40,031 bases of DNA. Source: a virus. The DNA is taken from positions 1-40,031 of IMG/VR virus record IMGVR_UViG_3300037540_000292; one strand, 5' to 3'. This document shows positions 1 through 40,031 of this stretch, in pieces. A program made the translations under genes and the position numbers. The notes below the pieces were generated by a model, which saw only the letters and a program-made list of their open reading frames with translations, ran no database searches and was not told where the DNA came from. How positions within the stretch are numbered: position 1 is the stretch's first letter; each line of letters opens with the position of its first letter.

Positions 1-127
1 GAAAATGAAATTAAAAATCAGGGTAGGAATTAGGCGGTTAATTAACAAGATAAAGTTGCAGTGGTTGTTTTGGAAAGGGCGGTGAAAATCAATGAAAATC
101 TATAAAACGCAAGAAGAAGTGGAAAGA
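1..127. repeat. Direct terminal repeat, left copy (identical to 39905..40031)
   Basis: Base-by-base comparison shows that 1..127 equals 39905..40031. This implies a circular or terminally redundant 39,904-bp unit. Confidence 0.97.
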
Positions 128-439
128 GACGTAAAAGACAGAAGACTGATCATCGATGATGACGTTGTTTTTGAGTGTGATATTGATTTGCCAATAAGTA
201 TTGAGGCAATGGACATCACTGCAAAGGACATCAATGCAATAGACATCAATGCAATAGACATCAATGCAATAGACATCAATGCAGGGAACATCATCGCAGG
301 GAACATTGAAGCAGGGAATATCAGTTACTATGCCGTCTGCTATGCTTACGGATCAATCGTATGTGATAGTATTTTGGGCAGACATAAAAACTCAAAGCAT
401 TTTTGTCTTGATGGAAAAATAACTATAAGGGGGACATGA
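92..439 (+). CDS. Hypothetical protein with about 8 pentapeptide-type repeats (AKDIN AIDIN AIDIN AIDIN AGNII AGNIE AGNIS)
   Basis: 115-aa ORF with GGCGGTGA upstream. The 5-residue periodicity, with hydrophobic residues at alternating inward positions, fits a short quadrilateral beta-helix. Confidence 0.8.
   Translation: MKIYKTQEEVERDVKDRRLIIDDDVVFECDIDLPISIEAMDITAKDINAIDINAIDINAIDINAGNIIAGNIEAGNISYYAVCYAYGSIVCDSILGRHKNSKHFCLDGKITIRGT
206..325. repeat. 15-bp tandem repeat array inside the first gene (8 units, 3 of them perfect at 236..280)
   Basis: The unit gcaatagacatcaat occurs 3 times exactly and is flanked by degenerate units (gcaaaggacatcaat, gcagggaacatcatc and others). Confidence 0.95.
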
Positions 440-529
440 ATACGATGACTTGAAAACTTTATAAGGAAAATACTACGAAAAAATATTATTTGAGGACTAA
501 AGAAGAATTAAAGAAAGGAGGTGATTAAA

Positions 530-631
530 TTGTGGTGGGTAATGGCAGGATTGATTTTATTCTTGCTGGTAATTTTGGTAGGTTATATTTGGTACGTTTC
601 TGCGCTGGCTACACGAAAAAAAAGGAGATAA
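530..631 (+). CDS. Small membrane protein (33 aa from TTG 530, or 29 aa from ATG 542)
   Basis: AAAGGAGGTGA lies 5 nt upstream of the TTG. The translation WWVMAGLILFLLVILVGYIWYVSALATRKKRR has one TM helix and a basic tail. It is too short for the ORF track. Confidence 0.4.
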   Translation: MWWVMAGLILFLLVILVGYIWYVSALATRKKRR

Positions 632-635
632 AACA

Positions 636-1019
636 ATGAAAATCATATCATTATTTTTTTTGACAGTTGCTTTGGTAAGTATAATTTATTTGGTATTTTC
701 AAAAAAAGAAAAGCCTATGCCCCTTGATTGTATGTCCATTGGTGGCGACAATTATAAACTGGTTCATTATGAAAGCGTTACTCTCGCACCCGGTAGCTGT
801 GGTAGTTTTAACTATCCGATACCAATGCATATTTTGATAAATCCAAATCCCAAAGTATACGAGATTTTTGTAAACAAGGTGAAAATTCTTGATGTATTAA
901 ATTCTTATCGTACGGCGCAAGTCATTTTTTACGAAATGCGGGATGACAAAATTGAAATTTATAATATCAATCCCGGCGATAAAATTGACGTTAAAATTTA
1001 CGTGAAAAAAAGTGGTTGA
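636..1019 (+). CDS. Membrane-anchored or secreted hypothetical protein
   Basis: 127-aa ORF with an AAGGAG RBS and an N-terminal hydrophobic helix (IISLFFLTVALVSIIYLVF). Confidence 0.8.
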   Translation: MKIISLFFLTVALVSIIYLVFSKKEKPMPLDCMSIGGDNYKLVHYESVTLAPGSCGSFNYPIPMHILINPNPKVYEIFVNKVKILDVLNSYRTAQVIFYEMRDDKIEIYNINPGDKIDVKIYVKKSG

Positions 1020-1170
1020 CGCTGCTCTTTTAATTTGGTAATGTTATTTACAATCTTTTTAATTTCTCTGCACATTCTTCACCCCTTGCTTCCATCTTTT
1101 CCGACGAGGAAGGATTTGAAAAAAATCCAGCAAGGAGTTAGTAAAGACTTTGAAATTGTAAGGCTAAAAA

Positions 1171-1353
1171 ATGAATACAAAACCCAAACCTGAAAAAACG
1201 ATTTTTTTTATTGCCAAAATTAACAGGCACTTCATGAGAGAAAAGGAAATCGTTTTCGCCACAAGCGGATGGTTTGGGTCTTGGATCTCTGGAGTGCCTA
1301 TTTTGTTTGAAGGTAAAAAGGGAAAGGAGATGAATGTTGCATTTCCGATATAA
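1171..1353 (+). CDS. Hypothetical small protein (uncertain)
   Basis: 60-aa ORF in an otherwise gene-poor 540-bp stretch, with a weak AAGG RBS. No motif recognised. Confidence 0.3.
   Translation: MNTKPKPEKTIFFIAKINRHFMREKEIVFATSGWFGSWISGVPILFEGKKGKEMNVAFPI
1280..1292. repeat. Distal copy of the 18-bp iteron-like motif (cttggatctctgg)
   Basis: 13/13 match to the start of the second tandem unit at 1489..1506. Confidence 0.5.
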
Positions 1354-1531
1354 AAAAGCGTGGAAAATTGCTTTAGATAAAACACCAGATAACATTAAAA
1401 GCGGAATTAAGAAATTGAAAAATTACGACGCTAAAGTGTTTTACGAAATAACTGGCTCAACTTGGCAACGCTTGGGTCTTTGGCGAGGCTTGGATCTCTG
1501 GCAAGGCTCGGGTCTCTGGCAAGGCTTGTAA
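1334..1531 (+). CDS. Hypothetical small protein (uncertain). The C-terminus is encoded by the tandem repeats (GLWRGLDLWQGSGLWQGL).
   Basis: 65-aa ORF. The RBS spacing is poor, and the region may be non-coding origin or operator DNA instead. Confidence 0.3.
   Translation: MLHFRYKKAWKIALDKTPDNIKSGIKKLKNYDAKVFYEITGSTWQRLGLWRGLDLWQGSGLWQGL
1471..1528. repeat. 18-bp tandem direct repeats, 3.2 copies (iteron-like)
   Basis: The units are cttgggtctttggcgagg, cttggatctctggcaagg and ctcgggtctctggcaagg, followed by cttg. An A-rich tract follows, then the recombination module. Confidence 0.9.
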
Positions 1532-1557
1532 AATCTAAAAAAAAAGGAGAATGAATT

Positions 1558-2313
1558 ATGAGTGAACAAATTCTTGCAGTTCGTGGTGAAGAATCAGAAT
1601 CAGAGTTATTAAACTTGGAGCAAAACATTGATGTAATTATTCGGCAGGCTGACAAAAGAGTTGAGACGTTAAAAAAAGTATTAGGCATAGCAGTTAAAAG
1701 ATTATCGCATTACGACATATTAGACCAAAATGGAAAGCCTTATATACAATCTTCTGCTTGCGAAAAACTAATGCCGATTTTTGGGGTATGTCTAAAAAAG
1801 GCAGATTATGAAAAAAAAGTAGATAGTGATGACGCTGGAGTTTATTACATTTATATTTATCAAGGGACTTTCTCATGGGCCGGTGGCAGTATAGTTGCGG
1901 TAGGAAATTGCACTTCACGTGATAAATTTTTTGCTTGGGATAATATGACAAAAACATATAAACCATTATCACAAGTTGACGAGGCGAGCATTATGAAAGC
2001 TGCATATAGCAATATGCTAATGAACGGTGTCACTCGCTTGCTCGGTTTGAAAAATCTTATGTGGGAACAGTTAGAAGAATTTGGTTTTAAGAGAGATAAA
2101 GTTACTACTGTAAAATATGCCAATGGTGGTTTAGGCGGCGGGTTAATAAGTGAGGCACAAGGCAAAAGACTTTTTGCCATCCTTTCAAAAAGTATGAAAA
2201 CACCCGAAGACTTAAAAGCCCACCTAAAAGAAAAATACAATATAGAACACTCAAAAGAAATTAAAAAAGTTGACTACGAAGAAATATGCAATTGGGTGGA
2301 AGGTAAAATCTAA
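1558..2313 (+). CDS. Hypothetical protein, possible single-strand annealing protein (Rad52/Sak/ERF-like); tentative
   Basis: 251-aa ORF with a strong AAGGAG RBS, sitting upstream of a RecB/Cas4-type exonuclease. The patterns KPYIQSSACEKLMPIFGV and ASIMKAAYSNMLMNGVTRLLGL resemble SSAP cores, judged by eye only. Confidence 0.5.
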   Translation: MSEQILAVRGEESESELLNLEQNIDVIIRQADKRVETLKKVLGIAVKRLSHYDILDQNGKPYIQSSACEKLMPIFGVCLKKADYEKKVDSDDAGVYYIYIYQGTFSWAGGSIVAVGNCTSRDKFFAWDNMTKTYKPLSQVDEASIMKAAYSNMLMNGVTRLLGLKNLMWEQLEEFGFKRDKVTTVKYANGGLGGGLISEAQGKRLFAILSKSMKTPEDLKAHLKEKYNIEHSKEIKKVDYEEICNWVEGKI

Positions 2314-2327
2314 AAATAGGAGATATT

Positions 2328-3092
2328 ATGGAGAAAAATTTGCAAGTTATTGTTCAGGAAAGTGGTTTAGAAACTTCAAAAGCAAAATTTATCCTTGAGA
2401 ATTTTCAGGATTATTTTTCTATTGCCGAAGATTGGGAAAAGAAGGCAAAAGCAATAATGGTTACAGATGCAAAACAAGTTGCTGAAATGAAAATGGCTCG
2501 TGAGGGACGGTTATTTTTGAAGGAAAAAAGAGTTGCCATTGAGAAATCAAGGAAAAAACTTAAAGAACAGTCGTTAAGGGAAAGTAAAGCGATAGATGGG
2601 ATAGCAAACATTCTTAAAGCAGTTATTGAGCCGATCGAAAAATATCTTGACGAGCAGGAACATTTCGTTGAAAACAAGGAAAAAGCAGAAGAAGAGGCAA
2701 GACGTTTAGAGATAGAAAAACGCATTGAAGAGGAAAGAATTGCTAAAGAAAAGGCAGAGGCAGAAGAACGGAATAAAATAAAACTTGAAAACGAAAGACT
2801 AAAAAAAGAAGCAGAAGAAAGAGAACGCAGGGCATTAGAAGAAAGAAAAAAGTTAGAAGAAGAAAATAGAAAGCGTCTTGAAGAAGAACGGAAAAAAGCA
2901 GAGGATGAACGGCAAAAGATAGAACTTGAAAACAAAAAGAAATTAGATGATGAGCGTAAACGTCTTGAAGAAGAAAACCGAAAAAAATTAGAGGAACAAA
3001 GGCTAAAAGCGGAAAAAGAAAGAAAAGAACTTGAGGAAAAGTTGAAATCTGGAGAAAAAAGAAAATGTCCAAAATGCGGTCATATTTTTTAA
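2328..3092 (+). CDS. K/E-rich coiled-coil protein with a C-terminal CPKCGH zinc-knuckle-like end
   Basis: 254-aa ORF with a GGAG RBS. Residues from about 115 to 245 are low-complexity E/K/R heptad-like sequence. Confidence 0.85.
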   Translation: MEKNLQVIVQESGLETSKAKFILENFQDYFSIAEDWEKKAKAIMVTDAKQVAEMKMAREGRLFLKEKRVAIEKSRKKLKEQSLRESKAIDGIANILKAVIEPIEKYLDEQEHFVENKEKAEEEARRLEIEKRIEEERIAKEKAEAEERNKIKLENERLKKEAEERERRALEERKKLEEENRKRLEEERKKAEDERQKIELENKKKLDDERKRLEEENRKKLEEQRLKAEKERKELEEKLKSGEKRKCPKCGHIF

Positions 3093-3101
3093 GGAATAAA
3101 T

Positions 3102-4073
3102 ATGAGTTACGATTTAACAATAAAACTTGCCGATGAAATAGTGGAAAGGCGAAAGAAAACTTTGCAGGATAAAATCAAGCGTTATCCTGCAAGTAATTTT
3201 AGGGCGTCAGATATTTCCGAATGTGATAAATACATGATTTATAGTATTTTGGACTGGCAAAAGAAAAAATTGCATGATGTAGGACTTCAGGAGATTTTTG
3301 ACGCCGGAAATGAAGAAGAAAAACAGGTGAAGAAAAGACTTGCCGAAGATGGATTTGATGTTGTTTCGCAGCAAAACGACTTTGAAATAAAAGACAGAAA
3401 TCAAAACATTATATGTCGTGGACATATCGACGGAAAAATATCTTACAAAGGCGAATATATTCCGATTGAAATAAAAAGTATGAATGAGAATATATTCCGT
3501 ACCATCAATAGCCTTGAAGATTTCAATAAAAAACCTCACCTACGGAAATACTTACGGCAAATGCAGTTGTATCTTTATGGAAATAATGAAGAGGCTGGTC
3601 TCTTTATTTTGTCTGATTTCAGGAGGCATAAGATTATCCCTGTTATTTTGGACTTTGGAGAATGTGATTTTATCTTAAAACGTCTTGAGAAAATTTGGGA
3701 ATATGTCCAGAAAAAAGAATATCCCCCAAAAATTGAATATAAAAAAGATATTTGTGGCAGATGTTCTTATTCTCACATATGTTTGCCTGACGTTGAAAAT
3801 AAGTCTTCTCAAATGATTGACAATGAAGAATTGGAACAAACGATAGATAAACACGAAGAACTTTATAAAAACTACAAGGAATATAAGTCAATACATGGCC
3901 AATTGAAAGAAACATTTAATAACGTAGAATCTGCTTTTATTGGAAGTAAGTATCAAATAGTGGGTAAAACTATAGTTAAAAAACTTGTCAATACAAAATC
4001 AATGCCCGACGATGTAAAGAAAAAATATACCGAAGAAAAATCAGAATATAGATTTCATATAGAAACACTTTGA
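3102..4073 (+). CDS. PD-(D/E)XK exonuclease, RecB/Cas4-like, with a Cys cluster
   Basis: Motifs seen: GHIDG, IPIEIKS (D...ExK), QMQLY, an N-terminal Cys (SECDKY) and a C-terminal CGRCSYSHIC (C-x2-C-x5-C) typical of Cas4/AddB-type Fe-S nucleases. Confidence 0.8.
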   Translation: MSYDLTIKLADEIVERRKKTLQDKIKRYPASNFRASDISECDKYMIYSILDWQKKKLHDVGLQEIFDAGNEEEKQVKKRLAEDGFDVVSQQNDFEIKDRNQNIICRGHIDGKISYKGEYIPIEIKSMNENIFRTINSLEDFNKKPHLRKYLRQMQLYLYGNNEEAGLFILSDFRRHKIIPVILDFGECDFILKRLEKIWEYVQKKEYPPKIEYKKDICGRCSYSHICLPDVENKSSQMIDNEELEQTIDKHEELYKNYKEYKSIHGQLKETFNNVESAFIGSKYQIVGKTIVKKLVNTKSMPDDVKKKYTEEKSEYRFHIETL

Positions 4074-4083
4074 TTTTTGAAAT

Positions 4084-4152
4084 GGTGGCAGTGGCGTTCT
4101 GGCGAAAACGTACTTAACGTGAGTTTAGCAGGTTCAAATCCTGCCTGCCACC
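4084..4152 (+). ncRNA. Non-canonical tRNA-like element (acceptor stem plus T arm intact, only one further arm possible)
   Basis: A 7-bp acceptor helix pairs 4085..4091 with 4145..4151, and an extra G4084:C4152 pair is possible. The T arm is GCAGG-TTCAAAT-CCTGC (4128..4144) and U8 is present. At 68 nt the element is too short for both a D arm and an anticodon arm. Confidence 0.35.
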
Positions 4153-4169
4153 AATTTCTTGAAAGAAAA

Positions 4170-4325
4170 ATGAATACGAAATCTTATGTTTGTAAAAATT
4201 GCGATAAAACGTTTACGGCTTTTGGCACAACTAAAACGTGTCCATACTGCAAATCGGAGAATATCGTTAAGTATACTGAAGGTATATTCAACATTGAAGA
4301 TTTTATAAACGAGGTGACGAAATGA
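4170..4325 (+). CDS. Mini zinc-ribbon protein (CKNC...CPYC), paralog of 37907..38062
   Basis: The 51-aa product starts at the internal ATG of track ORF 4077..4325, whose upstream part is the tRNA-like element. It shares Y-x-CK-x-C-x-K-x-F-x-AF...CP-x-CKSE with the 37907 ORF. Confidence 0.65.
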   Translation: MNTKSYVCKNCDKTFTAFGTTKTCPYCKSENIVKYTEGIFNIEDFINEVTK

Positions 4326-4489
4326 GCATGAATCCATCTTGTGCGGGAATTGAAGAAAAAGACGTATTTTATTGCTCCGAATGTGATAATGTATTACCAA
4401 TTGAAGAACGGTCGGATAATTTTCAAGATGGAAATTTCATTTGCAAAAAGTGTGATGAAGAAAAAACTTTTAAGGGGGTAGTAAAATGA
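4322..4489 (+). CDS. Mini zinc-ribbon protein (CSEC...CKKC), 55 aa
   Basis: ATGA overlaps occur at both ends (4322 and 4486), which suggests translational coupling. It is too short for the ORF track. Confidence 0.55.
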   Translation: MSMNPSCAGIEEKDVFYCSECDNVLPIEERSDNFQDGNFICKKCDEEKTFKGVVK

Positions 4490-4962
4490 AATATCACTTC
4501 GGTCCTGTTCACCCACCGAGAAGGCGTCGACGTTTAGAAGATCCTATTCAGATAGCAGTTGCTAACTATTTAAGAGTGAAATATCCACAAATAAAATCAA
4601 CTATTGCCCCGCAAGGAATTAAATTTTCCGACAACAAGTTAAAAAATATTATCATATCTAAAAAAATGAAAGATATGGGCTACGAAAAAGGCACACCCGA
4701 CTTAATGATTTTCAAAAGATTTTTATCAAAAGAAGTAATAATAGTATATTCTGGATTATTTATTGAAATAAAATCAAATGAATATGGAAAAAACAAAGGC
4801 AGTCTAACAAAAGAACAAAAAGATTTTATCAACTATTTACGTCAAGAGGGATACTATGCCGATGTTTGCTATGGGGCACATGAAGGATACGATCTGATTG
4901 ACTGCTATATGTCATTTGATAGCGAAAAAATTATGAGTAGAAAACTTAACTATAAAGGATGA
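4486..4962 (+). CDS. VRR-NUC domain nuclease
   Basis: GTPDLMIF...FIEIKS...LTKEQKDFINYLRQEGY matches the VRR-NUC PD-(D/E)XK signature. Confidence 0.75.
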   Translation: MKYHFGPVHPPRRRRRLEDPIQIAVANYLRVKYPQIKSTIAPQGIKFSDNKLKNIIISKKMKDMGYEKGTPDLMIFKRFLSKEVIIVYSGLFIEIKSNEYGKNKGSLTKEQKDFINYLRQEGYYADVCYGAHEGYDLIDCYMSFDSEKIMSRKLNYKG

Positions 4963-5225
4963 AACAAATGACATTTTCACAATTTTTTTATGAGTTTCTT
5001 GAGAAAACACTACATTTCAAATGCAGTCATTTTCTTAAAACCCACATTGAATTTTTTGATTGTATCCCATTAAATGACGATAAATTACGAGTTAATTTTT
5101 CTTGGAGGCTAAAAAATAAGGACGGAACTGACGTAACGCTTGAAAATCAATCAATAGAAACAAAACAAGCAATTAAAATAATTTTTGGAGCTGAAAAGGA
5201 GCTTTTTAATGAAATTTTAGAATAG
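4959..5225 (+). CDS. Hypothetical protein
   Basis: 88-aa ORF with an ATGA overlap onto the upstream gene. Confidence 0.75.
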   Translation: MKQMTFSQFFYEFLEKTLHFKCSHFLKTHIEFFDCIPLNDDKLRVNFSWRLKNKDGTDVTLENQSIETKQAIKIIFGAEKELFNEILE

Positions 5226-5233
5226 GAGAATTT

Positions 5234-5617
5234 ATGAGAGAGATTTTGTTTAGAGGGAAAAGAGTTGATGATAGAAAATGGGTTTATGGTTACTATTTTT
5301 TTGATGAAAAATCTGGAATGCACTTTATAAAACCATCGGAAAAATTATTGCCAAGTTATGAACCCATTTTGATTGACTCTGAAGCAATCGGGCAATATAC
5401 TGGACGTGAAGACAAGAATGGAAATAAGATTTTTGATGGTGATATAATGATTTTTGAGAGTGATATTTTGAAAAATACTACGTATGAAGAAAAAATACAA
5501 TATGTCTATTGGGACGACGATGAAGACAAATGGGAAGGTTTATTGAATGCGAGCCATCATTGCGAAATAATCGGCAACAAAACTGACAATCCTGAACTTA
5601 TGGAAAAAATAAAATAA
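5234..5617 (+). CDS. YopX-family phage protein
   Basis: MREILFRGKR...KWVYGYY...IGQYTGREDKNGNKIFDGDI is the typical YopX pattern. Confidence 0.85.
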   Translation: MREILFRGKRVDDRKWVYGYYFFDEKSGMHFIKPSEKLLPSYEPILIDSEAIGQYTGREDKNGNKIFDGDIMIFESDILKNTTYEEKIQYVYWDDDEDKWEGLLNASHHCEIIGNKTDNPELMEKIK

Positions 5618-5627
5618 AGGGGAACGT

Positions 5628-6476
5628 ATGGCAGAATACTTTAGCCACGATTACGGTTCAAGAAATGATCCCAAACTGATAAAATTGCAGATGGACATGG
5701 GACATGAAGGCAAAGGAATCTTTTGGGATTTGGTAGAGATACTTTACGAACAGGGGGGGTACATAAAAACTGAAGACTTAAAAACTGTAGCCTTTAGCCT
5801 AAAAGTAGACCTTGAAAAAGTTGAAAAAGTGATAAAAAATTACAAATTGTTTGAAAAAAATGATGAAAAAGTGTATTCAAAAGCCGTTTTATTGCGATTA
5901 AAAAAAAGAAACGAAATAAACAACAAAAGAAAAAATGCTGCTAAAAAAAGACATATTCTTAAGACGGTAAATACCACTTCTGCAAATGCAGAGCAAATGC
6001 AGAGCAAATGCAGAGCAAATGACATGCAAAAGGGGGGAGTAGTAAAGAGTAGTAAAGGAAAGAGTAGTAAAGGAAAGAGTAGTAAAGAAAAGAAAGAAAG
6101 TACTACAACTACATTAGTTTTGGACAAGCCAAAACCGGTTCACGTTCAGTTTGTTGATGGTTGGAAAGAGCGATATAGAGAAAAAACAAAACTTGACTAC
6201 AGGGATGGTAGTGCTGCTTATGTAAATGCAAGTCGTATGATTAAAAAGTTTGGCATTGAGCAGGTTTGTCTAAAAGGGAATATCCTTGCTGATTTTTGCG
6301 AAGGCAGGTCGGTGTGGTTTACGAAAGATGGTTGGGCGTCTTTTACGATTGAAAAGTTAATAAGCCGATGGAATGAACTTTTGCCAAAAGAAAACGAGAA
6401 AATAAACAGAGAGGAATACTGGCTAAAAAGGATTTTAGAAAATGACAAGGTTAGTCAAAGTCTATCCGAAAAGTGA
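5628..6476 (+). CDS. DUF4373 / Lin1244-like N-terminal domain protein (putative replication initiation or organiser protein)
   Basis: The N-terminus YFSHDYGSRNDPKLIKLQMDMGHEGKGIFWDLVEILYEQGGY resembles the Lin1244/Lin1753 domain. The central region carries DNA repeats. Confidence 0.7.
   Translation: MAEYFSHDYGSRNDPKLIKLQMDMGHEGKGIFWDLVEILYEQGGYIKTEDLKTVAFSLKVDLEKVEKVIKNYKLFEKNDEKVYSKAVLLRLKKRNEINNKRKNAAKKRHILKTVNTTSANAEQMQSKCRANDMQKGGVVKSSKGKSSKGKSSKEKKESTTTTLVLDKPKPVHVQFVDGWKERYREKTKLDYRDGSAAYVNASRMIKKFGIEQVCLKGNILADFCEGRSVWFTKDGWASFTIEKLISRWNELLPKENEKINREEYWLKRILENDKVSQSLSEK
5982..6021. repeat. 11-bp tandem repeat, about 3.7 copies (cagagcaaatg)
   Basis: Exact units at 5989..5999, 6000..6010 and 6011..6021, preceded by a partial unit. 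The period is not a multiple of 3. Confidence 0.9.
6038..6087. repeat. Four copies of AGTAGTAAAG at 10/15/15-bp spacing
   Basis: Copies at 6038, 6048, 6063 and 6078, followed by an A-rich tract. The repeats encode SSKGKSSKGKSSKEK. Confidence 0.85.
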
Positions 6477-6858
6477 AGAAGCGTTGCTGCATGTAGAACT
6501 TGAAAAATTGTTTATATTTCAAGGGTGCCGTGGGAGTGGAATAAAGTTTTTTATTGAAACTTTTGCAAGAGAAATTTTGACGTGGGGTTACGAAATGACG
6601 GATATTTTGTTGGGTGTAAAACGTCTTTTTGACAGGGATATTGGTTCGGTCAAGTTGCATAGTATCAAGCAGTCAATAGCAGATGTTGTGATTAGCAAGC
6701 AGCCCCAACAGTCAGAAGATTACAGAAATTGGAAAAGAGAACCTATGCCGGAAAAAGCAAAAGAGTTGATAAACTTGATGAAAATTAAACGTTTGAAGCA
6801 AGAAAAAGTAAAGATAGAAAGGGCAAACTACGTGAAAACCAAAAAGGAGAGAGTATGA
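6442..6858 (+). CDS. Hypothetical protein
   Basis: 138-aa ORF that overlaps the upstream gene by 35 nt and has an AAAAGGA RBS. Confidence 0.7.
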   Translation: MTRLVKVYPKSEEALLHVELEKLFIFQGCRGSGIKFFIETFAREILTWGYEMTDILLGVKRLFDRDIGSVKLHSIKQSIADVVISKQPQQSEDYRNWKREPMPEKAKELINLMKIKRLKQEKVKIERANYVKTKKERV

Positions 6859-7103
6859 ACAAATTCAATAAACAGAGAGAAGTTTTGGGAATGAATTTAT
6901 TTGAAAAAGTTTTAATTTCATCATTTAAAATTCAAAAAGAAAAAGAAGAAATTTTGATTTGCTTAGAAGATATGTTTTATCAATTTGCTTGTAGAAAAAA
7001 CGGTAAATTTTTCACTGGTGGACTATCTTCACTGGAGTATTGTTTGAAAATTCTAAAAAAATTCGGGAGAATAAATAATGAACAAATTCAAGGCAATAAA
7101 TGA
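6855..7103 (+). CDS. Hypothetical protein
   Basis: 82-aa ORF with an ATGA overlap and a GGAGAG RBS. Confidence 0.7.
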   Translation: MNKFNKQREVLGMNLFEKVLISSFKIQKEKEEILICLEDMFYQFACRKNGKFFTGGLSSLEYCLKILKKFGRINNEQIQGNK

Positions 7104-7218
7104 GGTTAAAAAAGAGATGAAAAACTGGCGGAATAACAAAGAAACTAAAGATTTGAATTTTTTGGAATTGCGGGATTACTACACGGAAAAAATCAAGGAG
7201 AAAATTAACAATGGCTAA
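7078..7218 (+). CDS. Hypothetical small protein, 46 aa (uncertain)
   Basis: It fills the 7104..7210 gap and overlaps both neighbours. No motif recognised. Confidence 0.3.
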   Translation: MNKFKAINEVKKEMKNWRNNKETKDLNFLELRDYYTEKIKEKINNG

Positions 7219-7450
7219 AAGAAAAGTTTACAAAGAAGAAAAAGTTTATGTCCATCTGGATAATGGTGATTTTAATGACGAAACTTGTTTGTGTGAAATT
7301 GAAGGTGTGGTAAGTTTTGAAATGTTTAGTGATAGAAATTTTATGTTTTTAACCAAAAATGCAATTGACGGAGATAAATATTTGGACATACGAAATTTTA
7401 TTGAAAAGAGGTTAAAAAATAGAAAAGAGAATTTACAAAAAAATTATTAA
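7211..7450 (+). CDS. Hypothetical protein
   Basis: 79-aa ORF with an AAGGAG RBS. It ends just after an A7 tract (7437..7443). Confidence 0.75.
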   Translation: MAKRKVYKEEKVYVHLDNGDFNDETCLCEIEGVVSFEMFSDRNFMFLTKNAIDGDKYLDIRNFIEKRLKNRKENLQKNY

Positions 7451-7493
7451 ATGTTGTTGGGAATGTCCCGCCCACGCATTTCATCCGATCAAA

Positions 7494-7580
7494 ATGTGCG
7501 ACGAAACGCGGCGGAAGTTTGAAGGTATTAAAGGAAATTTTCCAAATTTCTGTCCGCTGGAAAAAAAGGAAAGAAAATGA
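7494..7580 (+). CDS. Possible 28-aa Cys-containing peptide (uncertain; see findings)
   Basis: ATG 7494 lies in the frame that stays open from 7416, and the stop overlaps the MTase start (ATGA at 7577). Upstream in the same frame the sequence reads KCCWECPAHAFHPIK, with no ATG. Confidence 0.25.
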   Translation: MCDETRRKFEGIKGNFPNFCPLEKKERK

Positions 7581-8275
7581 AATTTCTTTCGCTTTTTGCT
7601 GGCATAGGCGGTTTTGATTTGGGCTTTGAACGTGCTGGTATGACATGTGTTGGGCAAGTTGAAAATAACGAATTTTGCTTAAAGGTTTTAGAAAAACATT
7701 GGCCGGATATTAAAAAAATAAAGGATATAAAAGATGTCAAAGGCGATGAGTTCGGAACAGTTGACTTTATTTGCGGGGGATTCCCTTGCCAGCCTTTCAG
7801 TTGTGCCGGGAAGCGTCAAGGCAAAAAAGATGACCGTTACTTCTGGAAAGAAATGTTCCGCATTATTGAAGTCGCAAAGCCCACTTGGGTGCTTGGTGAG
7901 AATGTGCCTGGAATCGTCAATTTGGCACTCGACGATGTGTATTCTGACCTGGAAAATGCGGGTTACGAAGTCCAACCGATTATTATTCCGGCTTGTGCTA
8001 TCGGCGCTCCGCACAGACGAGATCGGGTCTGGATTATTGCCTACTCCTCAATCAACCGATTATCTTATAAAGAACACAAGCAAAAGTTGGAAGAAAAAAG
8101 GAAAAACAAATTTTTCTCTTGCCAATCCATCAATAATTGGTGGAAAATTGAACCCTCTATGGATAGAGTGGTTAATGGGATTCCCGGCAGGATGGACAGA
8201 CTTAAAGCGTTAGGCAATGCTGTTGTGCCGCAGATAGCCGAAATTTTAGGAAAATATATAATGAAAAATGTTTGA
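7577..8275 (+). CDS. DNA (cytosine-5)-methyltransferase, compact form
   Basis: Motifs seen: FAGIGGFDLG (I), GGFPCQPFS (IV), GENVPG (VI), GAPHRRDRVWIIA (VIII) and LGNAVVPQ (X). The variable region is very short. Confidence 0.92.
   Translation: MKFLSLFAGIGGFDLGFERAGMTCVGQVENNEFCLKVLEKHWPDIKKIKDIKDVKGDEFGTVDFICGGFPCQPFSCAGKRQGKKDDRYFWKEMFRIIEVAKPTWVLGENVPGIVNLALDDVYSDLENAGYEVQPIIIPACAIGAPHRRDRVWIIAYSSINRLSYKEHKQKLEEKRKNKFFSCQSINNWWKIEPSMDRVVNGIPGRMDRLKALGNAVVPQIAEILGKYIMKNV
7734..8213 (+). CDS. Candidate overlapping gene nested in the +1 frame of the C5-MTase gene (159 codons)
   Basis: AAGGA lies 8 nt upstream of the ATG. The translation looks like a real protein, with LLPTPQSTD and a C-terminal GKLNPLWIEWLMGFPAGWTDL. 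No experimental support. Confidence 0.35.
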   Translation: MSKAMSSEQLTLFAGDSLASLSVVPGSVKAKKMTVTSGKKCSALLKSQSPLGCLVRMCLESSIWHSTMCILTWKMRVTKSNRLLFRLVLSALRTDEIGSGLLPTPQSTDYLIKNTSKSWKKKGKTNFSLANPSIIGGKLNPLWIEWLMGFPAGWTDLKR

Positions 8276-8432
8276 AAAATGCGAACTTATCAACAGGCAA
8301 TGTGGATATTGTGGAAAACATGGTGAAAAATACTACTGCGGACTTGCAAAACCCGAAAAGAAAAATAAGTTTACAAACAAAATCAAGGAGATGAAGAAAT
8401 GTCCGATGCAAGCAAGAAGGACATTTGATTGA
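8268..8432 (+). CDS. Small Cys-rich protein (54 aa) between the two MTase genes
   Basis: MFEKCELINRQCGYCGKHGEKYYCG.... The start overlaps the end of the Dcm gene and the stop overlaps the next ATG (TGATG). Confidence 0.45.
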   Translation: MFEKCELINRQCGYCGKHGEKYYCGLAKPEKKNKFTNKIKEMKKCPMQARRTFD

Positions 8433-9394
8433 TGGAAAAGAATGTAGAGAATTGCCAATTGGGATTAAATAGATTCATCTGCGGAGACGCATTGCAAATA
8501 TTAAAAACCTTTCCGAAGGAAAGTATTGATTGTATTGTTACTTCCCCGCCTTACTGGAGTTTGAGAAATTACGGAGTTGATGGGCAATTAGGACTTGAAA
8601 AAGATTTTAACGAATATATATCAAAACTTTGTGATGTTTTTGACGAGATTAAACGAATTATTAGAAAGACTGGCACAGCTTGGGTAAATTTGGGCGATTC
8701 TTATAGTGGAAGTTCAAACAATAGAACGGACAAAAAATTATATAAAAGTGGATTTGATTATAAAAAAAATCAATTACATTCTATAAAAACTTTTTTACCC
8801 AAAAAATGTCTTTGTCAAATACCTTCAAGATTTGCTATTGAGATGACAAGTAGAGGCTGGATTTTGAGAAATGAAATTATATGGCAAAAACCGAACGCTA
8901 TGCCATGCAGCGCTATTGATAGATTTGGAGTTGATTTTGAAAAGATTTTTTTCTTCACTAAAAATAAAAAAGCATATCACGAAAGGCAATTTACCGAATT
9001 AAAGGAAACATCAAGGAAAAGAGCACTTGGTAATATTTTTTCAAAAAAAACTGACAAGGGCATTCATGGTGGAATGACTTTAGAAAGTCAGAGAGAGGCG
9101 TTTAGAAAAATGCTTTCCCACGATTGTAAAGGCGCTGGTATGCGTTGTGTTTGGACAATTCCGACAAAAGGTTTTAGCGGATCTCATTTTGCCGTATTCC
9201 CGGAGAAATTGCCAGAAATTTGTATAAAAGCAGGTTGTCCTGAAGATGGCATAGTTTTAGACCCTTTTTCAGGCGCAGGAACTACTTGTCTCGTAGCAAA
9301 AAAGTTGGGAAGGAATTATATCGGAATTGAGATTAACAAAGACTATATTGAAATGGCAGAAAAAAGGATACATAACATGGCGGGATTAATTTAG
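8432..9394 (+). CDS. Beta-class N4-cytosine or N6-adenine DNA methyltransferase (SPPY type)
   Basis: IVTSPPYW (motif IV) lies N-terminal and VLDPFSGAGTT (motif I) C-terminal. ATG 8432 is preferred over TTG 8429. Confidence 0.9.
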   Translation: MEKNVENCQLGLNRFICGDALQILKTFPKESIDCIVTSPPYWSLRNYGVDGQLGLEKDFNEYISKLCDVFDEIKRIIRKTGTAWVNLGDSYSGSSNNRTDKKLYKSGFDYKKNQLHSIKTFLPKKCLCQIPSRFAIEMTSRGWILRNEIIWQKPNAMPCSAIDRFGVDFEKIFFFTKNKKAYHERQFTELKETSRKRALGNIFSKKTDKGIHGGMTLESQREAFRKMLSHDCKGAGMRCVWTIPTKGFSGSHFAVFPEKLPEICIKAGCPEDGIVLDPFSGAGTTCLVAKKLGRNYIGIEINKDYIEMAEKRIHNMAGLI

Positions 9395-9396
9395 AA

Positions 9397-9540
9397 ATGA
9401 AAATTAACTACTTCATACTGGGACTAATTTTGCTTGACATCTCCGCCTCTATATGCTATTTTATTAAGCAGGACTGGTGGCGTTCGGTTTACTGGTTTTG
9501 TGCTGGTATTTTAAGTTTAAGCACTTTATTTTTTAGATGA
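9397..9540 (+). CDS. Small membrane protein (47 aa, 2 hydrophobic segments)
   Basis: MKINYFILGLILLDISASICYF...WFCAGILSLSTLFF. The stop overlaps the next ATG. Confidence 0.45.
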   Translation: MKINYFILGLILLDISASICYFIKQDWWRSVYWFCAGILSLSTLFFR

Positions 9541-9752
9541 AATATATGAAAATTAACTTGAACGATACGATAAGATTTACCGTCAATGATTACGGAAAAG
9601 AATTACTTTGTAAATATAAATTCCCTGAATCAAAAAATAATCAATATGAAATGCACCTTTGGGAGTTTTGTAAAATCTTTGGTTGTAATTTTTTACATCA
9701 CCAAAATGTTTTTATTGTTGACAATACTTTTGAAATAATTAAATCATATTAA
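9537..9752 (+). CDS. Hypothetical protein
   Basis: 71-aa ORF with an ATGA overlap. Confidence 0.7.
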   Translation: MKYMKINLNDTIRFTVNDYGKELLCKYKFPESKNNQYEMHLWEFCKIFGCNFLHHQNVFIVDNTFEIIKSY

Positions 9753-9761
9753 GGAGATTTT

Positions 9762-10259
9762 ATGAAAAGCATAAGTAACACAGCAGTTCTTTTATTTGTA
9801 TTCTGGTTTTCCTTTTTTGCAGCACTACTTTTCTTTGGATGTGCTACTTCTAAAAAAGTCGTAGAAAAAAACTTACCAAAACCCTCCTCCGAAGACGTTC
9901 AAGTTTCAAAAGCAGAAGAATTAATGGCAAGCACTATGCCAATTAATATTATGCCAGTAGCAGAGGTTTTTTTTAATTTTGATAAATCCAATCTTGGCCC
10001 AGAGGATATTGCCATAATTGATAAGATTTTGACTTTGCCTGAATATAGTAAAATTCGACTTGATGGATACTGCGATGAAAGAGGAACAGAAGAGTATAAC
10101 ATCGGACTCGGGCAAAGGCGAGCGGACTCGGTTAAGGCATATATAAGGTCAATGGTAAAAAACAAATTGATAGAAACAAAAAGTTTCGGAGAGAGTCAGG
10201 CAAGCAGTGATCCTTTAAGGTACGGCTACGATAGAAGGGTTGATATTTATTTGAAATGA
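9762..10259 (+). CDS. OmpA-family peptidoglycan-binding lipoprotein (Pal-like)
   Basis: Signal peptide with lipobox LLFFGC. The OmpA_C pattern is NFDKSNL...RLDGYCDERGTEEYNIGLGQRRADSVKAYI. Confidence 0.88.
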   Translation: MKSISNTAVLLFVFWFSFFAALLFFGCATSKKVVEKNLPKPSSEDVQVSKAEELMASTMPINIMPVAEVFFNFDKSNLGPEDIAIIDKILTLPEYSKIRLDGYCDERGTEEYNIGLGQRRADSVKAYIRSMVKNKLIETKSFGESQASSDPLRYGYDRRVDIYLK

Positions 10260-10408
10260 AAAATAAAATTTGCCCATTTTCAAATACTTTAACATGTCAA
10301 GGGCATAAATTCCGTTATGCTTGGGACAATCTTGTCAAAACGATAGTTGTTGAGCTTGGCATAATTAAATTAATGAAATTGTTTGTAGGTAAAAGTAAGG
10401 AATATTAA
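10256..10408 (+). CDS. Hypothetical small protein (50 aa)
   Basis: ATGA overlap upstream and TAATG overlap downstream. It fills the gap. Confidence 0.4.
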   Translation: MKNKICPFSNTLTCQGHKFRYAWDNLVKTIVVELGIIKLMKLFVGKSKEY

Positions 10409-10986
10409 TGACAATTTGCTGCGCCGTTAAGACTGAAGAAGGTATTTATATGGGCGCCGATAGTTTGGGCACGAATGGTTTTACCGGCAGAGCATTCAAA
10501 GATAGTAAAGTAATAAAGAAGAATGATTTTTTGATTGGTGCTTGCGGTAGTTATAGGCTTATTAACTTACTTAAGTACAAATTTAATCCACCAAAGAAGA
10601 AGGTAGGGCAAGATATATATGATTATATTCATATAGATTTTTGCGATGAATTAATAACAGTATTTAAGAATAACGGACTTTTAGAAACAAACGATAATAT
10701 TAATAAATTAAGACAATCTGAATTTATATTTGCACATGAAAATAGATTATTTACTTTTCAATCCGATTGCTCGGTAATTGAACCTAAACAAGATTACATA
10801 GCATGTGGTAGTGGAGAGTATCATGCCGAGGCAAGTTTGTTTTCAACGCACAATACAAAACTGTCAGGCGAAGAAAGAATAAAAAGGGCGATAGTATGTG
10901 CAAACAATTTTGTTGTGTCAGTAAATGACGATATTGTTATTGAATTTTTGAAAAATGACGAGGATGGTAAAAATGTTAGTTATTGA
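10408..10986 (+). CDS. Ntn-hydrolase, proteasome beta-subunit / HslV-like
   Basis: The N-terminus is MT- (Thr2). GADS occurs near residue 17, a Lys near residue 33 (SKVIKK) and a GSG motif (ACGSGEYHA), placed as in T1 peptidases. Confidence 0.65.
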   Translation: MTICCAVKTEEGIYMGADSLGTNGFTGRAFKDSKVIKKNDFLIGACGSYRLINLLKYKFNPPKKKVGQDIYDYIHIDFCDELITVFKNNGLLETNDNINKLRQSEFIFAHENRLFTFQSDCSVIEPKQDYIACGSGEYHAEASLFSTHNTKLSGEERIKRAIVCANNFVVSVNDDIVIEFLKNDEDGKNVSY

Positions 10987-11022
10987 AGATTGGGAATTTT
11001 TTATTGGATATTAAAAAAATTA

Positions 11023-11448
11023 ATGAAAAAAAGCGGACGTAAACCTAAAGAAAAGCCAGAGGACAAATTAATAGAGGGAACTCGCAAACTTACTCAAGGT
11101 GATGTAGATGAAGTTTACAGACTTGCCTTGAATGGTTTGCCTGAAAAAGATATAGCCGAAGCGATAGGATATGATGAAACCTATTTTAGCGGAGTAATAA
11201 AAATAATTCCAGAAGTTTCAGAAGCTCTAAAAAAAGGACGTCGTGAATTAAAGCGAAGTTTGATAGAAAAAATTATTAAAAGTGGTATAGACTCAAAATT
11301 TTGGACTGCGAATGCATGGCTACTTGAACGAATCTACAAACAAGAATTTGCTCCGTTAAATAAACTTGAACATACAGGAGAAGACGGACATGCCATAAAG
11401 TTTGAGGTTGTGCATGCAAACAATAAACAGAAAAATAGAAGCGACTAA
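11023..11448 (+). CDS. terS: Terminase small subunit (HTH)
   Basis: It lies immediately upstream of TerL and overlaps it. The sequence LPEKDIAEAIGYDETYF is HTH-like and the C-terminal region contains WTANAWLLERIYKQEF. The start is uncertain (TTG 10990 is possible). Confidence 0.65.
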   Translation: MKKSGRKPKEKPEDKLIEGTRKLTQGDVDEVYRLALNGLPEKDIAEAIGYDETYFSGVIKIIPEVSEALKKGRRELKRSLIEKIIKSGIDSKFWTANAWLLERIYKQEFAPLNKLEHTGEDGHAIKFEVVHANNKQKNRSD

Positions 11449-12673
11449 CGTTTATTTTAGAAACAAGGACGCTAAAACAAGAGTAGTTATTAATCGTGGC
11501 GGTTCAGGTAGTTCAAAATCTTATAGCCTTTGTCAAAACTTTATCCTTAACCGACTTCTACAAAGAAAAAATTACAAACTTTTGATATTGCGAAAAACAC
11601 GTGCGAGCCTTTTTGATTCTACTTATGAAATGTTCATTGAAATGTTAAAAGATTATGGCATTTACAACGAAGACGACCATAATAAGACAAGACTTGTTTA
11701 CCGTTTTCCTGAAAACAATAATTACGTCTTATTTTCTGGTCTTGACAAATTAGAAAAAAAGAAATCTACTGAATGGCACGATATTTGGGTAGAAGAAGCG
11801 AACGAGATTGACGTAAAAACGTATAATTTTTTGAAATTGAGATTATATCGTGGAAGTTCAGATATTAAAAGCCAATTATGGTTATCGTTTAATCCTGTTG
11901 AATGTTGGATACAAGACATTGAAAACGATAAAGATGTAACATTAATAAAATCAACGTATAGAGATAACGATTTTATTAATTCCGAAGCAATGGATATTTT
12001 GCAGGGGTTAAAAGGTGTTGACGATACTTACTATTCAATATATGCAAACGGCGAATATGCGATATTAAAAGACATAATTTACAACCTATTTATAAGACTT
12101 GAAAAATGGATTGATGAGCCTGAAAATTTTTTTGATGATGTTATATACGGGCTTGACTTTGGATTTAACAATCAGACGGCATTAGTAGAGATAGGAATTA
12201 AAGACGGAGAATTTTATATTAGAGAATTGCTTTACAAAAGTGGTCTTAACAATTCCGACAGAATAGAATTAGCGAAACAATTAACCCCTGAATTGTTTAA
12301 GAATAAGACTATTTATGCCGATTCTTCGTCTCCTGAATTTATTCAGGAATTTAGAGACGCAGGATTTGATTGTAAACCTGCCGAAAAGGGCAAGGATTCT
12401 GTAAAGTCAGGTATTGATTTATTGCAAAGAAGTAAAATACATTCTCTTGCTTCAAATGTTAATCTTGAGGCGGAACGCAAATCTTACAAGTGGAGAGAAG
12501 TCAACGGAAAGATATTAGATGAACCGGTAAAATTCAAAGACCACTTGCTTGACGCTTTGCGATATGCTATATTTACTTGGAGTTTATCTTTTGGAAAAAA
12601 AGTAGATATAAAAGAAGTGATTAAAGATTTGAATAAGTCAAGGGATATGGTAACGGCAAATCAAATTTGGTAA
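11414..12673 (+). CDS. terL: Terminase large subunit (PBSX-like)
   Basis: Walker A RGGSGSSKS, with size and position as expected. A GAGG RBS lies before ATG 11414. Confidence 0.9.
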   Translation: MQTINRKIEATNVYFRNKDAKTRVVINRGGSGSSKSYSLCQNFILNRLLQRKNYKLLILRKTRASLFDSTYEMFIEMLKDYGIYNEDDHNKTRLVYRFPENNNYVLFSGLDKLEKKKSTEWHDIWVEEANEIDVKTYNFLKLRLYRGSSDIKSQLWLSFNPVECWIQDIENDKDVTLIKSTYRDNDFINSEAMDILQGLKGVDDTYYSIYANGEYAILKDIIYNLFIRLEKWIDEPENFFDDVIYGLDFGFNNQTALVEIGIKDGEFYIRELLYKSGLNNSDRIELAKQLTPELFKNKTIYADSSSPEFIQEFRDAGFDCKPAEKGKDSVKSGIDLLQRSKIHSLASNVNLEAERKSYKWREVNGKILDEPVKFKDHLLDALRYAIFTWSLSFGKKVDIKEVIKDLNKSRDMVTANQIW

Positions 12674-12677
12674 AATA

Positions 12678-14873
12678 ATGATACTTGACCAATACGGAAA
12701 CAATATAAAGATTTTTCAAAAGCAGGAATCAAAACTAATACATACCGAAGAACTTCTATCTTACAAATCGCCTTATAATTCAGATAGTCAATTAGAGCCT
12801 TATAATCCCGACGATATATATCAGCGTAAGGGTGATTTACAGACCTACCGAAAAATGCTTTACGACGATCAAGTTAAAGCAGTAATGTCAATAAAAATCA
12901 ATTCAATTTTAGCAAGTGATTTTTCAATTATTCCTGTCAGTGAAGAAAAACAGGATATTGAGATAAAAGATTTTATTGAGTATTGTTTTAAGCAGGCAAT
13001 GCGTCCAAATTTTTACAAGATTTTGAGGCATATGCTAACGGCCCTTATTTATGGTTATAGTATTAGCGAGAAATTATTTACAAGATTTGATGGTGGAGAG
13101 TATGCTGGCAAGATAGGAGTTAAGACAATAAAAACAAAACCTCCCGATACGTTTGAATTTCATACAGACGATTTTAACAATCTAAAAAATTTAATACAAA
13201 ATGACAATAAGGGGCAATCTTCATACAGCGAAAAAGATTTTCCTTACTTTATTATATTTACCTATGATTCAGACAATTCAAGTTTTGGAAATTATTATGG
13301 AACATCGGATTTACGTGCGGCATATCGCAGCTGGTGGAGTAAAGATATAATCATAAGATTTTTGAATATTTATCTTGAACGATACGGTATGGGGACGATG
13401 GTAGCGAAATATGAAAAAGGAATGAGTGAAAGAGATAAAGACGCTATTGATTTAATGTTAAAGAATTTGCAGGCAAAGACAGGATTTAGAGTCCCTAAAG
13501 ACGTAGAGATTGAAATTTTAGAAGCTAATAAAAATGGAGAGCAAGGCTACATTGCAGCTATTGAAAAACATAATATAATGATAGCCCGCTCCGTGCTTAT
13601 TCCAGATTTGTTAGGTTTTTCTGATAATAAGTCTGGAAGTTATAATTTAGGGGAAAACCAATTTAATCTCTTTATGGTCATGATTGAGAATTTGCGTAAA
13701 GAAATAGAGGAAATAATTAATGACGAAATAATAAAGCAGTTAGTAAACTTTAACTATGCCAATGTTTCAAATTTCCCAAAATTTTCCTTTGAATCAATAC
13801 AGCAAAAAGATAAGCAGAAACTTTATGATACGTTTATTAAGGCAGTAGAAAAAGGCGTTGTATTGCCTACTGAAGACGATGAGCAATTTTTAAGGGAATC
13901 AATTGATTTTCCTAAAAGAGAAAAAGAATCGGTTTTGTTACCGCAAAAACAACAACCTGCTATGCCGTTTGAGAAAAACAAAAAGCCTAAAATTGAAATC
14001 TTTCAACGTGGATTTTACCGTGAATTAACGCCATTTGAAAAACGTGTTGATTTTGTCAAACTTGCTGAAAGCATAGATAAAATTGAAGACGAAGAATCAG
14101 TATCTACTGCAAAAATAATAAAGAAAATAAAAGACGATTTAGTTTCTACTATTATAAGAAAAAAAATAATAGAGAATAGAGATGTTGCTGAAGTAAATGA
14201 TTTATCGCTTAAATTCCTATCTGAATTAAAAATGCACTTTAAGGATATTGAGCGTCAAGTCTTTATGAAAGGCAAAAAGGACGCAAAACAGGAGATAATA
14301 AAGGCAAAACAATTTCAGTTAGATCCTACCATCTTAAACCTTCCGCCAAAAGAAGCGATTAAATATCTTGAAAATAAGGCAGTATGGATGACCGGCGTTG
14401 AAAAAGATTTTGTATTAAATAATGTAAAACCATTGCTTTTGGATGGCATAAAAACTGGAAAATCTACCGCAGACATAATTTTCGCAGTAGAAGAAATGTT
14501 TGAAAATAAATATGCTCTCGAGGATATAATAAGCACGGGAATTTCAAAGGCAAGGCTTGAAACTGTTGTGCGGACTAATTTTTCGGACGCTTATAATCAG
14601 GGTAGACTCGCTACCTTTCAAGATGAGGATATAGCGGAGATAGTGGCCGCCTTACAATACAGTGCAATTTTAGATAATAGAACTTCTGATATTTGCAATT
14701 CTTTAGATGGCAAAATTTTCAAGCAGAACGATCCTTTAATTGCAAAATATACTCCGCCAAATCATTTTAATTGTCGTTCAATTTTTACTGCAATTATACA
14801 AGGCGAATCTTTTAAGGTGAGCAATAGGCAAACAATTGAAAAAGTTCAATTACCTACTGGATTTGGGAAATGA
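12678..14873 (+). CDS. Portal protein fused to a C-terminal MuF / SPP1 gp7-like head morphogenesis domain
   Basis: 731 aa, directly after TerL. The C-terminus VVRTNFSDAYNQG...ILDNRTSDICNSLDGKIF...TPPNHFNCRS is the Phage_Mu_F signature. The N-terminal approximately 450 aa are called portal from position and DUF935-like appearance. Confidence 0.8.
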   Translation: MILDQYGNNIKIFQKQESKLIHTEELLSYKSPYNSDSQLEPYNPDDIYQRKGDLQTYRKMLYDDQVKAVMSIKINSILASDFSIIPVSEEKQDIEIKDFIEYCFKQAMRPNFYKILRHMLTALIYGYSISEKLFTRFDGGEYAGKIGVKTIKTKPPDTFEFHTDDFNNLKNLIQNDNKGQSSYSEKDFPYFIIFTYDSDNSSFGNYYGTSDLRAAYRSWWSKDIIIRFLNIYLERYGMGTMVAKYEKGMSERDKDAIDLMLKNLQAKTGFRVPKDVEIEILEANKNGEQGYIAAIEKHNIMIARSVLIPDLLGFSDNKSGSYNLGENQFNLFMVMIENLRKEIEEIINDEIIKQLVNFNYANVSNFPKFSFESIQQKDKQKLYDTFIKAVEKGVVLPTEDDEQFLRESIDFPKREKESVLLPQKQQPAMPFEKNKKPKIEIFQRGFYRELTPFEKRVDFVKLAESIDKIEDEESVSTAKIIKKIKDDLVSTIIRKKIIENRDVAEVNDLSLKFLSELKMHFKDIERQVFMKGKKDAKQEIIKAKQFQLDPTILNLPPKEAIKYLENKAVWMTGVEKDFVLNNVKPLLLDGIKTGKSTADIIFAVEEMFENKYALEDIISTGISKARLETVVRTNFSDAYNQGRLATFQDEDIAEIVAALQYSAILDNRTSDICNSLDGKIFKQNDPLIAKYTPPNHFNCRSIFTAIIQGESFKVSNRQTIEKVQLPTGFGK

Positions 14874-15028
14874 AGAATAAAATTACTTCGCAAAATATAA
14901 AAGATTATCTTGACAAAATCTTGCAAAAAAAATACTATGGTGGTATAATTATAAAAGTAGAGTATGGCGAAATTAAAAGGATAGTGCAGGAAATAAGTTT
15001 TAAGGACTTAAAAGAATTGTTAAACTAA
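14870..15028 (+). CDS. Hypothetical small protein (52 aa)
   Basis: ATGA overlap with the portal stop, and the ORF is followed by a terminator. Confidence 0.45.
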   Translation: MKNKITSQNIKDYLDKILQKKYYGGIIIKVEYGEIKRIVQEISFKDLKELLN

Positions 15029-15054
15029 ATAAGTAACACGGTATTGAAGCACTC

Positions 15055-15107
15055 AAGCCAGTGTATAAAAAGGCGATAGCCTTTTAATATGCTGGCTTAT
15101 TTTTTTA
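15055..15107 (+). terminator. Rho-independent terminator candidate (two-tier hairpin plus T-run)
   Basis: AAGCCAG (15055..61) pairs with CTGGCTT (15092..98). The inner hairpin is AAAGGC-gata-GCCTTT, and ATTTTTTT follows. Confidence 0.6.
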
Positions 15108-15124
15108 TAAAAGCGAGGTAAAAA

Positions 15125-16426
15125 ATGCCTTATCCGAATGAGCATGCCGCAAGAGTAAAAGACCCTGCCAAATTTCAGAAAGATTCTTTTAAACGTAAGA
15201 GCATATCTGCTGGCGTAAACATCATAATCGGGAAACTTGATGGTGAAACTACGATGACAACGCAAGCCTACCGTTTTGATAAAAATAAATTTACTGTATC
15301 TGAAGCAAAAAAATGGTTAAAAGATAATAACGTAGACTATATGTCTTTTGAGCCTGCAAGTGAAAAAAAGGAATTTCAAGCAAGTTTGCACGAGACGGTC
15401 AAAGATATTTTTTCAGCAGGAATTTGGAAAGGCGAAGAATATACAGAAGAAGACCTTGATGAAATGATAAATAATTTTAAGAGGTTTTCAAATTTTAGAG
15501 TCCCGCTTAAAATTGACTTTTTCAAAAATACAAAAACAGTTAGGCATGGGGGACAGCCTGCGGTGGGCTGGATTAAAGACTTAAAACGTGTTGGTGCGAA
15601 ACTATATGCACATATAGTTGATATTCCAAAGTCAATAAAGGAATTAATTGAAAATCGTGCTTATCGGAATGTATCGTCTGAAATTATTCATAATTTTTCT
15701 AATGGGGGTGATTTTTTCGGCAAAATTCTTTCTGGTGTAGCATTGCTTGGTGTTGAACATCCGGGTGTTGAAAATTTAGACGAGTTTGCAAAAATATATC
15801 AATCAGAATTTGATTTTTCAAACAGTGATGTAAGAAGTTACGTAGTGGATGAGAATTTAGAATTTCAATCTAAACAGGAGGTCAAAAAAATGTCAGAGCA
15901 AGTAATCGCAGTAAATGATGTTGAAGTAAAAAATTTGAAAGCAGAAAAAGAGCAGTTAGAATCACAGTTGAAGCAATTTCAGTCTAAATTTGATGAGTTA
16001 GAGACAAGCAAAGTAAAGGGAGACGAGGAACTTAATAAGATTAAGGCTGAAAAGAAGGCAACCGAAATAAAGCATTTTGTTTCGGCGATGGAGACTGCAG
16101 GGAAAATCTTGCCTGCACACAAGGAAAATGTGTGTGCAATTTTGGAAAATTTGGAAGATACCAACATGGTAAAATTTTCTAAAGACGGCGAGACAAAAGA
16201 AGTTAGTATAGTAAAAATGTTTCAAAACTTCGTTGAATCTCTTCCGCAATTAGTTAATTTTGATGAGAAATCAAAACAGGGCGAAATTAAGACGGAGAAA
16301 TTTGCAGCGAAAGATGAAACTGAAGAAGGCAGCAAAGAAGGGCAAATCCTTGATCAAAAAATTAAAAAGTATATGTCCGAAAATAAGGGCGTAAGTTATG
16401 AGGAGGCTTACGATAAAGTATCTTAA
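15125..16426 (+). CDS. Prohead protease/scaffold-like protein (Mu gpI-like)
   Basis: It sits between the portal and capsid genes. GQPAVGWIKDLKRVGAKLYAHI...AYRNVSSEI resembles Mu I-type proteins, and the C-terminal third is coiled coil. Confidence 0.6.
   Translation: MPYPNEHAARVKDPAKFQKDSFKRKSISAGVNIIIGKLDGETTMTTQAYRFDKNKFTVSEAKKWLKDNNVDYMSFEPASEKKEFQASLHETVKDIFSAGIWKGEEYTEEDLDEMINNFKRFSNFRVPLKIDFFKNTKTVRHGGQPAVGWIKDLKRVGAKLYAHIVDIPKSIKELIENRAYRNVSSEIIHNFSNGGDFFGKILSGVALLGVEHPGVENLDEFAKIYQSEFDFSNSDVRSYVVDENLEFQSKQEVKKMSEQVIAVNDVEVKNLKAEKEQLESQLKQFQSKFDELETSKVKGDEELNKIKAEKKATEIKHFVSAMETAGKILPAHKENVCAILENLEDTNMVKFSKDGETKEVSIVKMFQNFVESLPQLVNFDEKSKQGEIKTEKFAAKDETEEGSKEGQILDQKIKKYMSENKGVSYEEAYDKVS
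15890..16426 (+). CDS. Possible nested in-frame scaffold protein (internal start)
   Basis: AGGAGG (15876..81) lies 8 nt upstream of the in-frame ATG 15890, and the product is the coiled-coil C-terminal part. The arrangement is analogous to lambda C/Nu3 and Mu I/Z. Confidence 0.4.
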   Translation: MSEQVIAVNDVEVKNLKAEKEQLESQLKQFQSKFDELETSKVKGDEELNKIKAEKKATEIKHFVSAMETAGKILPAHKENVCAILENLEDTNMVKFSKDGETKEVSIVKMFQNFVESLPQLVNFDEKSKQGEIKTEKFAAKDETEEGSKEGQILDQKIKKYMSENKGVSYEEAYDKVS

Positions 16427-16445
16427 CTAACGGAGGAAAAATAAA

Positions 16446-16838
16446 ATGACTGCAATATCAGGATATTCTTACAATCCGCAAGTTGAAGGCGGATTAAAAG
16501 CAGGATCAGATTATTCGTCTGCTAATAATTATCTGCTAATGAAAATTGATACTTCGGCAGATGACCAATTGCTTACGGCAGGAGCTGGTGAGGAATGTGT
16601 TGGAATAAGAATAAATAAGCCTGGCAGTGGTGAGGCGGTTGAATTGGCAATTGGTGGAGTTGCACCCTTAAAACTTGGTGGAACTGTTACACGTGGCGGA
16701 CAAGTAAAATCAGATGCAAGCGGGCAGGGTGTAGCAGCAAGTAGCGATAAGGATAAAGCATTTGGGCAGGCATTAAGAAGTGGTGTGAGTGGTGATATTA
16801 TACCAATCTTAATTAAGCCTATCCATCTCGGTGTATAA
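16446..16838 (+). CDS. Head decoration / DUF2190-like protein
   Basis: 130-aa Gly/Ala-rich protein immediately upstream of the major capsid gene, with a pattern like DUF2190. Confidence 0.65.
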   Translation: MTAISGYSYNPQVEGGLKAGSDYSSANNYLLMKIDTSADDQLLTAGAGEECVGIRINKPGSGEAVELAIGGVAPLKLGGTVTRGGQVKSDASGQGVAASSDKDKAFGQALRSGVSGDIIPILIKPIHLGV

Positions 16839-16861
16839 TTTTTTGAAAAGGAGAAAATAAA

Positions 16862-17800
16862 ATGTCAGACAGAGGAACTATACATGTAAATAAAGCCTTG
16901 ACGACTGTAGCTGCTGGCTATAAAAACGCTGATTTTATTTGGAACAGAGTTTTACCGGCAATACCAGTTGACAAGGAAACTGATTTATATTACGAATTTG
17001 GGCAAGAATTTTTAAGATATTATGGCGAAAAAAGGGCAGACAAAACACCTGCCAGAAGAATTGATTCTTATTCTGCTTCTACGAAAACTTACATTTGCGA
17101 AGTACATTCTTACAAAGATTTGGTTTCTGATAGGGAACGTAGCAAAGCAGACCCGATTATACAGCCTGATAAAAGAGTTTTGCAAAACGTGGCAAGAATC
17201 GTTGATATGGATATTGAACAAGACGTTGCTGCTCAAGTTCAGGCTACCGGAAACTACACAGGAATGAATGCTGATCCAGATGTTAACTGGAATGCCAATG
17301 AAGCTGGAAGCGATCCAATTGGCGACGTTTTGGCTAAAAAAGATTTAGTCCAAAATGAAATTGGTGTTGAGCCAAATATAATGATTATAAACAAGAGCGT
17401 TTTTAATCAATTGAAGGTTCATCCGCAGTTACTTGATTATTACAAGTATACTGGCGTGCCAGTTTTAACGACTGAATTGATAGCAAAAGCATTTGAACTT
17501 CAGGAAATAATTGTCGGAAAAGCAATTGCTATTACGTCAAAACCCGGGCAGACGATAACCAAAAGCAAGATTTGGGCGTCTAATCATGCCTCTTTGCTTT
17601 ACCGGACTTCTTCACCTGCAATGGAAGAGCCGAGCTGGGGCTATACTTTTATGCACAAACTATTCGGTGGAATGACGGCAAAAGCGAAAAAGTGGCGTGA
17701 TGAGGACTTAGCTGGCGATTATATAGAAGTAACTCGTTCATATGACATAAAAGTTACCGGACAAAAAGCAGGATATTTGCTAACAAACGTTTTAGGTTAA
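16862..17800 (+). CDS. Major capsid protein (HK97-fold class)
   Basis: 312 aa with a strong RBS, positioned after the protease and decoration genes. The N-terminal pattern NKALTTVAAGYKN...VLPAIPVDKETDLYYEF is typical of capsid E-like families. Confidence 0.8.
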   Translation: MSDRGTIHVNKALTTVAAGYKNADFIWNRVLPAIPVDKETDLYYEFGQEFLRYYGEKRADKTPARRIDSYSASTKTYICEVHSYKDLVSDRERSKADPIIQPDKRVLQNVARIVDMDIEQDVAAQVQATGNYTGMNADPDVNWNANEAGSDPIGDVLAKKDLVQNEIGVEPNIMIINKSVFNQLKVHPQLLDYYKYTGVPVLTTELIAKAFELQEIIVGKAIAITSKPGQTITKSKIWASNHASLLYRTSSPAMEEPSWGYTFMHKLFGGMTAKAKKWRDEDLAGDYIEVTRSYDIKVTGQKAGYLLTNVLG

Positions 17801-17864
17801 TGTTTTATGCGTTTTTCGGTGTCCGCATGATAAACCGTAATTTTGTTTTTTTGGAGAATAAAAA

Positions 17865-18518
17865 ATGAAAAAAATAATGATATTCCTTGCTTTATGTTTT
17901 TGTATATCAATTGCAGAAGCGAGAACGACAAGACGCATTTGGAATTTTGGTATGCCTTATGGCGGGGTATCTACGCAGTTAACTTTGATTGACCCTGCAG
18001 CTGCAAGTCAGACGGCATTTAAGAATACTACTATATCCACAGCGACATTAGTTGCTGGTGCTACTACTTTTTCTCTTGCGAATGCTGATTTTACGGATAT
18101 AATCCATTTGCGGAATGCTACCGCACTTATTAACTTTGCTACCGGAATAGCGACGACTTCAGTTACCGGAACTTTAACAATTACTGGCACAGACCACAAA
18201 GACGATTCAGTAACGGAGACATTAAACGTCTCTACCGTTGCGGCTACTGGTTCGGTTGCGTGGCGTAGTATAACTTCAATGACGCTTACTATTAGCTCTA
18301 TCGTTGACGCTTCTACGGATGCACAGGTTCAGGTTGGTTCGGGTGATAAAATGGGACTTGCGAAAGACGTGATAGGCTCTGCCTATATCAATAAAGTTAT
18401 AGAGGCAGGTGCTTTGACTACTACTTACACTTTAGACACTACTTACGACACTATTACTTTTGTAAATGCACCAGATGGTGCTAAAGATTATGAAGTTTAC
18501 TTTTACGGATATGAATGA
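17865..18518 (+). CDS. Thr/Ala-rich protein with a predicted N-terminal signal peptide
   Basis: MKKIMIFLALCFCISIAEA followed by beta-rich sequence. GGAG RBS. Confidence 0.8.
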   Translation: MKKIMIFLALCFCISIAEARTTRRIWNFGMPYGGVSTQLTLIDPAAASQTAFKNTTISTATLVAGATTFSLANADFTDIIHLRNATALINFATGIATTSVTGTLTITGTDHKDDSVTETLNVSTVAATGSVAWRSITSMTLTISSIVDASTDAQVQVGSGDKMGLAKDVIGSAYINKVIEAGALTTTYTLDTTYDTITFVNAPDGAKDYEVYFYGYE

Positions 18519-18526
18519 GGCAAAAA

Positions 18527-18883
18527 ATGAAAAAGATATTAATTAGCCTTGCCTTCGTTGTTTGTTTTTTTTCAATTTCGCAAGCAGTTATTAGGACAGA
18601 GCCAAAGTATGTAGCTGGCAAAACCACTTCAGATGTAATAATTGATTCTACCACAGTGAATTTTTACGTAACAAAAATGAGGTTTGAGGTGGCAGGAACT
18701 TATGCAATTATTAAGTCTTCTATGGCGAAGGATGCAAGTCAGGATTGGTATATTTTGGACACGCCTAACGAAATTGAATTTTTTGAGCCTGTTATTTTTA
18801 ATGGAACGGGCAAACTCATACAGATTGACCTTCAGTCTGGCGATACGGTTTATTATCGGATTGATGGTTTTTCTGCACGATAA
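18527..18883 (+). CDS. Hypothetical protein with a predicted N-terminal signal peptide
   Basis: MKKILISLAFVVCFFSISQA. A GAGG RBS favours ATG 18527 over ATG 18515. Confidence 0.75.
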   Translation: MKKILISLAFVVCFFSISQAVIRTEPKYVAGKTTSDVIIDSTTVNFYVTKMRFEVAGTYAIIKSSMAKDASQDWYILDTPNEIEFFEPVIFNGTGKLIQIDLQSGDTVYYRIDGFSAR

Positions 18884-18899
18884 AAGGAGAGAATTGACT

Positions 18900-19199
18900 A
18901 TGCATAATTTCAAAGTTTTAAGACCTCTTTCAATTGATGTTGGAGAAGGCAAAAAAGATTATAAATTTGGAGATATTTTAACCATAAAAGATGGCGTTGA
19001 AAAAAGCATTTATGAAAATATATTGCGTTTTGAACGCTATCGTTATATTGAATATCAAAGAAATATAGTAGTTAAAGGTGTCAAGACGGAAGTGAAAAAA
19101 GAAGTAAAGGTAGAAAAACCAGAAATACAGGTAAAAACTGAACCAAAAAAAGAAGTAAAGATTGAATCCAAAAAACGTGGACGTCCTAAAAAGAGATAA
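18900..19199 (+). CDS. Hypothetical protein with a K/E-rich repeat tail ending in an AT-hook-like KKRGRPKKR
   Basis: An AAAGGAGAG RBS lies before ATG 18900. The upstream part of track ORF 18684..19199 overlaps the previous gene and looks like junk. Confidence 0.7.
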   Translation: MHNFKVLRPLSIDVGEGKKDYKFGDILTIKDGVEKSIYENILRFERYRYIEYQRNIVVKGVKTEVKKEVKVEKPEIQVKTEPKKEVKIESKKRGRPKKR

Positions 19200-19663
19200 T
19201 GGCATACTCAACAGCGACTCAAGTAAAAGAAATTTTACTAAAAGTCAATACCAACGTCATAAGCGACGCTGCTATTGATGGACAAATAGCACGTGCCGAT
19301 TCTGATATTGATTCAAAACTTGGTGGGATATACGATGTGCCATTTAGTCCAATTCCCGCGATAATAAATACAATATCCACGTTTTTGGCGTCTTATTTTG
19401 TAATGCTTACTTTTTTTATGCGTGATAGCCAAAATAAAAGTGAATGGGTTGATAAATTACAATCCAACGCCAAAGGTTATTTGGATGAAATTTTGCAAAA
19501 TAAAAGACTTGTTTTAGATTCTGAAGGTGAGGAAGTTTCACAGCGTGGCAGTTCTTTGAAATCAAATACCGAAGATTTTCAACCAGTATTTGATATGGAT
19601 CCGATTATAGATTCAAAAGTTGACCCCGATTTGCTTGATGAAATAGCGGATAGCAGAGGATGA
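19199..19663 (+). CDS. DUF1320 / Mu gp36-like head-tail connector protein
   Basis: The N-terminus MAYSTATQVKEIL...IARADSDIDSKLGGIYDVPF resembles DUF1320. Confidence 0.65.
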   Translation: MAYSTATQVKEILLKVNTNVISDAAIDGQIARADSDIDSKLGGIYDVPFSPIPAIINTISTFLASYFVMLTFFMRDSQNKSEWVDKLQSNAKGYLDEILQNKRLVLDSEGEEVSQRGSSLKSNTEDFQPVFDMDPIIDSKVDPDLLDEIADSRG

Positions 19664-20094
19664 CAGTTCAATTTAAGGGCATTAATGAATTAAGCAAATA
19701 TCTTAAAACGGTTAGAAACGAAATTTCCAATCCTCTTAAATTTCACAAACAGGCGTCTGTAATAATGCTTGCCGATGTTCAGAATCATTTTAGTAAAGAA
19801 CAGGGGCCTGGGGGCAAATGGAAATCATTAAGTCCTGTAACTATATTTAGACGTAGAGGTGGGGGGCAAAGTAAAAGTGCAAAGATTTTGCAAGATACAG
19901 GACGTTTGAGGAATAGTATCGTAAATGATTCATCATCTAAAGGTGCAGAAGTTGGGACTAACGTTGAATATGCGAAATATCACGATTCCGATAAACCACG
20001 AAAGAAATTGCCACAACGTAAATTTTTATGGATTTCACAAATGAGAATAGACCAAATTTTGAATAACGTAATTAAGTTTTTGAAAAAGGCGTAA
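19660..20094 (+). CDS. Virion morphogenesis protein (Mu gpG-like)
   Basis: NHFSKEQGPGGKWKSLSPVT...ILQDTGRLRNSI...VGTNVEYAKYH...LPQRKFL fits the virion morphogenesis family. Confidence 0.65.
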   Translation: MTVQFKGINELSKYLKTVRNEISNPLKFHKQASVIMLADVQNHFSKEQGPGGKWKSLSPVTIFRRRGGGQSKSAKILQDTGRLRNSIVNDSSSKGAEVGTNVEYAKYHDSDKPRKKLPQRKFLWISQMRIDQILNNVIKFLKKA

Positions 20095-20095
20095 T

Positions 20096-20581
20096 ATGGC
20101 ACTAATAATTCCTTATATTGACTATAAAGCAAAACGAGACGCAATTTTGACATTGTTACGAGATAATGTAGCGACTCTCAATCAAGATTTGACAAACGGA
20201 ACTTTTACAAATCCTACCGGGCAAATAATTGCTGGTGATATAGCAATCACTCCGATTTTTGACGTTGTTTATCCTGTTATTATGGTTAAGATAATTAATA
20301 AGTCTGAAGAATTTAGGGCTATTGGTAGTGCTGGTCGCAAAATTCCTACTTTAACTTTTAGAATTTATGGCATTACGCAAAAGATAGAATCGGACGTTGA
20401 CGCTGAAATAATGCTTTTGACGAAAAATTTAGAATCTGTATTTAGAGACAATATATCGGTTAATGATAATTTTTTATGGGTAAATCCTTCTTTTGCTGAT
20501 TTTGGTGCAGCTGAAATGCAAAGTGGAGTTTGGACTTCAGTCGTCGCATTAAATTTAGACTGTAACTTGGAGGTAAAATGA
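20096..20581 (+). CDS. Putative neck / tail completion protein
   Basis: 161 aa, placed between the connector genes and the tail tube gene. The call rests on position only. Confidence 0.5.
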   Translation: MALIIPYIDYKAKRDAILTLLRDNVATLNQDLTNGTFTNPTGQIIAGDIAITPIFDVVYPVIMVKIINKSEEFRAIGSAGRKIPTLTFRIYGITQKIESDVDAEIMLLTKNLESVFRDNISVNDNFLWVNPSFADFGAAEMQSGVWTSVVALNLDCNLEVK

Positions 20582-20793
20582 AAGTTAAATATATTGCAAG
20601 TGAGACGATAAAGGCAAATCTTGACAATGGATTTAAGATAATCAGGCAAGGTGATATTTTATATATGACCGAAACTCAATTTGAATTTTTCAAGCCTTTA
20701 GGATTTGAGGAAATTTTAGAAGAGGTAAAAACGCAGGTTGAAGAAAATAGTGAAGAAAAAAAATATAAAAAATCTAAAAAGAATCGGAGGTAA
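20578..20793 (+). CDS. Hypothetical protein
   Basis: 71-aa ORF with an ATGA overlap. Confidence 0.65.
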   Translation: MKVKYIASETIKANLDNGFKIIRQGDILYMTETQFEFFKPLGFEEILEEVKTQVEENSEEKKYKKSKKNRR

Positions 20794-20799
20794 TTTAAC

Positions 20800-22113
20800 A
20801 TGGTTTTAGGATTAGGTTTTAAGGGTGGAATTATAGGACTTGGCGAAGAATCGGAATGGGGAACATCAGTAGTCCGAACTAAATTTTTTGAGATAAATTC
20901 AGACGGATTAGTAGTTGAAGAAGATAGATTGCACAGCGAGGCAATTCCGCAGGTATATTCGGATATAAATGAAGTATCACAAAGCAATATCAATGCTGGC
21001 GGAGAGGTAGAAGCCGAAATACGTTATCAAGGACACGAACTTTTATTTAAGCATGCAATGGGTAGTATTTCTACGTCCGAAGTTGCCTCTTTCGTTGTTT
21101 CTGCTGCTAATAAGTATATTGATTTCAAGGAAGACGCTGGTTCGGAATTAAATGCTACCGTAGCTGAAAGCACCTATATCATGGGTGCTGACGATTCTGT
21201 TTCTGGTAGTTTGTGTGAAGCGATCAAAACCGCTCTTGAATCTGCAGGCTCTGGAACTTATGCAGTATCTTTTAGCACGGTTACAAATAAAATCACAATA
21301 GCCGTCTCTGGTGGTGCAAGTGCAGTGCAATTCCTCTGGAAAACTGGCACTCACGGAAGCGACAATACTGATGACCATATTGGCACTTTAATTGGTTTTG
21401 ATGACACTGCTGATGGTTCAAGCGTGGCTTCTGATACTGGAGATAATGCCGTGCAACCCGTTTATGCACATACTTTTAGTTTGGCTGATGAGTTGCCTAC
21501 TGGATTGTCGGTTGAAATAGATAGAGATTCAAACGGTTTCCTTTATGCTGGTGGGAAAATAAACACTATGGCATTGACTTTGGAACAGGGTGGTTTTTTA
21601 ATGGGGACTTTTGGCATAGTAGCCAAAGACCAAACTACTGTAAGTGTAACCTCTGCCACCTTACCGACTTCGGGACTTGTCAATTTTTCGCAAGGAGCAA
21701 TAATTTACGGGGGGCAATCTAAAGATGTTACTACTTTTAATTTCACCCTAAATAACAATCTAAAAACAGATAGACGCTTTATTGGTTCAAGATATATTAA
21801 AGAACCAAAACGTTCGGATAAAATTGACGTTAGCGGAACATTTACGATCGAATTTGAAAGTCTTACTGAATATAACAATTTCAGAAATTTTACGTCTGCA
21901 ATACTTAATCTTGTTTTTACTGGCACTGAAATAAAAGCAGGATATAGTTATACTATGACGATTAATTTCCCAATAACAAAACTTACAAGTGGAAATCCTA
22001 TAATAAGTGATGAGGGGCCGATAATGGTTGAGTTGCCTTTTAAGGCTTACGCTACTGATTCATCGTCAAGAGAATTTACTCTTGTTTTACAAAACGCTTT
22101 AGCAAGCGTTTAA
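20800..22113 (+). CDS. Major tail (tube) protein with an inserted domain
   Basis: 437 aa, upstream of the chaperone pair and tape measure. The N-terminal GLGEESEWGTSVV...FEINSDGL resembles tail tube families. No sheath gene is present. Confidence 0.6.
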   Translation: MVLGLGFKGGIIGLGEESEWGTSVVRTKFFEINSDGLVVEEDRLHSEAIPQVYSDINEVSQSNINAGGEVEAEIRYQGHELLFKHAMGSISTSEVASFVVSAANKYIDFKEDAGSELNATVAESTYIMGADDSVSGSLCEAIKTALESAGSGTYAVSFSTVTNKITIAVSGGASAVQFLWKTGTHGSDNTDDHIGTLIGFDDTADGSSVASDTGDNAVQPVYAHTFSLADELPTGLSVEIDRDSNGFLYAGGKINTMALTLEQGGFLMGTFGIVAKDQTTVSVTSATLPTSGLVNFSQGAIIYGGQSKDVTTFNFTLNNNLKTDRRFIGSRYIKEPKRSDKIDVSGTFTIEFESLTEYNNFRNFTSAILNLVFTGTEIKAGYSYTMTINFPITKLTSGNPIISDEGPIMVELPFKAYATDSSSREFTLVLQNALASV

Positions 22114-22139
22114 TTAATGAATTGGGGAGGTGATTTGAT

Positions 22140-22364
22140 TTGAGAATTGTAATTGAAACAAAGGGAGATTTGGAAAGTAAAATTGCAATTAATGGCGAAA
22201 AGTTGGAAGATTCTCTAAAAGAGTTTAATCTTACAATCAAGGCAGGACGCAAACCTAAATTGCAAATGATAAGAGAATTTGCAGGTGAAAATGTTTTTCA
22301 AACACTTTACGGTGGAGATTTTGAAAAATATGATGAGGTTCATTTAATTAAAAAGGAGAATTAG
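22140..22364 (+). CDS. Hypothetical protein (TTG start)
   Basis: GGAGGTGA lies upstream of TTG 22140. 74 aa. Confidence 0.6.
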   Translation: MRIVIETKGDLESKIAINGEKLEDSLKEFNLTIKAGRKPKLQMIREFAGENVFQTLYGGDFEKYDEVHLIKKEN

Positions 22365-22366
22365 AA

Positions 22367-22789
22367 ATGCAAGAATTAATACCTACCACAAAAGAATCAT
22401 ACTTACAAAAAGCAAATCAAACAAAAAAAATAACGCTTACATCTGGTAATGTTTTTGAGATTCGTAAAATCAATTCAAGGCAATTGCATAGAGATTCTTT
22501 GAGTATTCACTTAAAATCTTATAAAGAATTGTCGGATAAAACTACACAGGAAAAACAAAAGATTTTATCTGAAAAAGAAGGTGAAAAGACTTTAAGCGAT
22601 GGAATAAGATTTAGCGAGAAATTGATTTGCCTTGCAGTAGTTTTTCCCAAAATTACTTTAGAAAAAAATAATGCTGATTTACATATTGACGAAATAGTAG
22701 ATGAGGATTTTCAAGAATTGACAAATCATATTACTGAGTTTAGTTTAGGAGGCTCAAGGCAAAACCTTGAGTCCTTTCGTAAAGACTAA
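22367..22789 (+). CDS. Tail assembly chaperone (G-like)
   Basis: 140 aa, directly upstream of the tape measure gene, with an overlapping downstream ORF in another frame. Confidence 0.6.
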   Translation: MQELIPTTKESYLQKANQTKKITLTSGNVFEIRKINSRQLHRDSLSIHLKSYKELSDKTTQEKQKILSEKEGEKTLSDGIRFSEKLICLAVVFPKITLEKNNADLHIDEIVDEDFQELTNHITEFSLGGSRQNLESFRKD

Positions 22790-22994
22790 TTTGCCTTTTT
22801 ATTTGGATTATGTTTGTCATCGTTATGGCGGAAATCCGTCGGACTTAATGAATAAAAATATAGAAGATTTACAGATTGATTTTTTATGTGCTACTTTTGG
22901 GAATGAGTTAGAAGTTAGACAAATAGAAGAAGTAAACAAAAAAAATAAGATGAAAAATAATTTTAACCCAAAACGGTTTCGGAGATTTCGCTAA
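22767..22994 (+). CDS. Tail assembly chaperone extension (T-like), possibly expressed by frameshift from 22367..22789
   Basis: The frame is open from 22749 and overlaps the end of the G-like ORF by about 40 nt. It ends at the tape measure start. It is in the +1 frame relative to the G-like ORF. Confidence 0.45.
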   Translation: MSPFVKTNLPFYLDYVCHRYGGNPSDLMNKNIEDLQIDFLCATFGNELEVRQIEEVNKKNKMKNNFNPKRFRRFR

Positions 22995-24883
22995 TGGCTG
23001 ATAGAAGATTTGATATATCCATCATATTGGGGATGGTTGATAAAGCGTCCAAACAATTAAAAGGAATTAATGGTTGGGTTAAGAAAAATGAGGAGCAATT
23101 TCGGCAATTAGGAATAGCAGCTGGCGTTATGGGTGCAGCTGCAGCTGCTGGAATAGCTGTGGCAGTCAAAAAAGCGTCTGATTTAGAAGAAGTTCAGGCA
23201 AAATTTAATACGGTTTTTAGAAATAACACTAAATTTGCCGAAGAAAGTGTCAAAATTTTACGGGAAAGTTATGCCCTTTCCGAAATTGCGGCTAAAAAAT
23301 ATCTTTCTTCTGTTCAGGATTTGCTTGTTCCGATGGGGTTGCAAAGAGAAGCGGCTTCTAAACTCTCAAATGAAGTTGTTAAACTTGCGGCTGATTTAGG
23401 TTCTTTTAACAATATGCCGACAGAAAAAGTTATGATGGATATTCAATCGGCACTTGTCGGAAATTTTGAGACAATGAAAAAATACGGCGTTGTCTTAAAT
23501 GAGACACGGACACAACAAGAGGCTATGAATCTTGGGCTTTGGAATGGTAAAGGATTAATTGACGCAAGCGCTAAAGCACAAGCGGCTTATTCTTTAATGA
23601 TAAAGGGAAGTTCGGATGCGATGGGTGATATGCAAAGAACGTCTCAATCTTTTGCTAATCAAATGAAATTTACACTGGCAAAAATAGACGATATGACTGT
23701 TGCATTGGGAAAAGGATTTTTGCCAGTGGCAACGAGGCTTTTTAACGTCTTAAACAAAGATGTAATACCTATTTTAACAGCATTTTTAGAAGAGGAAGAA
23801 AATATAATAAAAATTACGAATTTTACGGTTAATAGTATTAAATTTTTGATTAATGTCGTAATGGGACTTGTAGGTGCTTTTGATTTGGCAGGGCAAGGAA
23901 TAGCGTCCTTTGCTGCTTTAATGAGTGGGCAAATCAAGGCAGCTGCTTTAGGATTTGAGGAATTGGGCGATAAGGTTATGGCTTATGGAGAGCAGATTAA
24001 AGCAATTGCGAAAACAAATTCCGAAGAATTTGTAAAGTCGGACAAAAAAGTCATGGCAAGTGCCGTAGAAAAAAGCAATTTTGTATTACAAAAACAGATG
24101 GAAGAAAATGAGCAGTTTTTACAAAATGCCATAATTTTTGCCGAACAAAGAAAAGAGACTGAAAAAGCAACATTAGATGAAATGAAAAAATTGAGAGAAG
24201 AAAGCAATCAGACATTTATTGGTGGTTGGCAAAATGCAGTGCATGAAGCACAAAAAACAAGTATTAATTTTTTCAAGCACACACAAACTTTATTCTCCGC
24301 ATTTACTTCTGCCGTCTCATCTGGTTTTGAAGATATGTTATTAAATATACAAGATGGATGGTCTTCGGTTATGGGTGGTATGCAAAAAATAGCAGAAGGT
24401 TTGAGAAATGCCATAGTTAAGGTTATCTCCGATATAGCAGCTGAATGGATTGTAAAACATGCACTTATGAAAGCAGCTACATTAGCTTGGAAGGCAATTG
24501 AAATAAGTGCATCCGCTGCTGTAGCTGCCGCACGCGCAGCTGCTGCAAGCGCTTGGAGTTTGTGGGGAGCAATAGCAATCGGAGCTTCTGTTGGTATAGC
24601 TGTTTTGGCGATGGCTAATCAGTTTGCGAAAGGCGTAGACAATTTTTCTGGTGGACTTGCCTTAGTAGGTGAACGTGGCCCCGAATTAGTTAATCTTCCC
24701 GCTGGTTCAAGTGTTTTTTCTAATCGCAAATCACAGACTATGCTTGCAAGTGCTAATGGTGGGATAAATATCACGGTTAACGTTACTGGAAATCAAATTT
24801 TAGACGAGACAGGAGCAGAGGGATTGGCAGACAGAATCGGCGAAGTAATTATGCAAAGAGTAAAGGACGAAAGAAACGTATGA
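22994..24883 (+). CDS. Tail tape measure protein
   Basis: 629 aa, helical and Ala-rich, with hydrophobic segments, in the canonical position after the chaperones. Confidence 0.88.
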   Translation: MADRRFDISIILGMVDKASKQLKGINGWVKKNEEQFRQLGIAAGVMGAAAAAGIAVAVKKASDLEEVQAKFNTVFRNNTKFAEESVKILRESYALSEIAAKKYLSSVQDLLVPMGLQREAASKLSNEVVKLAADLGSFNNMPTEKVMMDIQSALVGNFETMKKYGVVLNETRTQQEAMNLGLWNGKGLIDASAKAQAAYSLMIKGSSDAMGDMQRTSQSFANQMKFTLAKIDDMTVALGKGFLPVATRLFNVLNKDVIPILTAFLEEEENIIKITNFTVNSIKFLINVVMGLVGAFDLAGQGIASFAALMSGQIKAAALGFEELGDKVMAYGEQIKAIAKTNSEEFVKSDKKVMASAVEKSNFVLQKQMEENEQFLQNAIIFAEQRKETEKATLDEMKKLREESNQTFIGGWQNAVHEAQKTSINFFKHTQTLFSAFTSAVSSGFEDMLLNIQDGWSSVMGGMQKIAEGLRNAIVKVISDIAAEWIVKHALMKAATLAWKAIEISASAAVAAARAAAASAWSLWGAIAIGASVGIAVLAMANQFAKGVDNFSGGLALVGERGPELVNLPAGSSVFSNRKSQTMLASANGGINITVNVTGNQILDETGAEGLADRIGEVIMQRVKDERNV

Positions 24884-25167
24884 GTCTTGACTATAAGGTT
24901 ATAGTAAGAACGTCAGAGCCTACTGAACAGGCACTAAAGGAAGACGGTAATTTTTGGATTAATCCGTTAGTTTCTTTAATTGCTTTATATATTAACGGTT
25001 GGAATTTAATCTCAAACGATGACGAAATTACGTCTTATAGTCAAGGAACTTTCAATAAAAGTTTGATTAATCAGGAGAATCAACCAGTTGGAACTCTTGG
25101 TGATTTGTGGTATCAACCAGCTGCTAATCAGATGTATGTATTTTTGAAAAATTGGGTTTTAATTTAA
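24880..25167 (+). CDS. Hypothetical tail protein
   Basis: 95 aa with an ATGA overlap. It shares a W-x-x-P...Y-[IV]-[YF]-L...W motif with the N-terminus of the next gene. Confidence 0.7.
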   Translation: MSLDYKVIVRTSEPTEQALKEDGNFWINPLVSLIALYINGWNLISNDDEITSYSQGTFNKSLINQENQPVGTLGDLWYQPAANQMYVFLKNWVLI

Positions 25168-26795
25168 TGGCAAGTTTATTTATTATTTCTGAAGATATTC
25201 CTAATTTCCAAATTGATGGTAAGTGGTGGATTAAGCCATCTACCGGTCAGAGTTATATTTATTTAGATGGCGAATGGCGACCAAAACTATCATTTGCACC
25301 ATTTGCGATTCAATTTAATTTTCCTTTGACAATTTTTATAAACGGGATTGACAGAACTTTTAATCTTGATAAAGAGTCGTTGAAAATTACAAGTATTTTA
25401 ACGCAACAAATTGATTCGGCAAGTTTTGTATTAGAAGATTATGAAAATTTGGTTAGTCCTATCCCGGGCGAAGAGATAGTAATTTGGTGGAAGGAGACTG
25501 AATTATCTACTCCTATAAAGATTTTTGCAGGCGAAATAATATCTGCACCAAAAGTTGAAACTGCTCCCGGGCAATTAAGTTTTAAGTATTTGGTAAATTG
25601 CAATGACTATTCCAAACGCCTTAAAAAAACTTTAGCAGTTGAGTCTTATGAAAACGTCTTGGCTGGTGATATTGTCAAGGATTTGATTGACAATTATTTT
25701 CCCGAATATACTTATAATGCCGTTGAAAATGGTGCGGTAGTATCTTTTATTGCCTTTAATTATAAACCCATTTTCGAGTGCATAAAAGAATTGGCAGAAT
25801 TAGTCGGGTTTGATTGGTATGTAGATTTTGATAGAGACATTCATTTTTTTGCCAAAGAAACAAATATAGCTCCATATAATTTGACTGAAAATTCTGATAC
25901 CGGTCATTATAAAAATCTTAAAATATCGGTTGATAAAAGTCAATTAAAAAATAAGATAATAGTTAGGGGTGGATATTACTTAAGCAATCTTTATCCGCAG
26001 AAACGTGAGGCAGACGGAACGCAAACGTCATTTAATCTTGATTATTTTCCACGCGAGCCAATATCGGTATATGTAGATTCTGGTGCTGGATACGTCCAAA
26101 AAACTTTAGGCATTGACAATATAGACTCATCAGGTTTTGATTTCGTAGTAAATATCAATGAAAAAGTTATAAAGAATTTAGATTTTGCCACTTTATCGTC
26201 CGGAGATAAAATAAAAATAACTTACAAATATGAAGTGCAAGTTTTGACACAAGATACAGATAATGAAAGTATTAAACTAATAAAAGAAATAGAGGGTGGA
26301 GATGGTCTTTATGAAGATATTATAGTTGATACTACCATACAAAGCATAGAGACTGCACACACCAGAGCATCAGCGGAACTTGAGCAATACTCTAATCCGA
26401 TAATTAAAGGTAGTTTTATTTCAGATCAAGACGGCTGGAGAAGTGGTCAGTTATTATCAATTAATATGCCTAGTTGGGGCTATGCTAATCGTGAGTTTTT
26501 GATTCAGACTGTTACCCAAACATTAAAAGGGGATAATACTTTTTGGTATACCATAATCTTTGCCACACGTCTAAAAGGACTTACTGAATTTTTGGTTGAT
26601 TTGTTTGACAGGGGCAGGGAAATAATTGTTAGAGAAAATGAAACTTTGCACGATTTAGAAAAAAACGAAATATCAAGGATAAATATGTTTGACGTGCCTG
26701 CTACTTATCAAGAGTTTACACCGCCTTTCGTATGGTCAAATGACGCAGGCACTACACTTAATAAAGGGATTTGGAATGAAAGTCAATGGTCTTGA
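25167..26795 (+). CDS. Tail tip / baseplate-hub-like structural protein
   Basis: 542 aa after the tape measure. IFECIKELAELVGFDWYVDFDRDIHFF resembles distal tail or hub proteins. Its ATG overlaps the upstream stop (TAATG). Confidence 0.7.
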   Translation: MASLFIISEDIPNFQIDGKWWIKPSTGQSYIYLDGEWRPKLSFAPFAIQFNFPLTIFINGIDRTFNLDKESLKITSILTQQIDSASFVLEDYENLVSPIPGEEIVIWWKETELSTPIKIFAGEIISAPKVETAPGQLSFKYLVNCNDYSKRLKKTLAVESYENVLAGDIVKDLIDNYFPEYTYNAVENGAVVSFIAFNYKPIFECIKELAELVGFDWYVDFDRDIHFFAKETNIAPYNLTENSDTGHYKNLKISVDKSQLKNKIIVRGGYYLSNLYPQKREADGTQTSFNLDYFPREPISVYVDSGAGYVQKTLGIDNIDSSGFDFVVNINEKVIKNLDFATLSSGDKIKITYKYEVQVLTQDTDNESIKLIKEIEGGDGLYEDIIVDTTIQSIETAHTRASAELEQYSNPIIKGSFISDQDGWRSGQLLSINMPSWGYANREFLIQTVTQTLKGDNTFWYTIIFATRLKGLTEFLVDLFDRGREIIVRENETLHDLEKNEISRINMFDVPATYQEFTPPFVWSNDAGTTLNKGIWNESQWS

Positions 26796-27291
26796 TTTCT
26801 TATCAATAAAAGGAAAAGTAAAGTTTATAGAATGCGACGCATTAAAATATCCCAATTTTTCAGACGTTGAAAAAGCAATTAAAAATGATGAGGCAATTGT
26901 TAGCATGTGGCATATAAACATAATCCCCACAGTTGGAAGGATAGCCATAGCAAGACGTCTTGCTAATATCGGACTTAAAGCTAACGAAAGCATAATCACT
27001 TATGGAGCGGTCGGAACGGGAACGTCTAATCCAGAAAATGCAAACGTTAAACTTGATAATGAAGGTTTTAGGAAATTAGTTGCCTCTACGTCTTATAATC
27101 TTAACACTGCTGAAATAAGGATATTTTTTAATACAAGCGAGGCTAATGAGACATGGACTGAATATGGGCTATTTGGAGAAGACGCAACGGCGAGTGCTGA
27201 TAGCGGAACATTATTTGAAAGATTATTGATTAATAAGACGAAAACAAGTGCGAAAACGTTAACGATTATTTCGCAAATCACAATTAATTGA
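26776..27291 (+). CDS. Hypothetical virion protein
   Basis: 171 aa from the internal ATG of track ORF 26689..27291, whose upstream part overlaps the previous gene. Confidence 0.65.
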   Translation: MKVNGLDFLSIKGKVKFIECDALKYPNFSDVEKAIKNDEAIVSMWHINIIPTVGRIAIARRLANIGLKANESIITYGAVGTGTSNPENANVKLDNEGFRKLVASTSYNLNTAEIRIFFNTSEANETWTEYGLFGEDATASADSGTLFERLLINKTKTSAKTLTIISQITIN

Positions 27292-27308
27292 AAGGAAGAA
27301 TTAAAGTT

Positions 27309-27686
27309 ATGATTTATTCGTTTGAAGCAGAAGAATTTATTAAGTCGCTAAAAGAATTTTCAAAGGCAGATTTTGAAAAATGGTTTAAGGTGAATGTAGT
27401 AATTGGGTCTAATAATTTACGTCAGTATTTAGCCGAAAAAAAGCATTGGCAAAATGATTGTAAATGTATGTATGATTTTTTTGAAGTACCTTTGAGTCCA
27501 CAAACAGAATTTTTAATAAATTCCATAAAGAATAAAATTGATATAAACGATTTGAGACGATGGTTTATTAATTCTGTAATAATTGACGTAAAGAATATCT
27601 TGGAGTATTTATTTTGTTTAGAAAAATCAAAACAAAAAATAATTCAACCTAAATTAGAGGTTTTGCAAAATGGCACAAAGCTCTGA
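27309..27686 (+). CDS. Hypothetical protein
   Basis: 125 aa from ATG 27309. The track start at 27288 is a TTG. Confidence 0.6.
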   Translation: MIYSFEAEEFIKSLKEFSKADFEKWFKVNVVIGSNNLRQYLAEKKHWQNDCKCMYDFFEVPLSPQTEFLINSIKNKIDINDLRRWFINSVIIDVKNILEYLFCLEKSKQKIIQPKLEVLQNGTKL

Positions 27687-28434
27687 AGTTTTTGCAGGCG
27701 ATGACATATTAGCGTCTCAATATAATAATCTCCGCAAGGATACTATTGACACGTCTTTGGGGCATACTCATAACGGAGCAGATAGTAAGACTTTGGCTAT
27801 TGATGGCGTCGGAAATTCGCAAATACAAAATAATGCAGTGGACAATAATAAAATTGCAGACAATTCAGTTTCTAATTCAAAATTACAGGCTGCTGCTGTT
27901 AGTGAGACTAAAATTCAAGACGGAGAAATCACGGTTGCTAAACTTAAAAACATTTATCGGATACTTGATGACGAGGGTGCTTTTACGAGTTCAAAAACAA
28001 TCTCTGGGCTTGATGGCGATACTTATAGAAATTATCATCTTGAAATTTATGTGGCACATTTTTCATATTTTACTTTAGGAATTGCTTTTAACGGAGATGG
28101 TAGTGCTATTTATAGTTCTCAAGGATTTTACACAGATGGGGGAACTGTGACACCAGAATTCACAAGTGGGCAACCAAATATGAAACTTACCTTTTGGCAA
28201 ACTATATTAGACGCATTTTTTACCGTTGATATTTACACTAAAATTAGAACTGGTGGGACGAAACATAGAATGATTAAGTTTGACGGAACAGAACAGGCTG
28301 TGTCTGTTTCGGGTAAATATTTTGCTGGACGTGGAGCGTGGCCAAATGTTTTAGATAATATCACGTCAATAAATATAGTTTTACCAATTACTATAACAGA
28401 GGGATATTTTAGACTTTGGAGAGGGACACAATGA
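27670..28434 (+). CDS. Tail fibre protein (short)
   Basis: The N-terminus FAGDDILASQYNNLRKD...GHTHNGADSK, plus repeats of the I-x-[DN]-x-[AS]-V-x-x-x-K-[IL] type, are typical of fibre proteins. The C-terminal module is paralogous to part of the next gene. Confidence 0.75.
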   Translation: MAQSSEVFAGDDILASQYNNLRKDTIDTSLGHTHNGADSKTLAIDGVGNSQIQNNAVDNNKIADNSVSNSKLQAAAVSETKIQDGEITVAKLKNIYRILDDEGAFTSSKTISGLDGDTYRNYHLEIYVAHFSYFTLGIAFNGDGSAIYSSQGFYTDGGTVTPEFTSGQPNMKLTFWQTILDAFFTVDIYTKIRTGGTKHRMIKFDGTEQAVSVSGKYFAGRGAWPNVLDNITSINIVLPITITEGYFRLWRGTQ

Positions 28435-31400
28435 GGAAATATCTTTTAATTTTAGCATTATTTTTACCATCAATCTTGCAAGCAGGATATTATGACTTGC
28501 AACATAATAAAGTTATAAGAGATACTACCACGATATTAAATGATTGGGAATGGAGAGGAAATTTTTCAATTGGGCAAGATACCTATACTATTAATCTTGA
28601 TAACATTCAAAAGGGAATTATTTTATATGGAACGGGGACGGTAAAGTCAAATGATTTTAGGGGAGATGGAAGTTTGCTTGAAAATATAAAACCTTCCAAT
28701 ATCTCCGCTGGCATTTTGCCTAATGATGTATTAGCTTCATCCCTATTGCCTAATACAAGCAATCAGCCTTATGTTGTTTGGGTAACTTCTGCTATTTTTT
28801 CTCTCAATGCCGCTGGTGGTGTTGGTGGTGGTGGGGATACTTTGCCAATAGGTACAATCATACCTTACATCAGCACAAGCAGTATTCCAACCGATTATTT
28901 ATATTGTGATGGAGATGAAGTTTCACGTGAAACATACGGGGAGCTATTTGACGTGATAGGTGTTCAATTTGGAGTTGGAGATGGTTCAACTACTTTCAAT
29001 TTACCAGATTTTAGGGGCGTTGTACTAAGGGGATTGGACGATGGTAGGGGATTTGATTGGCAAGGTTCAACAAGAGTTGTTGGAAGTTATCAACAAGACT
29101 CACTTCAAAACCATACGCACGATTTAAGATTTAATAGTAGTGGTTCTGGCTCAACTGGAGATTTTGACGAATATATAAATTCCGTTCAAAATTATCCCAC
29201 ATGGCAACAGAACGCTCCTTTGTCGGTTTACAATGTATTAGATACTACCTATACTAAAACAAATTCCGAAGAAACCGTGATGAAAAATGTTGCCGTGCCT
29301 TTTCTTATAAAATATCGTCTATCTGCACAATTACAAAGAGCGATAACAGCGGATAAAACTTGGCGTGTTCTGGATACGATAATAGTGACTGAAGCGACGA
29401 ATACTATAACAATTAACGGATTGAATGGGAATGTAGATAGCCGCTATAAAATAAATTGCCGTTTTATAGATGGGGCAGGAGCAATAACAAACGTTTATTT
29501 TTTACGAATCAATGGGGATTCTGGTACGAATTATGGATACCAAAACATACAAGGAGCGGCTACAACTCCAACAGCATTTAGAGATTCTGGTACTATATTT
29601 ATGTATGTTTCCGAAGGCAATTCCTCTGGAGCTGTTTCACAATCTGAAAGTTTGTTATATGCGAGTAGCGGTTCTGTACGCTCAATGTTAACAACTACCA
29701 GTTTAGACATGACAAGTAATATCGTGCCTACTATTAGAACTCACGGTACAAGTTGGAATAATATCGTTGATAATATAACGTCTGTTGAAATAGGCAGCAA
29801 TCAGACTGATGGAATGGCAGCTGGAACTGTGGTAGAAATTATGACGCTTTCTACAGCTACGGTAGCGGTTGGTGTAGCGTCGCAGGTTAGCGCAATCGGA
29901 GACGCTGTAATACAAGCGGATCAAGATTGTGATAATAATGGTTTGTTGAGATTTAGAGTTAAGGAGCAAGATATTATTACTGCCAATACGTCAAGAATTG
30001 ACTTAAACAGAGACACTTATTTGCTTGGCGAAAGTTTGTCTTTCAAGTTTGGAACTATTGCACAAGATACAACTACTCTCCGCATCGATACCAATAATAA
30101 AATTGATAGATTTAGAAATATAATTTTTCGTCCTGCCACCTCAACCACGACAGTTCAACAAATAATTAACTCAATTAATGACAACTGTGCTACATGTCAA
30201 TATGTTATCAAGCTGGATTATGGATGTATAGACGAAGATTTGGTTGTAGAACCTTATGTGTCATTAGAGGGTTTTGGATATAATGGTACACAGATAAGTA
30301 GCATAACAGTTTTATTTGAAGAAACGATAGCAGTCCCGTCCATATCGGATACTATTGTTTTTAAGAATATTTCAATTGAAAATTATTTTGACGCTATTTT
30401 AAGAAATAATTACAAAACATTATCTATGATTAATTGCATTGTTAGGGCTTCGGCAACTTTTACTGCCGATAATTTAACGGAGATATTTAATTTTGTAGAT
30501 ACTGTTTTTAATGCGAAGCCCGAATTTTTAGACACGGCATTAGTTTCTGGAAATTCTACCGAATTTTCACAAGGAATTGATATAAATAATAATATCAAAG
30601 CACAACTTAGTGGTGGCGAAATTAACGGAGTAGTAACGCTTAATAATTCAAGTAATCTTGTTATTAAAAATTCAGCCGTTGAGGCAATAACAGACTCTAT
30701 CTTTTGCGAATATATTGTAAATGATACGTCAGTTTTAAACATAGACCCAGATACTTTGGCGATGGCTAAAATAACAAATAATACCGGTAGTAACGAATAC
30801 GTTGAGGTTATGGGTGGAATATCTGCTGGAGTTATATCTCCGATTCCTATTATCACTAAAAACGTCGGGAATAGCATAAATATATCAACTGCAAGATGTT
30901 TTGTTTTTGACAATCCTAATCAATTTGGACTCCCAAGACGATTTAATGTGCCTGCCGTTTCTTCCCAAACAATTGTGGATAAAACCAATAATTATGTTTT
31001 GATTGACTACAACAATGGCTCTCCTATATATCAGGTTTCAACGACAAATAGTAATAATGAAAGTGATACTATTTTGGTTTATAAAGTTTATCTCGAGAAT
31101 GGTGTAATCCATTCCGTCTCTAATGATTTGTCAGGTGAAGGTTTGCCAAATAAAATATTAAAAAGAATTAACAATGTAGAGGGGTTTGGTAGGGATTATG
31201 GTATTGAATTGGGAACTGGAGCATTACAGTCGGTAACAGTTTCTGAAGGGGTCGGATGGGAAGGTGTATCTGAAATTTCGTTTAATGTTTTTTCTTCAAC
31301 TTCGAATGATTTTGAATTTTATTATACTACTTCGTCTGGTGCTAACTGGATAAGAATATCGACTTATACCGCTTACATTAACGATAGATACCAAACACCT

Positions 31401-32726
31401 ACTGGACTTGTTAATTTATTACCCGGGAGACATGTTTGTAATTATATTTACAGAGGGATTGAAACAGATGCTCACGTTTATTTTATTTTGGGCGGACAGC
31501 ATACAACTGTCGAATTGGCAAGAGATGAATCAATTCCGACATCAAGACCGCCAGTAATAAATGAACACGCAGTTTATATCGGAAAATTAATCATCCATGA
31601 AGATGGATTTGCCGAAGAAATAGTATCGGGTTGGGAAGTTAGTGCTGACGGTGTTGGAACATCTGACCATTTGTCATTATCAAATCTCAACGCTGGCGAT
31701 GGTGTTGGAAATCACGCTAATGCAGCTAATTTGCAGGGTCGTGCAGGCGGTCAGACGCTAAACGGTGGAACTGGTGCTGGTGAAAATTTGACATTAAATT
31801 CAACGTCAAATGCGACTAAAGGCGGTGTCTTTGTAAGCACGTGGGCTGTTTTTGATTGTGCAAATAATCGTCTTGGGATAGGAACTACTCAACCATTTAA
31901 TATATTCCATTCAATTGGAAATGCCAGTTGGTTTCAGCGTTTCAGTGGAACGCCTGCGGCTGGTGCAAACAATATTATTGCGAAAGGAAGAGGAACTGAA
32001 TCAAGTCCGTCTGCTTTACAAAATGGAGATAAGATAGGTGTATTAGCCTATATGGGTTATGATGGATCTTCTTGGATGGCAAATCCTTATTCAGCAACTA
32101 TCATTGCTGAAGTAGACGGAACTGTATCAACAGGCGATGTTCCGGGAGCAATTTATTTCCAAACAAAATCTCAAGGCGGAAGTTTGACAGAAAATATGCG
32201 AATAACCTCTTTTGGAACAATTTTTATGCAAAATTTATCAGGCTCAACTGGAGAATCTGATTTGCGGTATAATACTACGACAAAAGAAATTTTTTACGAC
32301 ACATCGTCGGAAGACTACAAGGAAAATATATCAACGACTACATCAACTAATTGGATTTACGATGTTACTGTTAAACAGTATAATCGTATCGGAGACATAG
32401 AAAAAGAAACTGGACTTATTGCTGAAGATTTGGAACTTGTAAAGCCTGAATTTGTCAATTATGCAATTTTTGAAAAAAATGGAGAAGATTGGATACCTAT
32501 AAAATCTTATAAGAATATCTCCGATTATTACAATATTGAACCTAATATAGAGGTTCAAGCAGATTTAATAAGAGAGATTGACAGTGGTGAAGAAATTGAA
32601 GAAATAGAGGAAATTAAAACAATCAAAAAACGCCCTGTGGGTATCAATTATAGTGGGTTGATTCCCGTTATAATTAAAGAGTTGCAGTTATTGAAAAAAC
32701 GTGTTGAAATTTTAGAGGAAAAATAA
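28431..32726 (+). CDS. Large tail fibre / receptor-binding protein with a phage tail collar domain and a C-terminal S74 intramolecular chaperone domain
   Basis: Collar domain: PIGTIIPY...YLYCDGDEVSRETYGELFDVIG...GDGSTTFNLPDFRG (about 28840..29050). S74-like domain: SSEDYKENI...GLIAEDLELVKPEFV...INYSGLIPVIIKELQ (32304..32723). ATG 28431 overlaps the upstream stop. Confidence 0.88.
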   Translation: MRKYLLILALFLPSILQAGYYDLQHNKVIRDTTTILNDWEWRGNFSIGQDTYTINLDNIQKGIILYGTGTVKSNDFRGDGSLLENIKPSNISAGILPNDVLASSLLPNTSNQPYVVWVTSAIFSLNAAGGVGGGGDTLPIGTIIPYISTSSIPTDYLYCDGDEVSRETYGELFDVIGVQFGVGDGSTTFNLPDFRGVVLRGLDDGRGFDWQGSTRVVGSYQQDSLQNHTHDLRFNSSGSGSTGDFDEYINSVQNYPTWQQNAPLSVYNVLDTTYTKTNSEETVMKNVAVPFLIKYRLSAQLQRAITADKTWRVLDTIIVTEATNTITINGLNGNVDSRYKINCRFIDGAGAITNVYFLRINGDSGTNYGYQNIQGAATTPTAFRDSGTIFMYVSEGNSSGAVSQSESLLYASSGSVRSMLTTTSLDMTSNIVPTIRTHGTSWNNIVDNITSVEIGSNQTDGMAAGTVVEIMTLSTATVAVGVASQVSAIGDAVIQADQDCDNNGLLRFRVKEQDIITANTSRIDLNRDTYLLGESLSFKFGTIAQDTTTLRIDTNNKIDRFRNIIFRPATSTTTVQQIINSINDNCATCQYVIKLDYGCIDEDLVVEPYVSLEGFGYNGTQISSITVLFEETIAVPSISDTIVFKNISIENYFDAILRNNYKTLSMINCIVRASATFTADNLTEIFNFVDTVFNAKPEFLDTALVSGNSTEFSQGIDINNNIKAQLSGGEINGVVTLNNSSNLVIKNSAVEAITDSIFCEYIVNDTSVLNIDPDTLAMAKITNNTGSNEYVEVMGGISAGVISPIPIITKNVGNSINISTARCFVFDNPNQFGLPRRFNVPAVSSQTIVDKTNNYVLIDYNNGSPIYQVSTTNSNNESDTILVYKVYLENGVIHSVSNDLSGEGLPNKILKRINNVEGFGRDYGIELGTGALQSVTVSEGVGWEGVSEISFNVFSSTSNDFEFYYTTSSGANWIRISTYTAYINDRYQTPTGLVNLLPGRHVCNYIYRGIETDAHVYFILGGQHTTVELARDESIPTSRPPVINEHAVYIGKLIIHEDGFAEEIVSGWEVSADGVGTSDHLSLSNLNAGDGVGNHANAANLQGRAGGQTLNGGTGAGENLTLNSTSNATKGGVFVSTWAVFDCANNRLGIGTTQPFNIFHSIGNASWFQRFSGTPAAGANNIIAKGRGTESSPSALQNGDKIGVLAYMGYDGSSWMANPYSATIIAEVDGTVSTGDVPGAIYFQTKSQGGSLTENMRITSFGTIFMQNLSGSTGESDLRYNTTTKEIFYDTSSEDYKENISTTTSTNWIYDVTVKQYNRIGDIEKETGLIAEDLELVKPEFVNYAIFEKNGEDWIPIKSYKNISDYYNIEPNIEVQADLIREIDSGEEIEEIEEIKTIKKRPVGINYSGLIPVIIKELQLLKKRVEILEEK

Positions 32727-33008
32727 ATGGGGCATGAAACTAAAAACGATATTGAAACTATTCAAAAATATAGCAATACATCAAACAATAACTGGATTAA
32801 ACTTGTTCAACTTTTAATTCCGGTAATTTTTTATGCCATAATTGGCTTGGTAGGTATAATTTTCGGTTCAAGATTTTTTGAAAATCACGAACAAAGAATC
32901 ACCAAAAATTCTGAAAAAATTATAGAAGTGAATAATGATGTTATTACTATGAAATCGGACATAGGTTATATCAAAGATACTTTAGATGAAATAAAAGACA
33001 AATTTTAA
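32727..33008 (+). CDS. Single-TM protein with a C-terminal coiled coil (weak holin candidate)
   Basis: 93 aa, with TM segment LVQLLIPVIFYAIIGLVGIIFG. The functional call is speculative. Confidence 0.6.
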   Translation: MGHETKNDIETIQKYSNTSNNNWIKLVQLLIPVIFYAIIGLVGIIFGSRFFENHEQRITKNSEKIIEVNNDVITMKSDIGYIKDTLDEIKDKF

Positions 33009-33009
33009 T

Positions 33010-33969
33010 GTGCATATTCTCATTTTATCGTCTATCTTTTTGGCTTTTGGTATTGGGCTTTACTTTTCCGTTAAAAATAATCTACACGCTATCCCTTCCT
33101 TAATTTCCGCAATTTCAAACTGCCTCTTGTCTTACCTAATTTTTCTAAAAAATAAGTCAAGCAAAATTACTAAAAGTTTTATACTTTGGTCTATGAGTTT
33201 GGCTATTTTTAACGCTGCAATATGGGGTCTTTACATCGCACCAAATCAGACTTTCGCATTATACTGGAGTAGGTTTTTCCGTATTGGTCTTTTATTTTTA
33301 CCGTCAACGTTTTACAATTTTGTTTACTATTTTATCCGTTGCAAAAACAAATTCCGCAAAGGATTAATTTATGTCTTTTATGGATTCTCCGAAATCTTCG
33401 CATTCCTTAATTTTTTAGGACTTTTTGAAAATGATTTTTTTTATTCAAAAAATAAGTGGATGCCCAGGGTTGGTTGGATTTATTTTTGCTTTATAATGTT
33501 TCTTCTGATAGTTTCTTCCTATTCAATCTGGTTGCTTTATCAACGTCAAAAAGATTGTCCGCAGTGTGAAAAGAATCAAATCAGATATATCTATTTGGCT
33601 TCGGCGATCCTTCTGATTTTTGGATTCACCAATACTTTCGCTTCTTTGGGATATGCTATTTATCCGATGGGGAGTATTGGCTATCTGTTATATTCCGGTA
33701 TCATCGGATACGCTATAATAGAGGACAATCTACTTGATTTGACTTTTGTTTTACGGAAAAGTTTTATTTATTTGGTTTTGGTTGCGGTTCTTTCACTGGC
33801 TTATATCGGTTCAATATGGGCTTTTATGTACGTTTATCGTCTCGTAAATGACGAAGGCTCTGAAAATTTTGTAATATATTCATTGTCAGGAATTATCGTC
33901 GGTTTATTGATTTTGCCATTAAGGAATCTTGCACAAAGGCAGATTGACAGGAAGTTTTTGAAAGAATGA
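33010..33969 (+). CDS. Polytopic membrane protein resembling the N-terminal 7TM sensor domain of histidine kinases or GGDEF proteins, with no output domain
   Basis: 319 aa with about 8 hydrophobic helices. GYAIIEDNLLDLTFVLRKSFIY resembles the end of 7TM sensor modules. The start is GTG with no obvious SD. Confidence 0.55.
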   Translation: MHILILSSIFLAFGIGLYFSVKNNLHAIPSLISAISNCLLSYLIFLKNKSSKITKSFILWSMSLAIFNAAIWGLYIAPNQTFALYWSRFFRIGLLFLPSTFYNFVYYFIRCKNKFRKGLIYVFYGFSEIFAFLNFLGLFENDFFYSKNKWMPRVGWIYFCFIMFLLIVSSYSIWLLYQRQKDCPQCEKNQIRYIYLASAILLIFGFTNTFASLGYAIYPMGSIGYLLYSGIIGYAIIEDNLLDLTFVLRKSFIYLVLVAVLSLAYIGSIWAFMYVYRLVNDEGSENFVIYSLSGIIVGLLILPLRNLAQRQIDRKFLKE

Positions 33970-33970
33970 A

Positions 33971-34204
33971 TTATTTTTCTGTTGACTGTAAAAATTTATC
34001 TTTTTGATTAATTAGTCTTATGTTTGTTATTATTTTAGGCTCTTTCACCTTGTATGAAAAATCAATATAAAAGATTAGCCACGAAAAGCATATAGTGTAA
34101 TAATTTCTTTTATCAATTGTTTTTAATATGCGAAATAAATCTACCGACGGTAGCAATTTAATAACAGTAAAAGTCTTGTCTCTAATAAATTTGATTTTAA
34201 TCAT
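33971..34204 (-). CDS. Hypothetical protein (the only non-overlapping minus-strand ORF)
   Basis: It fills a gap of about 285 nt that has no + strand ORF. On the minus strand, TATAAT lies 6 nt upstream of the ATG, so the mRNA may be leaderless. Confidence 0.4.
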   Translation of the reverse strand: MIKIKFIRDKTFTVIKLLPSVDLFRILKTIDKRNYYTICFSWLIFYIDFSYKVKEPKIITNIRLINQKDKFLQSTEK

Positions 34205-34223
34205 ATTTTTATTATAGCAAGAT

Positions 34224-34252
34224 TTGACAAAAAATTCTTGAAATAGTAAAAT
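34224..34252 (+). promoter_or_regulatory. Sigma70-type promoter (TTGACA, 17-nt spacer, TAAAAT)
   Basis: Consensus -35 at 34224..29, a 17-nt spacer, and the -10 at 34247..52. AAGGAG and ATG 34273 follow. Confidence 0.6.
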
Positions 34253-34272
34253 ATATGCGAAAGGAGTATGGT

Positions 34273-34533
34273 ATGAAATATAGAAAAAAACCAGTAATTG
34301 TTCATGCTTTCAAGATTGATGGTTCAAAGGAAACTCTTGATAATTTGCTGAGAAAAGGGTTTCGTCCAAAGTCTTGGAAATATGATAATGGTAAAATCGT
34401 TGTAAAAATAAATACTTTGGAAGGGGTTATGACTGCACATCAGGGTGATTACATTATCAAAGGAGTCAAAGGCGAATTTTATCCTTGCAAGCCAGATATT
34501 TTTGAAAAAACATATGAAAAAGTTGTAAAATAG
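34273..34533 (+). CDS. Conserved-looking small phage protein (KKPV...TLEG...GDYIIKG..GE.YPCKPDIF)
   Basis: AAGGAG lies 6 nt upstream of ATG 34273. ATG 34255 would lie upstream of the predicted transcription start. Confidence 0.8.
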   Translation: MKYRKKPVIVHAFKIDGSKETLDNLLRKGFRPKSWKYDNGKIVVKINTLEGVMTAHQGDYIIKGVKGEFYPCKPDIFEKTYEKVVK

Positions 34534-34537
34534 GAAT

Positions 34538-34672
34538 GTGAGTATGGCGGAATGTTTCGGAGACGCAAGTTGCGAGTTCTGTATCGGAAACTTGCTCAAT
34601 TGTTGGCAGGCACATGCCATAACAATGTGCTAAATGGATACGTGCAGGGGTTCAAGTCCTTTGCTACTCACT
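34538..34672 (+). ncRNA. Structured intergenic RNA candidate with tRNA-like closing helix and T arm
   Basis: GTGAGTA (34538..44) pairs with TACTCAC (34665..71). A GGTTCAAGTCC T-loop motif sits in a 7-bp stem (34644..64). Two internal hairpins span 34572..95 and 34599..626. The 157-nt gap has no ORF. Confidence 0.35.
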
Positions 34673-34690
34673 TTATAAGAGGTATAAAAT

Positions 34691-34852
34691 ATGATATGTA
34701 TTTTTTGTGGTGGCAATAATGTGTACTGGGAAAATATAGGCGGTATTGCAAAGAGTATCGGTACGCCCCCTTTTTCGTATTGCCCGGATTGCGGTAAGTC
34801 TCATTGTCGCAAAGAAGAAGAAGAAGAAGAAAATGGCAATGAAAAGGATTAG
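34691..34852 (+). CDS. Mini zinc-ribbon protein (CIFC...CPDC), acidic tail, 53 aa
   Basis: An AAGAGG RBS is present. The sequence is MICIFCGGNNVYWEN...YCPDCGKSHCRKEEEEEE. It is too short for the ORF track. Confidence 0.55.
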   Translation: MICIFCGGNNVYWENIGGIAKSIGTPPFSYCPDCGKSHCRKEEEEEENGNEKD

Positions 34853-35126
34853 TTACGTAAATCACAATTTATTATACGTCGTTATTCTATGCATTTTTAT
34901 ATCGGCAGTATTTTTGCAATGGAAAAAACGTTTAGAATTCAAAAAATTTACTGAATTTATAAGCGATAATAGTTACTTTTTGAGCAAATATAATAGAGAC
35001 CTTATACTCTCTAATGGAGAGGAAGAGTCAAAATGCCATGAATCTTTGGGTATAAATGACCATATACCGGGGGGACACAAATCTTTAGAGATAAATGAGC
35101 ATATACCCGATTCCGTGAGGCTATGA
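34833..35126 (+). CDS. Membrane-anchored hypothetical protein
   Basis: It uses the internal ATG of track ORF 34746..35126. The TM segment is LLYVVILCIFISAVFL, and the C-terminus has a duplicated SL-x-IN-x-HIP motif. Confidence 0.6.
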   Translation: MAMKRISYVNHNLLYVVILCIFISAVFLQWKKRLEFKKFTEFISDNSYFLSKYNRDLILSNGEEESKCHESLGINDHIPGGHKSLEINEHIPDSVRL

Positions 35127-35280
35127 CTTGAGTCGTTGCCAGACCAACTATAATGTTAAACGATATCAAAGATATGAAAACTTTAGAGTATAAAAAATTG
35201 CCTGAATATGATTTTTATAATTATCGAGTTAGTCGTCTCAATAACCTTTTTTTGAGTTTGTTTTTAGAAGGAAGAAAACA

Positions 35281-35625
35281 ATGGATAAATTAAACAAAGA
35301 TTTCAACGAACTAAAACAAGATGTAAACGCAGTAATTGACAAAGCAGTAAAGTTTTTGGCAGAGCCTATTTTGGAATGCAAGGATTCAAAAGATTTTCTA
35401 AAAATGCTTGCCAAACTTGGAGACAAGGCTTATGATGGCAATAAACTTGCGAAGAAAATTAAGTTTATTCCTGCGAAATTGTTTTTTAAGATGAGCGAAT
35501 CTTTTGACAGGTTTGTTTTTGGGTTTATCTTAAAATTTATTGATAAAAGTTTTTTGAAAAAACATCTCGGAAAAGATTGGTTTATAAAACTGCAAAACAA
35601 GGCAAGAATTTCTACAAGAACTTAA
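35281..35625 (+). CDS. Hypothetical protein
   Basis: 114-aa ORF with a GAAGGAAG RBS. Confidence 0.75.
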   Translation: MDKLNKDFNELKQDVNAVIDKAVKFLAEPILECKDSKDFLKMLAKLGDKAYDGNKLAKKIKFIPAKLFFKMSESFDRFVFGFILKFIDKSFLKKHLGKDWFIKLQNKARISTRT

Positions 35626-35697
35626 GTAATTATTCTTTAATTTCCTTATAATATATTAGATAAAGTCTTATTGTAACGCGATGTAACTATTGGGAAA

Positions 35698-35892
35698 ATG
35701 AACAACAAAAAATTAATGTTAATACTTGGAATAGTTAATTTATTGCTATTTCTTAACTTCAAGCATATTCATCCTTGTTTTAGTCTTATAATTTTTGTCG
35801 GTAGTGCATTTTTAATGCTGGCAATTTTAATGTATGAATATGAATGTTTTTTGAAAGAATATCAAAATGATAAAGAAAAAAATTGTATATGA
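35698..35892 (+). CDS. Small 2-TM membrane protein (holin-like topology)
   Basis: 64 aa with two hydrophobic helices. Confidence 0.6.
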   Translation: MNNKKLMLILGIVNLLLFLNFKHIHPCFSLIIFVGSAFLMLAILMYEYECFLKEYQNDKEKNCI

Positions 35893-36005
35893 ACGAAAAC
35901 TTACTTGACTGTGGAACTTGTATTTTGCAAGGAACAATTGGATGTAAAAATTGTCATAGTGGAGATGTGATAGTTACTATCAAAGAAGAAAAGGAATCGG
36001 AATGA
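35889..36005 (+). CDS. Mini Cys-rich protein (CGTC...CKNC), 38 aa
   Basis: ATGA overlaps at both ends. Confidence 0.4.
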   Translation: MNENLLDCGTCILQGTIGCKNCHSGDVIVTIKEEKESE

Positions 36006-36205
36006 GTGATAAGCAAATTTACAAATCTAAAAAAGCAACGCAGTCGTGGATTGGGGCAATATGCGTGATATTCTTTGCCTGCGTATCTTATCTTATTGGA
36101 TTGCCAAAAGATTTGATTGTTTCGGTATCAACGATAATCGGTGGTATGTTCGGTGCGTCGGTATTGAGTCAGGGTGTTCAAGATACTTTTAAGAAGGAAA
36201 AATGA
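36002..36205 (+). CDS. Small 2-TM membrane protein (holin-like topology)
   Basis: 67 aa, with WIGAICVIFFACVSYLIGL and IVSVSTIIGGMFGASVL. The C-terminus GVQDTFKKEK is shared with the next gene. Confidence 0.65.
   Translation: MSDKQIYKSKKATQSWIGAICVIFFACVSYLIGLPKDLIVSVSTIIGGMFGASVLSQGVQDTFKKEK
36173..36205. repeat. 33-bp direct repeat, copy 1 (gene 3' end)
   Basis: 30/33 identity with 36490..36522, and the last 23 nt, including the stop, are identical. Confidence 0.9.
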
Positions 36206-36234
36206 AATTGGTTGCGGTAAGGTGGTGATGACAG

Positions 36235-36522
36235 ATGATAACAAATGAAACAATCAGGATAATAACCGAAATTATAAGGGATAAAATAAAAACTGAAATG
36301 ATAAAAGCGATAAAAAATGACGAATATGGCGAAGTTCAGTCTGAATGTTTAGAGGGACAATTTTCGCTAAATGCACATTGTCCTCCTGAAGACGCTACAT
36401 GGAGACGAAACTTGAAGAAACTATATCAAATTAGACTGGAAATTGGCATACGAAACACGATTAAAGTTTTGGGCGAAAACCTTGAATTAGGGGTTCAGAA
36501 TACTTTTAAGAAGGAAAAATGA
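36235..36522 (+). CDS. Hypothetical protein
   Basis: 95-aa ORF with an AAGGTGGTGA RBS. Confidence 0.7.
   Translation: MITNETIRIITEIIRDKIKTEMIKAIKNDEYGEVQSECLEGQFSLNAHCPPEDATWRRNLKKLYQIRLEIGIRNTIKVLGENLELGVQNTFKKEK
36490..36522. repeat. 33-bp direct repeat, copy 2 (gene 3' end)
   Basis: See 36173..36205. Confidence 0.9.
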
Positions 36523-36641
36523 GATGTAAGGGATATAGTAAAGAAGAAGTTACTCTTAAAGATTTTGAAAAAGAATTTATTAAGACCAAAAAGTCTAAAA
36601 AGAATTATGATAAAAAATATAAACGAAAGGGAAATAAATAA
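36519..36641 (+). CDS. Hypothetical basic small protein (40 aa; uncertain)
   Basis: Overlapping start and stop with both neighbours. Lys-rich. Confidence 0.35.
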   Translation: MRCKGYSKEEVTLKDFEKEFIKTKKSKKNYDKKYKRKGNK

Positions 36642-36940
36642 TGGTGAAGACAAGTAATAATTTGGGAAAAAAACAATTAACAAACTACATTCTTGAAGGA
36701 AATAGTTCAATATCATTACCGGTCTTGAAGGTTACCAATACTGCACTAAGTTGTTGGAAATTAAATTTTTTTGAGCGTATCTGTGTTTTATTTTTGGGTA
36801 GAATTTTCGTTTGTCAAAAAGGGATACCAGATGTTGAAACAGGATTAGTGTATTGCCCTATATGGTTAAAAGTTTTCAGAAGTCAAGCAATAGAAGAGCA
36901 GAGAAATGCTGTAATCAATACGAAAGGGGAATCAAAATGA
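36641..36940 (+). CDS. Hypothetical protein
   Basis: 99-aa ORF. Confidence 0.6.
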   Translation: MVKTSNNLGKKQLTNYILEGNSSISLPVLKVTNTALSCWKLNFFERICVLFLGRIFVCQKGIPDVETGLVYCPIWLKVFRSQAIEEQRNAVINTKGESK

Positions 36941-37389
36941 GAAAGATTTTGTTAGCATTAGTCGTGATGATCGGATTGTCGGTAGTAGCAAAAGCGGAGG
37001 ATACGACTGCACTTTTTCAGTGGGGTGGACTTAAAGGGTATATACCCTTAAAAAACATAAGCATAGTGTCTCTTTACGATTTGTGGAATTCAGGTGGTCT
37101 TTATGGAGCAGAAACTACAGTTTTATCTTTTGAGAAAATCAACTTAAACATCGGGGCGATGGGGACTACTCCGCAATATGCTAAAGGGGGAGACGGCTCT
37201 CCGTATGCAAGTCTTGATTATGACTTTGCAAGTATCAAACCTGATTTTTTGGATTTTATAAATGACGCAGATTTGCATTTTGGCGTCTTTGCCGGTTATG
37301 ATTTCAATCTTAAAAAAATTGACGAAAACGGGAATGAGGAAACTGGAGATTTCAGGGTTGGAGTAAAAATGTCCAAAAGGTGCTGGTGA
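36937..37389 (+). CDS. Secreted protein (signal peptide), possibly envelope-associated
   Basis: MRKILLALVVMIGLSVVAKA followed by beta-rich sequence. ATGA overlap, using the internal ATG of track ORF 36853..37389. Confidence 0.75.
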   Translation: MRKILLALVVMIGLSVVAKAEDTTALFQWGGLKGYIPLKNISIVSLYDLWNSGGLYGAETTVLSFEKINLNIGAMGTTPQYAKGGDGSPYASLDYDFASIKPDFLDFINDADLHFGVFAGYDFNLKKIDENGNEETGDFRVGVKMSKRCW

Positions 37390-37390
37390 G

Positions 37391-37552
37391 ATGACTTCAG
37401 AACGTGTAAAAAATGCCATTAAACAAATTTGTGATGATCTTGTATCTTTGGAACAAAAAGAATTTTCTGAATTATTAGAAACTTATAAGGAAACAGATAT
37501 TACAGAGTTGTTATTGCATTCTGGAATGTTTGAGGTAGCAATAAATGAATGA
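37391..37552 (+). CDS. Hypothetical small protein (53 aa)
   Basis: It fills the gap between 37389 and 37545. Too short for the ORF track. Confidence 0.45.
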   Translation: MTSERVKNAIKQICDDLVSLEQKEFSELLETYKETDITELLLHSGMFEVAINE

Positions 37553-37919
37553 AACTAAGTGTAAGTGTGGTTGTGGTTTTGAAATACAACAGTCATTCCG
37601 ACATGTTTTGCAAAATATTGAGAACAAACTGCGTGCAGAATATGACCCCCATTATGAACTCAATTTTACGTCAGTTGCCCGTTGCCCGAGAGATAACGAG
37701 AGGGTGGGTGGCTCGAGGAACTCAACGCACCTTTTAGGTTTGGCAGCCGACATAATAATAGAAAACAGTCGGCACAGATATTTCTTTGTGAAAATCCTTT
37801 GCGAAATGAATATAAGACGTTTTGGTGTTGGCAAAAGGTTTGTGCATATAGACATCGCTGTCGGCAAACTTGTTTTGGACGAAGGAGAATATTCACAAGA
37901 CGTGGTATGGGTTTATTGA
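37545..37919 (+). CDS. Peptidase M15-family endolysin (zinc D-Ala-D-Ala carboxypeptidase-like fold)
   Basis: STHLLGLAADI (H-x-x-G-x-A-x-D) and FVHIDI (H-x-D) are the zinc ligand motifs. Confidence 0.8.
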   Translation: MNETKCKCGCGFEIQQSFRHVLQNIENKLRAEYDPHYELNFTSVARCPRDNERVGGSRNSTHLLGLAADIIIENSRHRYFFVKILCEMNIRRFGVGKRFVHIDIAVGKLVLDEGEYSQDVVWVY

Positions 37920-38062
37920 AAATTAAAAATTATGAATGCAAAAAATGTAAAAAAGTATTTAAGGCTTTTGCTAAAGGTCGGTGTCCTTTTTGTAAAAGTG
38001 AAGAAACTTTTGAAGTGTTGGAAGAAATAAAGTCCGTGTTAGATTTTATTGATACGATTTAG
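37907..38062 (+). CDS. Mini zinc-ribbon protein (CKKC...CPFC), paralog of 4170..4325
   Basis: Internal ATG of track ORF 37799..38062. The shared motifs are listed under 4170..4325. Confidence 0.55.
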   Translation: MGLLKIKNYECKKCKKVFKAFAKGRCPFCKSEETFEVLEEIKSVLDFIDTI

Positions 38063-38091
38063 TTGGCAATTTTATTGCAAGTATATATATT
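38063..38091 (+). promoter_or_regulatory. Possible sigma70-type promoter (TTGGCA, 17-nt spacer, TATATT)
   Basis: Hexamers at 38063..68 and 38086..91, upstream of ATG 38114. Confidence 0.35.
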
Positions 38092-38113
38092 ATCCTTTAA
38101 TTAAAGGCTAAAA

Positions 38114-38350
38114 ATGACAAAAAAATTGAGTAAGCGAAAAAAAATAATTAACCGCAAAAAAAATCAAAAAAGATACTATCAAAAAAATACAGAGAAATTT
38201 GCAAAAGACAGACGCTTATATTATCAAAAAAACAAACAAAGAATAAACTCCGATATGGTAGAACTTATCAAACTTGGACGTCATGCCCGTCGGTTAGGTC
38301 TTACCTTGAAAACAAAATCAATAGTTAGAGTAGATTGTAGCATTTCCTGA
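38114..38350 (+). CDS. Highly basic hypothetical protein (duplicated YYQKN motif)
   Basis: 78-aa ORF rich in K, R and Q. Confidence 0.65.
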   Translation: MTKKLSKRKKIINRKKNQKRYYQKNTEKFAKDRRLYYQKNKQRINSDMVELIKLGRHARRLGLTLKTKSIVRVDCSIS

Positions 38351-38367
38351 TTTTCACATCTTTTTTC

Positions 38368-38396
38368 TTGACAAATCTGAATATATATGTTAGTAT
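38368..38396 (+). promoter_or_regulatory. Sigma70-type promoter (TTGACA, 17-nt spacer, TAGTAT, with TG extended -10), copy 1
   Basis: cttgacaaatctgaatatatatgttagtata is nearly identical to the sequence at 38605..38635. AGGAG and ATG 38418 follow. Confidence 0.65.
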
Positions 38397-38417
38397 ATGT
38401 ATAGGAGAAAAGAGAAA

Positions 38418-38609
38418 ATGAAACTAAACTGTACGGCTTGCCAAAAACAAATTTTGAAAAAAGAATCTTACAAATGCGAACACTGTGGAATGGTATTATG
38501 TGCAAAGCATATATATTCGTACATAGACGGAAACAACATAGCAATAACGAAGCACTCGCCAGAATTGTGCGAAAAATGTTATCGGAAAAAATACGAAAAT
38601 AATGCTTGA
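38418..38609 (+). CDS. Zinc-finger protein (CTAC...CEHC...C..H...CEKC), 63 aa
   Basis: ATG 38418 lies downstream of the predicted transcription start and has an AGGAG RBS. ATG 38397 falls inside the promoter. Confidence 0.65.
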   Translation: MKLNCTACQKQILKKESYKCEHCGMVLCAKHIYSYIDGNNIAITKHSPELCEKCYRKKYENNA

Positions 38610-38634
38610 CAAGTCTGAAAATATATGTTAGTAT
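38606..38634 (+). promoter_or_regulatory. Sigma70-type promoter (TTGACA, 17-nt spacer, TAGTAT), copy 2
   Basis: cttgacaagtctgaaaatatatgttagtata. AAGGAAGGG and ATG 38657 follow. Confidence 0.65.
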
Positions 38635-38656
38635 ATAAAAAAGGAAGGGTAAGAGA

Positions 38657-39187
38657 ATGTACGTAAATCATAGCGAGAGTGTAAGAAGCGCCGAAGCAAA
38701 ACAAAGAGGAGTCGTTCCAGCAAGTTATTTGGCAAAGAAACTAAAACGATACTACAAGAGCGTGATTGCGGAAGATGTTAAACAAGCATTACCTTATACT
38801 GAATGGCACCACACTTCAAGTCATTATAACTGCACTAATTTTTATGATTTGAAAATTTTAGCAGAAATTAAATATCGGAAAAAACTAAAGCAGACGATAC
38901 TTGACAGACTGAATAGTAGAGAATCTGATGGCGAAATAATCAGCGGAGTTACTTATATTGAATGGTCAGGAAGTCGTAACTACCCAACCAAAACAACCTA
39001 TTGGCTGGAGAAAGCCCGAATCACCAAAACTGGTGTTATGGCTAAAATTGAATCGTTGTCAAAATCTTATTACATTGTTGGTAATAATAAGTTTTGGACT
39101 GGCATTAAAATTGAAAATCCTATCAAGAAAAAAAACTATGAGGTCAACGTTAAGAAACCTGTTTATATAAATGTAGAAAGAAAGTAA
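38657..39187 (+). CDS. Hypothetical protein (early, strongly promoted)
   Basis: 176-aa ORF containing EWHHTSSHYNCTNFYD. I could not assign a family. Confidence 0.8.
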   Translation: MYVNHSESVRSAEAKQRGVVPASYLAKKLKRYYKSVIAEDVKQALPYTEWHHTSSHYNCTNFYDLKILAEIKYRKKLKQTILDRLNSRESDGEIISGVTYIEWSGSRNYPTKTTYWLEKARITKTGVMAKIESLSKSYYIVGNNKFWTGIKIENPIKKKNYEVNVKKPVYINVERK

Positions 39188-39223
39188 ATCGGTCTTTGGT
39201 GTGGCAAAGATTAATAAATAGGA

Positions 39224-39248
39224 GAGCAAGTGTGGTTGCTCATTTTTT
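39224..39248 (+). terminator. Rho-independent terminator
   Basis: GAGCAA-gtgtgg-TTGCTC followed by ATTTTTT. Confidence 0.65.
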
Positions 39249-39250
39249 AC

Positions 39251-39299
39251 GCCCGCAACCCACTGCCCCACACGGCACAAGGAAGCGGGCTAATTTTTT
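39251..39299 (+). terminator. Second hairpin plus T-run (tandem terminator or short structured RNA)
   Basis: GCCCGC (39251..56) pairs with GCGGGC (39285..90). The inner hairpin is TGCC-ccacac-GGCA, and TAATTTTTT follows. Confidence 0.45.
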
Positions 39300-39321
39300 C
39301 TGAATGTGGGTGGTGAAAAAC

Positions 39322-39426
39322 ATGAACACAGAGCAAAGAAAAAAGTTAGATGAGGCGTGGGTAGAGTATTACGATGAAAACGGCAATGACATTACCGATA
39401 TAGTGCAAGAGGAAAAAACCCGATAA
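39322..39426 (+). CDS. Hypothetical small acidic protein (34 aa; uncertain)
   Basis: A GGTGGTGA RBS lies 5 nt upstream of the ATG. Confidence 0.35.
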   Translation: MNTEQRKKLDEAWVEYYDENGNDITDIVQEEKTR

Positions 39427-39435
39427 GAGAGGAAA

Positions 39436-39597
39436 ATGGAAATGGAAATTATACTGAAATATGCACTGGCTGCATTGGTTGTGGTGGTATTGAACTATGG
39501 CGTACTGTATATTTATTTTTTCGTCAAGAATCGCAGAGAAGGTAAAAGGTGTTGGGAGAGGATTTGTAAAAACGTACAAATAAAGGGGGACAGATGA
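39436..39597 (+). CDS. Small single-TM membrane protein (53 aa)
   Basis: A GAGAGGAAAA RBS is present, the TM segment is YALAALVVVVLNYGVLYIYFFV, and the stop overlaps the next ATG. Confidence 0.45.
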   Translation: MEMEIILKYALAALVVVVLNYGVLYIYFFVKNRREGKRCWERICKNVQIKGDR

Positions 39598-39830
39598 AAT
39601 ACATAAAGTTTGATGATGGTAGTATAGTGATATTATTGAAGGGTGCGGCGGAAAAAATAGCAAATCACGATGAAGTTGAATTAAAAGGAAGAAAGCCAGT
39701 AAATGCCGGCATGTTAAATTTTTTCCCCGAAGGAGATGTAGAGACGATTGTTACCGGAGAATCGTTCACGCTCAGACTAAAGTGCGACGAGAAAGACGCC
39801 GAAACTATCGGCAAAGAATTATTTGACTAA
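39594..39830 (+). CDS. Hypothetical protein
   Basis: 78-aa ORF with an AAGGGGGA RBS. Confidence 0.7.
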   Translation: MKYIKFDDGSIVILLKGAAEKIANHDEVELKGRKPVNAGMLNFFPEGDVETIVTGESFTLRLKCDEKDAETIGKELFD

Positions 39831-39836
39831 TTTACC

Positions 39837-39866
39837 CGCAGGGGCGCTGCCCCCCTGGCGCCCCTG
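39837..39866 (+). other. Perfect 10-bp GC-rich inverted repeat (hairpin) after the last gene
   Basis: GCAGGGGCGC-tgcccccctg-GCGCCCCTGC. This is an outlier in an AT-rich genome. The T-run is weak, and a G-tract (39891..39904) follows. Confidence 0.5.
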
Positions 39867-39904
39867 CACTAAGTTTTAATAAAGCAAGGTAGAGGGGGGG
39901 TGGG

Positions 39905-40031
39905 GAAAATGAAATTAAAAATCAGGGTAGGAATTAGGCGGTTAATTAACAAGATAAAGTTGCAGTGGTTGTTTTGGAAAGGGCGGTGAAAATCAATGAA
40001 AATCTATAAAACGCAAGAAGAAGTGGAAAGA
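39905..40031. repeat. Direct terminal repeat, right copy (identical to 1..127)
   Basis: Exact 127-bp match to the window start. It includes the first 36 nt of the 92..439 gene. Confidence 0.97.

Follow-up and report, generated by a model that had tools for sequence, protein, structure and literature searches.

M.EcoHK31I, an enzyme that we take to belong to a restriction-modification system, and M.AquI are the described systems closest to the locus analyzed here. In published accounts (Lee, Kam and Shaw 1995; Fung et al. 2006; as described in PMC2836561, PMC3404938), M.EcoHK31I of E. coli HK31 is presented as a heterodimeric C5 methyltransferase whose β chain is encoded wholly inside the α gene in a different reading frame, both chains being required for activity. 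According to the latter papers, deletion of the β N-terminus weakens the α–β association, the (predicted) TRD is placed in α, and the enzyme and M.AquI are treated as the two C5 methyltransferases that are heterodimers by nature (PMC2836561, PMC3404938). M.AquI (Karreman and de Waard 1990) is a natural two-polypeptide C5 methyltransferase split in the variable region; as described in PMC3404938, α carries motifs I–VIII with part of the variable region, β carries the rest together with motifs IX and X, and the subunits are consecutive.

On a more general level, the classical viral overprinted pairs (reviewed in PMC8227390, PMC3494269) represent the class of overlapping genes. The pair described below resembles them in its long same-strand +1 overlap and in the reduced synonymous variation in the older frame. 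Unlike most overprinted proteins, which are young, disordered, accessory and narrowly distributed, it is ancient and occurs across many bacterial phyla, and in contrast to most overprinted pairs its two products probably form one enzyme.

Layout of the phage locus and its catalytic gene

The window, i.e., the whole analyzed stretch of 40,031 nucleotides (IMG/VR virus record IMGVR_UViG_3300037540_000292), carries two superimposed open reading frames on the + strand, to which all features given below also belong. The α gene (7577..8275, frame 0, 232 aa) encodes the large (catalytic) domain of a C5 cytosine methyltransferase with motifs I–VIII and X. The β gene (7734..8213, 159 aa, ATG start) lies wholly inside α and is nested over approximately 70% of it; the offset, (7734 − 7577) mod 3 = 1, places it on the same strand in the +1 frame. 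Shine-Dalgarno-like AAGGA motifs, read directly from the sequence, occur at 7566..7570, 6 nt 5' of the α ATG, and at 7721..7725, 8 nt 5' of the β ATG. The stop-to-stop +1 stretch begins at position 7731, directly behind a +1-frame TAA (7728..7730) situated one codon 5' of the β ATG, hence the β ORF is closed to in-frame entry from upstream. The original prediction, which had been drawn from the letters of the DNA, described the coordinates, the +1 frame, the nesting and the AAGGA 8 nt before the ATG just as they are found in the sequence, and the motifs that it quoted are present in frame 0 (GGFPCQPFS, ENV, PHRRDR and LGNAVVPQ) and in +1 (LLPTPQSTD and GKLNPLWIEWLMGFPAGWTDL).

As in M.EcoHK31I, β is contained entirely within α in a different frame, here with an offset of +1, and α has motifs I–VIII and X without IX. 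This likeness is one of architecture by published description. Unlike M.AquI with its consecutive subunits, the locus has motif X on α and β nested. It also differs from M.EcoHK31I in its surroundings, since it forms part of a phage replication and modification module, with an N4/N6 methylase encoded just downstream; no endonuclease match was obtained among the flanking ORFs scanned. The segment 8175..8233 was the sole megablast match to GenBank phages from the first 25 kb of the window.

Profile searches assigned α firmly to the C5 methylases. It matched PF00145 (DNA_methylase) with E = 2.4e-52 (178.8 bits, cut-off 22), its residues 1–176 aligning to positions 1–182 of the 324 in the profile, TIGR00675 with E = 5e-43 (148 bits, cut-off 100.65), and, over its full length, phrog_363 with E = 5.8e-78. 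The C5 catalytic motifs I, IV, VI, VIII and X are all contained in α and are (near-)invariant in 75–85 relatives. Motif I (FAGIGG, AdoMet binding, 7595..7612), likewise (near-)invariant in the relatives' alignments, lies outside the overlap. The bases of the invariant motif IV (GGFPCQPFS with the catalytic Cys71, 7775..7801) read GDSLASLS in β, and replacing Cys71 with any Ala or Ser codon would also alter Ala19 of β; those of motif VI (ENV, 7898..7906; E108, N109 and V110 invariant) read (V)RMC(L), and those of motif VIII (PHRRDR, 8009..8026; H146, R148 and R150 invariant) read LRTDEI. Motif X (LGNAVVPQ, 8210..8233; G213 and N214 invariant) is entered by the β stop codon TAG (8211..8213), which falls on its first two codons.

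The small domain (TRD and motif IX) is missing from the α polypeptide, as indicated by the Pfam match, the M.HhaI alignment, Foldseek and pLDDT. The α-family profile covers only residues 6–182 of M.HhaI. The AF2 model of α (pLDDT 82, pTM 0.77) gave M.HaeIII and M.HhaI as its best Foldseek matches, with ~165 of ~325 residues aligned; pLDDT exceeds 90 at residues 1–157, drops below 55 at residues 158–210, and is high again at the motif X helix, modeled at residues 205–231 with high confidence from approximately residue 211. At the TRD position of canonical enzymes α has a linker of 32 residues (157–188; 8045..8140), which is unconserved in frame 0 (consensus frequency 0.23, with all three codon positions at ~1.7 bits) and probably disordered (pLDDT ~46–55). 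The motif-IX-like pattern LxPxExxxLxGFP was absent from frame 0 between motifs VIII and X.

Within the window (34% GC) the β ORF is the longest alternative-frame open run, ranking first among 1,717 such runs with a mean of 9.6 and a 99th percentile of 49. In the 27 long + strand genes of the window alternative-frame stops occur at 9.1% per codon, which gives a probability of ~2e-7 for 160 open codons. When codons were shuffled synonymously with the frame-0 protein and the codon usage fixed, a +1 run of 160 codons or more arose once in 5,000 shuffles (P = 2e-4). The other nested ORF pointed out originally, 27746..28078 (110 aa, TTG start), does exist and has the junk-like translation ascribed to it; with P = 0.007 before multiple-testing correction it constitutes much weaker evidence than the β ORF.

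Conservation of both frames among relatives

Searches with each of the two translations, proposed as a check in the original prediction, returned significant homologues for both. β matched phrog_1008 with E = 7e-29 and had 482 homologues, down to E = 1e-44, with ~50% identity and ~95% coverage, and the exhaustive search with β collected 38,044 representative clusters at E ≤ 1e-3. Among loci selected by the methylase, an open and homologous +1 ORF was present in 83 of 83; these ORFs have 155–448 codons and all match the β HMM. Loci selected by β from bacterial genomes of many phyla showed the reverse, β lying inside an α gene with an offset of exactly +1 in 80 of 80. Nesting is obligate in both directions (163/163 loci, at least two methylase subfamilies). 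The original suggestion that proteins with PTP and LNPxWxEWLMGFPxGWT motifs recur with C5 methylases was right except for their placement: rather than next to the methylase genes, they are encoded inside them, in the +1 frame, at every one of these loci. A gammaproteobacterial homologue, used as blastn query on the genomes of E. coli, retrieved genes of prophages that share this nesting, none of them M.EcoHK31I itself; PGAP annotates only α in these prophages.

The boundaries of β also recur. In 79 of the 83 loci the open +1 stretch had an ATG picked as start at its 5' end, an SD-like motif, often AAGGAG, precedes it in 46 of the 83, and in the relatives a +1 stop is often located just a few codons 5' of this ATG. 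At the other end, 30 of 55 relatives have the β stop four residues past GWT, where frame 0 encodes the Leu-Gly of motif X. Frame 0 is interrupted in about 9 of ~160 loci, so the continuity of α is not absolute.

The openness of the +1 frame was compared with the expectation obtained by shuffling α synonymous codons while keeping the α protein and codon usage. No +1 stops were observed in the 83 loci versus 4.05 expected per locus, the mean probability of an open frame being 0.015; the loci share ancestry, so these per-locus probabilities are not fully independent. The +2 control frame behaved as expected (14.24 stops observed, 14.20 expected), and in the single-chain E. coli dcm the +1 frame contains nine stops across the same motif IV–X span. 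Over motifs IV–VIII all loci were open in +1, with 3.72 stops expected and a mean P(open) of 0.029. Over the linker it was frame 0 for which stops were expected, 2.87 per locus with a mean P(open) of 0.11, so that ~8 of 75 loci should have been open; it was actually open in 75 of the 79 complete loci. Each frame is held open where the other frame alone is conserved.

Synonymous variation was assessed in 75 genes (median pairwise identity 44%) as the entropy at third positions of conserved four-fold residues, a proxy for a formal overlapping-gene selection analysis. Outside the overlap, α third positions had 1.86 and 1.81 bits, and the 1.7–1.9 bits of motif I correspond to normal single coding. 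The motif IV–VIII overlap had a reduced entropy of 1.36 bits (p = 2e-4), and the C-terminal overlap one of 0.50 bits (p = 2e-5); at Val110 it was 0.93 bits versus ~1.85 outside the overlap. Leu125 of α is nearly always encoded by (C/T)TG, which forces Trp74 in β, and Leu89 nearly always by CTC, which forces Ser38. With the closest relative alone, the suppression of synonymous changes was a trend (28% vs 41%, Fisher p = 0.13).

Different segments of the overlap are dominated by different frames. Over motif IV frame 0 dominates, and β residues vary freely where they are set by the third codon positions of α; the invariant residues of α account for part of the apparent conservation of β over motifs IV and VI. 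In the linker and motif-IX region +1 is the conserved frame, with +1 codon periodicity. Within the PTP motif, T and P show 87–98% conservation, and their third-position entropy of 1.6–1.9 bits is that of ordinary single coding in the +1 register. In the C-terminal overlap the most variable site is position 1 of the α codon, i.e., position 3 of the β codon.

Altogether, even very distant relatives have both frames open and homologous, with purifying selection acting on each, and at the level of sequence analysis the dual coding of 7577..8275 is confirmed. A genuine overprinted gene had been one of the explanations put forward originally, together with +1 openness and suppressed synonymous variation as ways to examine it, and this is the explanation that stands.

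The nested product as a putative methyltransferase subunit

We consider it likely that α and β are two overlapping translated genes whose products together constitute one heterodimeric DNA cytosine-5 methyltransferase. In such an enzyme α would contribute the complete large catalytic domain, with the AdoMet motif I, the PCQ cysteine, ENV, (H)RxR and the motif X helix, and β, started at its own ATG at 7734 with its own SD, would supply the missing small domain in trans. The N-terminal ~100 residues of β, overprinted on α motifs IV–VIII, may dock onto α; the N-terminus of β aids association in M.EcoHK31I, and a similar role would explain the selection on the overprinted N-terminal half here. In contrast to M.EcoHK31I, with its TRD placed in α, α of the phage has only the 32-residue unconserved linker, hence any TRD must be in β. 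From the M.EcoHK31I precedent and weak motif similarity we infer that β would bind α, carry the specificity and be needed for activity. The phage would shield its DNA from host restriction with this enzyme and the downstream N4/N6 methylase.

The proposed target-recognition module of β is the 'PTP' module LLPTPQSTDYLIKNTSKSWKKKGKTNFSLANPSI (8034..8138, β residues 101–135), the first PTP motif of which overlaps the α strand following motif VIII. The number of modules differs among relatives, with two in L168 and many in P0131 and P0219, and in relative L083 the module is located elsewhere. These modules are gained, lost and moved in the β frame, and α receives nothing but junk insertions there. 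hhalign set the PTP module, weakly, on the segment RTLSARYYKDG of the Dcm TRD. The Bacillus phages SPR, phi3T and rho11s encode multispecific C5 methyltransferases in which short TRDs, variable in number, stand in tandem between motifs VIII and IX, and these recognition modules have a conserved Thr-Leu-type dipeptide. This dipeptide is reminiscent, by description only, of the repeated (L/W)PTPxA module found here; the Bacillus phage enzymes, unlike the pair described here, are single polypeptides encoded in one frame.

The C-terminal stretch GGKLNPLWIEWLMGFPAGWTDL (8139..8204, β residues 136–157), whose bases read WWKIEPSMDRVVNGIPGRMDR in α, is the most conserved part of β, with consensus frequencies mostly of 0.73–1.0 (0.56 for F150). 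AF2 places a helix at β residues 141–148 (pLDDT ~87), and this LNPxWxEWLMGFPxGWT helix is the candidate motif IX. When β was compared with E. coli Dcm using hhalign, the sole match paired KLNPLWIEWLMGFP with Dcm RLTPRECARLMGFE and fell on Dcm motif IX, at weak scores (E = 0.41 with the single sequence, 0.067 with the profile, probability <1%). The resemblance of ExLMGFP to the motif preceding motif X of Dcm enzymes, suggested originally, thus receives weak backing.

The alternative that fares best is that β is a genuine, selected protein acting in another capacity than as a methyltransferase subunit; it might serve in regulation, bind DNA or counter defences, or be tied to the methylase through shared expression only. 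This alternative draws on the failure of β to match any characterized domain significantly: Pfam and NCBIfam scans gave no match, a PDB sequence search with the β profile gave nothing even at E ≤ 10, and the resemblance to motif IX and the TRD carries little statistical weight. Nor was its fold predicted with confidence, as the AF2 model built from a 120-sequence alignment (pLDDT 62, pTM 0.28) was of low confidence save for one hairpin and one helix, and Foldseek returned only meaningless matches to it. A protein of unrelated function would, however, be expected to occur sometimes alone, which is at odds with the two-way nesting. Furthermore, what α specifically lacks is the small domain, without which no single-chain C5 methylase is active; the lone hhalign match, weak as it is, sits exactly on motif IX; and experiments on M.EcoHK31I have established that a nested β can be indispensable as a subunit. 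We therefore regard a role outside the methyltransferase as rather unlikely.

Far less probable is a single chain produced via two programmed frameshifts, in which frame 0 would be read to motif VIII, +1 through the PTP and motif IX segments, and frame 0 again for motif X. Such a composite would display the canonical order of motifs VIII, TRD, IX and X, at two loci a stop interrupts the linker in frame 0 with +1 still open, and frame-shifting indels in TRDs of C5 methylases can be bypassed in the laboratory (PMC3812077). Yet the composite sequence (frame 0, +1, frame 0) gave no better Pfam match, and the first PTP motif would be skipped because it overlaps the α strand after motif VIII. A double frameshift needs neither the ~95 +1 codons before motif VIII nor an open frame-0 linker, but both are kept open, and β possesses its own conserved ATG and SD right after the +1 stop. 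An X_XXY_YYZ heptamer between GWT and the β stop was found in just 1 of 55 loci. A programmed frameshift gene was rejected for want of a conserved slippery site and on account of these 'unneeded' parts of both frames being maintained. The original suggestion of a frameshift isoform supplying a target-recognition region is thus probably correct as to the TRD and probably wrong as to the isoform, as the +1 product would be a separate subunit acting in trans.

That the +1 ORF is a non-functional by-product of conserved methylase motifs and codon bias, as the α-dictated β residues over motifs IV and VI and the arbitrary choice of either frame by gene callers might suggest, is effectively refuted by the α-preserving shuffles, which almost never keep +1 open and leave +2 as expected, by the stops in +1 of E. 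coli dcm, by the suppressed synonymous sites of α, and by the conservation of β in its own frame, with its periodicity in the linker and motif-IX region and its duplicating and moving modules.

Returning to the heterodimer, the out-of-frame part of the pair probably derives from an ancestral in-frame small domain rather than having arisen de novo.

Distribution, annotation and implications

The nested layout itself is rare among described enzymes and already known, from a single 1995 description of M.EcoHK31I; what is added here is its very wide and mostly unannotated spread. M.EcoHK31I has been presented as an exception, whereas the architecture found here covers tens of thousands of sequence clusters. 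In our literature search, which covered overprinting, nested genes and methyltransferases, neither the nested-β family nor its breadth was described, and a search with motif strings (LMGFP, WPTP and others) brought up only unrelated acronyms. Two gene products labeled 'DNA-cytosine methyltransferase' appear in papers on Paenibacillus larvae phages, with no remark on them. Among cultured phages, Paenibacillus larvae phage Lily (LILY_62 and LILY_63) and Lactobacillus phage Lc-Nu (ORF40) are carriers of the pair.

Gene callers accept one of two long same-strand overlapping ORFs, so databases hold either α or β. β is represented by tens of thousands of 'hypothetical proteins' lacking a Pfam or NCBIfam model.

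There are practical consequences. Clones of α that have been silently recoded or codon-optimized would destroy β and probably yield an inactive or non-specific enzyme. If specificity sits in β, the methylation specificity of phages predicted from α alone would be wrong. A methylase that is split by nature and has modular recognition cassettes is also the kind of scaffold already in use for targeted methylation (PMC2836561). For the study of overlapping genes, the pair offers a natural and deeply conserved test case of two proteins sharing 150–450 codons, in which a whole protein domain has apparently moved into another frame instead of being invented de novo.

A broader reading, which we hold only tentatively and as slightly short of an even chance, is that the nested design is the standard architecture of a group of C5 methyltransferases, very large and ancient, in phages and prophages, the whole small domain and the specificity-determining 'PTP' cassettes being encoded in the +1 frame. 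This group would comprise no fewer than 38,000 clusters (50% identity) from many bacterial phyla, with two or more α subfamilies. If true, these regions of 150–450 codons would be among the longest same-strand dual-coding regions of prokaryotes and also among the most widespread, missed by Pfam, NCBIfam and PGAP alike, and the published assignment of the M.EcoHK31I TRD to α might need revisiting. The specificity of these enzymes would then evolve via gain, loss and relocation of β cassettes, and the only demand on α would be an open frame through the junk linker that results.

The nested frame and its homologues

The window, a phage genome with a GC content of 34%, codes for a large terminase and a Mu-type portal and carries every long ORF on the + strand. 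Read from the sequence, the frame-0 ORF of 232 codons (7577..8275, +; product alpha) encloses an ATG ORF of 159 codons in the +1 register (7734..8213, +; product beta). AAGGA stands 8 nt 5' of the inner ATG (7721..7725, +), and a TAA one codon before this ATG (7728..7730, +) shuts the +1 frame. The coordinates, the register and the AAGGA spacing were all found as the original prediction had described them. Among the 27 long genes of the window, an alternative-frame stop occurs every 11 codons on average, and the 160-codon open run was the longest of 1,717 alternative-frame runs (99th percentile, 49). A +1 run of 160 codons was reached in only one of 5,000 synonymous shuffles with the frame-0 protein and codon usage fixed. 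The other nested ORF that had been pointed out, 27746..28078, also exists and its translation is L/I-rich. It lies on the same strand in the +1 frame of a tail-fibre-like gene without a Pfam match (27670..28434), just 5' of a 1,436-aa ORF; it encodes 110 aa from a TTG start in a 121-codon open run, and its shuffle P of 0.007 is not significant once ~54 gene-frames are corrected for.

Homology searches with each translation separately returned real relatives for both frames. Alpha matched PF00145 (E = 2e-52, confined to profile positions 1-182 of 324), phrog_363 (E = 6e-78) and TIGR00675 (E = 5e-43), and by these profiles the predicted frame-0 product is unmistakable as a C5 cytosine methyltransferase. 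Pfam and NCBIfam scans gave no match for beta; it matched phrog_1008 (E = 7e-29) and 482 database proteins, with E values as low as 1e-44 and ~50% identity across ~95% of the length. In an exhaustive profile search, beta matched 38,044 representative clusters at E <= 1e-3, of which 2,934 reached E <= 1e-30.

The first two beta homologues examined (loci L001 and L002) each lay inside a full-length methylase ORF, and in both the gene caller had kept beta and discarded alpha. Eighty viral contigs were fetched with alpha as the query and were therefore unselected for beta. Together with L001, L002 and the window they made up 83 loci, all of which contained, within the methylase gene, 155-448 consecutive +1 codons that are free of stops and match the beta HMM. 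When beta was used to query bacterial genomes, all 80 loci obtained lay within a methylase gene at an offset of exactly +1; their record titles name Clostridia, Paenibacillus, several proteobacterial classes, Bacteroidetes, Acidobacteria, Verrucomicrobiota, Leptospira and Parcubacteria/Saccharibacteria, among others. The nesting is obligate whichever of the two proteins serves as the query.

The alpha–beta pair is also present in a prophage of E. coli PT62 (L166, NZ_CP090448.1), where two different C5 methylase genes (1..926 and 2898..3657) each enclose a +1 ORF that contains (W/L)PTP modules and finishes in LNPxxxxW(L/F)MGxP; in one case (2902..3657) the nested ORF covers the entire alpha gene. 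RefSeq/PGAP lists the frame-0 genes only, and both nested ORFs are unannotated. In GenBank, the inner ORF of Paenibacillus larvae phage Lily is annotated as 'g62 internal gene', and in phage Tadhana both ORFs are named 'DNA-cytosine methyltransferase'; comparative phage papers list these pairs without comment. Long beta-family proteins such as P0198 (330 aa) have an alpha-like start (MKVLDLFSGI...) followed by the beta frame, and could reflect either frameshift errors or fusions that occur naturally. In other long members, beta starts a few bases past the alpha ATG and has an extra PTP module, the proposed target-recognition module, before motif IV. A low-complexity VQVERERERE in the beta of L002 (3001..3729), P0001, P0004 and P0009 corresponds to REREREREP in alpha, an alternating-purine repeat that is open in both frames.

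Constraint on both frames

Synonymous shuffles of alpha gave an expectation of 4.05 +1 stops per locus (mean P(open) 0.015), and none was observed in the 83 loci. In the +2 frame, the internal control, 14.24 stops were observed versus 14.20 expected. The single-chain E. coli dcm has nine +1 stops between motifs IV and X, therefore methylase motifs do not by themselves keep the +1 frame open. Across motifs IV-VIII, 3.72 +1 stops were expected (mean P(open) 0.029) and every locus was open. With beta held fixed, 2.87 frame-0 stops were expected in the alpha linker 3' of motif VIII, leaving ~8 of 75 loci open; frame 0 was open there in 75 of the 79 loci that no contig end interrupted. Where one frame alone is conserved, the other is still kept open.

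Third-position entropy at conserved four-fold-type residues of 75 complete alpha genes (median pairwise identity 44%) was 1.86 bits in the N-terminal and 1.81 bits in the C-terminal non-overlapping part, versus 1.36 bits in the motif IV-VIII overlap (Mann-Whitney p = 2e-4) and 0.50 bits in the C-terminal overlap (p = 2e-5). Frame-0 synonymous variation, which had been proposed as a check, is thus suppressed in the overlap. The entropy of alpha Leu125 is 0.18 bits because beta Trp74, 96% conserved, needs (C/T)TG, and that of Leu89 is 0.54 bits because beta Ser38 needs CTC. The dominant frame switches along the gene. In motif IV alpha dominates and the beta residues are free to vary; in the linker the alpha consensus frequency is 0.23, and the PTP motif of beta reaches 87-98% conservation with its +1 third positions varying as usual. 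Over the final 22 codons of beta, conservation is higher in beta than in alpha, and variation is greatest at alpha position 1 (beta position 3).

Comparison with L168, the closest relative of the window (alpha ~75%, beta 70% identical), repeated this pattern: differences at alpha codon positions 1/2/3 numbered 9/12/32 for the non-overlapping parts, 12/8/6 for the linker and 6/4/2 for the C-terminal overlap. On these two sequences alone, the test for synonymous suppression was not significant (p = 0.13). When window positions 1..25000 were compared by megablast with 50,697 GenBank phage records, the sole match was 8175..8233 (59 nt, 86% identity, Lacticaseibacillus phage R9.2), covering the motif-IX-like part of beta and the start of alpha motif X. 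This is the most nucleotide-conserved piece of that region because dual coding constrains the C-terminal stretch.

Two proteins or one chain

A single chain could also be made by a double frameshift between frame 0 and +1, and the original prediction had offered a frameshift isoform as one option. The best argument for the double frameshift comes from loci with an interrupted frame 0. L014 (94..1000) and L037 (553..1420) each have one frame-0 linker stop, with beta intact and motif X still in frame 0; in L063 (652..1560) the PTP region has gained or lost 1 nt, which moves the two parts downstream of it jointly into another frame; and frame 0 is split in about five bacterial-genome loci. All of these were treated as sequencing errors or copies in decay; for the first three, a split alpha that is tolerated is another possibility. 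However, a double frameshift would not require an open frame in the first ~95 beta codons or in the alpha linker, and both are open. In 79 of the 83 loci an ATG was picked where the +1 open stretch has its 5' end, with an SD-like motif in 46 and often a +1 stop a few codons upstream, and of 55 loci searched from the GWT motif to the beta stop only 1 had a slippery heptamer. This evidence speaks against the isoform. The first reading offered, a genuine overprinted gene, was correct, as homologues, open frame and synonymous suppression agree, and we hold dual coding to be real with very little doubt. In 30 of 55 loci, the window included (8211..8213), the beta stop TAG falls within CTA GGN, the Leu-Gly codons of motif X's invariant LGN, thus the end of beta coincides with the start of alpha's last essential motif; in another 13, beta continues for 8 residues (...ASETQ*).

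The AF2 model of alpha (pLDDT 82, pTM 0.77) scored > 90 over residues 1-157 and < ~55 over 158-210, and was confident again in the motif X helix. The best Foldseek matches, M.HaeIII and M.HhaI (E about 1e-15), aligned over ~165 of ~325 residues, and the alpha-family profile covered only residues 6-182 of M.HhaI. The half-length alignments and the AF2 profile therefore identify alpha as the large domain, which has motifs I-VIII as well as X, with, in the window, a 32-residue linker in place of the small domain.

Beta alone was modelled poorly (pLDDT 62), its confident parts being a beta-hairpin (residues 70-90) and a helix (141-148). The beta of L168 has a second PTP module, opposite 27 extra junk residues in alpha, and other family members have up to about eight. 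At L083 (1528..2586), alpha has a junk-like insertion after motif I and before motif IV that reads in +1 as an extra N-terminal beta module, LLPTPQSSDHITKKTSKSWKEKGATNFTLSNP, near-identical to window beta residues 101-133; within the beta frame, modules therefore change place. Judged from these alignments, beta is modular in its own reading frame. In hhalign, the sole match of the beta profile to E. coli Dcm placed KLNPLWIEWLMGFP on motif IX RLTPRECARLMGFE (E = 0.41), and a longer alignment with the Dcm C-terminal profile placed LxPTPxAxDxKG on the target-recognition domain (TRD) segment RTLSARYYKDG (E = 0.067). These resemblances are suggestive only.

Relation to two-subunit C5 methyltransferases

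In M.EcoHK31I, the beta gene lies wholly within that of alpha in another reading frame; alpha contains motifs I-VIII, X and the (predicted) TRD, beta contains motif IX, and both are required; removal of the beta start codons, silent in alpha, abolished activity, which beta in trans restored, and N-terminal deletions of beta weakened the alpha–beta association stepwise (PMC2836561, PMC3404938). Judged from this published description, the window pair has the same nested architecture, which accounts for selection on the overprinted N-terminal half of beta. Unlike M.EcoHK31I, the window gene is phage-borne and its alpha has no room for a TRD. M.AquI is a two-subunit C5 methylase too, but its subunits are consecutive (PMC3404938), whereas the window beta is nested inside alpha. 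Alpha and beta probably form one C5 methyltransferase. Laboratory and comparative work on M.HaeIII suggested that TRDs of C5 methylases diversify via paired frame-shifting indels (PMC3812077); the present layout might have arisen through an indel pair flanking the small domain and the gain of a beta start upstream in the new frame.

An N4/N6 DNA methylase (8429..9394, PF01555 E = 6e-49) lies directly 3' of the C5 methylase, and between the two a 54-aa Cys-rich ORF (CGYCG...C...CP; 8268..8432) has its ATG overlapping the alpha stop. Together the three look like a phage methylation module.

We found no description, in the searchable literature, of the scale and depth of conservation of nested C5-methylase dual coding or of recognition modules residing in an overprinted frame. 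The system is not new in kind and probably belongs to the nested-subunit C5 methyltransferases typified by M.EcoHK31I, and the sequences strongly indicate that its putative recognition modules sit in the overprinted frame.
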